64,000 bases of DNA from Candidatus Binataceae bacterium. Its GTDB lineage: Bacteria > Desulfobacterota > Binatia > Binatales > Binataceae. Where the stretch lies: NCBI GenBank assembly GCA_030038355.1, contig JASHPB010000098.1:586-64585 (forward strand), read 5' to 3'. Position 1 is the first letter of the stretch; each line of letters starts with the position of its first letter. Shown here piece after piece: positions 1-64,000 of this stretch. Under the pieces are notes generated by a model. It was given only the letters and a program-made list of their open reading frames with translations, was not told the origin of the DNA and searched no databases. Made by a program: the position numbers and the translations under genes.

Positions 1-440
1 GCAGATCGGCTCGGCGTCACAGGCATCTTTCTTGTTAGCTTTGAAATAAAGCCGCACGAACCGCGGCGCGATCAGCAGAACTTGGTGACCGAGTTTCTCA
101 ATCTCCCGCGCCCAGTAGTGCGCGCTCGCGCGAGCCTCCATCGCCGCCAGGCACCGCGGCAGGTTGGCCAAAAAACCCAGCAGCTGGCGCCGCGCGACTT
201 GCTTGCGCACACCGGCCTGCCATACGCATCGCAGCCGTGAAGGTGGAACACGTCTTTGCCAGATCGATTATGAGCGTAGTAACTTGCGTCTTTAGACTCC
301 CTACTTCGATTGTTGGTGATCGAGCGCACCACCTTGACCCATTGAGGTCTATCCGTAAGGAGCGGTCCATCGCATGAGGTAACAACAATACAGCAGACGG
401 ATATAGCGCCCTCTCAAGCAACACCACAGGCGGCAACAAT
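1..440 (-). pseudogene. IS110-family transposase N-terminal remnant, frameshifted and running off the window edge
   Basis: Minus-strand translation from ~225 to 1 gives ...LLGFLANLPRCLAAMEARASAHYWAREIEKLGHQVLLIAPRFVRLYFKANKKDACDAEPIC. This matches the DEDD_Tnp_IS110 N-terminal domain (mEatG.Yh..la..L...G..v.li.P.....f.....KtD..DAe.I). The expected upstream segment (..TTLIIDLAKTCSTFTAAMRMAGR, GIDlaK-like) lies in a different frame (ORF 98..439), which implies a frameshift near 225-235. No clean start codon was found. Confidence 0.45.
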
Positions 441-483
441 ACCGTGGCCCGATTTCAAGCCCGCTTGGGCGCGACCGGGCGCG

Positions 484-1602
484 TTACCAAGCTATGTTAT
501 CCATCGCTCGTTTCTCACGAGCGCTCCGCTCAGCCGCTGGGCCCATCGCCACCGCCTTCAGGCCATCGTCTGCGGTGACTTCAATCGTATTCCGACCGCG
601 GATAGCCTCCACGAATGCGCCGTGCTGAAAGTATGTCGCGCCATAGTGATAGCCGGCCTTGAGTACTATCTGATCAACCTCGACGTGTTTGCGACCCACC
701 TGCTTCGCCGCAAATCCAACCCGTGGACTGAAGACGATATCGCCGTCGGGTATCAGCACCTCGAGTTTCGCCCGGTCGCCGACCGCCGCAATTTCCTGCT
801 CGTTCTGCGAGCCTTCCGCAAACATGCACAAGTCGAGCATCGCCCGCGCGCCATTGGCAAAGTCGACGATCGTGTAGCTGTTATCAATAATGTCCGGCAT
901 CTTACCGCCGTCTCTTTCTTCTCGATGATTCACATCCATAGCACCGGAGCAGAAAATCCGCACTGGCTCAGCGTGAACGATCAGCCGCATCAGATCAAAA
1001 AAATGGCAACACTTCTCAACCATGGTCCCGCCGGTATTGCGGCTGAAGCGATTCCAATCGCCGACCTTGGGAAGGAAAGGGAAGCGATGCTCACAGATCG
1101 CAAGCATCCGCAGCCCTCCGATCTCGCCACTCTTCACGCGCGCGATGAAATTCGCCACGGGAGGCATGTACCTATATTCCATACCGACCCAGAAGACGGC
1201 CCCGGCGCGCTCGCGATGCGCGTTGGCGGCAGCCGTCAACCGTTGTGCGTCTGCCAGCGTCGTCGCCAGTGGCTTCTCGCACAGAATGTGCAGACCGGTG
1301 CCGAACAGCGGCTCGAGTAGTTGTCGATGAGTATGGTTGGGTGATGAGACAATCACCGCATCGAGCTCCAGGCCACAATTCTTAGCAGCCACCAGTGAGG
1401 CGACATCAGAAAAGGAACTGACCCCGCTCGCATCTACTCCAAGAACCGACTCGGCCTTTTCGAGTGACTTCTGCACGGGATCGCAAAGTGCCACGACCTG
1501 AACATCTGGACGGAGCTTGAGATTTCTGATGTGCTCGACTCCCATCAAGCCCGTGCCGATCACCGCAAATCGAAGTGTCGCGCGATCGTCATCGGCGTTC
1601 AT
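484..1602 (-). CDS. Gfo/Idh/MocA family NAD(P)-dependent oxidoreductase
   Basis: 372 aa ORF. N-terminal Rossmann motif AVIGTGLMG and EKP motif (CEKPLA) are typical of Gfo/Idh/MocA dehydrogenases. ATG at 1602. Confidence 0.85.
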   Translation of the reverse strand: MNADDDRATLRFAVIGTGLMGVEHIRNLKLRPDVQVVALCDPVQKSLEKAESVLGVDASGVSSFSDVASLVAAKNCGLELDAVIVSSPNHTHRQLLEPLFGTGLHILCEKPLATTLADAQRLTAAANAHRERAGAVFWVGMEYRYMPPVANFIARVKSGEIGGLRMLAICEHRFPFLPKVGDWNRFSRNTGGTMVEKCCHFFDLMRLIVHAEPVRIFCSGAMDVNHREERDGGKMPDIIDNSYTIVDFANGARAMLDLCMFAEGSQNEQEIAAVGDRAKLEVLIPDGDIVFSPRVGFAAKQVGRKHVEVDQIVLKAGYHYGATYFQHGAFVEAIRGRNTIEVTADDGLKAVAMGPAAERSAREKRAMDNIAW

Positions 1603-1712
1603 AAAATCCTATTTCCTTCCTCTCGCCGCAGAACATGCGCTGGACCTCGTGCCGCGGCCGCGAATAATCTCACGCCTTCGCATCCATCGGGCAAGAGCAC
1701 GATGATGGCCGC

Positions 1713-2822
1713 GTGCCGGGAACGAACTTTGTGAGCGATGCTCAGCAACTGCCGCGGGTGGAAGTGAGCTGGTTTTCGGCTCTGTGCGACGACGACTATG
1801 AATTTCTCGGGGTCGCGGACGACCGTCTGCGCTCCAGCTACGAACATTGTCGCGACATAGTAATAGGGGCTGAGCGCGGTGGTTTTGACAACATCCTGCT
1901 GCCGTCCGGATACCAACTGGGCATAGATTCAATCGCCTTCGCCGGCGGCATCGCGCCGCTGATCAGTCGCATCCGCCTGTTGGTCGCCATCCGTTGCGGC
2001 GAGATGTGACCACCCCAACTCGCGCGCCAGCTGGCGACCCTCGATCAGATGCTGAGAGGTCGCCTGACCATCAACATCATTTCAAGCGAATTGCCAGGAC
2101 AACCGCTCGAGGCTGGGCCGCGCTACCGGCGATGTGTCGAGGTTATGCATCTCCTGCGGACACTGCTGGACGGCGAGCCCGTCGCACTCGACGGTGAGTT
2201 CTACAAAATCAATCTCACGCCGCCGCGTATCACGACGGAATCGCGGCGCCACCTGCCGATGTATTTCGGTGGTCTCTCTGAGGAAGCTCGCGAGGCTGCG
2301 GCCGAAGCATGCGACGTCTATCTGATGTGGCCCGACACGATCGGAAAAGTCAAAGCGACCATCGATGACCTTGCGGCTCGGGCGACACGGCGAGCGCGCA
2401 GACTCAAGTTCGGGTATCGCGTGCATGTCGTCGTGCGCGAGAGCGAATCGCTGGCGCGTTCTGCTGCCCAACGTCTCTTATCGCGTCTGGATGCAGATCT
2501 CGGCAATCAGATCGGTAAACTATCTCTCGATCATCAATCGACCGGCGTGCGTCCGCAAGCGGAGTTGCGCGAGAGCTCGGCGCGCGACGGCTACATCGAG
2601 GAAAATCTGTGGGCGGGCATCGGTCGAGCGCGGTCGGGCTGTGGCGCCGCAATCGTCGGAGATCCTGATCAGGTGCTACGCAAACTAAACGCTTATCGCG
2701 CGCTCGGTATCGAGGCCTTGATCCTCTCCGGCTATCCGCATGCCAAGGATTGCGACCTGTTTGCGCGTTACGTTTTGCCACGTTTGGAGCATGGGCCCCT
2801 GGAGATTGGCACACAGCGATGA
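1713..2822 (+). pseudogene. LLM-class (luciferase-like) flavin-dependent oxidoreductase interrupted by in-frame TGA at 2007-2009
   Basis: ORFs 1713..2009 and 2049..2822 are in the same frame and together read as one LLM protein (..[34 protein letters not shown].. with the conserved hP..lA.q.atLD.lS.GR segment). A single TGA separates them. The track start 1713 is GTG and the true start may be GTG near 1758 (VEVSWF). Confidence 0.6.
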
Positions 2823-2836
2823 AGGGCTTCTCGGTC

Positions 2837-3694
2837 TCAGTGGGTGCTAGAAGACCGACTTTCTTGGATTGCGGGCGCTGGAACGCGCTCGCCGTTTCGC
2901 ACCACGAAGTATTGCCGCTCCGTATCGTCACAACGATCGTTGTGCTCCACCTTGCACGAGCCATGGCTGGCGTACTGCAGGATGTACGCCTTGCGGACGC
3001 CGTTCGTCAGATTGGGACCGGTTCTGTGGGGTGTCAATGAGGAGAACACGACCATGCCGCCCGCGCGCAACGGCGCCGGTATTGCTTCTGAACCGTCCTC
3101 CTCGCGGCAGGCCCAGCCGAGCTCGGTCAGATGATGCTTTAGGGTTCCGCGCAGATGGCCCCCCGGTATAATCCACGGACAGCCGTTCTCAACGGTGGCA
3201 TCGGTCAGGGCTACCCAGCATGTCAGATACGCCTGTGGCTCGACGAAGTTGTAACCGTTGTCCTGGTGCCAGGGGAACTGCTTCGGATATTCAGGTTTCT
3301 TATAGACGGCCTGATCGTTGTAGAGACGAACGTCAGGTCCGATCAGATCGTGACACAAGTCGGCGAAGATCGGCGCCGCTGATAGGTCACGAAGAAATTG
3401 CGAACGCTTCACCAAATGGGTTGTGAAACTGATCCCGTCTGCCTCTGCAATGAAGTGCCTGCGGTTGGGCTGCTCACGCAGATATTGCTCAACCTTGCTT
3501 TCTCTCGGATCGATCTCGGCGATCGCGCGCTCAACCGTCGAAGCGTCAAGCGCGTTCTCGACGACGAAGAATCCAAGCTGATTAAACGATTGCGCTTGCT
3601 CTTCCGTTAGTCGCCGAAACGGCCGTTTCGGGGCCGACCAGACGAATCCATGATTGAGGTCGTGCAACTCAAACGCTTGTTCCAATAAATCCAT
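2837..3694 (-). CDS. Phytanoyl-CoA dioxygenase (PhyH) family Fe(II)/2-oxoglutarate oxygenase
   Basis: WHQDNGY (HxD) motif plus distal His, about 285 aa, typical PhyH-fold length. ATG at 3694 is preferred over the TTG at 3715 (weak GGAG upstream). Confidence 0.8.
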   Translation of the reverse strand: MDLLEQAFELHDLNHGFVWSAPKRPFRRLTEEQAQSFNQLGFFVVENALDASTVERAIAEIDPRESKVEQYLREQPNRRHFIAEADGISFTTHLVKRSQFLRDLSAAPIFADLCHDLIGPDVRLYNDQAVYKKPEYPKQFPWHQDNGYNFVEPQAYLTCWVALTDATVENGCPWIIPGGHLRGTLKHHLTELGWACREEDGSEAIPAPLRAGGMVVFSSLTPHRTGPNLTNGVRKAYILQYASHGSCKVEHNDRCDDTERQYFVVRNGERVPAPAIQESRSSSTH

Positions 3695-4259
3695 CGCCAA
3701 TAGGTCTCCGATCAACTCGGCGGTCTTCGCACTGGCGATGATTCTATCGCACGAATTGCCCGCGACAATATGTCTGCGTAACAGCGGATTGTTCCGGCGA
3801 ACAATTGGTTCGTTGCGATGCTTCGGTAGCGATCGCCCGTACAGGGTCTGGTATAACCTCGTCCGGACTCACAAAACGTTGCGCGGGTCACCAGCGATGG
3901 ATTGGGGCATGTCGCTTATCCGTTTTCCTTTGAAAACAGATCGGAATGTGGACGAATGGGAAGTGGCGAGCACCCCGAAAACTCCGCCAAATTGAACGAC
4001 CGGATCTTGGTATTTATCTAGATTACATCGCCTCTCGGGTGCCAGTGATCGCGCGCGCGACTTCTGAAAGAGACTTGTAGCGTCGGAGGCGGTAAACAAC
4101 ATCACTTTCCCGCACCGTGATGCTGTGACTCGTGCCTCGCCGTTGGCGGATCAGAACGGTCCCGGCAGGGGCTCCTCGCTGTTATCCGAGCTTTAGACCG
4201 CCTCCGTACCCGCTTCGCAACGCGGTCCAGCATCCGACAAGTTGATGGCTTGAGAACGG

Positions 4260-4460
4260 CTAGCGCTTCTCCTGAAGTCGGTAGGCTATGGCCCTGATCA
4301 TGAAATTACGCCCCAAACCGTGGGAGAGATTGTTGCCGAAGGGCCCTCTCCATCTTTGCTGCAGGGCTTTCGCATCGAGTGTCAGAAGTCGCGCGACCTT
4401 TTGCGCCAACCGGCCTGTACCTTTGACAACCCTCAGCGGCTTCTCGGCTTCATCATGCAC
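4260..4460 (-). pseudogene. DUF2924-like fragment (mobile-element-associated domain), truncated
   Basis: 66 aa ORF ending ..QQRWRGPFGNNLSHGLGRNFMIRAIAYRLQEKR*. This resembles the DUF2924 signature (W...fG..pP......lLiraiAyrlQe) seen next to serine-recombinase elements. No full-length partner gene was found in the 3.7-4.9 kb gap. Confidence 0.3.
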
Positions 4461-4925
4461 CTCCGTCAGGTGTCCATGGGCGCTCGATTTCGGCCATAAG
4501 GCCAGTCGCGGTCTCCGGCGCCAACCTACGAAACGCGAATCTCAGGCGAACCTGTCCCTCTCATTCATCGCGGCTTTTATCGCGTCGAATATCGAGCTAC
4601 GCTTGGGCGCTTTTGCGGCCTCATCGATAAGCATCGGGGGTACCGAGAGTTCGAGTCCACTTCGCGCACCAAATTGAAGAACTTTCGGGCCTGATTTTTG
4701 CCGCCAGGCCGGAATTCGAAAACTCCGATCAAGCTCCCATCCAGATCAGAATTTTGCTCGAGCGCTCGCCATTCCCTGCCACGACTCTACGTTGACGACA
4801 AGTGGCGGCCATTTGTCGACCAATTCGCCCATGTTATAGCCATTGTAGAACCTTCACGCGGTTGCGCAAATCACGGACGATAGTCGCGTGACCGCAAACG
4901 GAGGGACCTCGGAGGATCGATTGCC

Positions 4926-6167
4926 ATGGCAAATGCGCCCAGGATGCTTGAGGGTTATCGCGTTCTCGATTTCACCCAGTTTGTTGCAGGACCGACTTGC
5001 ACGCGATTGATGGCAGAGCTCGGCGCGGAGGTGGTCAAGCTGGAACTGGCGCCCGGCGGCGACCGAATCCGTGACGCGGGTTTCAAGCCGCGCAACGACA
5101 AGTCCAGCAGCCACAGCACCTATTACATGCAACACGATCACAGCAAGCTCAGCTTCGCGATCGACATGAAGCAGCCTGGCGCACGCGAGCTGGTCATGTC
5201 GATGATTCCGAACTTCGACGTGCTGGTCGAGAATTTTGCCCCGGGCGTGATCGGGCGGATGGGCTTTTCGTACGAGGAAGTGAAAAAGGTCAATCCGAAG
5301 ATCATCATGTGTTCGATCTCGATGGCGGGCCAGACTGGACCGCTATCCAGCAAGGCGGGCTACGACACGATCGGGCAGGCCTACGCGGGAGTCACCGATA
5401 ACCTCGGCGAACCGGATCGCGCGCCGATCATGATCGGAATGGCGATCGGCGACATCTCGACCGGCGTTGCCGCGGCGATGGCGGTGTTCGCCACCTTGCT
5501 GCATCGCGAGCGCACGGGAGAAGGGCAGTACCTCGATGCTTCATTGACCGACACCTACTTCCACATGCACGAGCTCAACGTGCCGAAGATCGCACTGGCT
5601 GGCGATCGGGTGCGGCCCAAGCGCTTCGGCTCGCAGTCCGACGGACCGGGGCCGGCGGGCAATTTTCGTTATCGCGACGACCAATACATTATGATCCTGA
5701 TTTCGGCTCATCAGTGGCCGCAGATGGCGCGCGCGATGGGAAAACCCGAGCTCATTAACGATCCCCGCTTCCAGCGTGCGCGTGAGCGACAGAAGAACCG
5801 TTTCGAGCTGCAGGCGATAATCGAGGAATGGCTGGCAACCTTTCCCACGCGCGAGGATGCGATCGCCGCGATGGACAAGGAACGAGTCCCATGCGCTCCC
5901 GTTCTCACCCTTAACGAGGCGATGGCGCATCCCCATCTGAACGAGCGCAAGACTGTGCGCTGGGTCGATGATCCGATTCTCGGTCGCGTGGCGACTCCAG
6001 GGGTGCCGGTGAAATTTTCGGCCTGGCCGGATCGCACTGAGCTGCGTTCGGCGCGGCTCGGCGAGGACAACGAGCGAGTCCTGCGCGATTACGTGGGGCT
6101 TAGCGACGAGCGAATCCGCGAGTTGTACGAGAACGGCACTCTCGTGCGCGACAAGACCATTGGATGA
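4926..6167 (+). CDS. Family III CoA-transferase (CaiB/BaiF family)
   Basis: 413 aa. N-terminal LEGYRVLDFTQFVAGPTCTRLMAELGAEVVKLE is the family III CoA-transferase signature. RBS GGAGGGACCTCGGAGG upstream. Confidence 0.9.
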   Translation: MANAPRMLEGYRVLDFTQFVAGPTCTRLMAELGAEVVKLELAPGGDRIRDAGFKPRNDKSSSHSTYYMQHDHSKLSFAIDMKQPGARELVMSMIPNFDVLVENFAPGVIGRMGFSYEEVKKVNPKIIMCSISMAGQTGPLSSKAGYDTIGQAYAGVTDNLGEPDRAPIMIGMAIGDISTGVAAAMAVFATLLHRERTGEGQYLDASLTDTYFHMHELNVPKIALAGDRVRPKRFGSQSDGPGPAGNFRYRDDQYIMILISAHQWPQMARAMGKPELINDPRFQRARERQKNRFELQAIIEEWLATFPTREDAIAAMDKERVPCAPVLTLNEAMAHPHLNERKTVRWVDDPILGRVATPGVPVKFSAWPDRTELRSARLGEDNERVLRDYVGLSDERIRELYENGTLVRDKTIG

Positions 6168-6226
6168 AGAACAGCGCGCGCTCGATAATCGGCGTCGGCT
6201 AATTGTCACGCTTCCGCTCTGCAAGC

Positions 6227-7768
6227 ATGATGGTCGTCGGAGTGATGGAAGCGGAATCTTCATTCGCAGTCGCTACCGAGCCTGTCCTTAGCGAGCCGCT
6301 CGGGCATCATCAGCCGCACAAGTGGCTGGTGGCCGCCGCGGTCTTGCTCGGCGCTATCCTGACGCTGCTCGATGGCTCAATTGTGAATGTCGCGCTGCCC
6401 TACATGCAGCGCAGCTTCAGTGTCGGCGTCGAGCGGATCAGCTGGGTCGTTACCAGTTATCTGGCCGCGGTCAGCGTGATGATTCCGATGAGCGGATGGC
6501 TGGCGGTGCGGATTGGCCGGCGGCGTTACCTGCTAATTTCGGTCGTGACGTTTGTCGCATCTTCGGCGCTCTGCGGCATCGCACGAAACATCGGAGCGAT
6601 CGTGATCTTCCGGGTGATGCAGGGTCTGGCGGGCGCCGCGATGATGCCGCTTTCTCAGGCGATCATGCTCGAGACCTTCCCGGTCGAGGAGCATACGCTC
6701 GCGATGACGACGTTCGGCATGGGGATGATGGCCGCGCCGGTCATCGGTCCGACGCTTGGCGGATGGATAACTGAGACCTGGAGCTGGCGCTGGATTTTCT
6801 ACATCAATGTTCCCATCGGATTGTTCGCGGCGCTAATGGTGTACAGCTACGTACATGACCCATCTTATCTGCGCGAACAGCGCCGCAGCGGCCGGGTGGA
6901 TTACCTGGGCATCATTCTGATTGTGGCCGCACTTACGACCTTCCAGATCTTGCTCGGACGGGGCGGCAGTGACGGTTGGTTCGCGGCTCCGTGGGTCAGG
7001 TACACCGCCGTGGTCGCGATGCTCTCGGCGGTTGCGCTGATTGTTCATGAGCTGCGCTATCCGGAACCGATCGTCGATCTGCGCCTATTCGGCATCGTTA
7101 GCTTTTCGGTCGCGGTCGTGATGCTTTCGCTTCAAGGCCTTGCGCTCTGGACCATCAACCTGCTGAATCCTTTGTTCCTCGAAAACGTCCTGCATTACGA
7201 CGCGTGGCGCGCGGGCCTCGCGGTCGCACCGCGCGGACTCGGCGTGGTTATCGCGCTGTTTGTAGTCGGCCAGCTATCGCGCCGCCAGTTTGATATGCGT
7301 CCGATCGTCTGCGCGGGATTTCTGGTCGGCGCGTACCAGGCCTATCGGATGTCGCAGTGGACGATACAAACGCCCGAGGCCGAAATCCTGCTTCCGATAT
7401 TGCTGTTCGGGATCGGCCTCGGCGCGATTTTCCCGATTGTCACCGCGCTCGGTATTGGGCAGATCAATCGCGAACGGATCGGCTTCGCGTCGAGCCTGTT
7501 CTCGATGATGATCAACACCGGCGCGGCGGCCGGAATCGCGGTCGCGACCGATCTGCTTGCTGCTGGCCATCGACGCCACGAGGCGCAAATCCTGATGACG
7601 CTGTCATCGCCCACCCTTTACACCGGCATCCTAAAATCGCAGGCGTGGCTCTTTGCCTACAACGACGTGTACCAGGTGACGGCCATCGTGTTGCTGCTAC
7701 TATGCCCTTGGGCCTTCTTCCTCAGGCGAGCGCAGGTCGATACCAACGCGGCGGTTGGCTTCGATTGA
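6227..7768 (+). CDS. MFS transporter, DHA2 (EmrB/QacA) drug-efflux subfamily, 14 TM predicted
   Basis: About 513 aa with multiple hydrophobic segments. LDGSIVNVALPYMQ matches the DHA2 TM1 motif (LD.tIvnvAlP). The track ORF starts at TTG 6203 and the first ATG is at 6227. Confidence 0.85.
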   Translation: MMVVGVMEAESSFAVATEPVLSEPLGHHQPHKWLVAAAVLLGAILTLLDGSIVNVALPYMQRSFSVGVERISWVVTSYLAAVSVMIPMSGWLAVRIGRRRYLLISVVTFVASSALCGIARNIGAIVIFRVMQGLAGAAMMPLSQAIMLETFPVEEHTLAMTTFGMGMMAAPVIGPTLGGWITETWSWRWIFYINVPIGLFAALMVYSYVHDPSYLREQRRSGRVDYLGIILIVAALTTFQILLGRGGSDGWFAAPWVRYTAVVAMLSAVALIVHELRYPEPIVDLRLFGIVSFSVAVVMLSLQGLALWTINLLNPLFLENVLHYDAWRAGLAVAPRGLGVVIALFVVGQLSRRQFDMRPIVCAGFLVGAYQAYRMSQWTIQTPEAEILLPILLFGIGLGAIFPIVTALGIGQINRERIGFASSLFSMMINTGAAAGIAVATDLLAAGHRRHEAQILMTLSSPTLYTGILKSQAWLFAYNDVYQVTAIVLLLLCPWAFFLRRAQVDTNAAVGFD

Positions 7769-7780
7769 GATCGCTCCTAC

Positions 7781-7795
7781 ATCACGCGTCGTGAT
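7781..7795. terminator. Palindrome ATCACGCGTCGTGAT between convergent MFS and AKR genes (possible bidirectional terminator)
   Basis: Perfect inverted repeat ATCACG/CGTGAT with a 3-nt loop, sitting in the 30-nt gap between convergent genes. No strong T-tract. Confidence 0.3.
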
Positions 7796-7798
7796 TAA

Positions 7799-8752
7799 TC
7801 ACGGTAGACTGGCGGCAGAGAGAACATCAAGCTGTCGTTTACCGAGCTCCAATCGTCCGGCGTTGATAATCTCGTTCAGCTGCGCGACGTTTCTGACGCC
7901 AATGATCGGAGCGACAATACCAGCTTGAGCCAGCAGCCACGCAATGGCGACCTCAGCGTGTGTGGCATGCTGTTCCTCCGCGACCTCATCCAGCGCGGTG
8001 AGGATACGCAGCCCACGTTCGTTCAGGTAGCGCTGCTTCACCATTTCCTCCCACTTGCTCTCGGAATTGTCCGCGCCGGGCCGATATTTGCCAGTCAGAA
8101 ACCCCTTGGCCAACACGCTGTAACAGATCACTCCAACCTCGTTCTTGACACATACGTCCTGCACTTCGGTTTCGAAATCGGCGCGGTCACAAAGATTGTA
8201 GCGCGGCTGCAGACTGTCGTAGCGGCACACGCCGTTGTCGTTGCTGACCCTCAAAGCGTCCGACAGTCGCTGGGCATCGTAGTGGGACGCACCAATGGCG
8301 CGTACCTTGCCGGATTTGATCAACCGATCATAAGCCTTCAGGGTCTCGTCCAGCGGCGTTCGGGCATCATCCAGGTGCGACTGGTAAAGATCGACATAAT
8401 CGGTCTGTAGCCGCTTCAGCGATCCTTCAACCGCTTTGACGATGTATGATGCGGAGAGCCCCTCGCCCCAGTTGGGCATCGGCCCGCCGACCTTTGTTGC
8501 CACAACCACCCGCTCACGTCTGCCGCGCGCCTTCAGCCAGTCGCCAATGATCGTCTCGGATTCCCCACCCACATGACCGGGAACCCAGCAGGAATAAACG
8601 TCAGCCGTATCGATGGCGTTGTATCCGGCCGCCACAAAGGCGTCGAGTATGGCGAATGACGTCTTGTCATCCGCTGACCAACCAAAGGTATTCGTGCCGA
8701 GCACGAGAGGCGCTATTTTCAGTTCGGATCGACCAAGCTTGCGCTGTTGCAT
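7799..8752 (-). CDS. Aldo/keto reductase family oxidoreductase
   Basis: 317 aa. The N-terminus RKLGRSELKIAPLVLGTNTFGW and overall AKR (TIM-barrel) pattern match the family. Confidence 0.9.
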   Translation of the reverse strand: MQQRKLGRSELKIAPLVLGTNTFGWSADDKTSFAILDAFVAAGYNAIDTADVYSCWVPGHVGGESETIIGDWLKARGRRERVVVATKVGGPMPNWGEGLSASYIVKAVEGSLKRLQTDYVDLYQSHLDDARTPLDETLKAYDRLIKSGKVRAIGASHYDAQRLSDALRVSNDNGVCRYDSLQPRYNLCDRADFETEVQDVCVKNEVGVICYSVLAKGFLTGKYRPGADNSESKWEEMVKQRYLNERGLRILTALDEVAEEQHATHAEVAIAWLLAQAGIVAPIIGVRNVAQLNEIINAGRLELGKRQLDVLSAASLP

Positions 8753-8763
8753 ATGGCTGTCCT

Positions 8764-9109
8764 TTCATTGGCTAATCGAACTGTCCCACCCGGTGGCTGA
8801 ATTGCCGGCGGGGAACCGCCCGAACGAGCGCGCGGCCATCAGGCCGATGAGCAGAATGCCCCCACGGCGATGAACGTGGTCGACGGCGCGCAGATCGAAT
8901 CTTTCCACACGAACGATGAGAAGGTAGGCGACGACGAGGTACGCAAATCACCAGAGTACGTTCACGGTTGAGGACGAAAGACCTTTGCCAGGCGGCTTGG
9001 TGAACGGGCTCTGAAAGGGCCGTCCCATCATGCCGCGGACGAAATGCGGAACGGCGTTTACGAGAAACGCGCCGCCGAACAGACAAGCTGCGTCGTGAAG
9101 CCAATCCAT
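8764..9109 (-). pseudogene. Small membrane protein in the MarR operon with an in-frame TGA at 8948-8950 (or a 53-aa truncated product)
   Basis: ATG at 9109 lies 2 nt after the MarR stop. The reading frame is MDWLHDAACLFGGAFLVNAVPHFVRGMMGRPFQSPFTKPPGKGLSSSTVNVLW*FAYLVVAYLLIVRVERFDLRAVDHVHRRGGILLIGLMAARSF.. and continues in frame, with TM-like segments, down to a stop 12 nt before the AKR start. TGA>TGG would give LWWFAYLVV. Confidence 0.35.
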
Positions 9110-9111
9110 GC

Positions 9112-9579
9112 TCAGATCGCCTGGGAATCGCCTTCTCCCAGGCGCTTGATCAGGGCGACTGTCGACATCAGCGTTCGTTGCTCGGCGGGATCGAGCTTGG
9201 AGATCGCTGCCAACAGCCATTGCTGCTTCGCGGCACTGCGCTTCCGTCTCGCCGCGACGCCTTCGCGCGTCAGCGCGAACAAGACCTGGCGACCATCCGT
9301 CGGATGAGGGCGGCGCTCGACCAGAAACTCCCGCTCCAGTTCGGCGAGCGTTGCGCCCATCGACTGCGGCTTCACCGACTCCGCGCGCGCGAGATCCGCC
9401 GTCGTCATCGCTCCCACCCGCTCCAGGCGGGCCAACGCCGCAGTCTGCGACCAGGTGAGCCCGTCCGGGTTAGATTCGGCACGCAACCGCCGTAGGACCT
9501 GCCCGATCGCCAGCGACAGTTCAGTGACGAGCGTTTCGACCGCTATGGAACTGACTGGAGAAGCGCTCATGAGCGACAT
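9112..9579 (-). CDS. MarR family transcriptional regulator
   Basis: 155 aa. A winged-HTH segment (LTWSQTAALARLERVGAMTTADLARAESVKPQSMGATLAELEREFLVERRPHPTDGRQVLFALTREG) is typical of MarR. Confidence 0.85.
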   Translation of the reverse strand: MSLMSASPVSSIAVETLVTELSLAIGQVLRRLRAESNPDGLTWSQTAALARLERVGAMTTADLARAESVKPQSMGATLAELEREFLVERRPHPTDGRQVLFALTREGVAARRKRSAAKQQWLLAAISKLDPAEQRTLMSTVALIKRLGEGDSQAI

Positions 9580-10617
9580 ATATATATATGCAGGAAACCT
9601 TGCAAGTTTACCTGTTAATATTGGAACGTTACGCTGCCGACCATAGAGTTTAGGCCCGCTATGTGCTGCTACGCCTCTAATTGAGAATGCTGCAGTACGA
9701 TGATTGGCCAGGCGCCGGAACGATCTACGTGGGCATCAATGCCGCGCTGCTTGCCGTGTAGATACTGGCCTCGCGCGCCGTGTAGGGTGAGTGAGATTGT
9801 AGGACTTCCCGAACAGCCTCCGATGAGCCGAGTCGAGCGATTCGCGAACGTTCGCCCGTACTCTATGTGGCGGGAGCGAAACCCACTTTGCGATACGCCA
9901 CGGCGCCGCGCACAGAATTTGCCAGCGTCAGCATCATTAGGACACTCATTCCTGCCTCGAACAGAAATGTTTTGTGGGCCTTACGCAGCAGGCAAAGTCC
10001 GCTCTCGATACGCATGGCCAGATACAGGCCGAACGGTGCGGTCGCGGTAGCTCTGGAAATTTCGGAGATGCCCCGAGCAAGCGCAAGCCAGATGGCGCCC
10101 TGGATAAACGCCGACCGAAACTGAAAGGCGACCAGCGATGCAGGAACCGACTCGGGCCACGCGAAGTGGGGAAACGGCCACTCGTGAAGCGCGCCGGTAT
10201 TCCGTATTGGGCCGCGCGCCAAGCCGATTCCACATTCGCGATCCGCGGCCAGAGCAGCACCGGCAGCAGCGCCACGACCCGGTCGGCTGGTCGCAGTACG
10301 GAATGGCCGCGCGATCCAAACTGCAGAAATTTAAGCGCAAACCAGAAGGCTCTAAGCAGCTCGTGAAGCATAGAAAAGAACTCCCGGCTCATCGTGCCCT
10401 CTAAAGCCTTAAATAGAAAAAATCTCTCAAAGTCACGTCCACTTCATTCAGTGGAAGCATATCTCCTAATCCAAAAATGTGCGTTGGATAGGTGAGAGGC
10501 AATCGATGTGCCAGTCGATTCAGGGCACGACTACTATTGGCCAAGGGTGGCTTCCGGTTGCACAGCATTCGCAAACTGTGCTCTTTGCCTTCGTAGACCG
10601 AAGGAGAGGTACACGCC

Positions 10618-11655
10618 ATGAAAGCAATGGTGATGGAAGAAATCGGCAAGCCAATGCAGATCAAGGATTGGCCCGAGCCGAAGGTGCCCGCCGACGGCGC
10701 AGTCGTTCGCGTCGAAGCGAGCGGCATCTGCCGTTCGGACTGGCATCTGTGGCAGGGCGACTGGGCATGGATCGGTTTCAAACCGCGGCTGCCAACCATC
10801 CTCGGGCATGAGTTCGCCGGCGTGATCGAAGAGGTCGGCAAGGATGTGAAATCGCTCAAGTCGGGAATGCGCGTCGTGGTGCCTCTCGTTCAGGGATGCG
10901 GCGTGTGTGATGATTGCCGCACCGGCCATTCGAACCATTGCTCGCGCAGCCCGGGCATGGGCGGCTACGCGCGCTATGGCCTGCTTCGCTTTGCCGATTT
11001 CAACTGCGTGCCGCTGTCCGACAATATCGACTTCGTCGAGGCTTCCTCGATGGGATGCCGCTATGTCACCGCGTTCCACGGAATCCTCGATCAGGGGCAC
11101 GTCCAGGCCGACGAGAATGTCGTCGTGTACGGCTGCGGCGGTGTCGGGTTGTCGGCAATCCAGATCGCGACCGCCCTCGGCGCACGCGTCATCGCGGTTG
11201 ATCTGGATGATCGTAAACTGGAGCTCGCAAAGAACGCGGGCGCGGCCGATGTCATCAACGGCAAGAAGACCGATCCTGTCCAAGCGGTGCGGGATCTGAC
11301 CCACGGAGGCGCCGATGTCAGTATCGATGCCCTGGGAATCGCCGTCACCTGTCGCAATGCGGTCGCCAGCTTGCGCCGGCGCGGCCGTCACGTGCAGATC
11401 GGCCTTACCACGCACGACGAGAAGGGCGAGGTTCCGCTGCCAATTGATCAGATTGTGTTCCGCGAGATCCAGTTCATCGGCTCGCTCGCGATTCAGACGT
11501 TCCGCTACCCGGCGATCCTGAGCATGGTCGAGCGCAGGCGTCTCGAACCAAAAAAACTCATCAGCGAGATGATCCCACTGGAGAGGGCGTTCAGCGTCAT
11601 CGAGCAGATGTCGAACTACGAAAACGCGGGCATCAGTGTGATCAACCAGTTCTAG
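10618..11655 (+). CDS. Zinc-dependent alcohol dehydrogenase (MDR superfamily)
   Basis: 345 aa. Catalytic Zn motif GICRSDWH, structural Zn Cys cluster CGVCDDCRTGHSNHC, NAD motif GCGGVGLSA. RBS GAAGGAGAGG upstream. Confidence 0.9.
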   Translation: MKAMVMEEIGKPMQIKDWPEPKVPADGAVVRVEASGICRSDWHLWQGDWAWIGFKPRLPTILGHEFAGVIEEVGKDVKSLKSGMRVVVPLVQGCGVCDDCRTGHSNHCSRSPGMGGYARYGLLRFADFNCVPLSDNIDFVEASSMGCRYVTAFHGILDQGHVQADENVVVYGCGGVGLSAIQIATALGARVIAVDLDDRKLELAKNAGAADVINGKKTDPVQAVRDLTHGGADVSIDALGIAVTCRNAVASLRRRGRHVQIGLTTHDEKGEVPLPIDQIVFREIQFIGSLAIQTFRYPAILSMVERRRLEPKKLISEMIPLERAFSVIEQMSNYENAGISVINQF

Positions 11656-11799
11656 TCGATTCACCTGGAGAGAAGTCGGAATTACTGCGAATCGCACGGA
11701 CAGTTTCGTGATCACGAGCGACTTTCAAATTGAAGATCCACCTGCTATCGAACGAGAATCGTCTGCGATTAATGCTTCGCAGCAAGGAGGCATTCGTCG

Positions 11800-12552
11800 A
11801 TGGATCGGTTGAAAGGTAAAGTGGCGTTAATCTCTGGCGGCGCACGCGGGCAAGGCGCAGCTGAGGCGCGGTTGTTCGTCGCTGAAGGTGCGAACGTGGT
11901 CGTCGGCGACGTGCTCGACGATCAGGCCGCGTCGCTGGCCAAGGAGATCAATGCGAAAGGGCCACGTTCTGTGGTCGCTATTCACCTCGATGTTACCCGG
12001 GGCGCCGATTGGCGTAACGCGGTCGCCACCTGCGAGCGCGAGTTCAGCGGACTCGACGTCCTCGTCAACAACGCCGGCATCTTCAATACCGCTGGCCTCG
12101 AGGACACCAGCGAGGAGCTGTGGGAGGCCATCGTCAACATCAACCAGAAGGGAGTGTGGCTTGGGATGAAAGAGGCAGTCGCCGCGATGCGCAAGCGCGG
12201 CAGCGGAGCAATCATCAATATCTCGTCGGTTGCCGGCCTGACCGGTTCGACGGGATCAACGGCATATCATGGGAGCAAAGGCGCGGTGCGGTTGCTGACC
12301 AAAGCCGCAGCCGTGCAATACGGACCGGATCGCATCCGCGTCAACTCGGTGCATCCCGGCCTCATCAACACGACTATGATCGATATCATTCCCAAGGAAC
12401 AGCGCGATCACATCGTCAAGACCGTGGTGCCGCTCAGACGCGAGGGGACCCCCGAGGACGTTGCGAAGCTGGTGCTGTTCCTCGCCAGCGACGACTCATC
12501 TTACTGCACTGGCGCCGAGTTCGTGGTCGACGGCGGCTTGACGGCGCAGTGA
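11800..12552 (+). CDS. SDR family oxidoreductase, 3alpha(or 20beta)-hydroxysteroid dehydrogenase-like
   Basis: 250 aa. TGxxxGxG (ISGGARGQG), NNAG, catalytic YxxxK (YHGSKGAV). Its overall string resembles the Streptomyces 3alpha/20beta-HSD (..LVNNAGI....RVNSVHPG...SSYVTGAE..VDGG), as recalled from memory. RBS GCAAGGAGG. Confidence 0.85.
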   Translation: MDRLKGKVALISGGARGQGAAEARLFVAEGANVVVGDVLDDQAASLAKEINAKGPRSVVAIHLDVTRGADWRNAVATCEREFSGLDVLVNNAGIFNTAGLEDTSEELWEAIVNINQKGVWLGMKEAVAAMRKRGSGAIINISSVAGLTGSTGSTAYHGSKGAVRLLTKAAAVQYGPDRIRVNSVHPGLINTTMIDIIPKEQRDHIVKTVVPLRREGTPEDVAKLVLFLASDDSSYCTGAEFVVDGGLTAQ

Positions 12553-12747
12553 AGGAGGGCATTTGAACATTCGACGCTTATGAGCCAGCAAGCGGTTCCA
12601 CGAAAGAGTTCGCGAGTCATTTGATTCTCGATTGTGCGGCTCACGACAAGCTTCGCTCGAATCTTCCCTCCGGAAGCAGTCAATCGTGAAGCGCATGAAA
12701 TGCTCGTGGCAAAGATACCAGCTCGCTGATTCTGCCCACCTGGTGGA

Positions 12748-13956
12748 CTATTGAAGAACTTCTGAAGCTACCAATTCGGTGATGCGCGCTTCGTCATAGT
12801 GCAAGATATTCTGAAGTACATACTGATTGTCGCGGCCGACGCTAGGTGCCTGCCGCGGAATTCGCGCAGGAGTGCGGGACAATTTGAAACGCGATGCTTC
12901 AACCACGGTTTTCCCCTGGATGTTGTGATCGATTTCGACCAGGTATCCTCGGCTCGCTAACTGCTTGTCCTCACAGACTTCTTTACTGTCCTGAACCACA
13001 GACGCCGGCACGCCTGCGCTTTGTAGCAATTTCTCGGCCTTTTCAGCTTCAATTCCTCTGCTCCACACTTGGATGATATCGTCCAATTGCATGCGATTCC
13101 TGAGACGACTCGATGCCGTTGAAAAGCTCTCATTGGTCGCGAGATCAGTCCTCTTCATTACGACGCATAGGCGCCGCCACTGTTCATCATTCAAACAGGC
13201 AATAGCTATCCAGCGGTCTTCTCCGGCTGCCGCATAGACCCCATGCGGCGCGCAGTTAAGATCGTCATTTCCCAGGGCCTGGAGCACTCGCCCGTTAACA
13301 GCACAGTCGAGTAAGGCTGGAGTGAGGAAATGCAGAGCAGATTCGGCCTGCGACTGATCGATATACTGTCCCTTGCCTGTGCGCTTTCGATAATCCAGTG
13401 CAGCTAGAATAGAAACTGCACCGAAACGCGGTGCCAGGTAATCGGTATAAGCTCCGAATGGTCCCGAGGGAGACCTGTCAGGCCAACCGCAAAGATTATA
13501 GAACCCCGAGACAGCTGCCGCCATGTTGCCAAACCCGACAAAGCCTGACATCGGACCCGTTTGGCCCATCAAACAAGAACTGAGCATTATGATGTCGGGT
13601 TTGAGCGCACGCAGAGATTCATAATCAAGCTTCCATGAACGCATGGCCTTGGGTGAAAATGATTCGCAGACTACGTCGGCCCATCGTACGAGATCCAACA
13701 CTACTTCCCTTGCCTCAGGCTTATTCAAGTCGAGACCGAGTCCAAGCTTACCGGCATTATAGGTGCCAAACAGACCCGATCCATCGTGAGCAGCTTTGTT
13801 CTTATAAAAAGGCCCGACGGTGCGGGATCCGTCTATTCTGGTGGTGGATTCAATTCGAACGACCGTTGCACCGTAGTCAGCCAGCGCTCTGGTTGTGCCG
13901 GGGCCGGCTAGTGCCCACATGAAATCCAGGATTTTGATATCTTCGAGGGGCAACAT
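12748..13956 (-). CDS. Family III CoA-transferase (CaiB/BaiF), downstream member of a tandem pair
   Basis: 402 aa. LEDIKILDFMWALAGPGTTRALADYGATVVRIE signature. Its start overlaps the stop of the upstream paralog (ATGA at 13956). Confidence 0.9.
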   Translation of the reverse strand: MLPLEDIKILDFMWALAGPGTTRALADYGATVVRIESTTRIDGSRTVGPFYKNKAAHDGSGLFGTYNAGKLGLGLDLNKPEAREVVLDLVRWADVVCESFSPKAMRSWKLDYESLRALKPDIIMLSSCLMGQTGPMSGFVGFGNMAAAVSGFYNLCGWPDRSPSGPFGAYTDYLAPRFGAVSILAALDYRKRTGKGQYIDQSQAESALHFLTPALLDCAVNGRVLQALGNDDLNCAPHGVYAAAGEDRWIAIACLNDEQWRRLCVVMKRTDLATNESFSTASSRLRNRMQLDDIIQVWSRGIEAEKAEKLLQSAGVPASVVQDSKEVCEDKQLASRGYLVEIDHNIQGKTVVEASRFKLSRTPARIPRQAPSVGRDNQYVLQNILHYDEARITELVASEVLQ

Positions 13957-15197
13957 CAGATTATTCCTCTTCGCGTCAGGTCTTGAATCTCGCTCTCTGA
14001 AAGCCCCAGCTCCTCACAATAGATTTCGCGGTTATGTTCACCTACTAGCGGCGGACGACGGTGATAAACGATCGGCACCTCACTGAACTTCGCGAACGGA
14101 CCCGGATAAGAGAATGTTCGCGCCAACTCGGGATGTTCGAGCGCTTGCCAGTAATGTCGAGCTTTGAGTTGAGGACTCGAGAGCACGTCACTAACTGTTG
14201 CGATCGGCGCAATCAATAGGCCCCGCTCGAGCGCGTCAGCGAACAGGTCGGCCTTGGTTCGAGTCGAAACAAAGTCGGCGATGATTGCAACGATTCTTGT
14301 GTATTCCTGCATCGGCTCTTGGCCGCCCGCGAGCAGAGAGCCATATTCGATCCAGTCTTTATCTCGAGTAGCGGCGTCACAAGCCTCCTGCTCGTACAGG
14401 TAGGTCATGAGACGTTTAGTAAAGACTCCAAGTTGCCGACCGAAGAGGAAGAGGAGCGTGACGTAGCCGTCCTTCGCGCGCCACACCAGCGGCACGCGCA
14501 TGGATCCCACTCGCACGCCTCCCGCCATTCGCCGCGCCTCATCGGCGTCCAGACGAAAGGCGAGATTGTTGGCCTGCGTCGCCGGAGTTACCGATTGTTG
14601 CGCTGACACATCGACCTGCTGCCCCATGCCCGAGCGCTGCCGTTCATGATTTGCCACGAGCGCACCTACCGCCGCATCACCGCAAGCGTGGAGATACGCT
14701 TGCGCAATACTGACCCTGATCGGTGCCCGGTCCTCATCTCCACAGAGCAATAGCGGACCGCCTGCAGCGAGGATTACGAGGTCGCTGTCCGCGTAGGATG
14801 CTTTCGGTCCAGCCTGACCGAACGGAGTTATCGATACGTAAATGATTTCACGATTGTGAGTAGCAACATCCTCGTATCCAAGCTCACGATCACTTAGATA
14901 TCCTGGATCATAGGACTCAATCAGGAACTGCGCCCTCGCGGCGAGTCGATAAAGCAAAGCTCGCCCATCATCAGTTTCGATATCGAGAGTGATGCTTCGT
15001 TTGTTGCGGTTGTAGGACCACCAGTAGATCGAACGATCGCGATCAGGTCGATCCTCAAAAAAGGGCGCGAGTTGGCGTGCCGGCGACCCTCCCGGTGGTT
15101 CAATCTTGATAACGTCGGCACCCAGATCCGCCAGAATCTGTCCGCAAAGTAGCCCCCTCTCGGTTGTGAGATCGAGCACTCGATACCGACTCAGCAT
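13956..15197 (-). CDS. Family III CoA-transferase (CaiB/BaiF), upstream member of a tandem pair
   Basis: The internal start ATG 15197 (MLSRYRVLDLTTERGLLCGQILADLGADVIKIE) is preceded by GAGGAGAAGG at about 9-nt spacing. The track ORF start 15224 is rejected because no SD precedes it. Confidence 0.85.
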   Translation of the reverse strand: MLSRYRVLDLTTERGLLCGQILADLGADVIKIEPPGGSPARQLAPFFEDRPDRDRSIYWWSYNRNKRSITLDIETDDGRALLYRLAARAQFLIESYDPGYLSDRELGYEDVATHNREIIYVSITPFGQAGPKASYADSDLVILAAGGPLLLCGDEDRAPIRVSIAQAYLHACGDAAVGALVANHERQRSGMGQQVDVSAQQSVTPATQANNLAFRLDADEARRMAGGVRVGSMRVPLVWRAKDGYVTLLFLFGRQLGVFTKRLMTYLYEQEACDAATRDKDWIEYGSLLAGGQEPMQEYTRIVAIIADFVSTRTKADLFADALERGLLIAPIATVSDVLSSPQLKARHYWQALEHPELARTFSYPGPFAKFSEVPIVYHRRPPLVGEHNREIYCEELGLSESEIQDLTRRGII

Positions 15198-15270
15198 AGC
15201 CGCCTTCTCCTCGCCCTCGAACAACTCGCTTTTCGCAGAACGCTAGATGAATGTCGATCGCGGTCGCCGG

Positions 15271-16512
15271 CTATCGCGACTTTCGTACGGCCGTTTTGGA
15301 GCGCTTCACCTTGCCTTTCGCGGAGGCGGCCTTATGCGCCAGCGTTCGAGACGTCTTGCGCCACAATTCGCGCGAGGCAATCCGTGCGCCGTCTGCCATC
15401 GCTCGGAGCTTGGCCCAAGTAATTTTAGGATCGACGGCGACAAACCCCGCAAAAGTGGAGAAGCCGCAATCACTGCCGGCAATGACGTTCTCGCGGCCGA
15501 TGATCCTTGCGAATCGCACAATCCGTTCCGCTACCAGCTCCGGATGCTCGATGAAATTGCACGACGAGTCGAGTACCCCCGGAATCAATACCTTTTCGCC
15601 GAGCTTCACACCCTGCCAAACGGCAGACTCGTGAGCGTGGCGCGGGTTCGACGCTTCAAAAGAGATCGCCCCGACTTTGGCCTTTAGCACCGTATTCACT
15701 ACGTCCTTGAGCGGGATATCGCGATGGTGCGGACCTTCGTAATTGCCCCAGCATAGATGGAGCCGAACCGAAGCGGTTGGAATGTCAGCCAGGGCATGAT
15801 TGAGAGCCTCAATATGAAGCTCGGCCTTTTTGCGAAAATCCGCGACCGAAAGATCGTCGAATTGGATGTGCCGCCCCATCGCCAGATCGGGGCAATCGAC
15901 CTGCAATAGCAAGCCGGCGCGATGGATCATGTCGTATTCGACTTTCATCGCGTCCGCCAATGCGCCCAGATACTTCTCGTGGCTTCCGTAGTGATGGTCG
16001 GGCAGGAATAGTGATATGACGCCCGGCGATGCGGCACTCATAAAAACTTCTTCGACCTTCACGCCATTGGTCGCCTCCTTCAGATTTGCAATATCAACTT
16101 CAACATCACGCGTGTCGCGGTACGAGATCGTCCCGTTGCACGCGGGAGTCTTTAGGATGGACCTGGTGGAGGGAAACAATCGCGCTGCATACTCGGGAAA
16201 ATCCTTCAGGTCGCCGAGGCTGAGCGCGCCGCCTTCTCCCAGTCCGGCACTTTCGCCGCCAAAGCCGGTCATTCGATCTTTGATGTAGTTCGAGTAACCA
16301 GGCTTGCTCATCTCGCCGTCATTGACCACATCGACGCCGGCACCGACCTGCTTACGAACGATGTCGCTGACCGCTGACCGGATGCTCGATGCTAAAGCCA
16401 CGGAATCGTATGGCTCTCCGGCTTCCTTTGCCACCATCATCGCCAGCAGATCGTCGGGACGCGGCAGACTACCTGTGTGGGTCGTAAGGATTCGTCGAGT
16501 GCTGCGCTTCAT
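15271..16512 (-). CDS. Cobalamin-independent methionine synthase (MetE) C-terminal-domain-like protein (Meth_synt_2 / UroD-MetE fold)
   Basis: 413 aa. ILTTHTGSLPRP (GSfPRp), VNDGEM (dGE), LHLCWGNYEGPHH (H.C.Gn, Zn-binding) are hallmarks of PF01717. RBS GGAGGTG at 7 nt. The substrate is unknown. Confidence 0.75.
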   Translation of the reverse strand: MKRSTRRILTTHTGSLPRPDDLLAMMVAKEAGEPYDSVALASSIRSAVSDIVRKQVGAGVDVVNDGEMSKPGYSNYIKDRMTGFGGESAGLGEGGALSLGDLKDFPEYAARLFPSTRSILKTPACNGTISYRDTRDVEVDIANLKEATNGVKVEEVFMSAASPGVISLFLPDHHYGSHEKYLGALADAMKVEYDMIHRAGLLLQVDCPDLAMGRHIQFDDLSVADFRKKAELHIEALNHALADIPTASVRLHLCWGNYEGPHHRDIPLKDVVNTVLKAKVGAISFEASNPRHAHESAVWQGVKLGEKVLIPGVLDSSCNFIEHPELVAERIVRFARIIGRENVIAGSDCGFSTFAGFVAVDPKITWAKLRAMADGARIASRELWRKTSRTLAHKAASAKGKVKRSKTAVRKSR

Positions 16513-16897
16513 GCCGGTTCACCTCCAGGGCCGGAGGTTGCCACCTCCGAACGGAAACCCCAAAAGTCCATGTCTTGAAATAAAAGATTCAGCGCGCGAT
16601 CTCAACTATCTCGCCCGACGTTTCTGGCGCAGGATGAATGGGTACTAATCCGTTACGGATTTATCTTCGATGTAAAGATCTGCCCGCCTACCTACAGCGA
16701 AGTAAATATCGAAAAGAATCAACAGCGCGCGTCGCATTTGCGGAATGCACGACAAGCTCTCTTCTGCCAGACTAGTCGCAATATCCTGGAGTAGCGAAGG
16801 CTACTCTCGACTTTTCGCGTATCGGTCGCTTCATGCGAGCCCCGTAAACGAGTGTTCGACGCCGATACAGCCTCTTTGGCGTTTCAATCTGCGATCG
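16513..16897 (-). promoter_or_regulatory. 385-nt 5' leader of the MetE-like/CoA-transferase operon ending in alternative SD-sequestering hairpins (riboswitch-like expression platform)
   Basis: The mRNA 3' end of the leader reads GGAGGUGgcaACCUCCggcccUGGAGGUGaaccggcAUG. The middle ACCUCC can pair either with the upstream GGAGGU or with the SD GGAGGU. No SAM-I or B12-box consensus was seen. Confidence 0.4.
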
Positions 16898-17818
16898 CTA
16901 CGCGAATGCCAAATCGGCAAGCCAGTCGCGGAATTGATCGATCCAGCGGTCCGACGGTATTCCCTGCTTCGCCATGCCGAAGCCGTGGTTGCCACGCCGG
17001 TAGATGTGCAGTTCAGCTGACCGTCCGGCGTCGGTCCAGTCGGAATATAGCCCCTCGGTTACGCGATAGAGCAAGACATCATCCTGGGCGATGCAGGTGA
17101 ACAGCGGCGGCGCATCTTTAGGTAGGGGCCTTCCCAGCGTTTCGCCGCCGTAAATCGCCGCCACAAACGCGGGCGGCGGTGCCGTGCGTGGATCAACAGC
17201 GACATCGACCACGAGAAACGCGCCGGCCGAGAATCCAATCATCCCAACTTTGGCCGAATCCAGGTCCCATTCCTTGGCCCGCTCGCGCACAATTGCGAGT
17301 GCGCGACGGCCGTCATCGGCGGCGGCTGCACGCGCGTCGCTGAAAAATTTGGCTGGCACGATGTCGCTCATGGCACGGAAGGCGGTTTTTCCCTTGCGGG
17401 TCGAATCGATCAGCGCGGCCATTTGTGCCATCTCGGCGTCATAGTCGGCCTGCGCCACGGGCGTGCCGCGCACGCGGTATTTCAGCAGGAAAGCCGTATA
17501 GCCATGCGCTGCGAGCCAGTGCGCGACATCGAGCCCTTCGTGCTCCCATGCGAGTATGCGCCAGCCACCACCAGGGCACACGATGACGGCGGTGCCGTTC
17601 GGCTTGCCGTTCGGTGGTCTATACACGGTAAGCGTCGGGTTGGACACATTGCGAAGCATCAGCGCGTCGCCCACGGTACCGACCGGCCCGCGGTACTCTA
17701 CCTCAGGACCCACTCCATTCAGCGTTGTTGGCGGTCCATCGGGCCAGAGGGGAATAATGCCGCCGGGCTGGAATGTCACGGCGGTCTCGCTAATTTGGAA
17801 ATTCCTCTCGTAACTCAT
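16898..17818 (-). CDS. Alpha/beta hydrolase (esterase/lipase, HSL-like family)
   Basis: 306 aa. Oxyanion-hole motif VIVCPGGGW (HGGG-like), nucleophile elbow GFSAGA (GxSxG), and a C-terminal His region. Confidence 0.85.
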   Translation of the reverse strand: MSYERNFQISETAVTFQPGGIIPLWPDGPPTTLNGVGPEVEYRGPVGTVGDALMLRNVSNPTLTVYRPPNGKPNGTAVIVCPGGGWRILAWEHEGLDVAHWLAAHGYTAFLLKYRVRGTPVAQADYDAEMAQMAALIDSTRKGKTAFRAMSDIVPAKFFSDARAAAADDGRRALAIVRERAKEWDLDSAKVGMIGFSAGAFLVVDVAVDPRTAPPPAFVAAIYGGETLGRPLPKDAPPLFTCIAQDDVLLYRVTEGLYSDWTDAGRSAELHIYRRGNHGFGMAKQGIPSDRWIDQFRDWLADLAFA

Positions 17819-18021
17819 TTTCTGTCAGAATCTCTCGATCGCTTCTCTCGCTTCTCTTGCCTTCAACGGTTAGGCTTTCTCTGATCGCCTACTGTACAGT
17901 CATCTGCCGCAGCGCGGCAAAAGAAAAACTAGCACGAGTCTCGTGCGAACCCGCTTGTATCGCTTGCAGGAGGCTGGAATAGTCGGCCTCAATCCCCTTC
18001 GACGCTCGCGAGGTAACCCGC

Positions 18022-18990
18022 ATGAAAGCTGTTGTCTTCGATAAGCTGGGTGGGCCCGAGGTGCTGCGTCTCGCAGACATCCCCAAGCCCGAAGTGAAGC
18101 CGGGCACGGTTGTGATCCGAGTTCGCGCCGCCGGGATCAATTTTGCCGATACTCTGTTTCGCCAGGGACAGTACCTGATTCAGCCGCAACTGCCCGACGT
18201 TCCCGGTGTCGAGGGCGCCGGCGAGATCGAGGCGGCCGGCGCAGGAGTATCGAACCTGAAGCCCGGGCAGCGCGTCGCATTCATCGGCAACAAGGCGTAC
18301 GCAGAGTTCGCGCTCGCGCCCGCAGCGCAGGTGATTCCGCTTCCCGACTCGATGTCGTTCGAGCATGGCGCGGCGTTTCCGATCCAGGTGCTTACCGCAT
18401 GGCACATGCTGCACACCTGCCATAACACCGCACCCGGACAGACCGTGCTCGTGCATTCAGCGGCAGGCGGTGTGGGTATCGTCGCAGTGCAGATCGCAAA
18501 AGCGGCGGGCGCGAAGGTGATCGGCACCGTCTCCAGCGATTCGAAGGCGGCGCTCGTCAAGGAGTATGGCGGCGACGACGTGATCAACTATGCGACCAAG
18601 GATTTTGCCGAGGAAGCGAATCGTCTTACGGGCGGACGCGGTGTCGATCTGATACTCGACGCTGTTGGTGCGACAACGCTTGAGAAGGGTATCGGATGTC
18701 TGGCGCCGTTCGGCCATACGATTCTTTACGGGCGCGCCGGCGGACCTCCCGAGCCGCTGAACCTCTTCCAACTGTTCCCGAGATCAGCGATGGCGAGTGC
18801 CTTCACTCTCAATACGGTGGCGACCTTGCCCGATTTGATGCGGCGCGGAATCGAGGAAGCGCTGCGCCTCGTCATGCATGGAAAGGTGAAGCTGATAATC
18901 GGTAAATCATACCCGCTGGCGGAGGCTGCCGACGCGCATCGCTTCATGGAATCGCGCCAGTCGACCGGCAAGCTAGTCCTCAACGCCTGA
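18022..18990 (+). CDS. NADPH:quinone oxidoreductase-like zinc-binding dehydrogenase (MDR, Qor family)
   Basis: 322 aa. MKAVVFDKLGGPEVL start, GAGEIEAAG and AAGGVG motifs. It lacks the catalytic Zn Cys/His, as is usual for Qor. Confidence 0.85.
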   Translation: MKAVVFDKLGGPEVLRLADIPKPEVKPGTVVIRVRAAGINFADTLFRQGQYLIQPQLPDVPGVEGAGEIEAAGAGVSNLKPGQRVAFIGNKAYAEFALAPAAQVIPLPDSMSFEHGAAFPIQVLTAWHMLHTCHNTAPGQTVLVHSAAGGVGIVAVQIAKAAGAKVIGTVSSDSKAALVKEYGGDDVINYATKDFAEEANRLTGGRGVDLILDAVGATTLEKGIGCLAPFGHTILYGRAGGPPEPLNLFQLFPRSAMASAFTLNTVATLPDLMRRGIEEALRLVMHGKVKLIIGKSYPLAEAADAHRFMESRQSTGKLVLNA

Positions 18991-19001
18991 CGAATGCTCG
19001 A

Positions 19002-19042
19002 TGCCCACTGCACAACTTCCGCGGTGGGCGTCATTTTGCTTT
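19002..19042 (+). terminator. Rho-independent terminator candidate after the Qor gene
   Basis: GCCCAC..(loop)..GTGGGC stem followed by GTCATTTTGCTTT. Confidence 0.4.
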
Positions 19043-19049
19043 AGCTCGG

Positions 19050-19517
19050 GTGACCTCCCGCAATCTTATCGGTGTAGTTTCGGACACCCACGGCCTGATC
19101 CGGCCGGAGGCGGTACAGGCGCTGCGGGACTCGAGCCTGATCATTCATTGTGGCGACATCGGTGACCCTTCGGTTCTGCGGACCCTCCGCAGTATCGCCC
19201 CGCTACGCGCGATCCGCGGCAACAATGACCACGGGGCATGGGCTGATCGTCTTCCTGAGCACGACTTTGTCAGATTCGGTTCTCAAGTGATCTATGTACT
19301 TCACAACCTTGCTGAACTTGAACTCGATTTGCAAGCAAGAGGTGTAACCGTAGTCCTAAGCGGTCATTCACATAAGCCAGTCGTCGAAAGGCGGGACGGG
19401 GTTCTGTTTCTGAATCCGGGCAGTGCGGGACCGCGCCGATTCAAACTGCCAGTGACAGTGGCGACGCTTGCCGAGCGGTCTGGTCATTGGATGCCGACGA
19501 TTGTGCGACTGGCCTGA
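19050..19517 (+). CDS. Metallophosphoesterase, YfcE/MJ0936 family phosphodiesterase
   Basis: 155 aa. GVVSDTHG, CGDIGD, GNND, GHSH (SGHSHKP) metal-binding motifs in the canonical order. GTG start. Confidence 0.85.
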   Translation: MTSRNLIGVVSDTHGLIRPEAVQALRDSSLIIHCGDIGDPSVLRTLRSIAPLRAIRGNNDHGAWADRLPEHDFVRFGSQVIYVLHNLAELELDLQARGVTVVLSGHSHKPVVERRDGVLFLNPGSAGPRRFKLPVTVATLAERSGHWMPTIVRLA

Positions 19518-19573
19518 ACTTCGTCGCGAAAGTTGAAATATGTCCGCGCCGATCGTTCGCAGGTGCTCTGCAA

Positions 19574-20413
19574 CTAAGGTTGGCCGAGCTTCCGGTTCAG
19601 TTCATCGATGCGCAGTTCGCCCTCGCGGGTTTGTCCACCGATCTTTAGAAACGTCTCCATGTTGCGGCGGCCGCTCTGCGTACGGATAAGCTGCTGGAAG
19701 AGATAGCCTTCGTCGCACAATCCCTCGGCCAGCGGCCTCGTTGCTGAATTGATCGCCTGCTTGGCGAGCTTCACTGCCTCGACTGGAAAGGATGCGATGC
19801 GTGTGGCGAGGTTCATCACGTATGGGCCGATTTCTTTCGCATCCAAAGCGCGGTTCAGATAGCCCCATCGCTCGGCTTCGTCGGCGGAAATGTCAACGCC
19901 GGCCAGTATAATCTCGATAGCGCGGTTACGTCCGATCAACCTCGGCAGCTTCTGCGTGCCAGTTCCTCCGGGGAGAATGCCGAGCGGCACCTCCATCTGA
20001 TTGATTTTCGTCTTTCCGAGCACACCAAAGCGCATATCGAAGCCCATCGAGAACTCGCTGCCTCCGCCCCCGACACGCCCCTCAATCTGAGCGATAGTCA
20101 CTTTGTCCATCGTAGTCATTCGGTTGCACATGTCGTGATACTCGTTGCTGGCCGACGCTTCCCGCGTTGCCGGCTGGTCGATAGGGAATCGGAGGATTGC
20201 GCTTACGTCGAAGTGCGCCAGAAAGAATTCGGGGTTCGCGCTCTTCACAATAAAGACCACACAATCCTCATCCGCCTCGACCTCTCGCGACATGCGGCTG
20301 AGTTCGGAGTAGAGCTCGAGTGTTATGAGGTTGATTGGCGGAGCATCTACCGTAGCCGTGACGATCTTGCCGTCACGAGCGAATCTGATCAGTTTGTATC
20401 CGTCGTAAGCCAT
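19574..20413 (-). CDS. Enoyl-CoA hydratase/isomerase (crotonase) family protein
   Basis: 279 aa. Crotonase-fold oxyanion region (IAQIEGRVGGGGSEFSMGFDMRF) and the pattern of a hydrophobic helix followed by a GG motif. Confidence 0.85.
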   Translation of the reverse strand: MAYDGYKLIRFARDGKIVTATVDAPPINLITLELYSELSRMSREVEADEDCVVFIVKSANPEFFLAHFDVSAILRFPIDQPATREASASNEYHDMCNRMTTMDKVTIAQIEGRVGGGGSEFSMGFDMRFGVLGKTKINQMEVPLGILPGGTGTQKLPRLIGRNRAIEIILAGVDISADEAERWGYLNRALDAKEIGPYVMNLATRIASFPVEAVKLAKQAINSATRPLAEGLCDEGYLFQQLIRTQSGRRNMETFLKIGGQTREGELRIDELNRKLGQP

Positions 20414-20626
20414 AATCCCTTCCTTGTAGTTGACGCCTTACTCCAAAAGCTCGTAGAGGTTCAATGGCCAGTATAGTTCCGCGATATTGCCGGGCGCGAA
20501 TAGCACTGCTCATCGCAAAATTCCAGCCGCCGCAGGTTGAGCGTATCAACCCAACGGTGCAATAAGATCGATCGAGCGGCGCACGCCCTGCCCGAACGAA
20601 CGCCGCGCAAAGTTGGGGAGGTTCAG

Positions 20627-21847
20627 ATGAATCAGGATCCCTACATTTTGATCACGGCCGATACTCATGCGGGTGGAAGCCATGCCCAGTACCGCGAATA
20701 CCTCGATCCGAACTGGCGCGAGGCATTCGATGAATGGCGCGGCGGCTACAAGAACCCGTCGCAGGAGCACTACGGCTCCAAGAAGATGCGCAACTGGGAT
20801 TACGGTATCCGCAACAAGGACCAGGACAGCCAAGGCGTCGTCGGGGAGGTCGTGTTCCCCAACACCGTGCCGCCTTTTTATCGCAAGAGTATCGTGACGG
20901 CGCATCCCCCGAAGCCCGAGGATTTTGAGCGCTGCCTCGCCGGAATACGCGCGCACAATCGATGGCTGAAAGATTTCTGCGCCGAGGATCCCATGCGGCG
21001 CGCCGGCATCGGACTGATCCTGCCGAACGACTTTGACGAGGCGATCAAGGACATCGAGTTCATCGCCAATGCGGGGCTCCGCGGCGGCGTGCTGCTGCCG
21101 CTGATCCCACCCGACGCATACTGGCTGAAGCCGCTTTATGATTGCGCATGGGACCGCGTGTTCGCCGCGATCGAGGATCACGGCCTCGTCATGAATCAGC
21201 ATACCGGCCAAGGACTGCCGAACTATGGTGAGGGCGTCGTGCCCGAATCGATTTGGATACAGGATGTCGCTTACTACGGTCAGGCCGGCTATCGGCATCT
21301 GCTGATGGCCGGCGTCTACGAGAAATTTCCGAAGATCAAGCACATCCTCACCGAGTCAGGATGTTACTGGGTCCCGGCGATTCTCAAGCAGATGGACCGC
21401 GCCTACTACGCCATCAAAGCTGGCGCGCTCGGCGAGATGAATTACAAAGGGTTGGAGATGCCGCTCAAGGAGCCGCCGAGCGAGTACGCGAAGCGCAACT
21501 GCTATTACGGCGCCAGCTTTCCAAGCAAGGCTGACCTCGCGGGAATCGAAGAGATAGGCGAAGATCACGTGCTGTGGGGCAACGACTATCCGCACTACGA
21601 GGGCACCTTTCCCTACACTCTCCAGTCCTTGAGGTTGACGTTCGGCGACATGCCCGATTCACGGCGACGCAAGGTGCTCGGGCTCAACGCGGCAAAGCTC
21701 TACAACTTCGACCTCGAGAAGCTGCGCCCCCGTGCGGCTCAGATCGGACCGACTCCGGCGCAGGTCGAGACTCCCCTGCCGCGCGAGGAGATTCCCCGCG
21801 ACACGGCGTGCTATCTCTTCCGCGACGCGCTCCAGGAGGCTTCCTGA
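20627..21847 (+). CDS. Amidohydrolase-2 family (PF04909; ACMSD/LigJ-like metal-dependent hydrolase/decarboxylase)
   Basis: Start ATG 20627 with RBS GGGGAGG 6 nt upstream. ITADTHAG (HxH-like N-terminal metal site), GNDYPHYEG, and a C-terminal D. About 406 aa. Confidence 0.8.
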   Translation: MNQDPYILITADTHAGGSHAQYREYLDPNWREAFDEWRGGYKNPSQEHYGSKKMRNWDYGIRNKDQDSQGVVGEVVFPNTVPPFYRKSIVTAHPPKPEDFERCLAGIRAHNRWLKDFCAEDPMRRAGIGLILPNDFDEAIKDIEFIANAGLRGGVLLPLIPPDAYWLKPLYDCAWDRVFAAIEDHGLVMNQHTGQGLPNYGEGVVPESIWIQDVAYYGQAGYRHLLMAGVYEKFPKIKHILTESGCYWVPAILKQMDRAYYAIKAGALGEMNYKGLEMPLKEPPSEYAKRNCYYGASFPSKADLAGIEEIGEDHVLWGNDYPHYEGTFPYTLQSLRLTFGDMPDSRRRKVLGLNAAKLYNFDLEKLRPRAAQIGPTPAQVETPLPREEIPRDTACYLFRDALQEAS

Positions 21848-21850
21848 GCC

Positions 21851-22711
21851 ATGCCGATGCCCTCGAACATCGGGATCATAGATACGATGATCGGCTTCCC
21901 CGCCGAAGACTTCAAAATGTACGACTTCATCCGGGCGCAGCTCAAAGACCCGTCGGCGAAGTTCGATTTTCCGGTTGAGTACATGTTCAAGAATGTGCCC
22001 AAGGAGCTGTACGGAACCAAGGATCCCATCGCGGTCACGGTGCACGAGATGGATCGCTTCGGCATCGAGTTGGGAGTTATCGGCGTGGGCGGTGAGGTTT
22101 CGAACAGGGCGCTGAAGGATTATCCTGATAGGTTCATTCCGATTGGCCACGTCGATCCGAATCGCGGCATGGAAGGAATCCGCGAGATGGTACGACAGCA
22201 CGAGAAATACGGCGTGCGCGCCTTCGCCTCGTTCAACGCGGGATTCAATCCTCAGGTTGGGATCTCGGACGCGCTGATGTATCCGATCTACGCGAAGTGC
22301 GTTGAACTCGGCGTCCCGATTTTTTCATGCGCGGGCGTTCCGGGGCCGCGCTTTCCGATGTGGCCGCAGGAAGTCCGGCTTATCGACCAGGTGATGTACG
22401 ATTTTCCAGAACTCATTTTCGTGACGAGGCACGGATGCGAGCCGTGGGAGGACCTCGCCGTCAAGCTGATGCTGAAGTGGCCAAATCTTTACTATTCGAC
22501 CTCGGCCTTCGCGCCGAAGTATTACCCTGACGCGATCGTCAAGTACGCCAATACCCGCGGCGCCGACCGCGTTATCTATGGCGGCTACTTTCCAATGGGT
22601 CTCTCGCTCGAGCGGATCATGACCGACATGAAGTCCGTGCCGTTCCACGATAATGTCTGGCCGAAGTTCCTGCGCGACAACGCGCGCAAGGTGCTCAAGC
22701 TCAGCGCATGA
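21851..22711 (+). CDS. Amidohydrolase-2 family protein (second, shorter paralog-type)
   Basis: 286 aa. IGIIDTMIGFP N-terminal, HV..D, GGYFPMG. Starts 4 nt after the upstream gene. Confidence 0.8.
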   Translation: MPMPSNIGIIDTMIGFPAEDFKMYDFIRAQLKDPSAKFDFPVEYMFKNVPKELYGTKDPIAVTVHEMDRFGIELGVIGVGGEVSNRALKDYPDRFIPIGHVDPNRGMEGIREMVRQHEKYGVRAFASFNAGFNPQVGISDALMYPIYAKCVELGVPIFSCAGVPGPRFPMWPQEVRLIDQVMYDFPELIFVTRHGCEPWEDLAVKLMLKWPNLYYSTSAFAPKYYPDAIVKYANTRGADRVIYGGYFPMGLSLERIMTDMKSVPFHDNVWPKFLRDNARKVLKLSA

Positions 22712-22844
22712 ACGACTGGACGCAAGAGCTTCCAGTAGCCGAGCAAAATAATCAGATGCTTTCGTGCGATCGCGCTCCAGGTGAAGTGCCGGCTCAGGCG
22801 CTCGAAGCCGCGCGACGCGAAATCGGTCCGCATCTCGGGCCCGC

Positions 22845-23560
22845 TCAATAGTGAATCGAACGCGCGTCTTTACCCAGCGACATCGTCCTCCGCAACGACC
22901 ATGCTCGCGTCCGCGACCACCGCTTGTCAGCAGAGCACGGGCACATTGACACGCACAGGCCGCGACGATCATGCGGCCGAAAATCTCCGCTAGGTCGGTG
23001 TCGTGTGGCGCGGGCGCATAGCAGCTCGAACCGCTTGAGGTAGTCGGGCACGCGATCATGCACGAGCGCCGGAACGATACGCACGCGACCTCGATGCGTG
23101 ATGACCACGAGTGTAGTTCGTTTTTCTAGCGGCCCGCCGCCAACGAAAATCGCGCGCCACGGCGTCGACACGGGATCGAGCGCGGCGGTGAGGAAGCGAA
23201 GACCCTTCTCCTCGACGAAACTCCGATGTACGCGATGATGGCGCCGCCGAGTTATTCCATCCGAGTCCCCCGCGGATTGTAACGCCGGACTCGCCTGAAC
23301 CTCTCGACGCCGAGCCCAATCGCTTGGTGAGGGTCGTCTACATGACCAGACGCGAGCATCGCGTCCACTCCCAGTTGTCCGCGGGAAGCCATCCAGCCAG
23401 CGCATCGACGAAAGCAATAGCGCATCAGCGCGAAGTGTGGTGGATAGCTTTTGAGGCGAGTGTGTAGGGTACAGAAGAACCAGTCGCGATTCTTTGCGCG
23501 TCCATCATGCAGCCTGTCCGCCGGCCACCACTTACGGTTCTTCCCAGCGATGCACGATGT
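22845..23560 (-). pseudogene. Degraded P-loop (sulfotransferase-like?) gene remnants
   Basis: The minus strand has AIFVGGGPLEKRTTLVVITHRG and ILIGTSCIAGKNRKWW, both resembling decayed P-loop/PSB-loop (PxxGTT / GxxxxGK) N-termini. No intact ORF, and local GC is lower. Assignment is weak. Confidence 0.2.
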
Positions 23561-23999
23561 CCCAATCAGGATTTAACAGCTCGCGAATAGGTGAGTCGCA
23601 AAAGGAAGGTGAGGTGAGCGACTAAGATAGGCAGGTAACATTATTAGAGTGACGCTCTCACCTTCGAAGCTTTCCTGCTCTTATAGCTGCCAGATCACCA
23701 TGGACGAAATCTGGCGCTGCCGCGGTTACTTTCAACACTCCTCGCCTGCCAGCTTTGTCAGCTCGGTCGAGGCGCCGGTTCAACGCGATGCAATAGGAAT
23801 TTCCTATCGACAGGGTTTGGCGACGCTTCACCGCAGCCGAATGGAGTAAGTGGTATCCGAGGAAGCTTTCGCGCAGTTGTGTAACTATCCCGCTGGCGCG
23901 CGCTGACGGGAATGCGAGCGTCATCGCGTTCCACTGCGCCTCAGTAACGTTCGGAGTCGAGTTGCTGAGTGGAGGGAGGCTGTAACCCGGGACAGAGGA

Positions 24000-24617
24000 T
24001 CGAGAGCAGGGCTTCCTTGCTTCTTTGAAGCTCGATCATCAACCTGGGAACGTATCGCAATAGCGTCGCGCCGCCGATTACCTCGAGCTCGGCGCCTTCG
24101 ACATCAATCTTTATGAAATCGGGCGGCGGAAGGTTTATGCACCGGCGAGATCATCGAGCCGGCAAACCTGAACCGTGATGTCCTGGCATATTTGTTCGGC
24201 GCGTCCTGAGCCACCCCTTTGAACTTACCTCAGCTCGGACTCTCAGAGCGCAGAAGAGACCGCTGAACGTTAGCCGCTCCGAGCGCGATCGGAAAAATGC
24301 CCACGTTGCTGAACTGATTTCGCGGCACATTCTCGCGCCGTTTTGAAATGTTCTCATCGATTGGTTTCGAAGCTGAAGACTTCCGCTTCGGGGTCCGCGA
24401 GCCGCACCGCCAGCAGCGAAAGGAATCCGACGTTCGCGCCCACGTCGTAGAAGACGCTTCCCCGCTGCAGATTCAGTTCCATGAATTTCTGCGGATCGGG
24501 CTTGAACGCGGCCAAAACGTAGGCCGCCGAGCTCCCAACGTCGATACGAATGCCTTTGCCGAGACCTTCGCGCACCACGAACGCGTCGTCGCGAAGCGCA
24601 CTCGCGATGAGGCTCAA
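24000..24617 (-). pseudogene. FkbM-family methyltransferase pseudogene (fragmented)
   Basis: ORF 24354..24617 carries ..SVFYDVGANVGFLSLLAVRLADPEAEVFSFETNR* (the FkbM vfDvGAniG SAM motif) and then stops. Further downstream, in another frame, rc(24010-24125) reads IKIDVEGAELEVIGGATLLRYVPRLMIEL, the FkbM C-terminal lKiDvEGaE motif. This implies a frameshift or stop. Confidence 0.45.
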
Positions 24618-24880
24618 AGCGACTTCAAAACCACAACCTGATAGCGCTTCTCAAGAATCCAATCGCGCGCAGCGCGGCACGAGTCCGACCAGCGTCAGCA
24701 AAGCAGCCGAGAAGATCCGTTCAGACGATGTCCGGATTCCGGAAGTGGTCATTTCGAACGAGGCGCCAGCGGCGCTTGCGGCCTACTCGTAGTTTTCTAG
24801 CGGCGAATTTCCGACTGCGTCTGTCGTCGAGGCGCAGCCGCGAAACTTTATGCCGCTGATCCCACGATCCCGCGAGCCGC

Positions 24881-27472
24881 TCACGCATCCTTCTCTCTGC
24901 CCATGGCCTCCAATTTCTCCAGCCGCTCCTGCAGCTTTTTGTTGTCCTCGCGCAGTTTCTCGATATCCTCGCGGAGCCGCTGCCCTTCCTCGATCCTCGT
25001 CCGTCCCTCGCCGATTGCCGCGATCGCGTCGTTGGCGCGCCGCTGAATTCGGCCGTCGAGCTCGCGATCTGCGAGCCGCCTCAGTGCCTCGATTGCGCGC
25101 GCATCGCCGATCTCCTCGAACGCTCCCGGCACGCGCATCCGCACCATGAACTCTCGGTCATCGACCAGCGGCGTCAGCCAATCGAGGATCTCGGGCCGGC
25201 GATTCTCCTTCAAGGCGCCGAACTTGGCGAGGGTGCCGATCGCGGCGACGCGCGCGCGAGCCGGCCGGCCGTACGCAATAAAATCCTTCGCGATCTCCAC
25301 CGCGCGCTCGTCGCGCAGCTCGCCCAAGCCCGCGAATGAGTGGGCTCGGATCGAATCGAGATAGGAATCACGCTTGAGCGCTTCCTTGAGAGCATCGAAT
25401 GCTCGAGTATCACGCGTCTTGCCGAGGGCCAGCGCCGCCTCAGCCTCGACGAAGTAGCTTGCGTCTCCATCTGCGAGCACTTTCGCGAGCGCTGCCGCCG
25501 CGCGCGCGTCGCCGCGAAACTCGCCGAGCGCTCGCACCACTGCACGGCGGGCCTTCGGATGCGCGAGCTTGAGTCCTTCGAGCAGCGCGTCGAGCGCGGC
25601 AGCCGTGCGAATCGTGGCGAGTGCGCGAGCAGCGTCGCCTTGCACACCCCAGAACTTGTCGCCGAGCAAGGCTTCCTTGAGTGCTTCGGTCGCCTGCGGG
25701 CTGCCTTCTCTGCCGAGCTCACGGGCGGCCTCGCCACGCGCGATGGCTTCAGGAGCGCACTTGAGCTCGACTGTAAGAGCTTCGCGCGAGCGCTTGTGCT
25801 TGAGCGATTTGACGATGTCGTGTTCGGGATCGAAGCGGACGGCCTTTGGCGCTTTCTCGCGCGGAAAATTGAAGACCTGCTCCTTCTCCTTGATTTCGAC
25901 TCGGTGACGCTCGTCGCTTCCCTCCGCGTCCATCAGCGCAATCGTCACCGCAAATCGAAAAAGGCCGATCGTGTCGCTCGTCTGCTGCGTCTGCTTGACC
26001 GTGATCGAAGCGAGCTTGCGCTTGTCGTCGAACGAGCTGCTCACCTCGATCTCCGGATGGCCTTCCTTATAGACCCACTGGTCGAAAAAGAAATCGAGGT
26101 TGCGCCCTGTCGCTTCATCGAATGCGCGCTGCAAGTCCTGCGTGATGACGTTCTGTCCTCGATGACCCGTGCAGTAAAGATTTAGCGACTTGAAGAACAG
26201 ACCGTCGCCGACCTCGCGCCTCAGCATATGAAGGATGAGGCTGCCCTTCTCGTAGAGATGGCGATCGAACAACTCGATCGGCGCGCGATAGCGGTTGCAT
26301 ACCACGGGGCGGCGGTAGCGATGCGCATCTTCATCGAAGTAGCCATCGCGGTCCTGCCGCAGGTTCCAGGCGAACTCGTCAGCGCCCAGATTTTCCTCGC
26401 ACCAGAGCGCCTCGAAGTAGGTCGCGAAGCCTTCGTTCAGCCACGCGTGCGCCCAGTCGCGGCAGGTGAGTAGATCGCCCCACCATTGATGCGCCAGCTC
26501 GTGCGCCACCAGCGGGTCGCTCTTGAAGTCCAGGTGCGCGCGCTCATCATGCATGGTGTCTGCGGTCTGCGTTGTGGCAGACGTGTTCTCCATCCCGCCA
26601 AAAATAAAATCGTTTACCGCGACCTGCGCGTACTTCGCGTATGGGTATGGCACCCCGATACGCCGTGCGAAGAATTCGATCATCCTCGGCGTGTTGCCGA
26701 ACGCGCGGCGCGCGTCATCCTCGCGGCCCGGCTGGCAGTAATACTGCACCGGTACCTCGCCCGCCTTGTCCTCGATCACCGCGAATTCTCCGGCCGCGAG
26801 CGTCATCAGGTAAACCGAATGCGGCACATCGTGGCGCCAATGGAAGGTCCGCGTCCTTTTCGCCACGTCGGCCCTGGTGGCGATCAGCGCGCCATTCGAG
26901 ATCGCGGTGAAGTTCTCCGGCACGGTCGCGATCACTTCGCTCGTCGTGCGGTCGTTCGGATAGTCGTAGCAGGGAAACCAGAAGCGCGAATCCTCATCTT
27001 CGCCCTGCGTCCATGCCTGCACGGGCTTGTTCGGATAGCCCTCGTCGGGGCCAACGAAATAAAGCCCGCGGCGCGGGCGTGCGTGATAGTCGATCGCCAC
27101 TTCGACTTCCTCACCGGCTTTGAGAGGCGCCGGCAGGGTAACGAAGAGCTTGCCGTCATCGAGATCGAATGACGCCGGTTTCGAACCGGCTCGCATCCGA
27201 GTCACCGTCATCTCGGCCGCGTCGAACTCGAGCGTCGTGATGCCATCGGTGATTGCCGCCAGGCGATGGCTCGCCGTGCCGGCGATTTCCTTGCGTTCGA
27301 AATCGAGCGCGACCTCGAGCCGCACGTGCTTGATATCGGCTACGCGGTCGCGCGGCCATTTGGGCTCTACGTGTTCGGGTTGGAAGGCGCGGCGGCCGCG
27401 CGCGAACGAGGCGAAGGCATCGTGGTCGCCGAGTTCCAAAGCCATCTGATCGATAAAACGTGGTCTGAGCAT
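24881..27472 (-). CDS. M1-family zinc aminopeptidase (aminopeptidase N-like) with C-terminal HEAT-repeat domain and terminal coiled coil
   Basis: 863 aa. GAMEN-like GGMEN exopeptidase motif, HELAHQWWGDLLT plus downstream E (HExxH-18-E). The C-terminal 280 aa carry repeated ..ALG/ALA.. HEAT/PBS-lyase-like repeats and an EKLREDNKKLQERLEKLE coiled coil. Confidence 0.9.
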   Translation of the reverse strand: MLRPRFIDQMALELGDHDAFASFARGRRAFQPEHVEPKWPRDRVADIKHVRLEVALDFERKEIAGTASHRLAAITDGITTLEFDAAEMTVTRMRAGSKPASFDLDDGKLFVTLPAPLKAGEEVEVAIDYHARPRRGLYFVGPDEGYPNKPVQAWTQGEDEDSRFWFPCYDYPNDRTTSEVIATVPENFTAISNGALIATRADVAKRTRTFHWRHDVPHSVYLMTLAAGEFAVIEDKAGEVPVQYYCQPGREDDARRAFGNTPRMIEFFARRIGVPYPYAKYAQVAVNDFIFGGMENTSATTQTADTMHDERAHLDFKSDPLVAHELAHQWWGDLLTCRDWAHAWLNEGFATYFEALWCEENLGADEFAWNLRQDRDGYFDEDAHRYRRPVVCNRYRAPIELFDRHLYEKGSLILHMLRREVGDGLFFKSLNLYCTGHRGQNVITQDLQRAFDEATGRNLDFFFDQWVYKEGHPEIEVSSSFDDKRKLASITVKQTQQTSDTIGLFRFAVTIALMDAEGSDERHRVEIKEKEQVFNFPREKAPKAVRFDPEHDIVKSLKHKRSREALTVELKCAPEAIARGEAARELGREGSPQATEALKEALLGDKFWGVQGDAARALATIRTAAALDALLEGLKLAHPKARRAVVRALGEFRGDARAAAALAKVLADGDASYFVEAEAALALGKTRDTRAFDALKEALKRDSYLDSIRAHSFAGLGELRDERAVEIAKDFIAYGRPARARVAAIGTLAKFGALKENRRPEILDWLTPLVDDREFMVRMRVPGAFEEIGDARAIEALRRLADRELDGRIQRRANDAIAAIGEGRTRIEEGQRLREDIEKLREDNKKLQERLEKLEAMGREKDA

Positions 27473-27533
27473 GCGCTGATCCTAGGGAGGCGTTTTTGCG
27501 CACGCAATCAAATTTTGCGTGTCAGATGTCTCC

Positions 27534-27568
27534 TTGACAAATGAACATATCACTTGTACAGATGTACA
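27534..27568 (+). promoter_or_regulatory. Sigma70-like promoter (TTGACA-17-TACAGA) with two TGTACA palindromic half-operators overlapping -10 and +1 of a leaderless TetR gene
   Basis: TTGACA at 27534-39, then 17 nt, then TACAGA. TGTACA at 27555-60 and 27563-68. ATG at 27570. Confidence 0.4.
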
Positions 27569-27569
27569 C

Positions 27570-28280
27570 ATGCATTTTGGCGATGGAACCCGCGCTCCCA
27601 CCAACGCTGAGGGACGCCGGCGCGAGATCCTGGCCGCCGCGGTCCGCGTAATTGCGCAGGGCGGCGCCGATGCCGTCACGCATCGCCGCGTCGCCGCCGA
27701 GGCGCGCGTGCCGCTCGGCTCGCTCACGTATTATTTCGAGTCGCGCGTCGACCTGATCCGCGAAGCGTTCCGTTTCTATATTGATGAGGCGACCGCGTTT
27801 CTGCTCGAGGTTGAGCGCGAGATTCCCCCGACCAGCGTGACCGACCTGGTCGACTTGATCGTTGAGATCATGCGCCGCGAGTTCATGCAGCCGGAATTGC
27901 TGCGCGCCGAGTACGAGATGATCCTGCACGCCTCGCGCGATGAGCAGGTATCCCGCGCCTACGCCGGCTGGGAGCGCGAGCTCGAGTCGCGCCTCGCCGC
28001 GCCCCTTGAAGCAATTGGCGCCGAGCGTCCGCTCGCGGCAGCGCGCACTATCCTGCACCTGGTCCGCGGCTACGAGCTCGAACAGCTTTCGCATCACGCT
28101 GAAGACGCGAGCGAGTTCAGGAGTCGCCTTAAGTCCGTCGTCGAGATGCTGCTTGGCTCAAACGCGGCCAGCCTCGACCGCAAAACGAGCTACGCCAACC
28201 AATCGAGCCGCATGCGAGCGGGCGAACCCCGCCGGGCCGCCGCCGCAAAGCATTCCACCCATCGGAGGACTCATCAATGA
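27570..28280 (+). CDS. TetR/AcrR family transcriptional regulator
   Basis: HTH region RRREILAAAVRVIAQGGADAVTHRRVAAEARVPLGSLTYYFESR (TetR_N). The stop overlaps the next gene start (ATGA at 28277). ATG 27570 is preferred over the track start 27519 because the promoter -10 lies between them. Confidence 0.8.
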   Translation: MHFGDGTRAPTNAEGRRREILAAAVRVIAQGGADAVTHRRVAAEARVPLGSLTYYFESRVDLIREAFRFYIDEATAFLLEVEREIPPTSVTDLVDLIVEIMRREFMQPELLRAEYEMILHASRDEQVSRAYAGWERELESRLAAPLEAIGAERPLAAARTILHLVRGYELEQLSHHAEDASEFRSRLKSVVEMLLGSNAASLDRKTSYANQSSRMRAGEPRRAAAAKHSTHRRTHQ

Positions 28281-29092
28281 ACGTGCAGCACGTAGAGCAT
28301 CTGCCGGCAACTGGCAGCGGAGAACAAGTAGCCGCGATCCTCGAGCGCGACGGCGCAGTCGTCGTCGACCAACTCATCTCGCGCGAAGCTATGAACGCGG
28401 TGCAGGCAGAGCTTCGCCCATTCATCGATGCGACGGGATTCGGGCCCGATGATTTCTCCGGCCGGCGCACCAGGAGAACCGGCGCGCTCGTCGCGCGCTC
28501 TCCGAAGTGCCGCGAGCTGGTGATGAATCCGCTGGTGATGGCGACGAATCGGAAGGTGCTCGGCCACGCCACCAGCTTCCAGTTGCATTTGACGCAGGTG
28601 ATTGCGATCGGCCCCGGCGAACCCGCGCAGACGATCCATCGCGACCAGTGGGCGTTCGATTTCTTTCCTTTCCCCAAGGACTACGAGGTCCAGTGCAACA
28701 CGCTCTGGGCGATGACGGATTTCACCGAGCAGAACGGCGCGACCCGCGTAATTCCCGGCAGCAACCATTTCGACGACAAGCTTCGATTCAAGGAAGAGGA
28801 GACGGTACCGGCCGAGATGACGAAGGGCTCGGTGTTGTTCTACACCGGCGCGGTCTATCACGGTGGTGGCGCGAATCGCTCCCATGCCACGCGCATCGGC
28901 ATCAACATCACCTACAACGTTTCGTGGCTTCGCCAGGAGGAGAATCAGTACCTCGCGGTGCCGCTCGATGTGGCGAAGACGCTGCCGATCGATCTTCTGA
29001 AGCTGATGGGCTACCAGCGCGGCGCATACGCGCTCGGCTACGTTGGCGACCTGCTCGATCCGATGGAGATCGTTCATCCCGATTACCGCTAG
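28277..29092 (+). CDS. PhyH-family Fe(II)/2OG dioxygenase (paralog A)
   Basis: 271 aa. HRDQW (HxD), distal H in VYHGGGANRSH. Shares the C-terminal block LGWLRQEENQYLAVP with the gene at 46085..46900. Confidence 0.85.
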   Translation: MNVQHVEHLPATGSGEQVAAILERDGAVVVDQLISREAMNAVQAELRPFIDATGFGPDDFSGRRTRRTGALVARSPKCRELVMNPLVMATNRKVLGHATSFQLHLTQVIAIGPGEPAQTIHRDQWAFDFFPFPKDYEVQCNTLWAMTDFTEQNGATRVIPGSNHFDDKLRFKEEETVPAEMTKGSVLFYTGAVYHGGGANRSHATRIGINITYNVSWLRQEENQYLAVPLDVAKTLPIDLLKLMGYQRGAYALGYVGDLLDPMEIVHPDYR

Positions 29093-29226
29093 AACGGTCT
29101 CGGCGATCTGAAGGAGACCAGCCGGAAGCTTCGCGCCGAGAGCGGACTCGACACGGTACCGAAGAACGAGAACGCGTAGGCCAGCGCGCTCGCGAGCCGC
29201 GACCGAAATGCGATAAGTATCCGGCG

Positions 29227-30303
29227 ATGAAACCGTCGCCGGCGAATCATCGCGCGCGAGCGCGTGACCTCGGTATCCCATTCGACGGCGCAATCGGACC
29301 GCGGAACGCCATCACCGATGTCGCCGGCGTCGAGGTCGGCCACACAACAATCATTCGCGGCAACGATGCGCGCTGCATCCGCACTGGCGTGACTGCGATC
29401 CTCCCGCGCGGCCGGCAGGACCAATCTCCGTGTTTCGCCGCATCTCACGTGCTCAACGGCAACGGCGAGATGACCGGCACCGCCTGGATCGAGGAATCGG
29501 GCTGGCTCACTTCGCCGATCCTGATCACCAATACCCACAGCGTCGGCATCGTGCGCGATGCGGTCATCGAGTGGCGCTTAAAGCGTGGCCCGATGGCGCA
29601 GCCATGGATGATGCCCGTGGTCGCCGAAACGTGGGACGGCATTCTGAACGACACCAACGGCTTTCACGTCAAAGCACAGGATGCGATGGCAGCGCTTGAC
29701 GCGGCCGGGCTGGGACGTGTCGTCGAGGGATGCGTCGGCGGCGGGACGGGAATGATCGGTTACGGCTTCAAGGGCGGAATTGGCACTGCGTCGCGACGTA
29801 TCGATCGGGCGGCGGGGGGATGGACCTTGGGTGTGCTGGTGCAGCTCAATTGCGGGCGGATGCATGAGCTGATGATCGCGGGGCGTCCGGTTGGAAGAAT
29901 GTTATCGTCCGCACGCCGAACGACGCCAAAGCCTGAGCGCGGGTCGATCATAATCGTTGCGGCGACCGATGCGCCGCTGCTGCCACATCAGTTGAAGAGA
30001 ATCGCGCGGCGCTTGACGATGGGTCTTGCGCGCACCGGCAGCATATCCGGCAACAGCTCGGGCGATTTGTTCTTAGCTTTTTCAAGTGCGCGTGTTGCGC
30101 ACGAGGGCCAGGCTAAGACTGCTACCGTCAGGATGGTGCGCGAAGCGCATATCGACCCCCTGTTCGCCGCGACGGTGCAGGCATCTGAGGAAGCGATCAT
30201 CAATGCGCTCGTGGCCGCGGAATCGATGACCGGACTCAATGGCCGCCGCATCGAGGCGATACCTCACGATCGCTTGCGCGAAATATTCGCTGCGAAACTT
30301 TGA
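29227..30303 (+). CDS. DmpA/OAT-family (peptidase S58) L-aminopeptidase/D-Ala-esterase-amidase
   Basis: 358 aa from ATG 29227. The upstream part of ORF 28507.. overlaps PhyH and is out of context. VGGGTGMIGYGFKGGIGTASRR matches the DmpA autoprocessing/nucleophile region (GGGTG....KGGIGT-S-SR). Confidence 0.85.
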   Translation: MKPSPANHRARARDLGIPFDGAIGPRNAITDVAGVEVGHTTIIRGNDARCIRTGVTAILPRGRQDQSPCFAASHVLNGNGEMTGTAWIEESGWLTSPILITNTHSVGIVRDAVIEWRLKRGPMAQPWMMPVVAETWDGILNDTNGFHVKAQDAMAALDAAGLGRVVEGCVGGGTGMIGYGFKGGIGTASRRIDRAAGGWTLGVLVQLNCGRMHELMIAGRPVGRMLSSARRTTPKPERGSIIIVAATDAPLLPHQLKRIARRLTMGLARTGSISGNSSGDLFLAFSSARVAHEGQAKTATVRMVREAHIDPLFAATVQASEEAIINALVAAESMTGLNGRRIEAIPHDRLREIFAAKL

Positions 30304-30374
30304 ATTGCGTCGAACTGTGCGATCCGGCCACGATGATGTGCATCAACCCGATCCTTGACCGATCGAGGTTCATC

Positions 30375-31412
30375 ATGAGCTGGACAGTCACGTCGCTTCG
30401 TATCAGCCTGCTAGCCGCAGTGTTGGCTCTCAGCGCGAACGCGTTCGCTGCGGAGGGCGCCTACACTCCTCAGCCGGCAGGCGCGGCGCCAAGCACGCTC
30501 CGCGAATTTCGCTTCACCTATCACGCTGATATTCCCGTGCAGAACCGCTCGGCGCACAAAGTCGAAGCCTGGGTGCCGCTGCCGCGCGAAGATGCTTTTC
30601 AGCGCATTTCCGATCTGAAGATGGAGTCTCCCGCATTGGTGCGAATCGTGGAGCAGCCCAAGTTCCACAACCGCGTGGCATACGTCTATGCTGAAGCTCC
30701 CCTGCCCGCTTCGATCCCGCTGACGGTGAGCTTTGTAGTGACGCGCGCTGAAGAGGCGCCGAGCATGGTCGTCGCCGCGCGACCGCTTCCAGAGCCTTTA
30801 GGAGGCGCTTTCGCCGACTATCTCGGACCGGACAAGATGGTGCCGCTCAACGGGCGAATCGCCGCGGTGAGCACCAACCTCGAAGAATCCGGAGCAACGC
30901 CGCTCGAGCAGGCGCGCGTGATCTATCAATACGTGACCGACGTGATGAAGTACGATAAGTCAGGCAAAGGATGGGGCCGCGGCGACGCGATCTATGCGTG
31001 CGACGTTCGGCGCGGCAACTGCACCGATTTCCATTCGTTGTTCATCGCGCTTGTTCGCGCCCGCAGCATCCCCGCACGCTTCACGATCGGCTTTCCGCTC
31101 GGCAACGCCAAGGCGGGGACGATACCCGGCTATCACTGCTGGGCGGAATTTTATTCGGGCGGTGAGTGGGTTCCGATTGATGCGTCAGAGGCGTGGAAGC
31201 ATCCCGAGCGCCACGACTACTATTTCGGCCGACTCGACGCCGACCGCGTGGCATTCACGATGGGGCGCGACCTCGTGCTCGACCCTCCTCAGCACGGCCA
31301 GCCGGTAAACTTCCTCGTGTATCCCTATGTCGAAGTCGACGGCGCCGCGATGCCGCAAGGCGAAATCAAGACGAAATTCGAGTACGACGATATCCGAGAT
31401 GTCAGAAAGTAG
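30375..31412 (+). CDS. Secreted transglutaminase-like (papain-fold Cys-His-Asp) domain protein
   Basis: ATG 30375. Signal peptide MSWTVTSLRISLLAAVLALSANAFAAEG. Catalytic triad context GNCTDFHSLF (Cys), GYHCWAEF (His), WVPIDASE (Asp). Confidence 0.8.
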   Translation: MSWTVTSLRISLLAAVLALSANAFAAEGAYTPQPAGAAPSTLREFRFTYHADIPVQNRSAHKVEAWVPLPREDAFQRISDLKMESPALVRIVEQPKFHNRVAYVYAEAPLPASIPLTVSFVVTRAEEAPSMVVAARPLPEPLGGAFADYLGPDKMVPLNGRIAAVSTNLEESGATPLEQARVIYQYVTDVMKYDKSGKGWGRGDAIYACDVRRGNCTDFHSLFIALVRARSIPARFTIGFPLGNAKAGTIPGYHCWAEFYSGGEWVPIDASEAWKHPERHDYYFGRLDADRVAFTMGRDLVLDPPQHGQPVNFLVYPYVEVDGAAMPQGEIKTKFEYDDIRDVRK

Positions 31413-31430
31413 GGAAACTTGCGACAGCGA

Positions 31431-31455
31431 AAAGCGCCGCCGCAGAGGCCGCTTT
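31431..31455. terminator. Bidirectional hairpin terminator candidate between convergent genes
   Basis: AAAGCGCCGCCGCAGAGGCCGCTTT, with an imperfect 8-9 bp stem and T-rich flank on the minus strand. Confidence 0.3.
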
Positions 31456-31478
31456 CGAACACTTTCGCTTTGTAGGAT

Positions 31479-31661
31479 TTAGTGCTTGGTCTCGATTCGA
31501 CGACCGTAGGTCACTTCACCCTTGTCAACGCGGAGACTGAAACCGCAATCAGGATTGGTGCAAACCCAGGCTTTGAACAACACCGAAGCGCCTTCCTGTC
31601 CGTAGTCCGACAGCGGAATCAGTGTACCGTTGTTACACTTCTGGCACTTCGGCCACTCCAT
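31479..31661 (-). CDS. 60-aa zinc-ribbon protein (CxxC ... CxxxxC), function unknown
   Basis: MEWPKCQKCNNGTLIPLSDYGQEGASVLFKAWVCTNPDCGFSLRVDKGEVTYGRRIETKH. Strong RBS AAGGAGGA 7 nt upstream of the ATG. GC3 is typical of native genes. Confidence 0.6.
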   Translation of the reverse strand: MEWPKCQKCNNGTLIPLSDYGQEGASVLFKAWVCTNPDCGFSLRVDKGEVTYGRRIETKH

Positions 31662-31822
31662 CTACCGCTCCTCCTTGCAACCGACCCGAACCACGGCATT
31701 CCCGTCCCGAAATTATCCGACAAATAGGGCTAAAGCAACGTCGCCAAAGACCGTGCGCATCCGCTCCGGGAGCCAGCGTGTAAGTATAAATCGAGGACCG
31801 AACGGGCTAGTATGCTTGTTTG

Positions 31823-32542
31823 ATGCGATCGCGCGCGAACAGAATCGCCGTGCTGATATCGGCGCTGGCGCTGACTTTTGCGGCCGCCGCCCGCGCCCAG
31901 TCTGAAGTGCCATCGTTTCAGCATCAAGGCGGCGCCAACGAGCTCGAGATTCAGCCGCGGTTAGGCTCGCAGCCGCCGCCCGCGATGCCACCGCAGGATG
32001 ACAACACGCGAATCATCCCCGTGATTCCGCACGACCAGCAGGTGCTGGTTCTGCCGCAGGCGAGCCGCGATTTCATCGGCAAATGGGGCGGCCATCTCAC
32101 GCTTGATCATCACAGCGACAACGTTCAACCGCCCGAGTCAACCGTCGTGTCAGTTTTATTCGGCGAACGCGACGGAGGTGTCGTGCTGGCGACCGACGTG
32201 CTGGGCAGCCGCAACACCAACGTCCTGCAGTCAACGGCGGAATCGGACGGCCCTCGGGCCGTCACCGTGACAGTGCAAGCTGTGGACTTTAACCCGAGGC
32301 CGCCGCTACGTCAGGTCAACAAACTCACGCTGAGGCTCGTATCTCATGACGAGGTGGAATGCGATCAGCTCGCGGACTTTTACATCACCGGCATCTCGAG
32401 CCCGATTGCGGAGGTCGAATACACGGGCACGCTCAGGGCGTTGACGCGGCGGGAAGATCGGATGCTCGCGGAAGAAGCGGCTGAGAGCGGCAAAGAGCCG
32501 ATTTGGCACATCGAGCAGGGCAATCCGCCGCCTGACGAGTGA
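31823..32542 (+). CDS. Secreted hypothetical protein (signal peptide, no recognisable domain)
   Basis: N-terminus MRSRANRIAVLISALALTFAAAARAQSE is Sec-type. No motif recognised. Divergent from the zinc-ribbon gene. Confidence 0.55.
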   Translation: MRSRANRIAVLISALALTFAAAARAQSEVPSFQHQGGANELEIQPRLGSQPPPAMPPQDDNTRIIPVIPHDQQVLVLPQASRDFIGKWGGHLTLDHHSDNVQPPESTVVSVLFGERDGGVVLATDVLGSRNTNVLQSTAESDGPRAVTVTVQAVDFNPRPPLRQVNKLTLRLVSHDEVECDQLADFYITGISSPIAEVEYTGTLRALTRREDRMLAEEAAESGKEPIWHIEQGNPPPDE

Positions 32543-33224
32543 TTTCAGGTCATCGAGCTGATCGCGATACGCACGGCCCACGGCGCGGCCCACCAGGTTG
32601 AAATCTCTTCTGACGCCGCTGCATCGCTTCTGCGCGAGCCGAGCCCATCGATAATCGCCATCGCCGTCAGCCGGTAGCGCGCGTTGCCCTCGTCCTCGTA
32701 GCAGTCAGAAAAGCAGAAGGCATGGACTGGGCTCGGCATTCCAGAGCAGTTGATGCAGCGATGACGACTGCTCGACAAGATCGACGTGCCTTCGAGTGCT
32801 CTTATCGGCGGTGAGCGCCGCAGCTGTAGGGTCTACTAGATTAAGCCCCGGGCGACGAAAAAATCGCAGCAGCTTGCGCATTTGCGGCGTCGCCAAATCC
32901 GCCCGCATCGAACGCAGCGCACAAGATCAACGGCCGATCACCGGATGACGATCGAACTCGTGACCTGGCGCTTTGAGCGCCCCGCTCGCGGTGAGAACGC
33001 TATTCACGATGACCAAGTGGAGGATATGTAGTCAGGCCAACCTTGCGCAAACAATCGAGATAAGCAGCGTTCGCCTGGCGGGCCGTCGCGCGTGCTTCTT
33101 TCAGCGCGTCGCCCTCTGTGACGAGGCCCGGTAGAGCAGGACACCTGACGACCTATCCCGCCTTCCTCGGCGGCTCGAAGAGCAACTCTATAGCTGAGCA
33201 ACTTGGCCATCCGAGAACCACTGC

Positions 33225-34688
33225 CTACTTCAGCGCGCGGACCGAAAATCCGCGCTCGTTGCAACACAGCAGCGAGCGTTTGCCGTCAACGCTAGTCTCG
33301 AGCACCACCTCGCGGCCCCAAAGCCGCTGCAGATACGCGATCGTCTTCTCCGCGTACTCGAGCAGCAAATCGCGACCATCGTGGTAGTGCTTCAGGTACA
33401 ACGTTCGCGCCTGTCCGAAGTCGGCGTCCTCGACTTTGATCACCGGGATCGATGCGGTGCCGACGTTCTTGATCAGCGTATCCTTCACCTGCTTCCACCC
33501 TTCGTCGTCGGCAACCTTGCTCACGACGTATTCCTCGCCGCGCGATTCGTATTCGAAGATATCCATCTCGCGGAGCAAATCTTCGGTCAGGTAGCGGCGC
33601 AGGAAAGACGAATCGCGCTCGACTTCGCGCACCTCGAACAGCTTTTCATTGCCGCTCTTGGTCGGTGCGCCGTCACGTCTGATTTCTTCCGGCGTCGGAT
33701 TAGTCCATCGGCGGTAGATGTCCTGCCAAATCTTGAGCCCGAGGTGATACGGATTTATCTGGCCGGGAATCGGGCGCACGACCTGGTTGTGGCGCACGAT
33801 GAACTCGAGGTGGAGGCCTTGCTCGATGCCGAGCGACTCGAGGATGCGATGGTGCCAGTAGCTCGCCCAACCCTCGTTCATAATCTTGGTTTCCATCATC
33901 GGGATGAAGTACTTGGCTTCCTCGTCCACGATAGTGAGCAGGTCGCGCTCCCATTCCGCGAGAAACGGATTGTGATCGCGGATGAAGAGCAACAGGTCTT
34001 CGTCGGGCTCGATCGGCACCTTGTGGAGATCGGCTTCTTTGACTTCCTGCCGTGAATGGATCTTCTGGAACGGGTCGTAACGCGGCTGCGCTCCCTCGAC
34101 CGCACGATCGATCTGCTCTTTGCGATCGAGCTTGCGAATCGCTAGATTGCGGCGGCATTGCCATGACAGCGCATGCGCCGCATCGAGAACGCGCTCGACC
34201 TTTTCAATTCCGATCGACGGATCCTCGACATAGCGCCGCACGCGAAGCGCATGAGCCTTGAAGATCTCGACGGTGAGCTCGGCCCGAGTCGATTTGTAGG
34301 TGAAGTTGTTCTTGAAGAAATCGTTGTGACCGTACACGTGTGCGATCGTCAGGATCTGCAGCAGCAGCGTGTTATCGCGCATGAGATAGGCAATCGCGGG
34401 ATTCGAGTTGATCACCATCTCGTAGGGTAATCCGCTCACGCCGTGATCGTAGAGCGTCTTCAATTTCTCGTACGACTTGCCGTAGGACCAATGCGGGTAA
34501 TGGGACGGCATGCCCGAGTAGGCCATGTAACCGAGCATCCCAACGTGATCGCAGATCTCGAACTCCTGCGGGTAACAGTCGAGTCCGAATTCGTCGACTT
34601 TCTCGCGGATGCGCCTGTCCCAGTCGGCGAGGTCGCGCAGTTCGTAGTTCGACGATCCGAGCGGTCTTTCGATTTGCGGCTGGTTCAT
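33225..34688 (-). CDS. spoVR: SpoVR/YcgB family protein
   Basis: 487 aa, with characteristic blocks (HVYGHNDFFKNN, MNEGWASYWHH) of SpoVR/YcgB. It is the third gene of the conserved prkA-yeaH-spoVR triad. Its start overlaps the yeaH stop by 4 nt. Confidence 0.9.
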   Translation of the reverse strand: MNQPQIERPLGSSNYELRDLADWDRRIREKVDEFGLDCYPQEFEICDHVGMLGYMAYSGMPSHYPHWSYGKSYEKLKTLYDHGVSGLPYEMVINSNPAIAYLMRDNTLLLQILTIAHVYGHNDFFKNNFTYKSTRAELTVEIFKAHALRVRRYVEDPSIGIEKVERVLDAAHALSWQCRRNLAIRKLDRKEQIDRAVEGAQPRYDPFQKIHSRQEVKEADLHKVPIEPDEDLLLFIRDHNPFLAEWERDLLTIVDEEAKYFIPMMETKIMNEGWASYWHHRILESLGIEQGLHLEFIVRHNQVVRPIPGQINPYHLGLKIWQDIYRRWTNPTPEEIRRDGAPTKSGNEKLFEVREVERDSSFLRRYLTEDLLREMDIFEYESRGEEYVVSKVADDEGWKQVKDTLIKNVGTASIPVIKVEDADFGQARTLYLKHYHDGRDLLLEYAEKTIAYLQRLWGREVVLETSVDGKRSLLCCNERGFSVRALK

Positions 34689-35968
34689 TCCTTGATCCTG
34701 TCCTTGGCGAGGAATGCCTTGAACGACGGCCAGATGTCTTCCTTGCGCTCGATCAGCACGGTGTGGAAGTTGGGCGCCTGGATGCGCCGGAACACATTCA
34801 GCATCGAGGATTCGTAGTAGCGCGACCCGAGCGGTTTAATCTCTCCGTAGCCGAACAGGTTGCAGATTTCCGCCAGTTCCTCGGCCGCCTTCAGCGCCGC
34901 TGGATTGTCGGAGTCGAAGTTGTCGCCATCGGAGCAGTGGAAGGCGTAGACGTTCCAGAGCGACGGATGGTAGCGCTCCGCGATGATCTGCAGTGCGCGG
35001 GCATAGCCCGATGAAATGAACGTTCCCCCCGACTCGCCCTTGTGGAAAAATTCTTCCTCGGTCACCTCGTTGGCCTCGGTGTGGTGCGCGATAAAAACGA
35101 TTTCGACGTTGCGATAACGCGTTGAGATGAACTGGTAGAGCAGGAAGAAGAAGCTGCGCGCGAGATACTTCTTCATCGTGTCCATCGAACCCGACGTGTC
35201 CATGATGCAGATCACGGCCGCGTTCGATTCCTCGCGGGTGTCGACCTCGATGTGTTTGTAGCGCAGGTCGTCCTGGTGAAACGGATGGCGGCGGCGCTTC
35301 AGCGCCGGAATCGAACCCACGTTCGCCGATGGAGTCTCATCAAGCTCGTCGAGCGCCGCGTCGTCGTCGGCCTCGAGCTCCTCTGCGCTCGGCGCGGTGC
35401 CCGCGCCGTTGCGCCGTTGTGCCGCAAGCACGCGCATCACGCGCTGGCGGGCGGTGCGCCGCTTGTCGAGCCGCACGCGGATGCCGACCTTGCGGTAGCC
35501 TTTGCGCTTGGTCGAGTAGTCCGACTGAATTTCGCGGAGCGCTCGCCGCTCGAGGTTCGGCAACTCGAGGTCCTCGAACATGATGTCGATGAGCTCTTCG
35601 AGCGTGACGTCAGTTTCGTAATAGTCCACGCCCGGGCGATCGCCGGCGCGCTCGTCGCCTTTGCCCGGACCGTCTTTGCCCGACTTGCCTACAACCTGGC
35701 CGGGTTGCGAATCGCCATCGCCCTGTGCTGCGCCTGGCGAGTTTTCACCGTAAACGAAGCGATACTCCTTAATGCCGCGTAGCGGGACCTTGATAACACG
35801 GTCCCTGTCTTTGCCGATGATCGATTCCTCGGCAATGATGTCGGCGATGTTCTCGCGAATCGATTCGCGGACTTTCTGGCGATGCCTAAGGCGATCGCCG
35901 GCGGAGCGGTCGGATCGTTCGGCATCGGAGGGCCGGTATTCGCGGAAGATTGTGTCGCCAGTCGCCAT
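34685..35968 (-). CDS. yeaH: YeaH/YhbH family protein (DUF444, UPF0229) with vWA-like C-terminal domain
   Basis: 427 aa. N-terminal acidic/Gly-rich region, then a VICIMDTSGSMD (vWA MIDAS-like DxSGS) block typical of DUF444. Confidence 0.9.
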   Translation of the reverse strand: MATGDTIFREYRPSDAERSDRSAGDRLRHRQKVRESIRENIADIIAEESIIGKDRDRVIKVPLRGIKEYRFVYGENSPGAAQGDGDSQPGQVVGKSGKDGPGKGDERAGDRPGVDYYETDVTLEELIDIMFEDLELPNLERRALREIQSDYSTKRKGYRKVGIRVRLDKRRTARQRVMRVLAAQRRNGAGTAPSAEELEADDDAALDELDETPSANVGSIPALKRRRHPFHQDDLRYKHIEVDTREESNAAVICIMDTSGSMDTMKKYLARSFFFLLYQFISTRYRNVEIVFIAHHTEANEVTEEEFFHKGESGGTFISSGYARALQIIAERYHPSLWNVYAFHCSDGDNFDSDNPAALKAAEELAEICNLFGYGEIKPLGSRYYESSMLNVFRRIQAPNFHTVLIERKEDIWPSFKAFLAKDRIKE

Positions 35969-36060
35969 CGGATGGCACCTCGCCTAAGCTCAGATTATAC
36001 GCGCCCGAGCGTCTGTTCGCATCGCCGGCATCAACCCCGTTGGCGGTCCATTTTGGAACT

Positions 36061-36095
36061 CCCCTTCCCGATGCGGGAAGGGGTTGCGGGTTAGG
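36061..36095. repeat. Palindromic repeat element copy 1 (CCCCTTCCCGATGCGGGAAGGGGTTGCGGGTTAGG)
   Basis: Self-complementary hairpin CCCCTTCCCG-ATG-CGGGAAGGGG. About 30 nt are shared with an inverted copy at 36498-36537. Confidence 0.5.
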
Positions 36096-36497
36096 TCGAT
36101 TGGCTTGGGCGCGTTCGTTGCCACGCTCGCAATCCAATCGACGATCGAAATGAAATCTCGTTCGATGCTTTGGTTTGGAATCCTGAGCACTCGAACTCAA
36201 CCTTGTTAAGGCGCGGTCTCGTTGAGGATCGTGATCCGCGCGCAGTACGTGTGACGGCGCATCGAGTTCAATCGCAAGGGGCGCGGCTTCGCAATAGAAA
36301 TCAACGATAAGATTCCCAAGCACTTGCGGGCGGTGAAAATGAAGACCCCAATAGAGTTTCGTCGGAGCGCAGTCCAGAGCTTCTGCTCCTGGCAATGTCG
36401 GTCGGCAGCGGAGCGATTTCGGGGCCCAGGGCGATTTCGCACTGACGGTCTGATTATGAACGTTGGGGCGAGAGGGGAGAAGGATCAGGCACCCGAG

Positions 36498-36537
36498 CTA
36501 ACCCCTAACCCCTTCCCGCATCGGGAAGGCGGATTAG
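36498..36537. repeat. Palindromic repeat element copy 2 (inverted orientation)
   Basis: The reverse complement reads CCTAATCCGCCTTCCCGATGCGGGAAGGGGTTAGGGGTTAG. The core CTTCCCGATGCGGGAAGGGGTT-GGGTTAG is shared with copy 1. Confidence 0.5.
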
Positions 36538-36875
36538 GATCGCGCACGGTTCTGCTTTCAGCTGCCGTTTTTCACCGCGTAAGCGCTGGACGAGTTTATT
36601 TCGAACTTCGAACGCATCGGCGATATGCAGTCTTCGTTGGCTCGTGCCAAAAAAAGGCTTCCATCGGGCAAAGAAGCCGGATTGGCCGCCAATAGCATTT
36701 GTGTTCGCAGCTCTTCCAGGCGCGAATCACGCAGCGCAAGCTGACTCTCGAGACAGTAGATTTCCGAGCCGTCTCTGGAATTGGCAGCGACCGCATAACA
36801 GAGTTGTTCGACTGCCAACCGTTCGGACCGAATCAGCAGGTTCAAGCTTTCCAATCTCGGCTCCGCGTCGCGGCC

Positions 36876-38810
36876 TTAATCCTTCCATAGATTGTTGGCG
36901 GCGTATTTCAGCACCACGTCCACGCACGATTCGCAGTAGCCGTTCTCGAGCAGGTTCTTCACCATTGCGCTGTACTTCTCGCCCTGCTCCTCGTCGCGCG
37001 TGCGCGCCTTGGTGATGATGCGCGAGATGTCGCGCACCGAGGTCATCAACTTCTTCTCGATCGCTTCCTTGAGCGGCTCGTAACTCCGATAGCTGACCTT
37101 GTCTCCACGCCGCGACGTCGCCCACAGGTATGCGATCACTTCCTGGCGGAAGCCGTCGGCCGCCGAGCCGATGATCGCGATCTGCTCCTCGATCGACTTG
37201 AGGAAGCCTTCATCGGGCGGCAGCTCTTCCTTGGTGTTGCGATCGCGAACCTTGGTCTTGTTCACATACGCTTCGGCGTGATCGAGATAATTCTGGAACA
37301 GCGACTCGGCCTGCTCCTGGTAGGAGTAAACGAACGCGCGCGTGATCTCCTTCTCGAGCATGTCGAGATATTCCTTGTGCAGGGTGTCCTGCAAGAATTC
37401 GAGATATTGCTTGCGCGTATCGTCGGGCAGGTCGGCCTCCTTGGTCATCTGGATCAGCGCCTCACGGACGTTGATCGGGTTGATGCAGTTGCCGGAAACG
37501 TTGTCGGAGAGCGCGTTGTCCAGGGCCTTCATGATGAAGCGGGTCGAAATCCCGTTCATGCCTTCGCGCTTGGTGTCTTCCTTCAGCTCCTGCACATCGA
37601 TCTTCTTGGTGCGGCCTTTCTCGACTACTTCCTCGCCGTTGTAGAGGCGGAGCTTGGTCATCAGATCGCACTTCGAGGTCGGCTCGAGCCGCGACAGGAT
37701 CGCGAACATCGAGGCCATCTCGAGCGTGTGGGGCGCAACGTGCGCGCGAAAATCGGAGTTACGGATGATCTTCTGGTAGATCTTCACTTCCTCCGACAGG
37801 CGCAGGTTGTAGGGCACCTTCACGACCACGATACGGTCAAGGATCGCCTCGTTCGTGTGATCGGCTTTGAACTTCTGCCACTCGGCTTCGTTGGAGTGCG
37901 CGATGATGCAGGTGTCAACGTAGACCATGCCATGACGGCCGGGCGCCGGGATCACCTTCTCCTGCGTCGCGGTGATCATCGCATGCAGGTATTCGGTCTC
38001 GTTCTTGAAAACTTCGATAAACTCAACCACGCCACGATCGCCGACGTTGAGCGCGCCGTTGAGCTCGAGTACGCGCGGGTCGCCTTCGGAATACTGATCG
38101 AGCTTCGAGATGTCTTCGGAGCCGATCAGCACCGAGGTGTCCTGGTTGTTGGGATCGACCGGCGGAACCACGCCGACGCCCACGCGGTTGCGCTTCGAGA
38201 AGTTGCGCGTGATGACGGGGAATTCCTCGTAGCGCTGGTTGAACTCCGTCCTCAGCCGATAGCGGCAGACCGGGCAGAGATCACCCTCGACGTGGACACC
38301 TAGCATCTTCTCGAACTCGCGCCGCAGATGGCGCGGGATGAGATGCAGCGGCTCTTCGTTCATCGGACATCCCTCGATCGCGTAGATCGGCGGCGCCTGC
38401 TCGAGACCGCGCTGGACGCGCTCGACCAGCGAGCTTTTGCCCGAGCCGACCGGACCCATCAGGTAGAGCACCTGGCGGCTCTCCTCGCCCTTCAGCGAGG
38501 CGGAATGGAAGTAGCGAACGATTTGCGCGATCGTGCGTTCGATGCCGAAGAACTCGTCCGCGAAGAAGTTGTACACCTTGAGCGGCTCGTCCTTGTACAA
38601 CCGCTTCGTGCGCGGGTCGTCCGTGTCGTGGATGTTTCGCAGACCGGGCGCCATGATCAGGTCGTAGATGCGGGCGTGCGCGAGTTTGGTCGTCGTGGGA
38701 TCGTTGCGCACGACTTCCAGGTACTCGAGCAGTGTGCCACGCCACTGTTTCGATTCACGCGCCGCGCGGTCTTCCTTAATCACACGCTCATACGTGCTGA
38801 GGTCGGCCAT
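36876..38810 (-). CDS. prkA: PrkA family serine protein kinase (AAA+/kinase-like)
   Basis: 644 aa. Walker A GPVGSGKSS and the long conserved PrkA/YeaG N- and C-terminal blocks. It is the first gene of the prkA-yeaH-spoVR triad. Confidence 0.95.
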   Translation of the reverse strand: MADLSTYERVIKEDRAARESKQWRGTLLEYLEVVRNDPTTTKLAHARIYDLIMAPGLRNIHDTDDPRTKRLYKDEPLKVYNFFADEFFGIERTIAQIVRYFHSASLKGEESRQVLYLMGPVGSGKSSLVERVQRGLEQAPPIYAIEGCPMNEEPLHLIPRHLRREFEKMLGVHVEGDLCPVCRYRLRTEFNQRYEEFPVITRNFSKRNRVGVGVVPPVDPNNQDTSVLIGSEDISKLDQYSEGDPRVLELNGALNVGDRGVVEFIEVFKNETEYLHAMITATQEKVIPAPGRHGMVYVDTCIIAHSNEAEWQKFKADHTNEAILDRIVVVKVPYNLRLSEEVKIYQKIIRNSDFRAHVAPHTLEMASMFAILSRLEPTSKCDLMTKLRLYNGEEVVEKGRTKKIDVQELKEDTKREGMNGISTRFIMKALDNALSDNVSGNCINPINVREALIQMTKEADLPDDTRKQYLEFLQDTLHKEYLDMLEKEITRAFVYSYQEQAESLFQNYLDHAEAYVNKTKVRDRNTKEELPPDEGFLKSIEEQIAIIGSAADGFRQEVIAYLWATSRRGDKVSYRSYEPLKEAIEKKLMTSVRDISRIITKARTRDEEQGEKYSAMVKNLLENGYCESCVDVVLKYAANNLWKD

Positions 38811-38880
38811 CGGCTATCTCCTTAGGGACAAAAGGACGTTGCGGAATAAAGGCGTCGGCGGGAACTGAATTTTAAACCGG

Positions 38881-38897
38881 GCTGTTAGCTTTCCAAG
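38881..38897 (-). promoter_or_regulatory. Sigma54-like -24/-12 element (TGGAAAGCTAACAGCC) about 70 nt upstream of prkA
   Basis: GG and GC dinucleotides at the canonical 10-nt spacing (TGGcac-N5-ttGCa). The match is otherwise partial. Confidence 0.3.
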
Positions 38898-38927
38898 CCC
38901 CATCCTGAAAAAAGTATAACCTTCCAG

Positions 38928-38943
38928 ACTTGTTGCAACAAGT
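38928..38943. promoter_or_regulatory. Perfect 16-bp palindrome ACTTGTTGCAACAAGT upstream of the prkA promoter (candidate activator/repressor site)
   Basis: Perfect inverted repeat, about 30 nt upstream of the sigma54-like element. Confidence 0.35.
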
Positions 38944-39013
38944 AACTTAGGCGAAAACACAACGCCTGTGCGATGCGCGATCTATGCACAAGTTAATCAC
39001 ATGCTGGCCGTCA

Positions 39014-39925
39014 TCAGCCTTGAGAGGGTGCCATGGCGTCCGAGAGACGATGCATCCGTGACGGCACGTCGATCGTTTCATCGAGCACCAGCTTTCCCTT
39101 GTCGTTGCGGATCCGTGCCGCAAACGTCGTGTCATCGTGCGCGAATGAGAGCCACCAGCGCCGCTCGAGCGCGAGCCCGAGGTAATGCGCCTTTCGTTCC
39201 ATCGTCACCAGCGCGTCAAGGTCGTACGACTGATTCCACGGCCCGCGCATGTGCGAACGCGTCGGAACGATGTCGGCAAGATGGACGAAGCACTCGTCGC
39301 CGCCACTGACCATCGCGATCTGATGGTCATGCGTATGACCGCCGGTGATCAGCGCGCTCACACCCGCGACTATTTCCCGATCGCCGTCGAGCGTTTCGAT
39401 TTGGTCGCGCACTGTCGCGACGATCTCGCCGGCGTGACGATACGCCGCCCTTAACCTCTCATTTGATGACTGATAGGCGATGTCGAGCTCGCCACGTTGC
39501 ACGAAGATTCGTGCGCGCGGAAACGACGATGCGAGCGCGCCTGATTCACGCCGCCGCACCAGCCCGCCGCAGTGATCGAAGTGGAGATGTGAGGCGATGA
39601 TGTGCGTCACATCGCCGGGCTCCATCCCGAGCGCGTCGAGATGATCAGTGAGCCATCCGTCCTGGTGCGCGAAGATCCTCCGCTCGACGTCGCTCAGGCG
39701 ATTGCCGATTCCGGTATCGACCAGGATCGCGTCGCTGCCGCGCGTGATAAGCGGGCAGGTAAGGTTAAGCCGGATGCGATTTTGTGCATCGGGCGGATAG
39801 TCGCGCTTCCACAGTTCGCGCGGCACCACGCCGAACATGCATCCGCCATCGTTGCGCCAAAGTCCGTCGCTCAAAAACGCGACCGTGAATTCACCGATCT
39901 GAATCTTTGGCGGCGCCTCAGCCAT
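39014..39925 (-). CDS. MBL-fold metallo-hydrolase (lactonase-like)
   Basis: 303 aa. HLHFDHCGG (HxHxDH), downstream H and D ligands, and a TGGHTHDH segment. Confidence 0.85.
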   Translation of the reverse strand: MAEAPPKIQIGEFTVAFLSDGLWRNDGGCMFGVVPRELWKRDYPPDAQNRIRLNLTCPLITRGSDAILVDTGIGNRLSDVERRIFAHQDGWLTDHLDALGMEPGDVTHIIASHLHFDHCGGLVRRRESGALASSFPRARIFVQRGELDIAYQSSNERLRAAYRHAGEIVATVRDQIETLDGDREIVAGVSALITGGHTHDHQIAMVSGGDECFVHLADIVPTRSHMRGPWNQSYDLDALVTMERKAHYLGLALERRWWLSFAHDDTTFAARIRNDKGKLVLDETIDVPSRMHRLSDAMAPSQG

Positions 39926-39946
39926 TGGGCGATCTATTCCCCGCGT

Positions 39947-40411
39947 TCAGCTTCCCACGAGCCATAGCCCTAGCACCAGCGCCACGCTGCCGAGAGCAAC
40001 GATCGCAAAATGCGCGCGCACCATGCGCCGGATCGTGCCCGGGATGCCGTCTTCGTTGCCTTGCGCGAGCATCGTCCGCGTCAGCGCGGCGGTGCGCCAG
40101 GCGGCACCGAGCGCGGCGCCCATGAAGATGAAGATCCCAATCTTGATGAAAAGCACGATCATGAAGCTCGCGCGCAGGTGATAGTGCCGCTGCTCGGCCG
40201 CGATCGCGATATTGAAGGCGCCCGTAATGAGCAGCATTGCCGCTGCCACGATCGCGAGCTGGTTGATGCGCATCACTCCCGTGCGAGCGAAGCTCCGCTG
40301 CTCTTGAGTGCCGTCCTCGAGCGCGAGCCCAGCGATCACGAAGCAGGCGCAGGCTGCAATCCAGATCGCCCCTGCACCGGCATGCAGCCAGAGAATCAGG
40401 TTCCACAGCAA
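39947..40411 (-). CDS. Integral membrane protein (4 predicted TM), function unknown
   Basis: 154 aa with four hydrophobic segments (ILWLHAGAGAIWIAACACFVIAGLAL, LAIVAAAMLLITGAFNIAIAA, FMIVLFIKIGIFIFMGAALGAAW, HFAIVALGSVALVLGLWLV). It ends 21 nt upstream of the MBL gene start. Confidence 0.55.
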   Translation of the reverse strand: MLWNLILWLHAGAGAIWIAACACFVIAGLALEDGTQEQRSFARTGVMRINQLAIVAAAMLLITGAFNIAIAAEQRHYHLRASFMIVLFIKIGIFIFMGAALGAAWRTAALTRTMLAQGNEDGIPGTIRRMVRAHFAIVALGSVALVLGLWLVGS

Positions 40412-40582
40412 CTCAGCGGATTCCTCTCGACTCAGTCTGAAGTGACCGCGCCATTTATACCCGCGTCGCGCGATGGCGCAAGCGATCCATTTGGGCTAAC
40501 AGAAATGCTGTCGATACGGATGGCCGGCCGAATTGTGCGGGTAGCGGGAAACGCTCGATGCTCACGATGGAGGTCTTTTCAG

Positions 40583-41977
40583 GTGCTTAGCCCATGGATT
40601 AGCGCAACCGAACTGCGCGAACTCGTTGTCAAGAAAGAAGTTAGTCCGCGCGAGGTCGCGGACTGCTTCATCGCTCGAATCGAAAAGCTGAACCCACGCC
40701 TTGGCGCTTTCATTACTATCACCGCCGAGCGCGCTCGCGCCGACGCCGATCGAATCGAAAAGATGCCCCCCGAGGCGGCGCGCCACGCGCCGCTCTTCGG
40801 CGTCGCCTACTCGCTCAAGGATCTCACCTGGACGGCGGGCATCCGCACCACGATGGGCTCGAAGAACTACGAGAGCTTCGTACCGCCGATCGACATGGAG
40901 TACGCCGTCAAGCTCCGCAACGCGGGAGGTATCCTGCTCGGCAAGACCGCGACGCCGGAGCTCGGCGGCCGCCCGACCACCGAAGGTGGGCTATGTCCGC
41001 CCTCGCGCAATCCCTGGAACCTGGAGCACACCGCCGGCGGATCGAGCGGCGGCGCTGCATCGGCTCTGGCAGCCGGCCTCGGGCCGTTAGCCGAGGGCAG
41101 CGACGGGGGAGGCTCGATACGCATTCCTGCGGCCTGCTGCGGCGTTGTCGGACTCAAGCCGTCGCGCGGTCGGATCAGCTTTGCGCCCGCGATGGGCGAG
41201 GCGTGGGCCGGATTCGCAACCAGCGGTCCGATGGGGCGCACCGTCAAAGACGTCGCACTGATGCTCGACGTGATGCACGGGCCGGCGGTCGGCGATCCTT
41301 ATTGGGCGCGCGAGCCGATCACGTCGTTCAAGGCCGCCGTCGAAATCCCGCCGCGCAAACTCCATCTCGGCATGATCTCGAAGTCGGCCATCGCGAAGGT
41401 CGATCCCGAGACGACGGCGGCGCTCGCGTCGGCGTGCCAGCTCTTGGAGGACATGGGCCATCGCGTCGAACCGCTCGAGGTCGATCCGGCGGCGATCCTG
41501 GTCGACGTCGTGATGAGGCTAATCGTCGCCGGAATCGCCTCGACGCCGATGGAAAATCCCGCGCTGATGGACCCGGTCGTCCGCCATCCATGGGAAGCGG
41601 GGCAAAAAGTCTCTTCCCGCGAGTACATCGGAATCGTGATGCAGATGCATAACCTCGCGCGCGAGGTCACGCAAAAGCTCGCGCCTTACGATGCGCTCAT
41701 CACGCCAACGCTCTCGCGCCCCGCGGTGAAGCTCGGTACGTTGCCCTCGTCGCCCGACAAATGGCTCTCGGAGCTACCCGAATGGCTGCCGTTTACGTTC
41801 CCATTCAACGCGACTGGGCAGCCCGCATTTTCGCTGCCGAACGGATTCACGAAGGCAGGTTTGCCGATCGGATTGCAGATCGTTGGCCGCCCTGCAGACG
41901 AGGTCACGATCATCGGGCTCGCCGCGCAGTTCGAGAATGCGCGGCCTTGGCACGATAAGCATCCGGCGCTCGATTGA
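40583..41977 (+). CDS. Amidase-signature family amidase (paralog 1)
   Basis: GTG 40583 is preceded by GGAGG at 9 nt. GGSSGG plus catalytic K/S-cisS/S context (..KDL.., GGSSGGAASALAAG, GSDGGGSIRIPAA). The length of 464 aa matches paralog 2. Confidence 0.85.
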   Translation: MLSPWISATELRELVVKKEVSPREVADCFIARIEKLNPRLGAFITITAERARADADRIEKMPPEAARHAPLFGVAYSLKDLTWTAGIRTTMGSKNYESFVPPIDMEYAVKLRNAGGILLGKTATPELGGRPTTEGGLCPPSRNPWNLEHTAGGSSGGAASALAAGLGPLAEGSDGGGSIRIPAACCGVVGLKPSRGRISFAPAMGEAWAGFATSGPMGRTVKDVALMLDVMHGPAVGDPYWAREPITSFKAAVEIPPRKLHLGMISKSAIAKVDPETTAALASACQLLEDMGHRVEPLEVDPAAILVDVVMRLIVAGIASTPMENPALMDPVVRHPWEAGQKVSSREYIGIVMQMHNLAREVTQKLAPYDALITPTLSRPAVKLGTLPSSPDKWLSELPEWLPFTFPFNATGQPAFSLPNGFTKAGLPIGLQIVGRPADEVTIIGLAAQFENARPWHDKHPALD

Positions 41978-42004
41978 CGATTTGAATGAGCTGCACGAGG
42001 AAGT

Positions 42005-43402
42005 ATGAAGATCGATCCGTACATAGAAGCCATTGAACTGCGCGAGCTGGTGGTGAAGCGCGAGCTTCGCCCGCGCGAAGTCGCCGAGTTTTTTCTTGCC
42101 CGAATCGAGAAGCTGAATCCTCGCCTCGGCGCATTCATGACCGTCACCGCCGATCGCGCGCTCGCCGATGCCGACGGTCTCGAACGCTTGAGCCGCGACG
42201 ATGCCGCGAAGCTTCCGCTCTTCGGCGTGCCCTACTCGCTCAAGGATTTGCTCTGGACCAAAGATATCCGCACCACGTTTGGCTCGAAGAACTTCGAGAA
42301 CTGGCATGCGCCCGCGGATGCTGAACTCACGGTCCGCCTCGCCAAGTCGGGAGGTATCCTCCTCGGCAAGACGACGACGCCTGAGTTTGGACTGCGCGCC
42401 ACGACAGAGGGCGGGCTCTGCCCACCTGCGCGAAATCCGTGGAATCCCGAACACACCGCCGGCGGATCGAGCGGTGGCTCTGCATCTGCGGTTGCATCCG
42501 GGATGCATCCTGTGGCGCAGGGCAGCGACGGCGGCGGCTCGATTCGCATCCCGGCGGCATGCTGCGGACTGGTGGGCCTCAAGCCGTCGCGGGGGCGCGT
42601 CACGATGGCGCCAGAGAAGGCCGAGAGCTGGGGCGGCCTTTCAACGCTCGGCCCGATCGGCCGCTCGGTGCGCGATGTGGCGCTGATGCTTGATGTCATG
42701 GCGGGTATGGTCCCCGGCGATCCGTACATGGCGCCACTTCCGCCGATGCCGTTCGCCGCGGCCGCCAGGAAGCGCCCGAAGAATCTTCGCCTCGCGATGA
42801 TCAATTCGACCCGACTTGGAAAAGTTGACCCAGAGGTAATCGCCGGATTGGAATCCGCGTGCGCGACGTTCCGCGAACTCGGCCATAGCGTCGAGCAGAT
42901 CGCGCTCGACCCGGGCGAGCAACTACACAAATATGTGCGCTTCATAATCGGATCGTCGGTTGGCGCACTCGAAATTCCAAATCCTGACCTGCTCGATCCG
43001 ATCGTTCGGCAGAGCTACGAATGGGGCCGCCAATTGAAGGCAACCGACTATCTCCACGCGCTCGCGAACGTTCACAACGCCGCGCGAGACATCGTGCAGG
43101 CTCTCATGCCCTACGACGCGCTGCTCGCGCCGACGACGACGCGGCCCGCAGTCAAAATCGGCACGCTGCCGTCGCGGCTTGAAACTGCGGCCGACGAAAC
43201 CTACGGCTGGATCGCGTTCACCTTCCCGTTCAATTCGACGGGGCAGCCGGCCTTCTCGATGCCCTGCGGATTCAGCAAGGCAGGCCTGCCACTCGCTTTT
43301 CAGATCGTGGGGCGGCCATACGATGAGTGCGGGACAATCTCGCTCGCGGCGCAGTTTGAAGAGGCACGCCCGTTCAAGGACAAGCATCCGCCGATCGAGT
43401 AG
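42005..43402 (+). CDS. Amidase-signature family amidase (paralog 2)
   Basis: 465 aa. Roughly 60% of its string is identical to paralog 1 across the whole length (same motifs, e.g. ELRELVVK..PREVA..IEKLNPRLGAF). Confidence 0.9.
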   Translation: MKIDPYIEAIELRELVVKRELRPREVAEFFLARIEKLNPRLGAFMTVTADRALADADGLERLSRDDAAKLPLFGVPYSLKDLLWTKDIRTTFGSKNFENWHAPADAELTVRLAKSGGILLGKTTTPEFGLRATTEGGLCPPARNPWNPEHTAGGSSGGSASAVASGMHPVAQGSDGGGSIRIPAACCGLVGLKPSRGRVTMAPEKAESWGGLSTLGPIGRSVRDVALMLDVMAGMVPGDPYMAPLPPMPFAAAARKRPKNLRLAMINSTRLGKVDPEVIAGLESACATFRELGHSVEQIALDPGEQLHKYVRFIIGSSVGALEIPNPDLLDPIVRQSYEWGRQLKATDYLHALANVHNAARDIVQALMPYDALLAPTTTRPAVKIGTLPSRLETAADETYGWIAFTFPFNSTGQPAFSMPCGFSKAGLPLAFQIVGRPYDECGTISLAAQFEEARPFKDKHPPIE

Positions 43403-43557
43403 CGCACGCACTGACTCACGAGCTCGAAGATCGATGCTCGATTCGACATGAGGTTTCTAGCAACCCAAAGTGAAACTTGAATTGAAGGTCGCCACGGCGC
43501 GCTTCGTTTTTCTATGAAGCTTTGAACACTGCCATCCAAATCGTCTGTTAGCTTTCT

Positions 43558-43638
43558 CGGCTTCTTCGCCAATAGCGAGATGCTGAAGGGGCATCTCAAC
43601 GGCAACTACGGTTTCATGGATCAGCAGTTCGCCCTCAA
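43558..43638 (+). pseudogene. Type-B carboxylesterase gene fragment (~27 codons)
   Basis: GFFANSEMLKGHLNGNYGFMDQQFALK matches the carboxylesterase-B block (GNyGllDQ..AL.W) and then loses frame. It lies within the 425-nt noncoding gap. Confidence 0.3.
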
Positions 43639-43827
43639 GTGCCGCGCTCGCGACGCTCACGCTCGTCCTCCTCTCGATAAGATAACGGGCGAGGAATTTT
43701 CAAACGCATACGCGGAGTGCCCGTGCCCGCGCCCAAGGTGGATTGAGCCGCCATCCTGTAGCTGATAGCGTAGCGGGATTCGCGCTACGAAAATGCTCCG
43801 AATCTTCACGAGGAGACCCGGCACGTC

Positions 43828-46084
<2,257 letters not shown>

Positions 46085-46088
<4 letters not shown>

Positions 46089-46900
46089 GGGCGAAGCATT
46101 TCGATCGGATCTTGACCCAACTCTCCAGCGAATCCGAGGCCACCGTTTAGTTGATAGCCCACGAGCTTCTGGAGATTCTCCGGAAGTGTGCGCGCGAGCT
46201 CAGGCGGAACTGCCAGGTACTGGTTTTCCTCCTGCCGCAACCATCCGAGAATGTACGCGGCGCCTGCACCGAAGCGCGGAGCGTTGGAGCGATTGGCGCC
46301 TGCTCCGTGCAGTACGTGATCAGTCCAAAGCAGAAGCGAGCCGCGCTCCATCACCGCCGGGATAATCTCGTCCGCGCGCGCAGCTCGATCGTCCCACCAT
46401 AAGTTGCTTCCAGGCACGAGATGGGTGGCGCCGTTTTCGATTGTGAAACCGCTGATCGCCCACATCGTGGCTACCTCGAGCACCGGATGCGGCGAGGGCA
46501 AATTCCAGAGTTGATCCTCGCGATGGAGGGCCTGGGCCTTCGACCCGGGGTCCGGCACCAACGCCGCCGTCGTGCACAACTGGTAGCTCGCGCTGTTCGG
46601 CAGCAGCATCGCGTCGCACACGGCCATGATCACGGGGTGCGTGACCAAGGTGCGGTATGCGCGAGACTTGGCGATCACGCCAACGATGCGCCGGGTCTTG
46701 GCGGGCAAAAAGTCCTCGTCGCCATAGGGCGCGTTGTTTGGCGGCTCGTCTCTCTTGGCGGCAAGATATGGCGCGAGTTCCTTCTCGAGCAGATCGCAAA
46801 CCTTGGATTCGGCCAATGACTTGACAACTACGCATCCATCGCGGTGCAGCACGTCAACTACTTCAGCCGGTGAGGCGTTTACGGACAGAGTTTGAATCAT
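46085..46900 (-). CDS. PhyH-family Fe(II)/2OG dioxygenase (paralog B, sister of 28277..29092)
   Basis: ATG 46900 with RBS AAGGGAG. 271 aa, the same length as paralog A, and shares ILGWLRQEENQYLAVPPELARTLPENLQKLVGYQ. HREDQ (HxD). Confidence 0.8.
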
Positions 46901-46928
46901 GTGCACTACTCCCTTTTCCCAATTTCCT

Positions 46929-47777
46929 TCATCGAAGCTGCTTGAAGCAGGGAGCGCGAAACCGATCGCCGTCCTTGAGATGTCCAAGCTGATCCACGAA
47001 CAAGACCCCAGCCTGCGTGTAGCCGCTATCGCTATGACTCGGCAGCGAGCGAAAGTAAGAATCGTCGCCGAAGAAGCGCAGGACGAGGGTGTGGCGGTTC
47101 CTGAATGTCGAATCGACCGGAGCTCCGCCATGCAGCATGCCAGGATGAAGGACGACGATGTCTCCCGGTTTAGTCGCCCATGAAAGGACCTCGTACTTGT
47201 TCGGATTAATCCTTCGCTCCGCCTCTATATCTGGAAGCCGCGGTAGGGCGCTTCCGCCATGCAGAGGCGCGGTGGGATCCTCGGCATCGAGGAAGTTTGT
47301 GCCGTCGTAGAGAATTCCGCGATGGGAGCCCTTGATGACCTCAAGCGAATTTCGCTGGGGAACTGCCTCGAAACTGATCCAGGCGTTGGCCCAATGCGGT
47401 CCATCCCAGGGAAGATAGGAGGTGTCCTGATGCCACGGCGTGCGACCGCCTTTGCCGTTCTTTTTAAGGAAGACTTCTTCGGCGAAGTACCAGACGTTCT
47501 TAGAGCCCCAGAGATCGGCGAATAATTCGCCGAACGGGATAGAGGAAACCAATGCGTTGAGTTGTTCCAGGGCGCCGGGGTTCGCATTCTCGTTGTGCGT
47601 TTCCTTTTCCGTTCCGGCGAAGAGCTCGAAGGCCAGCGGACCGGGGTTCTCGACGCACCAATCATAAACCGAGCGGCACCTGGCGAGTTGCTCGGGGTTG
47701 AGAAATCCCTCGATCAGGACCGCGCCGTCATCCTCGAATGCTTTCCGCGCGAACACCTTGCGCTTGGATGCGTCCAT
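46929..47777 (-). CDS. PhyH-family Fe(II)/2OG dioxygenase (fourth paralog, distinct subtype)
   Basis: WHQDTSY (HxD), distal HGG. ATG 47777 with GGAGGG at 8 nt is preferred over the track start 47810. Confidence 0.8.
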   Translation of the reverse strand: MDASKRKVFARKAFEDDGAVLIEGFLNPEQLARCRSVYDWCVENPGPLAFELFAGTEKETHNENANPGALEQLNALVSSIPFGELFADLWGSKNVWYFAEEVFLKKNGKGGRTPWHQDTSYLPWDGPHWANAWISFEAVPQRNSLEVIKGSHRGILYDGTNFLDAEDPTAPLHGGSALPRLPDIEAERRINPNKYEVLSWATKPGDIVVLHPGMLHGGAPVDSTFRNRHTLVLRFFGDDSYFRSLPSHSDSGYTQAGVLFVDQLGHLKDGDRFRAPCFKQLR

Positions 47778-47857
47778 TGTTGAGCCCTCCAGTTCGTGCT
47801 TGAAGATCATCTAGCACGGCTGGCAATTTAACACAACAGTTGTTATGTGAATTGGAG

Positions 47858-48535
47858 ATGAGCGTGAAACAACTTCGGCGGCAGGCCTCTCCTTCGCGCG
47901 TCAAATCAGCGCCGACCTTTGAGGCTCGGCCGCACGACCGCGCGAAACGAGGACGGCCGATAGGAGATCGCGAGGCCAAAAGCGGCGAGTTGATCGAAGC
48001 CGCACGCTACGTGATTGCGCGCGATGGATACGCCGGTGCGTCGCTGCGCAAGGTTGCGGCGCGAGCCGGCTGCTCGACGGGGGCAGTCACTTATTACTTC
48101 GCGAACAAAGAGGCGATGATCGCGAGAGTCACGCAAGCGCTGTGGGATGAATTCGATGAATGGCTGAGCGATCAGCCCGCGACGATCGATATCCGCGCGA
48201 TATTCGATCGCATGATCCGCTGGACTACCTCGAGGAAAGGCGACGCGTGGCTCGTCGCCTTTCAACTGCTGGTTCGCGCCGTTTCCGATCCTCCGCTCGC
48301 CGCGATGATTCAGAAGCGCTATGCGCAATTCCGCCGCCAACTTGCGCGTCTGTTGGAAAGCGGGCAGGCGCAAGGCGTGATACGCGCCGACATTGCGGCG
48401 GATCTGCTCGCCGATCAGATGAGCGCGATGGGCGATGGCTGGACCATGATGTTTCCGGTCGAGCCGGAGCGTTTCAGTCGCGGACGCATCGACGATTTGG
48501 TCAATGCGGCGATTGCGATGCTGACGCCGCGCTGA
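47858..48535 (+). CDS. TetR/AcrR family transcriptional regulator
   Basis: HTH region GASLRKVAARAGCSTGAVTYYFANKEAMI. It is divergent from the PhyH gene, and the 80-nt intergenic region carries the inverted repeat ACAACaGTTGT. Confidence 0.8.
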   Translation: MSVKQLRRQASPSRVKSAPTFEARPHDRAKRGRPIGDREAKSGELIEAARYVIARDGYAGASLRKVAARAGCSTGAVTYYFANKEAMIARVTQALWDEFDEWLSDQPATIDIRAIFDRMIRWTTSRKGDAWLVAFQLLVRAVSDPPLAAMIQKRYAQFRRQLARLLESGQAQGVIRADIAADLLADQMSAMGDGWTMMFPVEPERFSRGRIDDLVNAAIAMLTPR

Positions 48536-48570
48536 ATGGCAGCGGTATCGCCGCTTGCCTTCAGCTGATC

Positions 48571-48602
48571 GGCATATCCTATCCCATGGGATAGGATATG
48601 CC
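48571..48602. promoter_or_regulatory. Perfect 32-bp palindrome GGCATATCCTATCCCATGGGATAGGATATGCC overlapping the start codon of the CsoR-type repressor gene (autoregulatory operator candidate)
   Basis: Checked to be fully self-complementary. The ATG of the downstream gene lies inside the right arm. Coordinates are accurate to about 1 nt. Confidence 0.6.
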
Positions 48603-48867
48603 GATCAACGCTACGCATCTTGACGTCGTCAACCGGCTAAAGCGGGTCGACGGTCACCTTCGCTCTATCATCGAAATGATCGCGGCCCGGCGCGAATGCC
48701 TCGAGGTCGCGCAGCAACTCCATGCCATCGAAAAGGCGATCCACAGTGCCAAGCAGATCTACATCCACGATCACATCGACAATTGCCTCGAAGATATGAC
48801 CGGCTTGACCACCCGTGAGGCGCGAAACTCGCTAGCGGAGTTCAAAGAAATCACGAAGTACCTTTGA
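48598..48867 (+). CDS. csoR: CsoR/RcnR/FrmR (DUF156) family metal-sensing repressor, CsoR-like C-H-C ligand pattern
   Basis: 89 aa. Family string ..RLKRVDGHLRSIIEMIAARRECLEVAQQLHAIEKAIHSAKQIYIHDHIDNC... Ligand positions C34, H59, C63 reproduce the CsoR spacing (C-25-H-4-C). There is no His at position 3, so it is not RcnR-type. Confidence 0.85.
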   Translation: MPINATHLDVVNRLKRVDGHLRSIIEMIAARRECLEVAQQLHAIEKAIHSAKQIYIHDHIDNCLEDMTGLTTREARNSLAEFKEITKYL

Positions 48868-48934
48868 CCGTTTCGCTAGCGCGCGACTCGGCGGATGCGA
48901 TCGACCCGAGCTTCTCGGTTTTTGACGAAACTCG

Positions 48935-50087
48935 ATGAGGCAGACACCTCAATTGCTCCTTATCGCTGCCGTGACGGCGGATGGCGTCTTGCACACCGTC
49001 GTGCCCGACCATCGCGTGGCGATCGCCTTGATAGCGCGGCAGCACGGATGGTCAAAGCGCGAGACGGCGCTAGCCTCCTTCCGGGCCGGATTGCGACACG
49101 TCATCTCGACCATGCTCATAGCAGGGACGGTCCGGTTGGGAGGGGTCGCCTTTGCGTCCCGGTTCGGTCGCGTCGTCGACACCGCCACGAGTCTGGCGCT
49201 GATCGGCTTCGGCAGCTGGATCGCCGTCAGCGCACTTAGCGAGATGAATCTTTTCGGATCGAGCGGCAGCGTTCACCACAATCAGCACATCCAGTCAAAC
49301 AACGATGCAAACCACGATCCTATCCATGGTGCGGAGCAGCGACGTTTCGCCACCGACGAAGGCGAGCTCAAGTTGTCAATTTTCGAGCGCGGGTCTGCGC
49401 CCCGTTTTCACCTGTCCGGAGTGCCGATCGATATCGCAAGAGTCGAAACGAGGCACCTCGATGGTAGCACTCAGCTCTTCAGATTCGAGAGTCGTGGGAC
49501 CTATTGCGAATCGACCGAAGAGGTACCCGAACCTCCTGAGTTCGCGGTGTCACTAATGATCGATCACGGCGGCCACCTTCATAGTTTCGCGGGACAGTTT
49601 GTCGAGCATGGCCATGACGGCGGTCCCAATTACGACCGGCTATACGAGCCCTCGGCCAGCCAGGTCTTGCCGGGCGCACGTCCATGTTCATCGACATGGC
49701 TCATCGCCACCCCATGCTCACCGGCATGATCACGACGGAAGGAACTCTGCACGCGGTTTTGGCCGAGCTTGGCTCACCGGCTCCCCTCCACGAGCATCGC
49801 CACAAGGACGCCGGCGCGCACCGCACTGCTGCTGATCCTGGGCTCTTCCCCCATGGTCGAAGGCATACCAGCCTTCTTCGCCGCAGCTAATACGGATTCG
49901 CCCTCTTGATCGTGATGGCCGTGCTCTTCGGGATCAGCACGATCGCGACTTACGTTGTGCTGTGTGTCCTTCCGACCGAGGGCCTGCAGCCGTGCGCCTG
50001 GGCGCAATCGAACGCTACGGTGAAGTTCTGAGTGGTGGAATCATCGCCCTCGTCGGTTTGATCTTTTGGGTCTTCCCCATCCTCTGA
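48935..50087 (+). pseudogene. RcnA/NicO-like nickel/cobalt efflux permease, disrupted by at least 3 frameshifts and an in-frame TAA
   Basis: Frame A (48935-) gives TM1-3 with LHTVVPDHRVAIALIA (compare RcnA LHGLEPGHSK). His-rich loop pieces appear in two other frames (HVHVHRHGSSPPHAHRHDHDG, and HEHRHKDAGAHR). The later TM helices YGFALLIVMAVLFGISTIATYVVLCV and GGIIALVGLIFWVFPIL lie in yet other frames. A TAA at 49888-49890 is in frame with the YGFALL.. helix. Confidence 0.55.
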
Positions 50088-50162
50088 TATTGCCGCGCTG
50101 TTACCGATCGCATTAAATTTCGCCCGCTATCACTTTGACCGTCACTGATGGTCGCGCGATCG

Positions 50163-50906
50163 TCACGGCCTCACGCCGATCACGAGACCGCGGCCCATCA
50201 GGCCGCGATCGTCCCAGCTGGTGGCAAGGCCGAGGCTGGTGAACGATTCCAGGTATTGCTCGCGCGTGAAGAGCCCCAGCTCGTGGCGCTCGTTGAGAAA
50301 CGTAATTCCCTCGGGCGTGCCGATCATGAACTGCTCGTCGAACACCGAGACGTTGTTCTCGACGCAGTGAATTTCCATCCGCGAAATTTTGAGATTCGGC
50401 AAATCGACAAACCTGAATCCGATATTGCCTGGCGTGAAGGATCCGAGCAGCAGCCACGGCTCGACCATCAGCACGCCGCCGGAAGATACGTGACGCGCGA
50501 GGTTGGCAACCGCGAGCCTGAGGCGCGGCGCCGTTTTCACGTAGCCAATCGAGCTGAAGAGGCATGTGACGACGTCGAACTCGCGGCCGAGGTCGAATTC
50601 TGCCAGATCTGCGCGATGAAACAGGACGCCGGGGCACTTCATTTGCGCGATCGCGAGCTGCTCGGCGCTCGCGTCTAGCCCCTCGGCCTCGAACTGCCTG
50701 CTCAGATGCTGGAGATGGCTGCCCGTGCCGCACGCGACATCGAGCAGGCGCCTTCCGCGTGAACGCTTGTGTGCAGCGATGAGCGCAATCAGGCGGGCGC
50801 TCTCGGCGCGGTAATCCTTGAACGAATAGATAGCGTCGTAGAACGCGGCGCTCTTGCTGTACACGACGGCCGTCAGGTTATCAGGCCGCACGGTTCGCCG
50901 CATCAT
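50163..50906 (-). CDS. Class I SAM-dependent methyltransferase (TylM1/DesVI-like fold)
   Basis: 247 aa. SAM motif I LLDVACGTGSH. As far as I can recall, its overall string parallels the sugar N,N-dimethyltransferase TylM1 (..YD.....KDY..E...L..L.......SLLDVACGTG.HL.HL...F..EGL..S...L.IA....P...LH..D...F.LGR.F..VTC.FSSIG....). The substrate cannot be inferred. Confidence 0.8.
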   Translation of the reverse strand: MMRRTVRPDNLTAVVYSKSAAFYDAIYSFKDYRAESARLIALIAAHKRSRGRRLLDVACGTGSHLQHLSRQFEAEGLDASAEQLAIAQMKCPGVLFHRADLAEFDLGREFDVVTCLFSSIGYVKTAPRLRLAVANLARHVSSGGVLMVEPWLLLGSFTPGNIGFRFVDLPNLKISRMEIHCVENNVSVFDEQFMIGTPEGITFLNERHELGLFTREQYLESFTSLGLATSWDDRGLMGRGLVIGVRP

Positions 50907-51807
50907 CTAGTAGCGAGAACCAAGGATCGAACAAAGCGCGGGGCACCACCCTATGGTAACTTTGCTCCTCGTCTTTACCGATGGAAAATCTTCAACGTTC
51001 AGCCGCGGTAAAAAATGGCAAAGCGTCTGCGAGTGACTTGAAGACTCCCTGCTTTGTCGAGTAAGAGCACAGGCTCCATTTTCCTCAATAACCCTAAGAG
51101 CAGGTCGTTGCAGTCTACGGTTCGATCGCTGGATTGGGGGGCTTGGGATTGCAAGCCGCCACGGCCATACATGGTATCGCCATGACGGGTTGCGAAGTAC
51201 ATGCATTCGGTCAGCGGAGACAAAGGCCATAACTTTCGTAGCCGGGATACTCGGCACCCCGATAGATGCGCACCATCTAAGGGTCTCCAGTCCCACTCGA
51301 GTAAACACGTAGCAAAGGTTCCGCATCGGAGAAGTCGGTACACCTATTTGCGCTGGTACACGGGAGCGCTTCGGCTCAAGAACGACCTCAAAAGAGCTCG
51401 ACGGGCGGTCCGTCAACTTGATGATCGCGGGGTGGTTAGAGATCTATCCCGTGTGACCCTACTGCTATCTGTTGATCCCCGACGCCATTAGCGCTCAACG
51501 ATCCGGCTCACGTTCGAGAAGGTTATAGGCTCGCAGAACCCTCTCAGCTCCTCGACGACTTTGGCCTGGAGCTCATTTTGTCGGATTACTGTATGTTCGT
51601 GGGCTTTCGTCTCATCATGAAACCTTGGCCTAAACTGAAATGGCTTCCGCATCTTCTGATCCTGGGCTTGGGCCATTTCGAGCGCTCATTTGAGATCGGT
51701 CCTCCGCTGGATGGGGTTGTAGTGGTGTGCAAGCGTCGAGGAGTGCTTGCTCAAGTACTTGGGCGAGCTGCCGCGTGGCAGGCGACGAGTTATCCAGCGC
51801 AGCTTGG

Positions 51808-52215
51808 TCAGCCCGGCTGCTTGTCGAACCTCGGAAGATCGTCGCGGACGGGCGCCCACGGCGGTGCGCTCTTCATGAAGACCTGCATCATTGGCTTGAA
51901 TAGCGATGGATCGTCGAGGCTGCCGGCCTTGAGCGCGACGAAATCGCCCATCGCCGGCAGCACGGAGACGATCGGCGAGCCGCAGTTCGGGCAGAAGCCG
52001 CGGCTCACCTTGTTGCCGCTGTCTCCCGTCACTTCATAGTGCTTGAGCTGCCCCGTGATCTTGAGCGCGGCATTCGGCACCAGCATCACCGACGCCATCG
52101 CGGTTCCGGTCGAATGCTGGCAATCGGTGCAGTAGCAATTTCCCATGAAGATAGGATCGGCTGAGCATTCGTAGCGCACCGCTCCGCAAGCGCATCCGCC
52201 GGTGATTTTAGCCAT
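51808..52215 (-). CDS. GFA family protein (glutathione-dependent formaldehyde-activating enzyme / CENP-V-like Zn-Cys domain)
   Basis: ATG 52215 with RBS AGGAGGA at 7 nt. Cys pattern CACGAVRYEC...CYCTDC...CPNCG is typical of the GFA domain. Confidence 0.8.
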   Translation of the reverse strand: MAKITGGCACGAVRYECSADPIFMGNCYCTDCQHSTGTAMASVMLVPNAALKITGQLKHYEVTGDSGNKVSRGFCPNCGSPIVSVLPAMGDFVALKAGSLDDPSLFKPMMQVFMKSAPPWAPVRDDLPRFDKQPG

Positions 52216-52366
52216 GGCACTTCCTCCTGATGTCGCAGAGTCGCCTATCGCGCGCGCATGAATCAAGCGCGACTCGATCGTAGCTTTCCATCGTCCAAAA
52301 AGACGATGCCACTAACCCGCCGGATTGTGGCAGCATCGTTATGGACCATCAGGTGGAGGGTCGCTT

Positions 52367-53437
52367 ATGCCGCTGACACACATGATCGATGCAGCGCCGA
52401 TTGCGGATCGCTACGCGCGCGGATGGCATTGCCTGGGACTCGCGGCTGACTATCACGACGGCGAGCCGCATCGAATCGACGCCTTTGGCACGCGCCTCGT
52501 CGTGTTCGCGGGGGAGGATGGCGCTTTCCACGTCCTCGACGCGTTCTGCCCGCACATGGGCGCCGATTTGAGCTGCGGCCAGGTGCGCGGCGATACCATT
52601 TGCTGTCCCTTCCATAACTGGAGCTACGGACCGGACGGCAAGTGCGTCAACATCCCCTACAGCAAGCGCATCCCGCCCAAGGCGCGCGTGCGTTCGTGGC
52701 CGATCAGCGAGCAGAACAAGTTGCTATTCGTGTGGAACGATCCCGAGGGCAACGCGCCGACGCCGGACCTGGATATTCCGCGCATCGACGCGTGTTACTC
52801 AAATGAATGGACCGACTGGGTAATCGAAAAGTGGACGATCAACACCAACTGCCGCGAGTTGATCGACAACGTTGCCGACATGGCGCACTTTCCCGTCGTG
52901 CATAACGCGCCGGTCGATTACTTTGCCAACGTCTTCCAGCGTCACAAGGCGACGCAGATAATGATCGGCAGCGGCGGCGTGGGGACTCAGGGAAGCCTCA
53001 AGACCTGCGCAACTTACTTCGGCCCCGCGTATCAGATCACGCAAATGACGGGCGAAATGGGCGGGTTTCCGGTCGATTCGATCCTGCTGAACTGCCACGT
53101 GCCGGTTCATCTACGATGCTTCGAGCTGCGCTTCGGGATGGTCGTGCGCAAGATGAAGGGCGTGAGCGACGAACTATCGAAGCAGATGACCGAGGCGTAC
53201 ATCAAGGGCATCCAGCAGGGTTTCTACCAGGACGTAGCAATCTGGGATAACAAGATCAGGATCGACAATCCCCTTCTCTGCGAAGGCGATGGGCCGATCT
53301 ACCAGCTTCGCGAATGGTACCGGCAGTTCTACGTCGATGCGGACGACGTGCCCGAGGACACGCGCAAGCGGCAGGTGGTCGAGATTAACCTGGGGCTCAA
53401 GGATCCGCCCGCGCCGCATCACGTATTCGAGGATTAG
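52367..53437 (+). CDS. kshA: Rieske [2Fe-2S] non-heme iron oxygenase, 3-ketosteroid 9alpha-hydroxylase KshA-like
   Basis: ATG 52367 with RBS GGTGGAGGG. Rieske CPHMGADLSCG-x-CCPFHNW (CxH-x16-CxxH). Mononuclear Fe motif NVADMAHFPVVH (D-x2-H-x4-H). The N-terminal string RGWHCLGLAADYHDGEPHRIDAFGTRLVVFAGEDGAFHVLDAFCPHMG closely parallels KshA (RGWHCLGLAKDF..GKPH.V..FGT.LVVFAD..G...VLDAYCRHMG) as recalled. Confidence 0.85.
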   Translation: MPLTHMIDAAPIADRYARGWHCLGLAADYHDGEPHRIDAFGTRLVVFAGEDGAFHVLDAFCPHMGADLSCGQVRGDTICCPFHNWSYGPDGKCVNIPYSKRIPPKARVRSWPISEQNKLLFVWNDPEGNAPTPDLDIPRIDACYSNEWTDWVIEKWTINTNCRELIDNVADMAHFPVVHNAPVDYFANVFQRHKATQIMIGSGGVGTQGSLKTCATYFGPAYQITQMTGEMGGFPVDSILLNCHVPVHLRCFELRFGMVVRKMKGVSDELSKQMTEAYIKGIQQGFYQDVAIWDNKIRIDNPLLCEGDGPIYQLREWYRQFYVDADDVPEDTRKRQVVEINLGLKDPPAPHHVFED

Positions 53438-53500
53438 CGGCCGCGCCGCGCCTCGTCGGCACTATCCGCACGTATCGCAGTCCGGCGCGCCTTGGACTAG

Positions 53501-54688
53501 ATGAATGATGTGGCCGGGCAGGTCCATCGCGCGCGCAAGGTTAACTTATCGAACGGCGGCTTTCCGCTGTCGCTCAATGACTTCAGCGAACTGGTCGCCA
53601 TGATCTACCAGGGCCCGCTCGAGCCCGTGCCCTGGAAGAGCGCGCTCGAGATCCTGCGGCAGCATCTCCGCGCCAACTACGTCACGCTGATGCTCCGCCC
53701 TCCCAGCGCCGAGCGCGAACCGCTCATGGTGAACGCGGCGGGTGATTCACCAATCACACGCCAGGACGAATACAACAAGTACTACTACGCGCTCGATCCT
53801 TTCGTTGATCTGCCCGAGGATCGCGTCGTCACCGTCGAGGAGTTGATCGGCGACGATAACTGGCGCGACAGCGATTTCTACAAGCAGTTTCTCAAGCCGC
53901 TCGACATTCTTCATGCGCTCGGCGCCGATATCCGCACCGAAGAAGGCGTGGAATGCCGCTTCCGCGTCGCCAGGTCGCATCGCGAATCGCCGTTTTCAGA
54001 ACGCGATCGCATGCTCTGCGAGATGGTCCTGCCGCATCTCAAACGCGCCGTGCATCTGCATTCGCAGCTCGAGCAAATCGACTCCGAGCGCCGCCTCTAT
54101 GCCGGCACCGTTGATCGCATGCTGGTCGGCACCCTCATCCTCGATCAGTCCGGCGCCGTGATTCGCCGCAACCGGGTGGCCGACGAGATGTTGCGTGAGG
54201 GCGACGGGCTTGGAATCGTAAATGGCGCGCTTCGCGCCGATCATCCCGCTGAGAATCGCGAGCTGCAGCGCCTTATCAAGCAGGCGATGAGCTGCGCGCC
54301 TGGCGGACGCCCCGCCGTGGTCGAGGCGATCTCGATCAGCAGGAAGTCGGAGCGCGCGAAACTCGGAATTCTGATTCGCAGCATTCCGGCGACTGGATGG
54401 TCTGAGGGCAAGCGGCGCCCTGCCGTCGCGCTCTTCATCCGCGATGCGGTCCGCAAGTCGGAGGCGTCGCGCGAGATGATACGGAGCCTTTTCGACCTGA
54501 CTCCTGCCGAGGCAAGTCTTGCGCTCTCGCTCGCGAACGGGCTCACCCTCGATGAAGCGGCTGAGGAACTCAAGATCCGCAAGAATACGGCGCGAGCGCA
54601 TCTGCGCGCGATCTTTTCGAAAATTGGCGTGACCCGACAGACGACTCTCGTGCGCGTGCTGCTGAGCAGCGTGGTGTGGCTCGGATGA
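53501..54688 (+). CDS. LuxR-family transcriptional regulator (C-terminal GerE/LuxR HTH; N-terminal ~320-aa domain of unknown fold)
   Basis: 395 aa. The C-terminal LTPAEASLALSLANGLTLDEAAEELKIRKNTARAHLRAIFSKIGV is a LuxR-type HTH. The N-terminal region has no motif I recognise. The gene sits between kshA-like and hsaA-like genes. Confidence 0.85.
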   Translation: MNDVAGQVHRARKVNLSNGGFPLSLNDFSELVAMIYQGPLEPVPWKSALEILRQHLRANYVTLMLRPPSAEREPLMVNAAGDSPITRQDEYNKYYYALDPFVDLPEDRVVTVEELIGDDNWRDSDFYKQFLKPLDILHALGADIRTEEGVECRFRVARSHRESPFSERDRMLCEMVLPHLKRAVHLHSQLEQIDSERRLYAGTVDRMLVGTLILDQSGAVIRRNRVADEMLREGDGLGIVNGALRADHPAENRELQRLIKQAMSCAPGGRPAVVEAISISRKSERAKLGILIRSIPATGWSEGKRRPAVALFIRDAVRKSEASREMIRSLFDLTPAEASLALSLANGLTLDEAAEELKIRKNTARAHLRAIFSKIGVTRQTTLVRVLLSSVVWLG

Positions 54689-54812
54689 GCGTCGAGTCCA
54701 TAGTCCTTTCGGACGATTCATGCGGGCGAGTCCCGATGTCACCATCGCGGGCGACCGCATCACGCAAGGTAACGGAGCGAGCGTGGCACTATCGGAAGAT
54801 TCGATCAGGCCA

Positions 54813-56006
54813 ATGAAAGCCAACGGCGAAGCTGGCGAATTGGATCTCGCCGCGTCACTTCGCGAGCGCGCGCGCACGATGGTGCCCACGATCGCCAGCC
54901 GCGCGGCGCTCTGCGAACAGCAGCGGTTCGTCCCCAGGGAAACGATCGCGGAGTTCAAACAGGCCGGCCTCTTCCGCATCATACAGCCGCGACGTTACGG
55001 CGGATACGAGCTGCATCCAAATGTCTTCTTCGACGTGCAGATGACGCTCGCCGAAGGATGCATGTCGACTGGATGGGTTTACGGCGTTGTCGGGGTGCAC
55101 AACTGGCAGCTCGGCCTCTTCGATCAGCGCGCGCAGGAAGACGTCTGGGGCAAGGACGACTCGGTGCTGATCTCGTCAAGCTACATGCCGAAAGGACAGG
55201 TCGAGCGCGTCGACGGCGGATTCAAGTTCAGCGGCCGCTGGGGGTTTTCGAGCGGCGTCGATCACGCCGACTGGCTGTTTCTCGGCGGAATCATCCCGTC
55301 GAAGTCGGGCGTGCCCGACTACCGAACATTCCTCGTGCCCCGCGCCGACATCAGCATCAACGACAACTGGCATACCATGGGGCTCAAAGGAACGGGCAGC
55401 AAGGAGGTCGTCATCGAAAACGCGTTCGTGCCCGAGTATCGAACGCATCGTGCGATCGACGGATTCGCCGGCACCAGCCCGGGCCTCAGCATAAATACAA
55501 CTCCTCTATATAGGCTGCCATTCGGCCAGGTTTTCGTGCGCGCCGTTTCGAGCGCGTCGATCGGAGCGCTGCAAGGCGCGCTGAATGTTTTCCGCGAATA
55601 CGGATCCAAGCGCACCAGCATCAACGACATGGCCCGCACCGCCGAGGATCCTACGGCTCAGCGTGCTGTTGCGGAGGCGGCGCTCGCGATCGATGACATG
55701 CGGCTCGAGCTTCATCGGAATTTCGACGCGATGCTGACGACGCTCACGCGCGGCGACGCGCTCGACGTCAACGATCGAATCCACTACCGCTACCAGTCCG
55801 CCGACGTTGCGCAGCGATGCTGCGATCATATCGATCGTCTGTTTCATTCGTGCGGCGGCCAGGGAGTTTACGCCGACAAGCCGATCGGGCGTTTCCTCGT
55901 CGATATTCACGCAGCGCGCCTGCATTACGCGAACAACGCCGAGAAGTTCGGCCGCAACTATGGCGGTGTGCTGCTCGGTCTCGGCAACACGGACTTCTTT
56001 ATATGA
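54813..56006 (+). CDS. Acyl-CoA-dehydrogenase-fold flavin-dependent monooxygenase (HsaA / HpaB-C2 / DszC-like group D)
   Basis: ACAD-like blocks (..FRIIQPRRYGGYEL.., GWVYGVVGVHNWQ, FSGRWGFSSG) and a C-terminal four-helix region. Start ATG 54813, with an alternative GTG at 54783. Its stop overlaps the next gene start (ATGA). Confidence 0.75.
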   Translation: MKANGEAGELDLAASLRERARTMVPTIASRAALCEQQRFVPRETIAEFKQAGLFRIIQPRRYGGYELHPNVFFDVQMTLAEGCMSTGWVYGVVGVHNWQLGLFDQRAQEDVWGKDDSVLISSSYMPKGQVERVDGGFKFSGRWGFSSGVDHADWLFLGGIIPSKSGVPDYRTFLVPRADISINDNWHTMGLKGTGSKEVVIENAFVPEYRTHRAIDGFAGTSPGLSINTTPLYRLPFGQVFVRAVSSASIGALQGALNVFREYGSKRTSINDMARTAEDPTAQRAVAEAALAIDDMRLELHRNFDAMLTTLTRGDALDVNDRIHYRYQSADVAQRCCDHIDRLFHSCGGQGVYADKPIGRFLVDIHAARLHYANNAEKFGRNYGGVLLGLGNTDFFI

Positions 56007-57724
56007 GCGACGCGGCGAGAGCGGGCGCGGCGAGCGCGAACTGGGACGGCGAATTCGATGTGATCGTCGTCGGCTCAGGCGCGGGCGGACTTACCGCCGC
56101 GATCGCCGCGCATGACCTGGGCCAGTCAGTCGTAGTGCTCGAGAAGAGCGACCAGTACGGCGGCACGTCGGCAATCTCCGGCGGCGGCGTGTGGGTGCCG
56201 TGCAATCATCTGCTCATCGAAGCGGGTGTGAGTGATAGCCACGACGAAGCACTGACGTATCTCAAGGCCGCGACACGCGGGATGGTCGCCGAGGCGCGCC
56301 TGCTCGCGTATCTCGAGCACGCGCCCAAGATGCTCCGCTACTTGGAAGAGAAGACGTGGCTTAAATATCGCTCGATGCTGCAGTACTCGGACTACTATCC
56401 GCATCTGCCGGGTTCGAAGCCCGGCGCGCGCACTCTCGATCCGTTGCCATTCGACGCATCGCGGCTCGGCGAGGAGTTCGGGCATATGCGACCGCCGCAG
56501 CCCGGCACGCTAATCGGCGGCCGAATCACGATGACGGCCGGCGAGGCGCATACGATCCTCTGCAAGGATCGTGGCTGGACGACGCTATTCGCAAAACGCA
56601 TGTTGTCCTACTGGCTCGATCTGCCGTGGCGGCTGCGCACCAAGCGTGACCGGCGGTTAACGCTAGGTAGTTCGCTGATCGGATCGCTACGGCGCTCGAT
56701 GATGGATCGCGCAATCGCGCTCTGGCTCAATGCGCCGTTCGAATCCCTGATCGTGGATTCGCGCCGCATCACTGGCATTGTGGCGAGGCGTGATGGCAAA
56801 CCCGTCCGTATCGGCGCGCGGCGGGGTGTGATCCTCGCCGCTGGCGGATTCGAGCATAATCAACAGATGCGCGATCAGTATCTCCCAAAGCCAACCCGCG
56901 CCGAATGGACGGTCACGCCCGAGGCCAACACCGGAGACGCCATTCGCGCCGGCCTCGAAGCGGGTGCGCGCGTCGATCTGATGGATCACGCATGGTGGGC
57001 GCCTACAGTGTACATCATGGGTCGCGAAAAACGGCGCGCGCTCTTCGTCGAGCGCGCACTGCCCGGATGCGCGATGGTCAATCGCCTGGGCCAGCGTTTT
57101 GTCGACGAAGCCGCGCCCTACAGCGACATCGTGTACGCGATGTACGCCGACAACGAGAAGAGCCACGCCAATCTGCCAGCGTGGCTGATCTTCGATGCCG
57201 AGTTCCGGCGCAAATATCCGTGCGGTCCGCTGCTACCGGGCATGGTGCGTCCCGACAGATCCCTGCCAGCCTCGTGGCTCGGCGCGGTTTTCTTTCGCGC
57301 CGAAACCCTCGCTGCGCTCGCTTCGCAAATCCAGGTTGACGCTGCGGGCCTCAAGCAAACAATCGAGCGGATGAATCAGTTCGCGCGAAGCGGTGATGAC
57401 CAGGAGTTCGGCAAGGGCAGCAATCCGTTCGATCGCTACTATGGCGATGTCAACATCAGGCCGAATCCATGCCTCGGGCCGATCGCGACGCCTCCTTTCT
57501 ATGCGATACGAATCGATGCCGGTGATATCGGGACCAAGGGTGGGCTCCTCACGGATGAATACGCGCGGGTGGTCCGCGAGGACGGCCAGCCGATCCCCGG
57601 CCTCTACGCGATCGGCAACACTTCCGCTGCCGTAATGGGTCCGAGCTATCCTGGTGCGGGCTCGACGCTCGGACCCGCGATGACTTTTGGTTACATCGCG
57701 GCGCATCATCTCGCAGGAGTTTAG
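56003..57724 (+). CDS. FAD-dependent 3-ketosteroid-delta1-dehydrogenase (KstD)-family flavoprotein
   Basis: 573 aa from ATG 56003. GxGxxG FDVIVVGSGAGGLTAA, the FAD_binding_2 pattern (GGTSAISGGGVWVP), and a C-terminal GLYAIGN..GPSYPGAGSTLGPAMTFGYIAAHH typical of KstD/fumarate-reductase-like enzymes. Confidence 0.85.
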   Translation: MSDAARAGAASANWDGEFDVIVVGSGAGGLTAAIAAHDLGQSVVVLEKSDQYGGTSAISGGGVWVPCNHLLIEAGVSDSHDEALTYLKAATRGMVAEARLLAYLEHAPKMLRYLEEKTWLKYRSMLQYSDYYPHLPGSKPGARTLDPLPFDASRLGEEFGHMRPPQPGTLIGGRITMTAGEAHTILCKDRGWTTLFAKRMLSYWLDLPWRLRTKRDRRLTLGSSLIGSLRRSMMDRAIALWLNAPFESLIVDSRRITGIVARRDGKPVRIGARRGVILAAGGFEHNQQMRDQYLPKPTRAEWTVTPEANTGDAIRAGLEAGARVDLMDHAWWAPTVYIMGREKRRALFVERALPGCAMVNRLGQRFVDEAAPYSDIVYAMYADNEKSHANLPAWLIFDAEFRRKYPCGPLLPGMVRPDRSLPASWLGAVFFRAETLAALASQIQVDAAGLKQTIERMNQFARSGDDQEFGKGSNPFDRYYGDVNIRPNPCLGPIATPPFYAIRIDAGDIGTKGGLLTDEYARVVREDGQPIPGLYAIGNTSAAVMGPSYPGAGSTLGPAMTFGYIAAHHLAGV

Positions 57725-57725
57725 G

Positions 57726-58577
57726 ATGCTTATCGATCGGGTATGCCTCGTTACCGGAGCGAGCCTCGGCGTCGGCAAGGGAATCGCTATCGCACTCGGC
57801 GCGGCGGGCGCGACCGTTTACGTGACCGGCCGCAGCAGCAAGAAGAGCGACAATCAGTTCGGCGGCACCGTGTTTGTGACGGCCGAGGACGTCACCAAAC
57901 GTGGGGGACGCGGCGTAGCCGTCGTCTGCGACCATAGTGATGACCAGCAAACACGGGCGCTTTTCGACAAGATCGAAAAGGAATCAGGCCGGCTCGATAT
58001 CCTGGTCAACAACGCGACCGCGATCCCCGATGGCCTCACCGAGGCCGGACCCTTCTGGAAGAAGCCGCTCAGTTTCGTGAAACTGCTCGACGTGGGGCTT
58101 CGTTCCTACTACACGACGACGTGGTACGCCGCGCCGATGCTGACGCGACAGGGCGGCGTGGTCTTCAATTCATCGTCGCCCGGCGCGAAGGGGTACGTTC
58201 ATGGCCCGGCTTATGGCGCCGCCAAGGCGGGTGTTGACAAGATGTCGCACGACATGGCGCACGACTTCAAGCCGTTTGGTGTCACGGTCATCTCGGTTTG
58301 GCTTGGGCTGGTGAAGACCGAGAAGGTCATGACGATCGACCTCAACAAGTCGAAGTACGGGCCGATGCTCGCGATCGCGGAATCGGCAGAGTTCGGCGGC
58401 CGCATTATCGAGGCGATGTACAACGATCCAAACCGGATGGAGCTTAGCGGCCAGACTTTTTTCGCCGCGGAGCTGGCCGAGCGCTACCAGGTGAAGGACG
58501 TCGACGGTAATCAGCCGCCGTCTGGCCGCATGGCCCTCGGTGCGCCTTCCGAGTTTTCTCCGCTCGTCATCGAATGA
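57726..58577 (+). CDS. SDR family oxidoreductase
   Basis: ATG 57726 with AGGAG upstream. TGASLGVGKGIA (TGxxxGxG), NNAT, YxxxK (YGAAKAGV). Confidence 0.85.
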   Translation: MLIDRVCLVTGASLGVGKGIAIALGAAGATVYVTGRSSKKSDNQFGGTVFVTAEDVTKRGGRGVAVVCDHSDDQQTRALFDKIEKESGRLDILVNNATAIPDGLTEAGPFWKKPLSFVKLLDVGLRSYYTTTWYAAPMLTRQGGVVFNSSSPGAKGYVHGPAYGAAKAGVDKMSHDMAHDFKPFGVTVISVWLGLVKTEKVMTIDLNKSKYGPMLAIAESAEFGGRIIEAMYNDPNRMELSGQTFFAAELAERYQVKDVDGNQPPSGRMALGAPSEFSPLVIE

Positions 58578-60294
58578 GAGGACGCGACTTACGGCCAACA
58601 CCGCAGCCGACATAGCGCTCGCATCCAACGCGTCGGGGGCGACGCCGATTGGCGCGCCGCTTCGCGCCGACGGATCGTCGCCAATCGAGTGGAATGACGA
58701 ATGTGACCTCCTCGTCGTGGGCTTCGGCGCCGCGGGAGCAGCGGCGGCGATCGAGGCTGCGCACGCCGGCGCGAGCGTGATCGTCGCCGATCGCTTTGGC
58801 GGCGGCGGTGCGAGCGCGAAGAGCGGCGGCGTCGTGTACGCGGGCGGCGGTACGCGATTCCAAAAAGCGGCGGGGTACGACGATTCGCCCGACGCGATGT
58901 TGGAGTATCTGACTAAGGAGGTCGGCGACGCAGTCGATCGTGCGACGCTTCGGAGTTTCTGCGATCACAGCGTCGAGATGATCGAGTGGCTCGACGCGCA
59001 GGGCATCCAATTCGACTCGAGTGTGCCGCCGCACAAGACCTCTTACCCGGCTGACGGCTTCTACCTTTATTTCTCCGGCAATGAAGCGGTTAAGGAATAC
59101 GCGGGAGCGCATCCACCGGCGCCGCGCGGTCATCGCGTGAAAGGCGCGGGCCTTTCGGGCGCGCTCCTCTTTCATGCGCTCAAGAAAAGCGCGCAAGCCG
59201 CGGGCGCTCGAATCATGACGCAGTCAGCCGTCCGACGACTGGTTATCGACCAAAGCGGCGCGGTGCGGGGCGCAGAGCTTTGGCAGTTTGAGCCCAACAG
59301 CCGCGAGCAGCGGCGTCATCGGCAGCTCAGCCGATGGGCGGAGCGGACGTTCTATGCGGCGCCTGGGCTTTCGGATCGTCTTAGGCGGCGCGCGCTGCAA
59401 GTCGAGCTGACAGGCGCACGGCCGAGGTTCATTCGCGCGCGCGGCGGCGTGGTGCTCAGCACGGGAGGATTCATCTTCAACCGTGAGATGGTCGCGGAGC
59501 ACGCGCCCCAGTACCTGCGCAACTTCCGCCTCGGCACTTCGGGATGCGACGGCAGCGGCGTGCGCCTGGGAGAAACGGTCGGTGCCGCGTCATCACGCCT
59601 CGAACGAATCTCGGCGTGGAGGTTCATCAACCCGCCGCTCGCGTGGGCGCGCGGCATGATTGTCGATACTACGGGACGCCGCTTCTGCAACGAGGAAGTT
59701 TATGGCGCGCGGCTCGGGTTCGAGATGTGCGAGCATCACGGCGGCCGCGCGTGGCTCATCATTGATTCGACCATCAGGCGCGAAGCCTTAATTGAAGCGC
59801 TCTTCGGTGGTCTCTGGGGCTTCCAGAGCGTGCCCGTTCTGGTTCTGACCTTCGCGGGCGCAAAGCGCGCACCCTCGCTGGAACGTCTCGCGGACAGAAT
59901 AGGTGCTGAGCCCTCCGTGCTTAGCGCAAGCTTGAACAACTACAATCGCGCCAGCGCGGATGGTATCGATCCGCTCGGCAAATCGCGCGACCTGCTCGTT
60001 CCCCTCGCCGGGCCGCCCTTCTATGCGCTCGATATCTCAGTCGATAAGCGCGTCTTTCCTTGTCCGGCGATTACCCTCGGCGGCCTGCTCGTTGACGAGG
60101 CGACAGGCGCGGTGAAAAAGAGCGACGGGAGCACAATCGCGGGACTCTATGCCGCCGGCCGCGCCGCGGTTGGAGTCGCCTCGAATCATTACGTGAGCGG
60201 GCTCGCGCTGGCCGACTGCATCTTTTCGGGACGCCGTGCCGGCAGCGCTGCCACGGCGAATCTCCGCGACAGGAAGGCGACAGCGACCGCATAG
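58540..60294 (+). CDS. FAD-binding dehydrogenase, KstD/fumarate-reductase flavoprotein-like (second copy, divergent)
   Basis: GxGxxG LLVVGFGAAGAAAAIEAAHAG, GGGASAKSGGVVYAGGG, and a C-terminal GLYAAGRAAVGVASNHYVSGLALADCIFSGRRAG. The only in-frame start candidate is GTG 58540, which overlaps the upstream SDR by 38 nt. It gives a ~50-aa N-terminal extension. Confidence 0.7.
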   Translation: MRLPSFLRSSSNERTRLTANTAADIALASNASGATPIGAPLRADGSSPIEWNDECDLLVVGFGAAGAAAAIEAAHAGASVIVADRFGGGGASAKSGGVVYAGGGTRFQKAAGYDDSPDAMLEYLTKEVGDAVDRATLRSFCDHSVEMIEWLDAQGIQFDSSVPPHKTSYPADGFYLYFSGNEAVKEYAGAHPPAPRGHRVKGAGLSGALLFHALKKSAQAAGARIMTQSAVRRLVIDQSGAVRGAELWQFEPNSREQRRHRQLSRWAERTFYAAPGLSDRLRRRALQVELTGARPRFIRARGGVVLSTGGFIFNREMVAEHAPQYLRNFRLGTSGCDGSGVRLGETVGAASSRLERISAWRFINPPLAWARGMIVDTTGRRFCNEEVYGARLGFEMCEHHGGRAWLIIDSTIRREALIEALFGGLWGFQSVPVLVLTFAGAKRAPSLERLADRIGAEPSVLSASLNNYNRASADGIDPLGKSRDLLVPLAGPPFYALDISVDKRVFPCPAITLGGLLVDEATGAVKKSDGSTIAGLYAAGRAAVGVASNHYVSGLALADCIFSGRRAGSAATANLRDRKATATA

Positions 60295-60314
60295 GATCGA
60301 TATCGGATAGCCAG

Positions 60315-61049
60315 ATGGAAGGGGTGAAGGGAAAGGTCGTGATCGTCACTGGCGCCGCGAGCGGTATTGGCAGAGAGGACGCGCTCAAGCTCGCGAGCGA
60401 AGGTGCGCGAGTCGTGCTGACGGATTTAAACGAGGACCATGGGCCCGCGGTGGCCCGCGAAATTGGGAAAGACGCACTCTTCGTCCGCCACGACATTTCG
60501 AGCGAGGATGACTGGAAAAGGGCCATCGCCACGACACAAGATCGGTTCGGCCGCATCGATGGTTTGGTGAACAACGCGGGCATCCTGCTAATGGGCTCGG
60601 TCGAGGACACGACGCTCGAGCAGTGGCGCAAGGTCTTGCGCGTCAACGCCGACGGTTACTTTCTCGGATGCAAGTATGGCGTCGCGGCGATGAAAGCGAA
60701 CGGCGGCTCGATCGTTAACATGTCGTCTGTCGCCGCCGACGGTTTGCCGTTCGCCGCTGCCTACAGCGCGTCGAAGGGCGCGGTTGCAGCGCTAACGCAC
60801 AGTGTCGCGGTGCACTGCCGTAGCTGCGGCTACAGAATCCGCTGCAACTCGATTCATCCTGACGGTGTGATAACGCCGATGACGCTGCCGCTGATGGGGA
60901 ATCCTGATCCGGCGACGATCAATTACGCTGCCGATCCCACGTCGCGCTTCTGCGATCCTGGCGATGTCGCGAACCTCGTGTTGTTTCTGATTTCGGATGA
61001 GTCGCGCTTTATTAACGGCGCGCAGATGCGAATCAGCAACGCCTATTGA
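60315..61049 (+). CDS. SDR family oxidoreductase, 3beta/17beta-hydroxysteroid dehydrogenase-like
   Basis: 244 aa. VTGAASGIG, NNAG, YSASKGAV. The string LVNNAGILLMGSVEDTTLEQWRKVLRVNADGYFLGCKYGVAAMKANGGSIVNMSSV...YSASKGAVAALT...IRCNSIHPDGVITPM...LVLFLISDESRFINGAQM parallels the Comamonas 3beta/17beta-HSD, as recalled from memory. Confidence 0.8.
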   Translation: MEGVKGKVVIVTGAASGIGREDALKLASEGARVVLTDLNEDHGPAVAREIGKDALFVRHDISSEDDWKRAIATTQDRFGRIDGLVNNAGILLMGSVEDTTLEQWRKVLRVNADGYFLGCKYGVAAMKANGGSIVNMSSVAADGLPFAAAYSASKGAVAALTHSVAVHCRSCGYRIRCNSIHPDGVITPMTLPLMGNPDPATINYAADPTSRFCDPGDVANLVLFLISDESRFINGAQMRISNAY

Positions 61050-61052
61050 GTA

Positions 61053-62099
61053 ATGGGAAATCCGGCGAATGATGAGACCTGCTATTTGCTCCGTATCCGC
61101 GAGGTGGTCGAGGAAACGGACGAGGCCAAGTCTCTGGTCTTCGAGGTGCCGCCCGCCGCTGCCGAAATATTTCGCTACCGCCCCGGGCAATTCCTGACAC
61201 TTCGTATTCCGCACGAAGGGCGGCATCTGCTGCGCTGCTATTCGCTCGCAAGCTGCCCGCTGACTGATGAAGCGCCGCGCGTAACAGTCAAGCGGGTTGC
61301 CGATGGGCGCGCTTCGAACTGGATCTGCGATCGGCTAAAGGCGGGAGACACGATCGAGGTGAAGGCTCCCGCCGGTCACTTCACGCCCCGTTCGTTGGAC
61401 GGCGATTTTCTGTTCTTTGCCGGCGGCAGCGGTATCACGCCCATCATGTCGATCATCAAGTCCGCGCTGCACGGTGGGTGTGGGCGATTGCTCCTCATTT
61501 ATGCGAATCGAGACGAGCGCTCAGTTATATTCCGCGACGAGCTGAAGGCGCTCGTTCGCGAGCATCCGTCGCGGTTGCAAATCGTTCACTGGCTCGATTC
61601 CGTGCAGGGAATTCCGCTTGCGGCGAACCTCGAGCACTCGGCGAAACCGTTTTCCACCGCCGACTGCTACATCTGCGGGCCTGAGCTCTTCATGGACGGC
61701 GCTCTGAGAGCGCTCCGCGCGCTAGGATTGCCGCCCTCACGTATTCATGTCGAACGATTCGTCTCGCTGCCCGACCAAGAAGACGCAGCAGCAGAGGAAG
61801 CTCCGGCGCCCGCGGCGGATGCTGAGATCCAGCTCGAAGTTGAACTGGACGGAGTTCATCACAAGCTGATATGCAGGCGGAGCGAGCCTCTGCTCAATGC
61901 GATGCTGCGCGCGGGCCTCAAGGCACCGCATTCATGCCGCGCCGGGGCCTGCGCCACCTGCATGTGCACCCTGGAAGCGGGCGAGGTTCATCTGCGCAAC
62001 AACCAGGTGCTCGACAAGAACGATCTCGCGCAGGGCTGGATTCTCGCTTGCCAGGCGATTGCCGACACTCCGTCGGTGAAGGTCAGATTTCCGGATTAA
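61053..62099 (+). CDS. kshB: FNR-type oxidoreductase with C-terminal plant-type [2Fe-2S] ferredoxin domain (KshB / class IA oxygenase reductase-like)
   Basis: RxYS FAD motif (RCYSLAS), NAD motif GGSGITP, C-terminal CRAGACATCMC...C ferredoxin ligands. 348 aa, typical of KshB/PaaE-type reductases. Confidence 0.85.
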   Translation: MGNPANDETCYLLRIREVVEETDEAKSLVFEVPPAAAEIFRYRPGQFLTLRIPHEGRHLLRCYSLASCPLTDEAPRVTVKRVADGRASNWICDRLKAGDTIEVKAPAGHFTPRSLDGDFLFFAGGSGITPIMSIIKSALHGGCGRLLLIYANRDERSVIFRDELKALVREHPSRLQIVHWLDSVQGIPLAANLEHSAKPFSTADCYICGPELFMDGALRALRALGLPPSRIHVERFVSLPDQEDAAAEEAPAPAADAEIQLEVELDGVHHKLICRRSEPLLNAMLRAGLKAPHSCRAGACATCMCTLEAGEVHLRNNQVLDKNDLAQGWILACQAIADTPSVKVRFPD

Positions 62100-62121
62100 G
62101 CGCTTCCGCGCGGAGCGTTTG

Positions 62122-62952
62122 TCAGCCCTCGCGCAGGAAAGTCAGACACTCGCGATTGAACAGCTCGCGATGCTCGACCATCACCCAGTGCCCGCATCGG
62201 TTGAGCAGCACGAAGCGCGCGTTCGGGCAGTTCTCGAGGATCTTCATCGCGCCGCCGACCGGGTTGAAGCGATCGTTGGTTCCCCAGAAGCCTAGCAGCG
62301 GGCATTTGATTTCGCCGAGCCGCGGCGCCATGTTCGGCACGCGCATCGTTGAAAGCACAGTGCGCGGCTGCATCGCGCATACGCCGACCCGCTCCTCGAG
62401 CAGCTCTTCGGTGATGTGCGAGGCGTCGAAAAGCTGCAGCGTGAGCAGGCGGCGCATCGAGTCGGTGTCCATCGGACCGGCCGCAAACACCTGGATCATC
62501 TTGCTGATGCCTTCCATCTGGAGATAGACCGGCAGGTCCTCGACGCCGCCAGGAGCCATCAGGATTAGGCGAGTCACGAGTTGCGGATAGTCCAGCGTGT
62601 ACTTGAGCGCGATCGCGCCGCCCAAAGAGTTGCCGAGCAGTGTGAATCGCGCGAGGCCGATCTTCTCGACGAGCCCGTGCACGCCGGCGACGAAGAAGTC
62701 GAGCGTGTACTGCGCGTCTTCCGGTTTCGATGAAAGCCCGAATCCCGGCAGGTCGGGCACGATCGCGCGAAAGCCGGCGTCCGCAAACACGGGGAAGTTG
62801 CCCTTGAAGTTGCTGTAGCCGCTCGCGCCCGGACCGCTGCCGTGCAGAAAAATCACCGGCGCGCCCTTGCCGGCCTCGTGGTAATGAATAGTCAATCCAC
62901 TCGCGATTTGTGCGTACTTTCCCTGCGGAATCGGGATCTTAGTGCCGCTCAT
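62122..62952 (-). CDS. Alpha/beta-hydrolase, meta-cleavage-product (C-C bond) hydrolase HsaD/BphD-like
   Basis: 276 aa. HGSGPGASG oxyanion region, nucleophile GNSLGG, and a C-terminal His in CGHWVMVEH. Length and motifs are those of the MCP hydrolases. Confidence 0.85.
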   Translation of the reverse strand: MSGTKIPIPQGKYAQIASGLTIHYHEAGKGAPVIFLHGSGPGASGYSNFKGNFPVFADAGFRAIVPDLPGFGLSSKPEDAQYTLDFFVAGVHGLVEKIGLARFTLLGNSLGGAIALKYTLDYPQLVTRLILMAPGGVEDLPVYLQMEGISKMIQVFAAGPMDTDSMRRLLTLQLFDASHITEELLEERVGVCAMQPRTVLSTMRVPNMAPRLGEIKCPLLGFWGTNDRFNPVGGAMKILENCPNARFVLLNRCGHWVMVEHRELFNRECLTFLREG

Positions 62953-63112
62953 AATTCCTCCACGGCGAGCGAGCAGATCCTCGTGGTGGAGGCGCGCCGA
63001 TGCATCGTCCGATCAGACTATCGCACAGATATCGTTTGTCTGACGCGGCAGCCGACGACCATGGAATTGGCAACAGAGTTGCGCAAAGGTCATGAACAAG
63101 GAGAAGAACGCG

Positions 63113-63955
63113 ATGGAAAAACGGATCAGCGTTTGTCTCACCTTCGATTTCGACGCGATCTCGCTCTGGCTCGGTGGCTTTCGAGCGTCGTCGCTGAGCG
63201 CGATATCGCGCGGCGAGTTCGGCCGCGTCGGCGCCGAGCGGCTGCTAAATCTGCTCCACGAACGCGGGATCCGCTCCACCTGGTTCGTGCCGGGGCATAG
63301 CGCCGAGACTTTTCCCGCGATAGTCGAGCGGCTCGCGAAAGACGGCCACGAGATCGGCCATCACGGCTACCTGCACACGCATCCGAAGGACGCGGACGAT
63401 GAGGCCGCGATCCTCGACCGCGGCACCAAGGTGATCGAGCGGATGACGGGAAAGAAGCCGATCGGATTCCGCTCGCCCGGAGCGGGACTCAGCTTCAACA
63501 TGGTGAAGCTGCTCCGCGAACGCGGCTTCTCGTACGATTCGAGCCTGATGGCCGACGATTTCTCAGCGTACTACATGCGCGAGGACGACAATCCGCAGGC
63601 GGACGGGCCGTACCAGTTCGGCAAACCGATCGACCTGGTCGAAATTCCGTTCACCTGGGGGCTCGATGATTTTCCCGCCTTCGAGTACGTGACGAGCCGC
63701 GCCGGAATCCAGCAGGGGCTGTCGTCGCCGTCCGCGGTTTATGAAATCTGGGCAGGTGATTTCGATTACCTCTACCTGCGAATTGGTAAGGGCGTGTATG
63801 TCCTGACGATGCATCCGCAGGTGATTGGCCGCGGGCATCGGATGCTGATGCTGGAGCGATTGATTGACCATATCGCCGGCCATCGCGAGGTCAAGTTCAT
63901 GTCGATGGCGGAGGCGGCCGCCGAGTTCCGACGCGAGCATCCCCTGCCGCGCTAA
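63113..63955 (+). CDS. Polysaccharide deacetylase / NodB-homology-domain (carbohydrate esterase 4-like) protein
   Basis: ATG 63113 with RBS AAGGAGAAGAA. TFDFD (MT1 Asp-Asp), HGYLHTH (MT2 His-His), and the further LTMHPQVIGRG block typical of CE4/LamB-YcsF-like deacetylases. Confidence 0.8.
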   Translation: MEKRISVCLTFDFDAISLWLGGFRASSLSAISRGEFGRVGAERLLNLLHERGIRSTWFVPGHSAETFPAIVERLAKDGHEIGHHGYLHTHPKDADDEAAILDRGTKVIERMTGKKPIGFRSPGAGLSFNMVKLLRERGFSYDSSLMADDFSAYYMREDDNPQADGPYQFGKPIDLVEIPFTWGLDDFPAFEYVTSRAGIQQGLSSPSAVYEIWAGDFDYLYLRIGKGVYVLTMHPQVIGRGHRMLMLERLIDHIAGHREVKFMSMAEAAAEFRREHPLPR

Positions 63956-64000
63956 AATCGCTCCATGAAAATGAAAACGGCGGCGGGCTTTGGCACCCGC

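Follow-up and report, generated by a model that had tools for sequence, protein, structure and literature searches.

The locus studied here raises the question of which signal is perceived, and which genes are controlled, by a LuxR-type regulator encoded among steroid-type catabolic genes of a member of the Binatia. The gene lies in a 64,000-nucleotide stretch of DNA from Candidatus Binataceae bacterium (contig JASHPB010000098.1), which was analyzed over its full length and is referred to as the window. To our knowledge, TeiR/TesR is the only characterised activator in the regulation of Gram-negative steroid catabolism, and the membrane-kinase mechanism published for TeiR is odd for a LuxR-type protein. 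In Comamonas testosteroni, the LuxR-type protein TeiR/TesR regulates steroid genes positively (PMC6678751). A first-pass annotation of the window had suggested that the regulator might be an analogue of TeiR and had considered a new ligand-binding fold for its N-terminal sensor.

Regulator gene and surrounding gene cluster

The regulator gene occupies positions 53501-54688 of the forward strand, starts with ATG and encodes a protein of 395 aa, as judged from the open reading frame and its full-length homologues. Its GC3 of 0.77 is usual for coding ORFs of the window. An identical protein had already been recorded (P0001), and this record together with more than 1,000 homologues conserved along the whole length establishes that the gene is real. 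Variable, basic sequence makes up residues 1-24, where model confidence is low, and conservation sets in at about residue 24.

The regulator gene is preceded on the same strand by a gene for a kshA-like Rieske oxygenase (52367-53437), which carries the Pfam domains Rieske and KshA_C and has a strong Shine-Dalgarno sequence, GGTGGAGGG, before its ATG at 52367. It is followed by an hsaA-like flavin-dependent monooxygenase gene (54813-56006, forward strand), assigned from synteny and an NCBIfam HsaA score of 403 bits (cut-off 450), and by a kstD-like 3-ketosteroid dehydrogenase gene (56003-57724, forward strand; Pfam and NCBIfam), whose start overlaps the hsaA stop (ATGA). The remaining co-directional block (57687-62099, forward strand) was identified by domain matches and is kept with the regulator in Binatia and Burkholderiales. 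It opens with an SDR gene and continues with a PRK07121-type FAD protein (58540-60294), a second SDR (60315-61049) and a KshB-like FAD/NAD/2Fe-2S reductase (61053-62099). An HsaD/BphD-like meta-cleavage-product hydrolase (HsaD 196 bits, cut-off 400) is encoded on the reverse strand at 62122-62952. These Pfam and NCBIfam assignments agree with the first-pass annotation, which had placed the regulator between kshA-like and hsaA-like genes inside a steroid-type cluster. No other steroid genes were detected in the remainder of the window, so the steroid 'island' comprises approximately 52.3-63 kb. The KshA, HsaA, KstD and HsaD homologues all score under the NCBI equivalog cut-offs, so that a polycyclic, steroid-like molecule may be degraded here instead of a classical steroid.

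The regulator gene is separated by 63 bp from kshA and by 124 bp from hsaA. These short gaps, the shared orientation and the conservation of gene order speak against an expression of the regulator that is independent of its neighbours, and kshA and the regulator gene are probably co-transcribed.

Domain architecture of the regulator

The Pfam scan returned GerE (residues 333-386; 27.6 bits, cut-off 23.5) as the sole domain of the regulator, and no domain above threshold was found in residues 1-330. Both earlier statements on the protein, a C-terminal GerE/LuxR helix-turn-helix (HTH) and about 320 N-terminal residues that lack a placeable motif, are therefore correct in that the N-terminal part matches no curated family. 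Its fold was predicted with AlphaFold (AF2). A model built from 38 close sequences (pLDDT 71) was replaced by one based on a 129-sequence alignment, which reached a pLDDT of 92.3 and a pTM of 0.83.

Three elements precede the DNA-binding domain. The first is a GAF-like sensor module at residues ~25-160 (53573-53980, forward strand), recognized from the AF2 model, Foldseek and weak profile matches. Foldseek related it to the GAF-PHY region of phytochromes, GAF-A/B of PDE6, DhaR-N and the ligand domains of AHL receptors. The sequence signal is weak, with profile matches to the C-terminal part of the GAF domains 3o5y, 3trc and 3eea (E=0.06-0.2) and a single Pfam GAF match among the 29 family members of alignment A3. 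Since the fold is supported but the sequence signal is weak, 'GAF-like' is the safer label. The second element is a long connector helix of ~40 residues (~167-206; 53999-54118, forward strand), assigned with DSSP on the models, which probably serves in dimerisation and signalling. The third is a PAS module at residues ~207-319 (54119-54457, forward strand), for which both family-profile matches and the fold speak. The family profile matches the start of the solved PAS domains 7yrt (E=1e-5) and 9p6i (E=1e-4) as well as WalK, DosP, DcuS and EcDOS; a few family members yield weak Pfam PAS, PAS_4, PAS_8 or PAS_9 matches, and Foldseek found a resemblance to VqmA and EL222. Foldseek further matched GAF-PHY, GAF-GAF and GAF-PAS tandems and also RhlR, SdiA, TraR, VqmA and EL222, in which a ligand domain is joined to a LuxR-type HTH. 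A GAF-helix-PAS/PHY arrangement is likewise present among the fold matches. On the strength of the predicted model, Foldseek and the profile searches, the N-terminus is a GAF-like module followed by a PAS module, and the new fold that had been considered for it is not what was found. GAF and PAS are two of the commonest small-molecule sensor modules.

The C-terminal LuxR/GerE-type HTH DNA-binding domain extends over residues ~321-390 (54461-54670, forward strand) according to Pfam GerE, the alignments and matches to HTH domains in the PDB. GerE was found in all 29 A3 members, and the family profile matches solved NarL-, VraR- and GerE-type HTH domains at E ~1e-6. The recognition-helix segment KNTARAHLR is invariant in 38 close homologues (alignment A1); in the wider A3 set N362 and T363 are invariant and L368 and R369 nearly so. 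Two common sensor types that would have spoken against the first-pass proposal were searched for with Pfam in the regulator and the family members. No Response_reg (receiver) domain was found, and Autoind_bind gave no match in the regulator or the 29 members even at E=0.1. The match of the family profile to CviR is marginal (E=0.83), and NCBIfam response-regulator models align to the HTH alone.

Family membership and linkage to steroid genes

The regulator is a further member of a very large, unnamed GAF-PAS-LuxR-type family that shares the same full-length layout and, at E<1e-30, comprises 1,107 clusters. The clade to which the regulator belongs (54-82% identity) is found in Binatia, Paraburkholderia, Burkholderia, Cupriavidus, Ralstonia and Pseudomonas. 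The 30 family clusters that were checked contain proteins from Cupriavidus, Denitratisoma, Marinobacter, Pseudomonas, Rudaea, Litorivivens, Halomonas and Neisseriaceae. Two paralogues are present in Cupriavidus necator H16, in which CAJ95449.1 is the orthologue of the regulator. C. necator ATCC 17699, which carries a family member, grows on testosterone (PMC4810484).

The 80 closest genomic loci were compared. A KshA, HsaA, KstD or KshB homologue, or a TesB/Scd homologue, is located within 10 kb of the regulator in 63 of them, and 17 are without core steroid genes. The kshA-regulator order is kept in all 14 Binatia loci, 13 of which retain the complete arrangement GFA(-)|kshA>regulator>hsaA>kstD>SDR>FAD>SDR>kshB. 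The regulator adjoins hsaA-kstD-FAD-SDR-kshB in about 35 Burkholderiales loci, and in nine loci a paralogue is found directly upstream of a tesB/scd-type C/D-ring cluster. More distant members follow the same trend: one in Denitratisoma oestradiolicum adjoins steroid-type genes, and others, γ-proteobacterial contexts included, adjoin KstD-like, OYE, SnoaL and LLM genes. A TeiR/TesR-like role is well founded because this cluster linkage is conserved across phyla, and the TeiR analogy drawn in the first-pass annotation is upheld, as an analogy, by the 63 linked loci together with the contexts on plasmid pNL2, in Denitratisoma and in γ-proteobacteria.

A steroid ligand does not follow from the architecture alone, because the wider family is also found on rhizobial and other plasmids that lack obvious steroid genes and because 17 of the closest loci lack the core genes. 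The GAF and PAS modules might instead read a physiological signal on which the flavin- and O2-dependent oxygenases under the regulator's control depend, for example the redox state, O2, or a flavin or haem cofactor, or they might recognise a substrate other than a steroid, for example a ketone, ester or terpenoid. Flavin and haem are frequent ligands of PAS and GAF domains, which also often sense the redox state, and the family as a whole is not confined to steroid clusters. In Burkholderiales the partners of the regulator are an esterase, the riboflavin-synthesis protein RibBA and a luciferase-like monooxygenase; in ten or more Burkholderia loci esterase and RibBA are the only recognisable partners, and one family member adjoins a BVMO, SDR and esterase set. 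We nevertheless regard a non-steroid signal as quite improbable. No flavin- or haem-PAS signature was detected in the regulator, nor a chromophore or cGMP signature. A LOV-type flavin PAS, which the segment 'ECRFRV' (residues 151-156; LOV motif NCRFLQ) had suggested, was rejected since the segment forms part of a beta-strand in the GAF-like module and conservation of its Cys does not extend to the wider family. Pairing of BVMO or LLM with an esterase is itself the known progesterone side-chain route (PMC12239570), and the linkage to ring-opening genes is common to three phylum- or class-level lineages. A steroid-type signal thus remains the preferred reading.

Candidate operator and promoters

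A conserved 20-bp palindrome, CATCGTCC-N4-GGACGATG, was found before kshA, hsaA and hsaD in the window and at equivalent promoters across phyla. Boxes with at most one mismatch occur 85 times in 1.6 Mb, compared to 0-6 times in shuffled sequences. Box 1 (52289-52308), CATCGTCCAAAAAGACGATG, is perfectly palindromic and lies in the intergenic DNA that separates the divergent GFA and kshA genes; this candidate operator is centred 68.5 bp upstream of the kshA ATG and is kept in all Binatia kshA promoters compared (14-15), where the flanking DNA has diverged. Box 2, CATAGTCCTTTCGGACGATT (54699-54718), starts 11 bp past the regulator stop, and its centre lies 104.5 bp before the start codon of the hsaA-like gene (ATG at 54813), although its geometry is ambiguous. 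It is kept in 6-7 loci, as CATAGTC(C/T)(T/C)TTCGGACGATG in L008, L009, L012, L013, L015 and L016. Box 3, CATCGTCCGATCAGACTATC (63003-63022), lies in the promoter region of the HsaD-like hydrolase gene, within the divergent intergenic region shared with a deacetylase-family gene. The same box was found in a comparable position in L019, and upstream of the regulator in the Pseudomonas loci L084 and L087 there is a nearly identical copy. Related boxes are present at regulator or hsaA promoters of Paraburkholderia, Burkholderia and Pseudomonas, and no clear copy was found in the intergenic DNA of the tesB-adjacent paralogues. Two further repeats were set aside: a near-box inside a gene at 59317 (CATCGGC...GCCGATG) differs in its half-site and is part of coding sequence, and GATCGTGGCCTCGGACGATG, which recurs in class-2 loci, lies inside a conserved ECH gene and is most simply explained by coding conservation.

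The conserved recognition helix and the conserved palindrome at the cluster promoters point to direct DNA binding. This bears on the model proposed for TeiR, which would make the regulator a membrane-associated, polar steroid receptor whose kinase activity transmits the signal by phosphorylation, with no direct action on DNA. Such properties are reported for TeiR according to the summaries of Göhler et al. 2008 in PMC6678751 and PMC8399759. For the present protein this model is very improbable: apart from the evidence for DNA binding, no transmembrane segment is predicted (the maximum 19-residue Kyte-Doolittle hydropathy is 1.02, a value with which peripheral association would be compatible), and no kinase or ATPase domain was found among the Pfam, NCBIfam or fold matches.

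A scan for consensus promoters and terminators returned no canonical promoter and nothing useful, and the kshA promoter was assessed by comparison between loci. The sequence TGGCAGCAT (52328-52336, forward strand) is a candidate extended -10 element, with a hexamer that starts 22 nt past box 1. TGnCAGCAT is present at a fixed 17-nt offset in nine other Binatia loci, and L020 and L021 have TACAAT in the corresponding position; in nearly all Binatia loci a -10-like hexamer, albeit a weak one, begins 20-22 nt after box 1. An alternative sigma-54 reading of TGGCAGCAT was discarded, as the GG/GC spacing is not conserved in other loci. The centre of box 1 would fall at about -42.5 to -44.5 relative to the predicted kshA transcription start, which is the position of a lux box.

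This placement has to be weighed in two ways. The same protein, operator and regulon could belong to a ligand-relieved repressor, similar in function to KstR/KstR2, in which the protein, bound to the box over the -35 region, would block RNA polymerase until a steroid releases it. Box 1 does overlap the expected -35 position, and in several Binatia loci box 2 is about 9 nt from a TGnAAAnAT element and would sit inside the core promoter. However, neither box 1 nor the sequence next to it contains a -35-like hexamer, which is indicative of a promoter that depends on an activator, and centring near -42.5 fits class II activation of the LuxR and TraR type. In addition, the Burkholderiales boxes are located far upstream of the genes, and the characterised analogue TeiR/TesR regulates positively. 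Repression is therefore considered unlikely, and activation is the preferred mode of action.

Proposed mechanism and significance

The regulator is best read, with a probability of about 0.6, as a steroid- or catabolite-responsive, cytoplasmic one-component activator that would control the cluster through the palindrome and would be the counterpart of TeiR/TesR in function. The GAF-like and PAS modules, joined by the helix through which the protein probably dimerises, and the LuxR/GerE HTH that follows them would form a cytoplasmic one-component factor. A steroid or early catabolite would bind to the GAF/PAS sensor and yield the active, DNA-bound form, and the HTH dimer would recognise CATCGTCC-N4-GGACGATG. 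Copies of this candidate operator would serve kshA and hence the regulator gene itself, the hsaA-kstD-...-kshB block and the hsaD-like gene. The active regulator would then turn on the genes for opening of the A and B rings, and its own gene would be activated through read-through from kshA.

A broader proposal is more tentative, and we would place it somewhat below even odds. One clade of the GAF-PAS-LuxR receptor family, TeiR/TesR included, may be the general steroid/seco-steroid sensor of Gram-negative 9,10-seco pathways and may act directly on the palindrome rather than as a membrane kinase. The cluster that it would control in Binatia would then be the first of the 9,10-seco type to be documented beyond Actinobacteria and Proteobacteria. 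The findings point towards catabolism of steroid rings in the Binatia, a soil phylum that is not listed among steroid degraders. The analysis provides a map of the GAF-like module, helix, PAS module and HTH from a high-confidence model, and a candidate operator that is conserved from Binatia to Burkholderiales and Pseudomonas. With growth on testosterone and two paralogues, C. necator H16 offers a tractable host, and the system is a possible source of steroid-responsive parts for biosensors.

Comparison with known systems

The only curated model that aligns past the HTH is NF041232 (BagY/FevT), with regulator residues 121-388 against positions 103-352 of 367. This alignment suggests a distantly related full-length layout, but with 33.2 bits against a cut-off of 700 the regulator is no member, and BagY/FevT are actinobacterial regulators of biosynthetic clusters. 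At the level of the fold, the N-terminal 320 residues are matched best by E. coli DhaR-N (TM 0.42), bacteriophytochromes and PDE6 GAF-A/B, which have a comparable helix-linked tandem of small-molecule-binding modules. Their identity is 10-15% and their outputs are AAA+, kinase and phosphodiesterase domains in place of a LuxR HTH.

LuxR, TraR, RhlR, SdiA, QscR and VqmA likewise combine a ligand-binding alpha/beta sensor with a GerE HTH, and the promoters that quorum-sensing LuxR proteins activate carry a palindromic operator of 20 bp whose centre is near -42.5. Foldseek comparisons with these receptors and VqmA gave E values of 1e-5 to 1e-7 at target-normalised TM-scores of at most 0.48. In contrast to them, the regulator lacks a sequence-detectable Autoind_bind domain, has two sensor modules and a 40-residue connector where they have one module, and is found in a catabolic context with no signal synthase nearby. 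KstR/KstR2 provide ligand control of kshA, kstD, hsaA and hsaD-type genes via palindromic operators (PMC6678751). They differ in having a TetR fold and in being repressors that are released by CoA-thioester catabolites.

A further parallel is found in the regulator of the pdc cluster. Saro_3594, which plasmid pNL2 of Novosphingobium aromaticivorans carries between the genes for an LLM oxidoreductase and a steroid delta-isomerase, belongs to the family over its full length (E=2e-27; 28% identity, with 90% of the query covered), and the same pairing of regulator and LLM, in part with an esterase, adjoins hsaA-kstD in Paraburkholderia. Progesterone induces EGO55_13855 of Caenibius tardaugens 3-fold, and an activator role has been proposed for its product (PMC12239570). 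This regulator is a distant relative and belongs to another steroid sub-pathway, that of the C17 side chain.

For TeiR itself, relatedness in sequence has to be bounded. Comamonas was absent from the 80 closest genomic loci, from the best 120 homologues each of the regulator, the Cupriavidus protein P0121 and the 391-aa protein P0190, and from the 30 family clusters checked. Because it is missing among the best 120 matches of each, TeiR would share less than ~55% identity with P0121 and less than ~37% with P0190, if it is related at all. Two differences are evident: nothing in the regulator sequence corresponds to the membrane localisation and kinase activity that have been reported for TeiR, and the host belongs to the Binatia and not to the Proteobacteria. 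TeiR is reported to have 391 aa with an HTH at residues 327-380 and a PAS segment at 192-227 (Pruneda-Paz 2004). After a 6-residue N-terminal offset these would superimpose on residues 333-386 and ~198-235 of the regulator. Compared by architecture, and with these reported coordinates for TeiR, the two proteins are alike in their size of ~390 aa, their C-terminal LuxR HTH and their central PAS-like segment. TeiR-like genes are also contained in the steroid cluster of Pseudomonas stutzeri Chol1, which has two TeiR-like proteins (C211_RS11295 is one), and where deletion of one of them delayed cholate degradation. The genes for TeiR/TesR and for the Binatia regulator both lie inside a steroid-degradation cluster, and TeiR/TesR is needed to induce the ring-degrading genes.

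The regulator gene and its neighbourhood

The regulator is encoded at 53501-54688 on the + strand by an ORF that starts with ATG and specifies 395 amino acids, and its GC3 of 0.77 is like that of the coding ORFs of the window (window GC 58-64%). A homologue search returned an identical protein already on record and aligned more than 1,000 homologues over their full length. The nearest of these carry the annotation Candidatus Binatus or Binataceae, which makes the window part of a Binatia MAG. The sole Pfam match is the GerE/LuxR HTH at residues 333-386 (27.6 bits, cut-off 23.5), and the Pfam search gave no match for residues 1-330. The LuxR-type ORF proposed in the first-pass annotation was borne out exactly in coordinates, strand and length, and its remark that about 320 N-terminal residues hold no placeable motif stands for curated Pfam. 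BagY/FevT was the only NCBIfam match reaching past the HTH, far below threshold at 33 bits against a cut-off of 700, and the PDB sequence search matched the HTH and nothing N-terminal of it.

Pfam and NCBIfam matches of the neighbours also confirmed the claimed position between kshA-like and hsaA-like genes of a steroid-like island. The kshA-like gene (52367-53437, Rieske and KshA_C Pfam domains) ends 63 bp before the regulator gene, and the hsaA-like gene (54813-56006, 403 bits with the HsaA model, cut-off 450) follows after 124 bp. The start of the kstD-like gene (56003-57724) overlaps the hsaA stop (ATGA); genes for an SDR, a PRK07121-type flavoprotein, a second SDR and a KshB-like reductase extend to 62099, all co-directional with the regulator. 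An HsaD/BphD-like hydrolase gene (62122-62952) lies divergently on the - strand. Judged by these matches, the island is real, yet short in the window, and all of its enzymes score below NCBI equivalog cut-offs. A GFA-family gene (51808-52266, - strand; glutathione-dependent formaldehyde-activating enzyme fold) diverges from kshA and shares with it the intergenic region holding the candidate operator box 1. This arrangement is kept in 13 of 14 Binatia loci at 75-87% identity, and we know of no part of the GFA-family gene in steroid catabolism.

The remaining 50 kb of the window encode unrelated functions, including amidases, family III CoA-transferases, a peptidase, TetR regulators and a complete PrkA-DUF444-SpoVR module (33225-38810, - strand) of the yeaG-yeaH-ycgB stress and starvation type. 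Three paralogous CoA-transferase genes (4926-6167, + strand; 12748-13956 and 13956-15224, - strand, the latter two adjacent) lie outside the steroid-like block. A 353-aa ORF (44873-45934, + strand) beside a family-2 glycosyltransferase gene has no Pfam match and a GC3 of only 0.37 versus 0.65-0.84 in its neighbours; it may have been acquired horizontally or be no real gene. No obvious gene occupies the approximately 1.1 kb between the methyltransferase and GFA genes (50907-52039), where all ORFs overlap one another and have a low or mixed GC3; this DNA may represent a decayed gene or be non-coding.

Architecture of the sensor region

Across 38 homologues (57-82% identity), conservation of the 330 N-terminal residues equals that of the HTH. 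When 1.84 billion cluster representatives were searched exhaustively, 26,467 relatives came up (12,940 with E<1e-10 and 1,107 with E<1e-30); among the top 150, almost every protein is full-length, with 370-415 aa. The regulator thus belongs to a very large family of fixed architecture that is unnamed in any curated library. AlphaFold gave a mediocre model from close homologues (pLDDT 71) and a confident one from 129 diverse members (pLDDT 92.3, pTM 0.83). In the confident model, residues ~25-160 are predicted to form an alpha/beta module, 167-206 a helix of 40 residues and 207-319 another alpha/beta module, whose sheet is of the PAS type; the four-helix HTH takes up 321-390.

Foldseek searches against the PDB gave the same picture for both models, with matches to helix-linked sensor tandems (bacteriophytochrome GAF-PHY, PDE6 GAF-A/GAF-B and DhaR-N GAF-PAS, TM 0.42) and to receptors joining a sensor to a LuxR HTH (RhlR, SdiA, QscR, TraR, VqmA and EL222). 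Independently, family profile positions 160-218 matched the start of solved PAS domains (7yrt, E=1e-5; 9p6i, 1e-4; likewise WalK, DosP, DcuS and EcDOS), positions 107-177 weakly matched the end of GAF domains (E=0.06-0.2), and a few family members had weak Pfam PAS matches and one a GAF match. Taken together, the tandem and profile matches identify the sensor as a predicted divergent GAF-like plus PAS tandem. The new ligand-binding fold that the first-pass annotation had considered was rejected on the same evidence from model, Foldseek and profiles, as were a receiver domain and a sequence-recognisable autoinducer domain. The regulator lacks hydrophobic segments as well as kinase and ATPase domains. 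A rival account of how it acts, the published TeiR kinase model, finds no support in the regulator's sequence.

Linkage to steroid genes

One genome per species was scanned, and the results rest on the closest 80 loci: 14 from Binatia and the others from Paraburkholderia, Burkholderia, Cupriavidus, Ralstonia and Pseudomonas at 54-60% identity. The enzymes of the window and a Cupriavidus tesB/scd cluster were compared by tblastn with the 10-kb flanks of these loci, and at least one core homologue was found in 63 of the 80 and at least two in 60. This linkage upholds, at the functional level, the earlier reading of the protein as a putative TeiR analogue. The entire order GFA(-)|kshA>regulator>hsaA>kstD>SDR>FAD>SDR>kshB is kept in 13 of 14 Binatia loci, two of which run on into tesB and scdL homologues (L010:11879; L021:19588-20509). 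A conserved cluster of the 9,10-seco type for steroid A/B rings, encoding KshA, KshB, KstD, HsaA and HsaD-like proteins, is present in Binatia MAGs (window 52325-62952; L008-L021). The literature consulted confines this pathway to Actinobacteria and Proteobacteria (PMC4810484, PMC5790920). Sterol biosynthesis is the subject of the one paper found on Binatota and steroids (PMC9531527); the present results hint at steroid catabolism in Binatia.

The regulator adjoins hsaA-kstD-FAD-SDR-kshB in about 35 Burkholderiales loci (50-68% identity to the proteins of the window). In nine loci a paralogue lies directly upstream of EthD-TesB-CoA-transferase-ECH-NMO-ECH-ACAD-ACAD-thiolase, which is the C. 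testosteroni-type C/D-ring cluster. On some Cupriavidus contigs both paralogues occur, 17 kb apart (L047/L080, Cupriavidus necator EM36). Here, as also for L059/L066, they share a single steroid megacluster, in which hsaA-kstD-kshB follow one paralogue and the tesB/scd genes follow the other. Cupriavidus necator ATCC 17699 (H16), which grows on testosterone (PMC4810484), has a family member in the cluster of P0121, a Cupriavidus clade protein. In a Burkholderia subgroup (L063, L070-L081), the regulator's sole companions are RibBA and an Abhydrolase_3 esterase that is divergent. Such an esterase, usually divergent, almost always accompanies the regulator in Burkholderiales and γ-proteobacterial relatives, and RibBA (riboflavin synthesis) is often there too, along with either a BVMO or a luciferase-like monooxygenase (L026:5729-13056; L070:7606-9665; L089:5808-6737; L004:11245-12180). 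The esterase and LLM/BVMO pairing resembles a Baeyer-Villiger/esterase side-chain module like that of the progesterone pdc cluster.

Among more distant members, one from Denitratisoma oestradiolicum (47% identical) precedes ChsH2-like, thiolase, Mo-hydroxylase, NMO, ACAD and OYE genes; another (52%) is accompanied by BVMO, SDR and esterase, and a third (40%) by an esterase, two KstD-like flavoproteins, OYE, SnoaL-like proteins, SDRs and LLM. The Novosphingobium aromaticivorans pNL2 member (28%) is flanked by LLM and a steroid delta-isomerase; this is the Saro_3594/3595 pair, which PMC12239570 links to the Caenibius regulator of the progesterone (pdc) cluster. Many rhizobial plasmids carry wider-family members without evident steroid genes; thus steroid linkage is not inherent to the GAF-PAS-LuxR architecture as such and belongs to the regulator's clade and some others. 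In a rival reading, the regulator would sense redox, flavin or a non-steroid substrate.

Candidate operator and proposed mechanism

A perfect palindrome, CATCGTCCAAAAAGACGATG, lies at 52289-52308 in the GFA-kshA intergenic region (box 1) and is a candidate operator. The form (C/T/A)ATCGTCC(A/G)AA(A/G)(A/G)GACGATG precedes kshA in 14 of 14 Binatia loci, where the surrounding intergenic DNA has diverged. With two mismatches the window holds three copies, two of them in intergenic DNA of the cluster. Box 2 (54699-54718), 11 bp past the regulator stop and upstream of hsaA, is kept in six other Binatia loci, and box 3 (63003-63022), in the divergent promoter region of the hsaD-like gene, recurs in one (L019). 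In Paraburkholderia (CATCGTCCGATTGGACGAG), the Burkholderia subgroup (CATCATCCGATCGGACGATG) and Pseudomonas, related boxes stand 175-300 bp ahead of the regulator gene; in another Burkholderia group they lie just upstream of divergent hsaA. Upstream of the regulator, two Pseudomonas loci (L084:9620-9715, L087:9620-9715) have two boxes about 50 bp apart, CATCGTCCGATGAGACTAGC and CATCGTCCA(T/A)ATGAACGATT, the first closely like box 3. The tesB-adjacent paralogues showed no clear intergenic copy, so they may recognise a different site.

The 80 loci (1.61 Mb) contain 85 boxes with at most one mismatch versus 0-6 in shuffled sequence, a count that overstates independent support because the loci are mutually related; at least one such box is present in 64 of the 80. 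A stronger argument than this count is that the box persists from phylum to phylum and in spacers that have otherwise diverged. The recognition helix KNTARAHLR is invariant in the 38 close homologues, and in a wider set of 29 family members N362 and T363 are invariant and L368 and R369 nearly so, which fits the conservation of the box.

At kshA a -10-like hexamer begins 20-22 nt past the box in nearly all Binatia loci, as TGnCAGCAT in nine loci and the window (52328-52336) and as TACAAT in two; no -35 element was matched at these promoters, and scanning for consensus promoters and terminators yielded nothing canonical. The -10 hexamer is usually placed at -12 to -7, and on this assumption the centre of the box falls between -42.5 and -44.5, which corresponds to the class II placement seen for lux and tra boxes. 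With the start site placed in this way, the position favours activation over the rival in which an identical system represses; the geometry of box 2 is ambiguous. In the proposed mechanism, the regulator would be a dimeric one-component receptor whose GAF-like and/or PAS module binds a steroid or early catabolite. The connector helix would pass on the ligand-induced change, after which the palindromes would be bound by the paired HTHs. Activation would extend to three units: kshA with the regulator's own gene, the hsaA-kstD-...-kshB operon, and hsaD. These results make a mechanism of Gram-negative steroid regulation directly testable.

Comparison with known regulators

The closest known protein in function and layout is TeiR/TesR, a LuxR-type positive regulator needed to induce the steroid genes of C. 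testosteroni (PMC6678751, PMC6895838, PMC8700777). TeiR was not among the best 120 matches of P0121 nor among those of P0190, a 391-aa relative, which implies at most ~55% and ~37% identity, respectively. In a 2004 abstract TeiR is reported as a 391-aa protein whose PAS segment covers 192-227 and whose HTH covers 327-380, and these positions superimpose on the regulator after a 6-residue offset. The likeness is probably functional and as homology is unproven. TeiR-like genes were also noted in the Pseudomonas Chol1 cluster (PMC8399759), and the two regulators reported there are paralleled by the two paralogues of the Cupriavidus steroid megacluster. Quorum-sensing LuxR receptors and VqmA work similarly, but their defining autoinducer domain is undetectable in the regulator. 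In Actinobacteria the corresponding task falls to KstR/KstR2, whose fold is unrelated. The kind of regulator was thus already known, and the GAF-PAS architecture, the size of the family and the conserved operator are new here.
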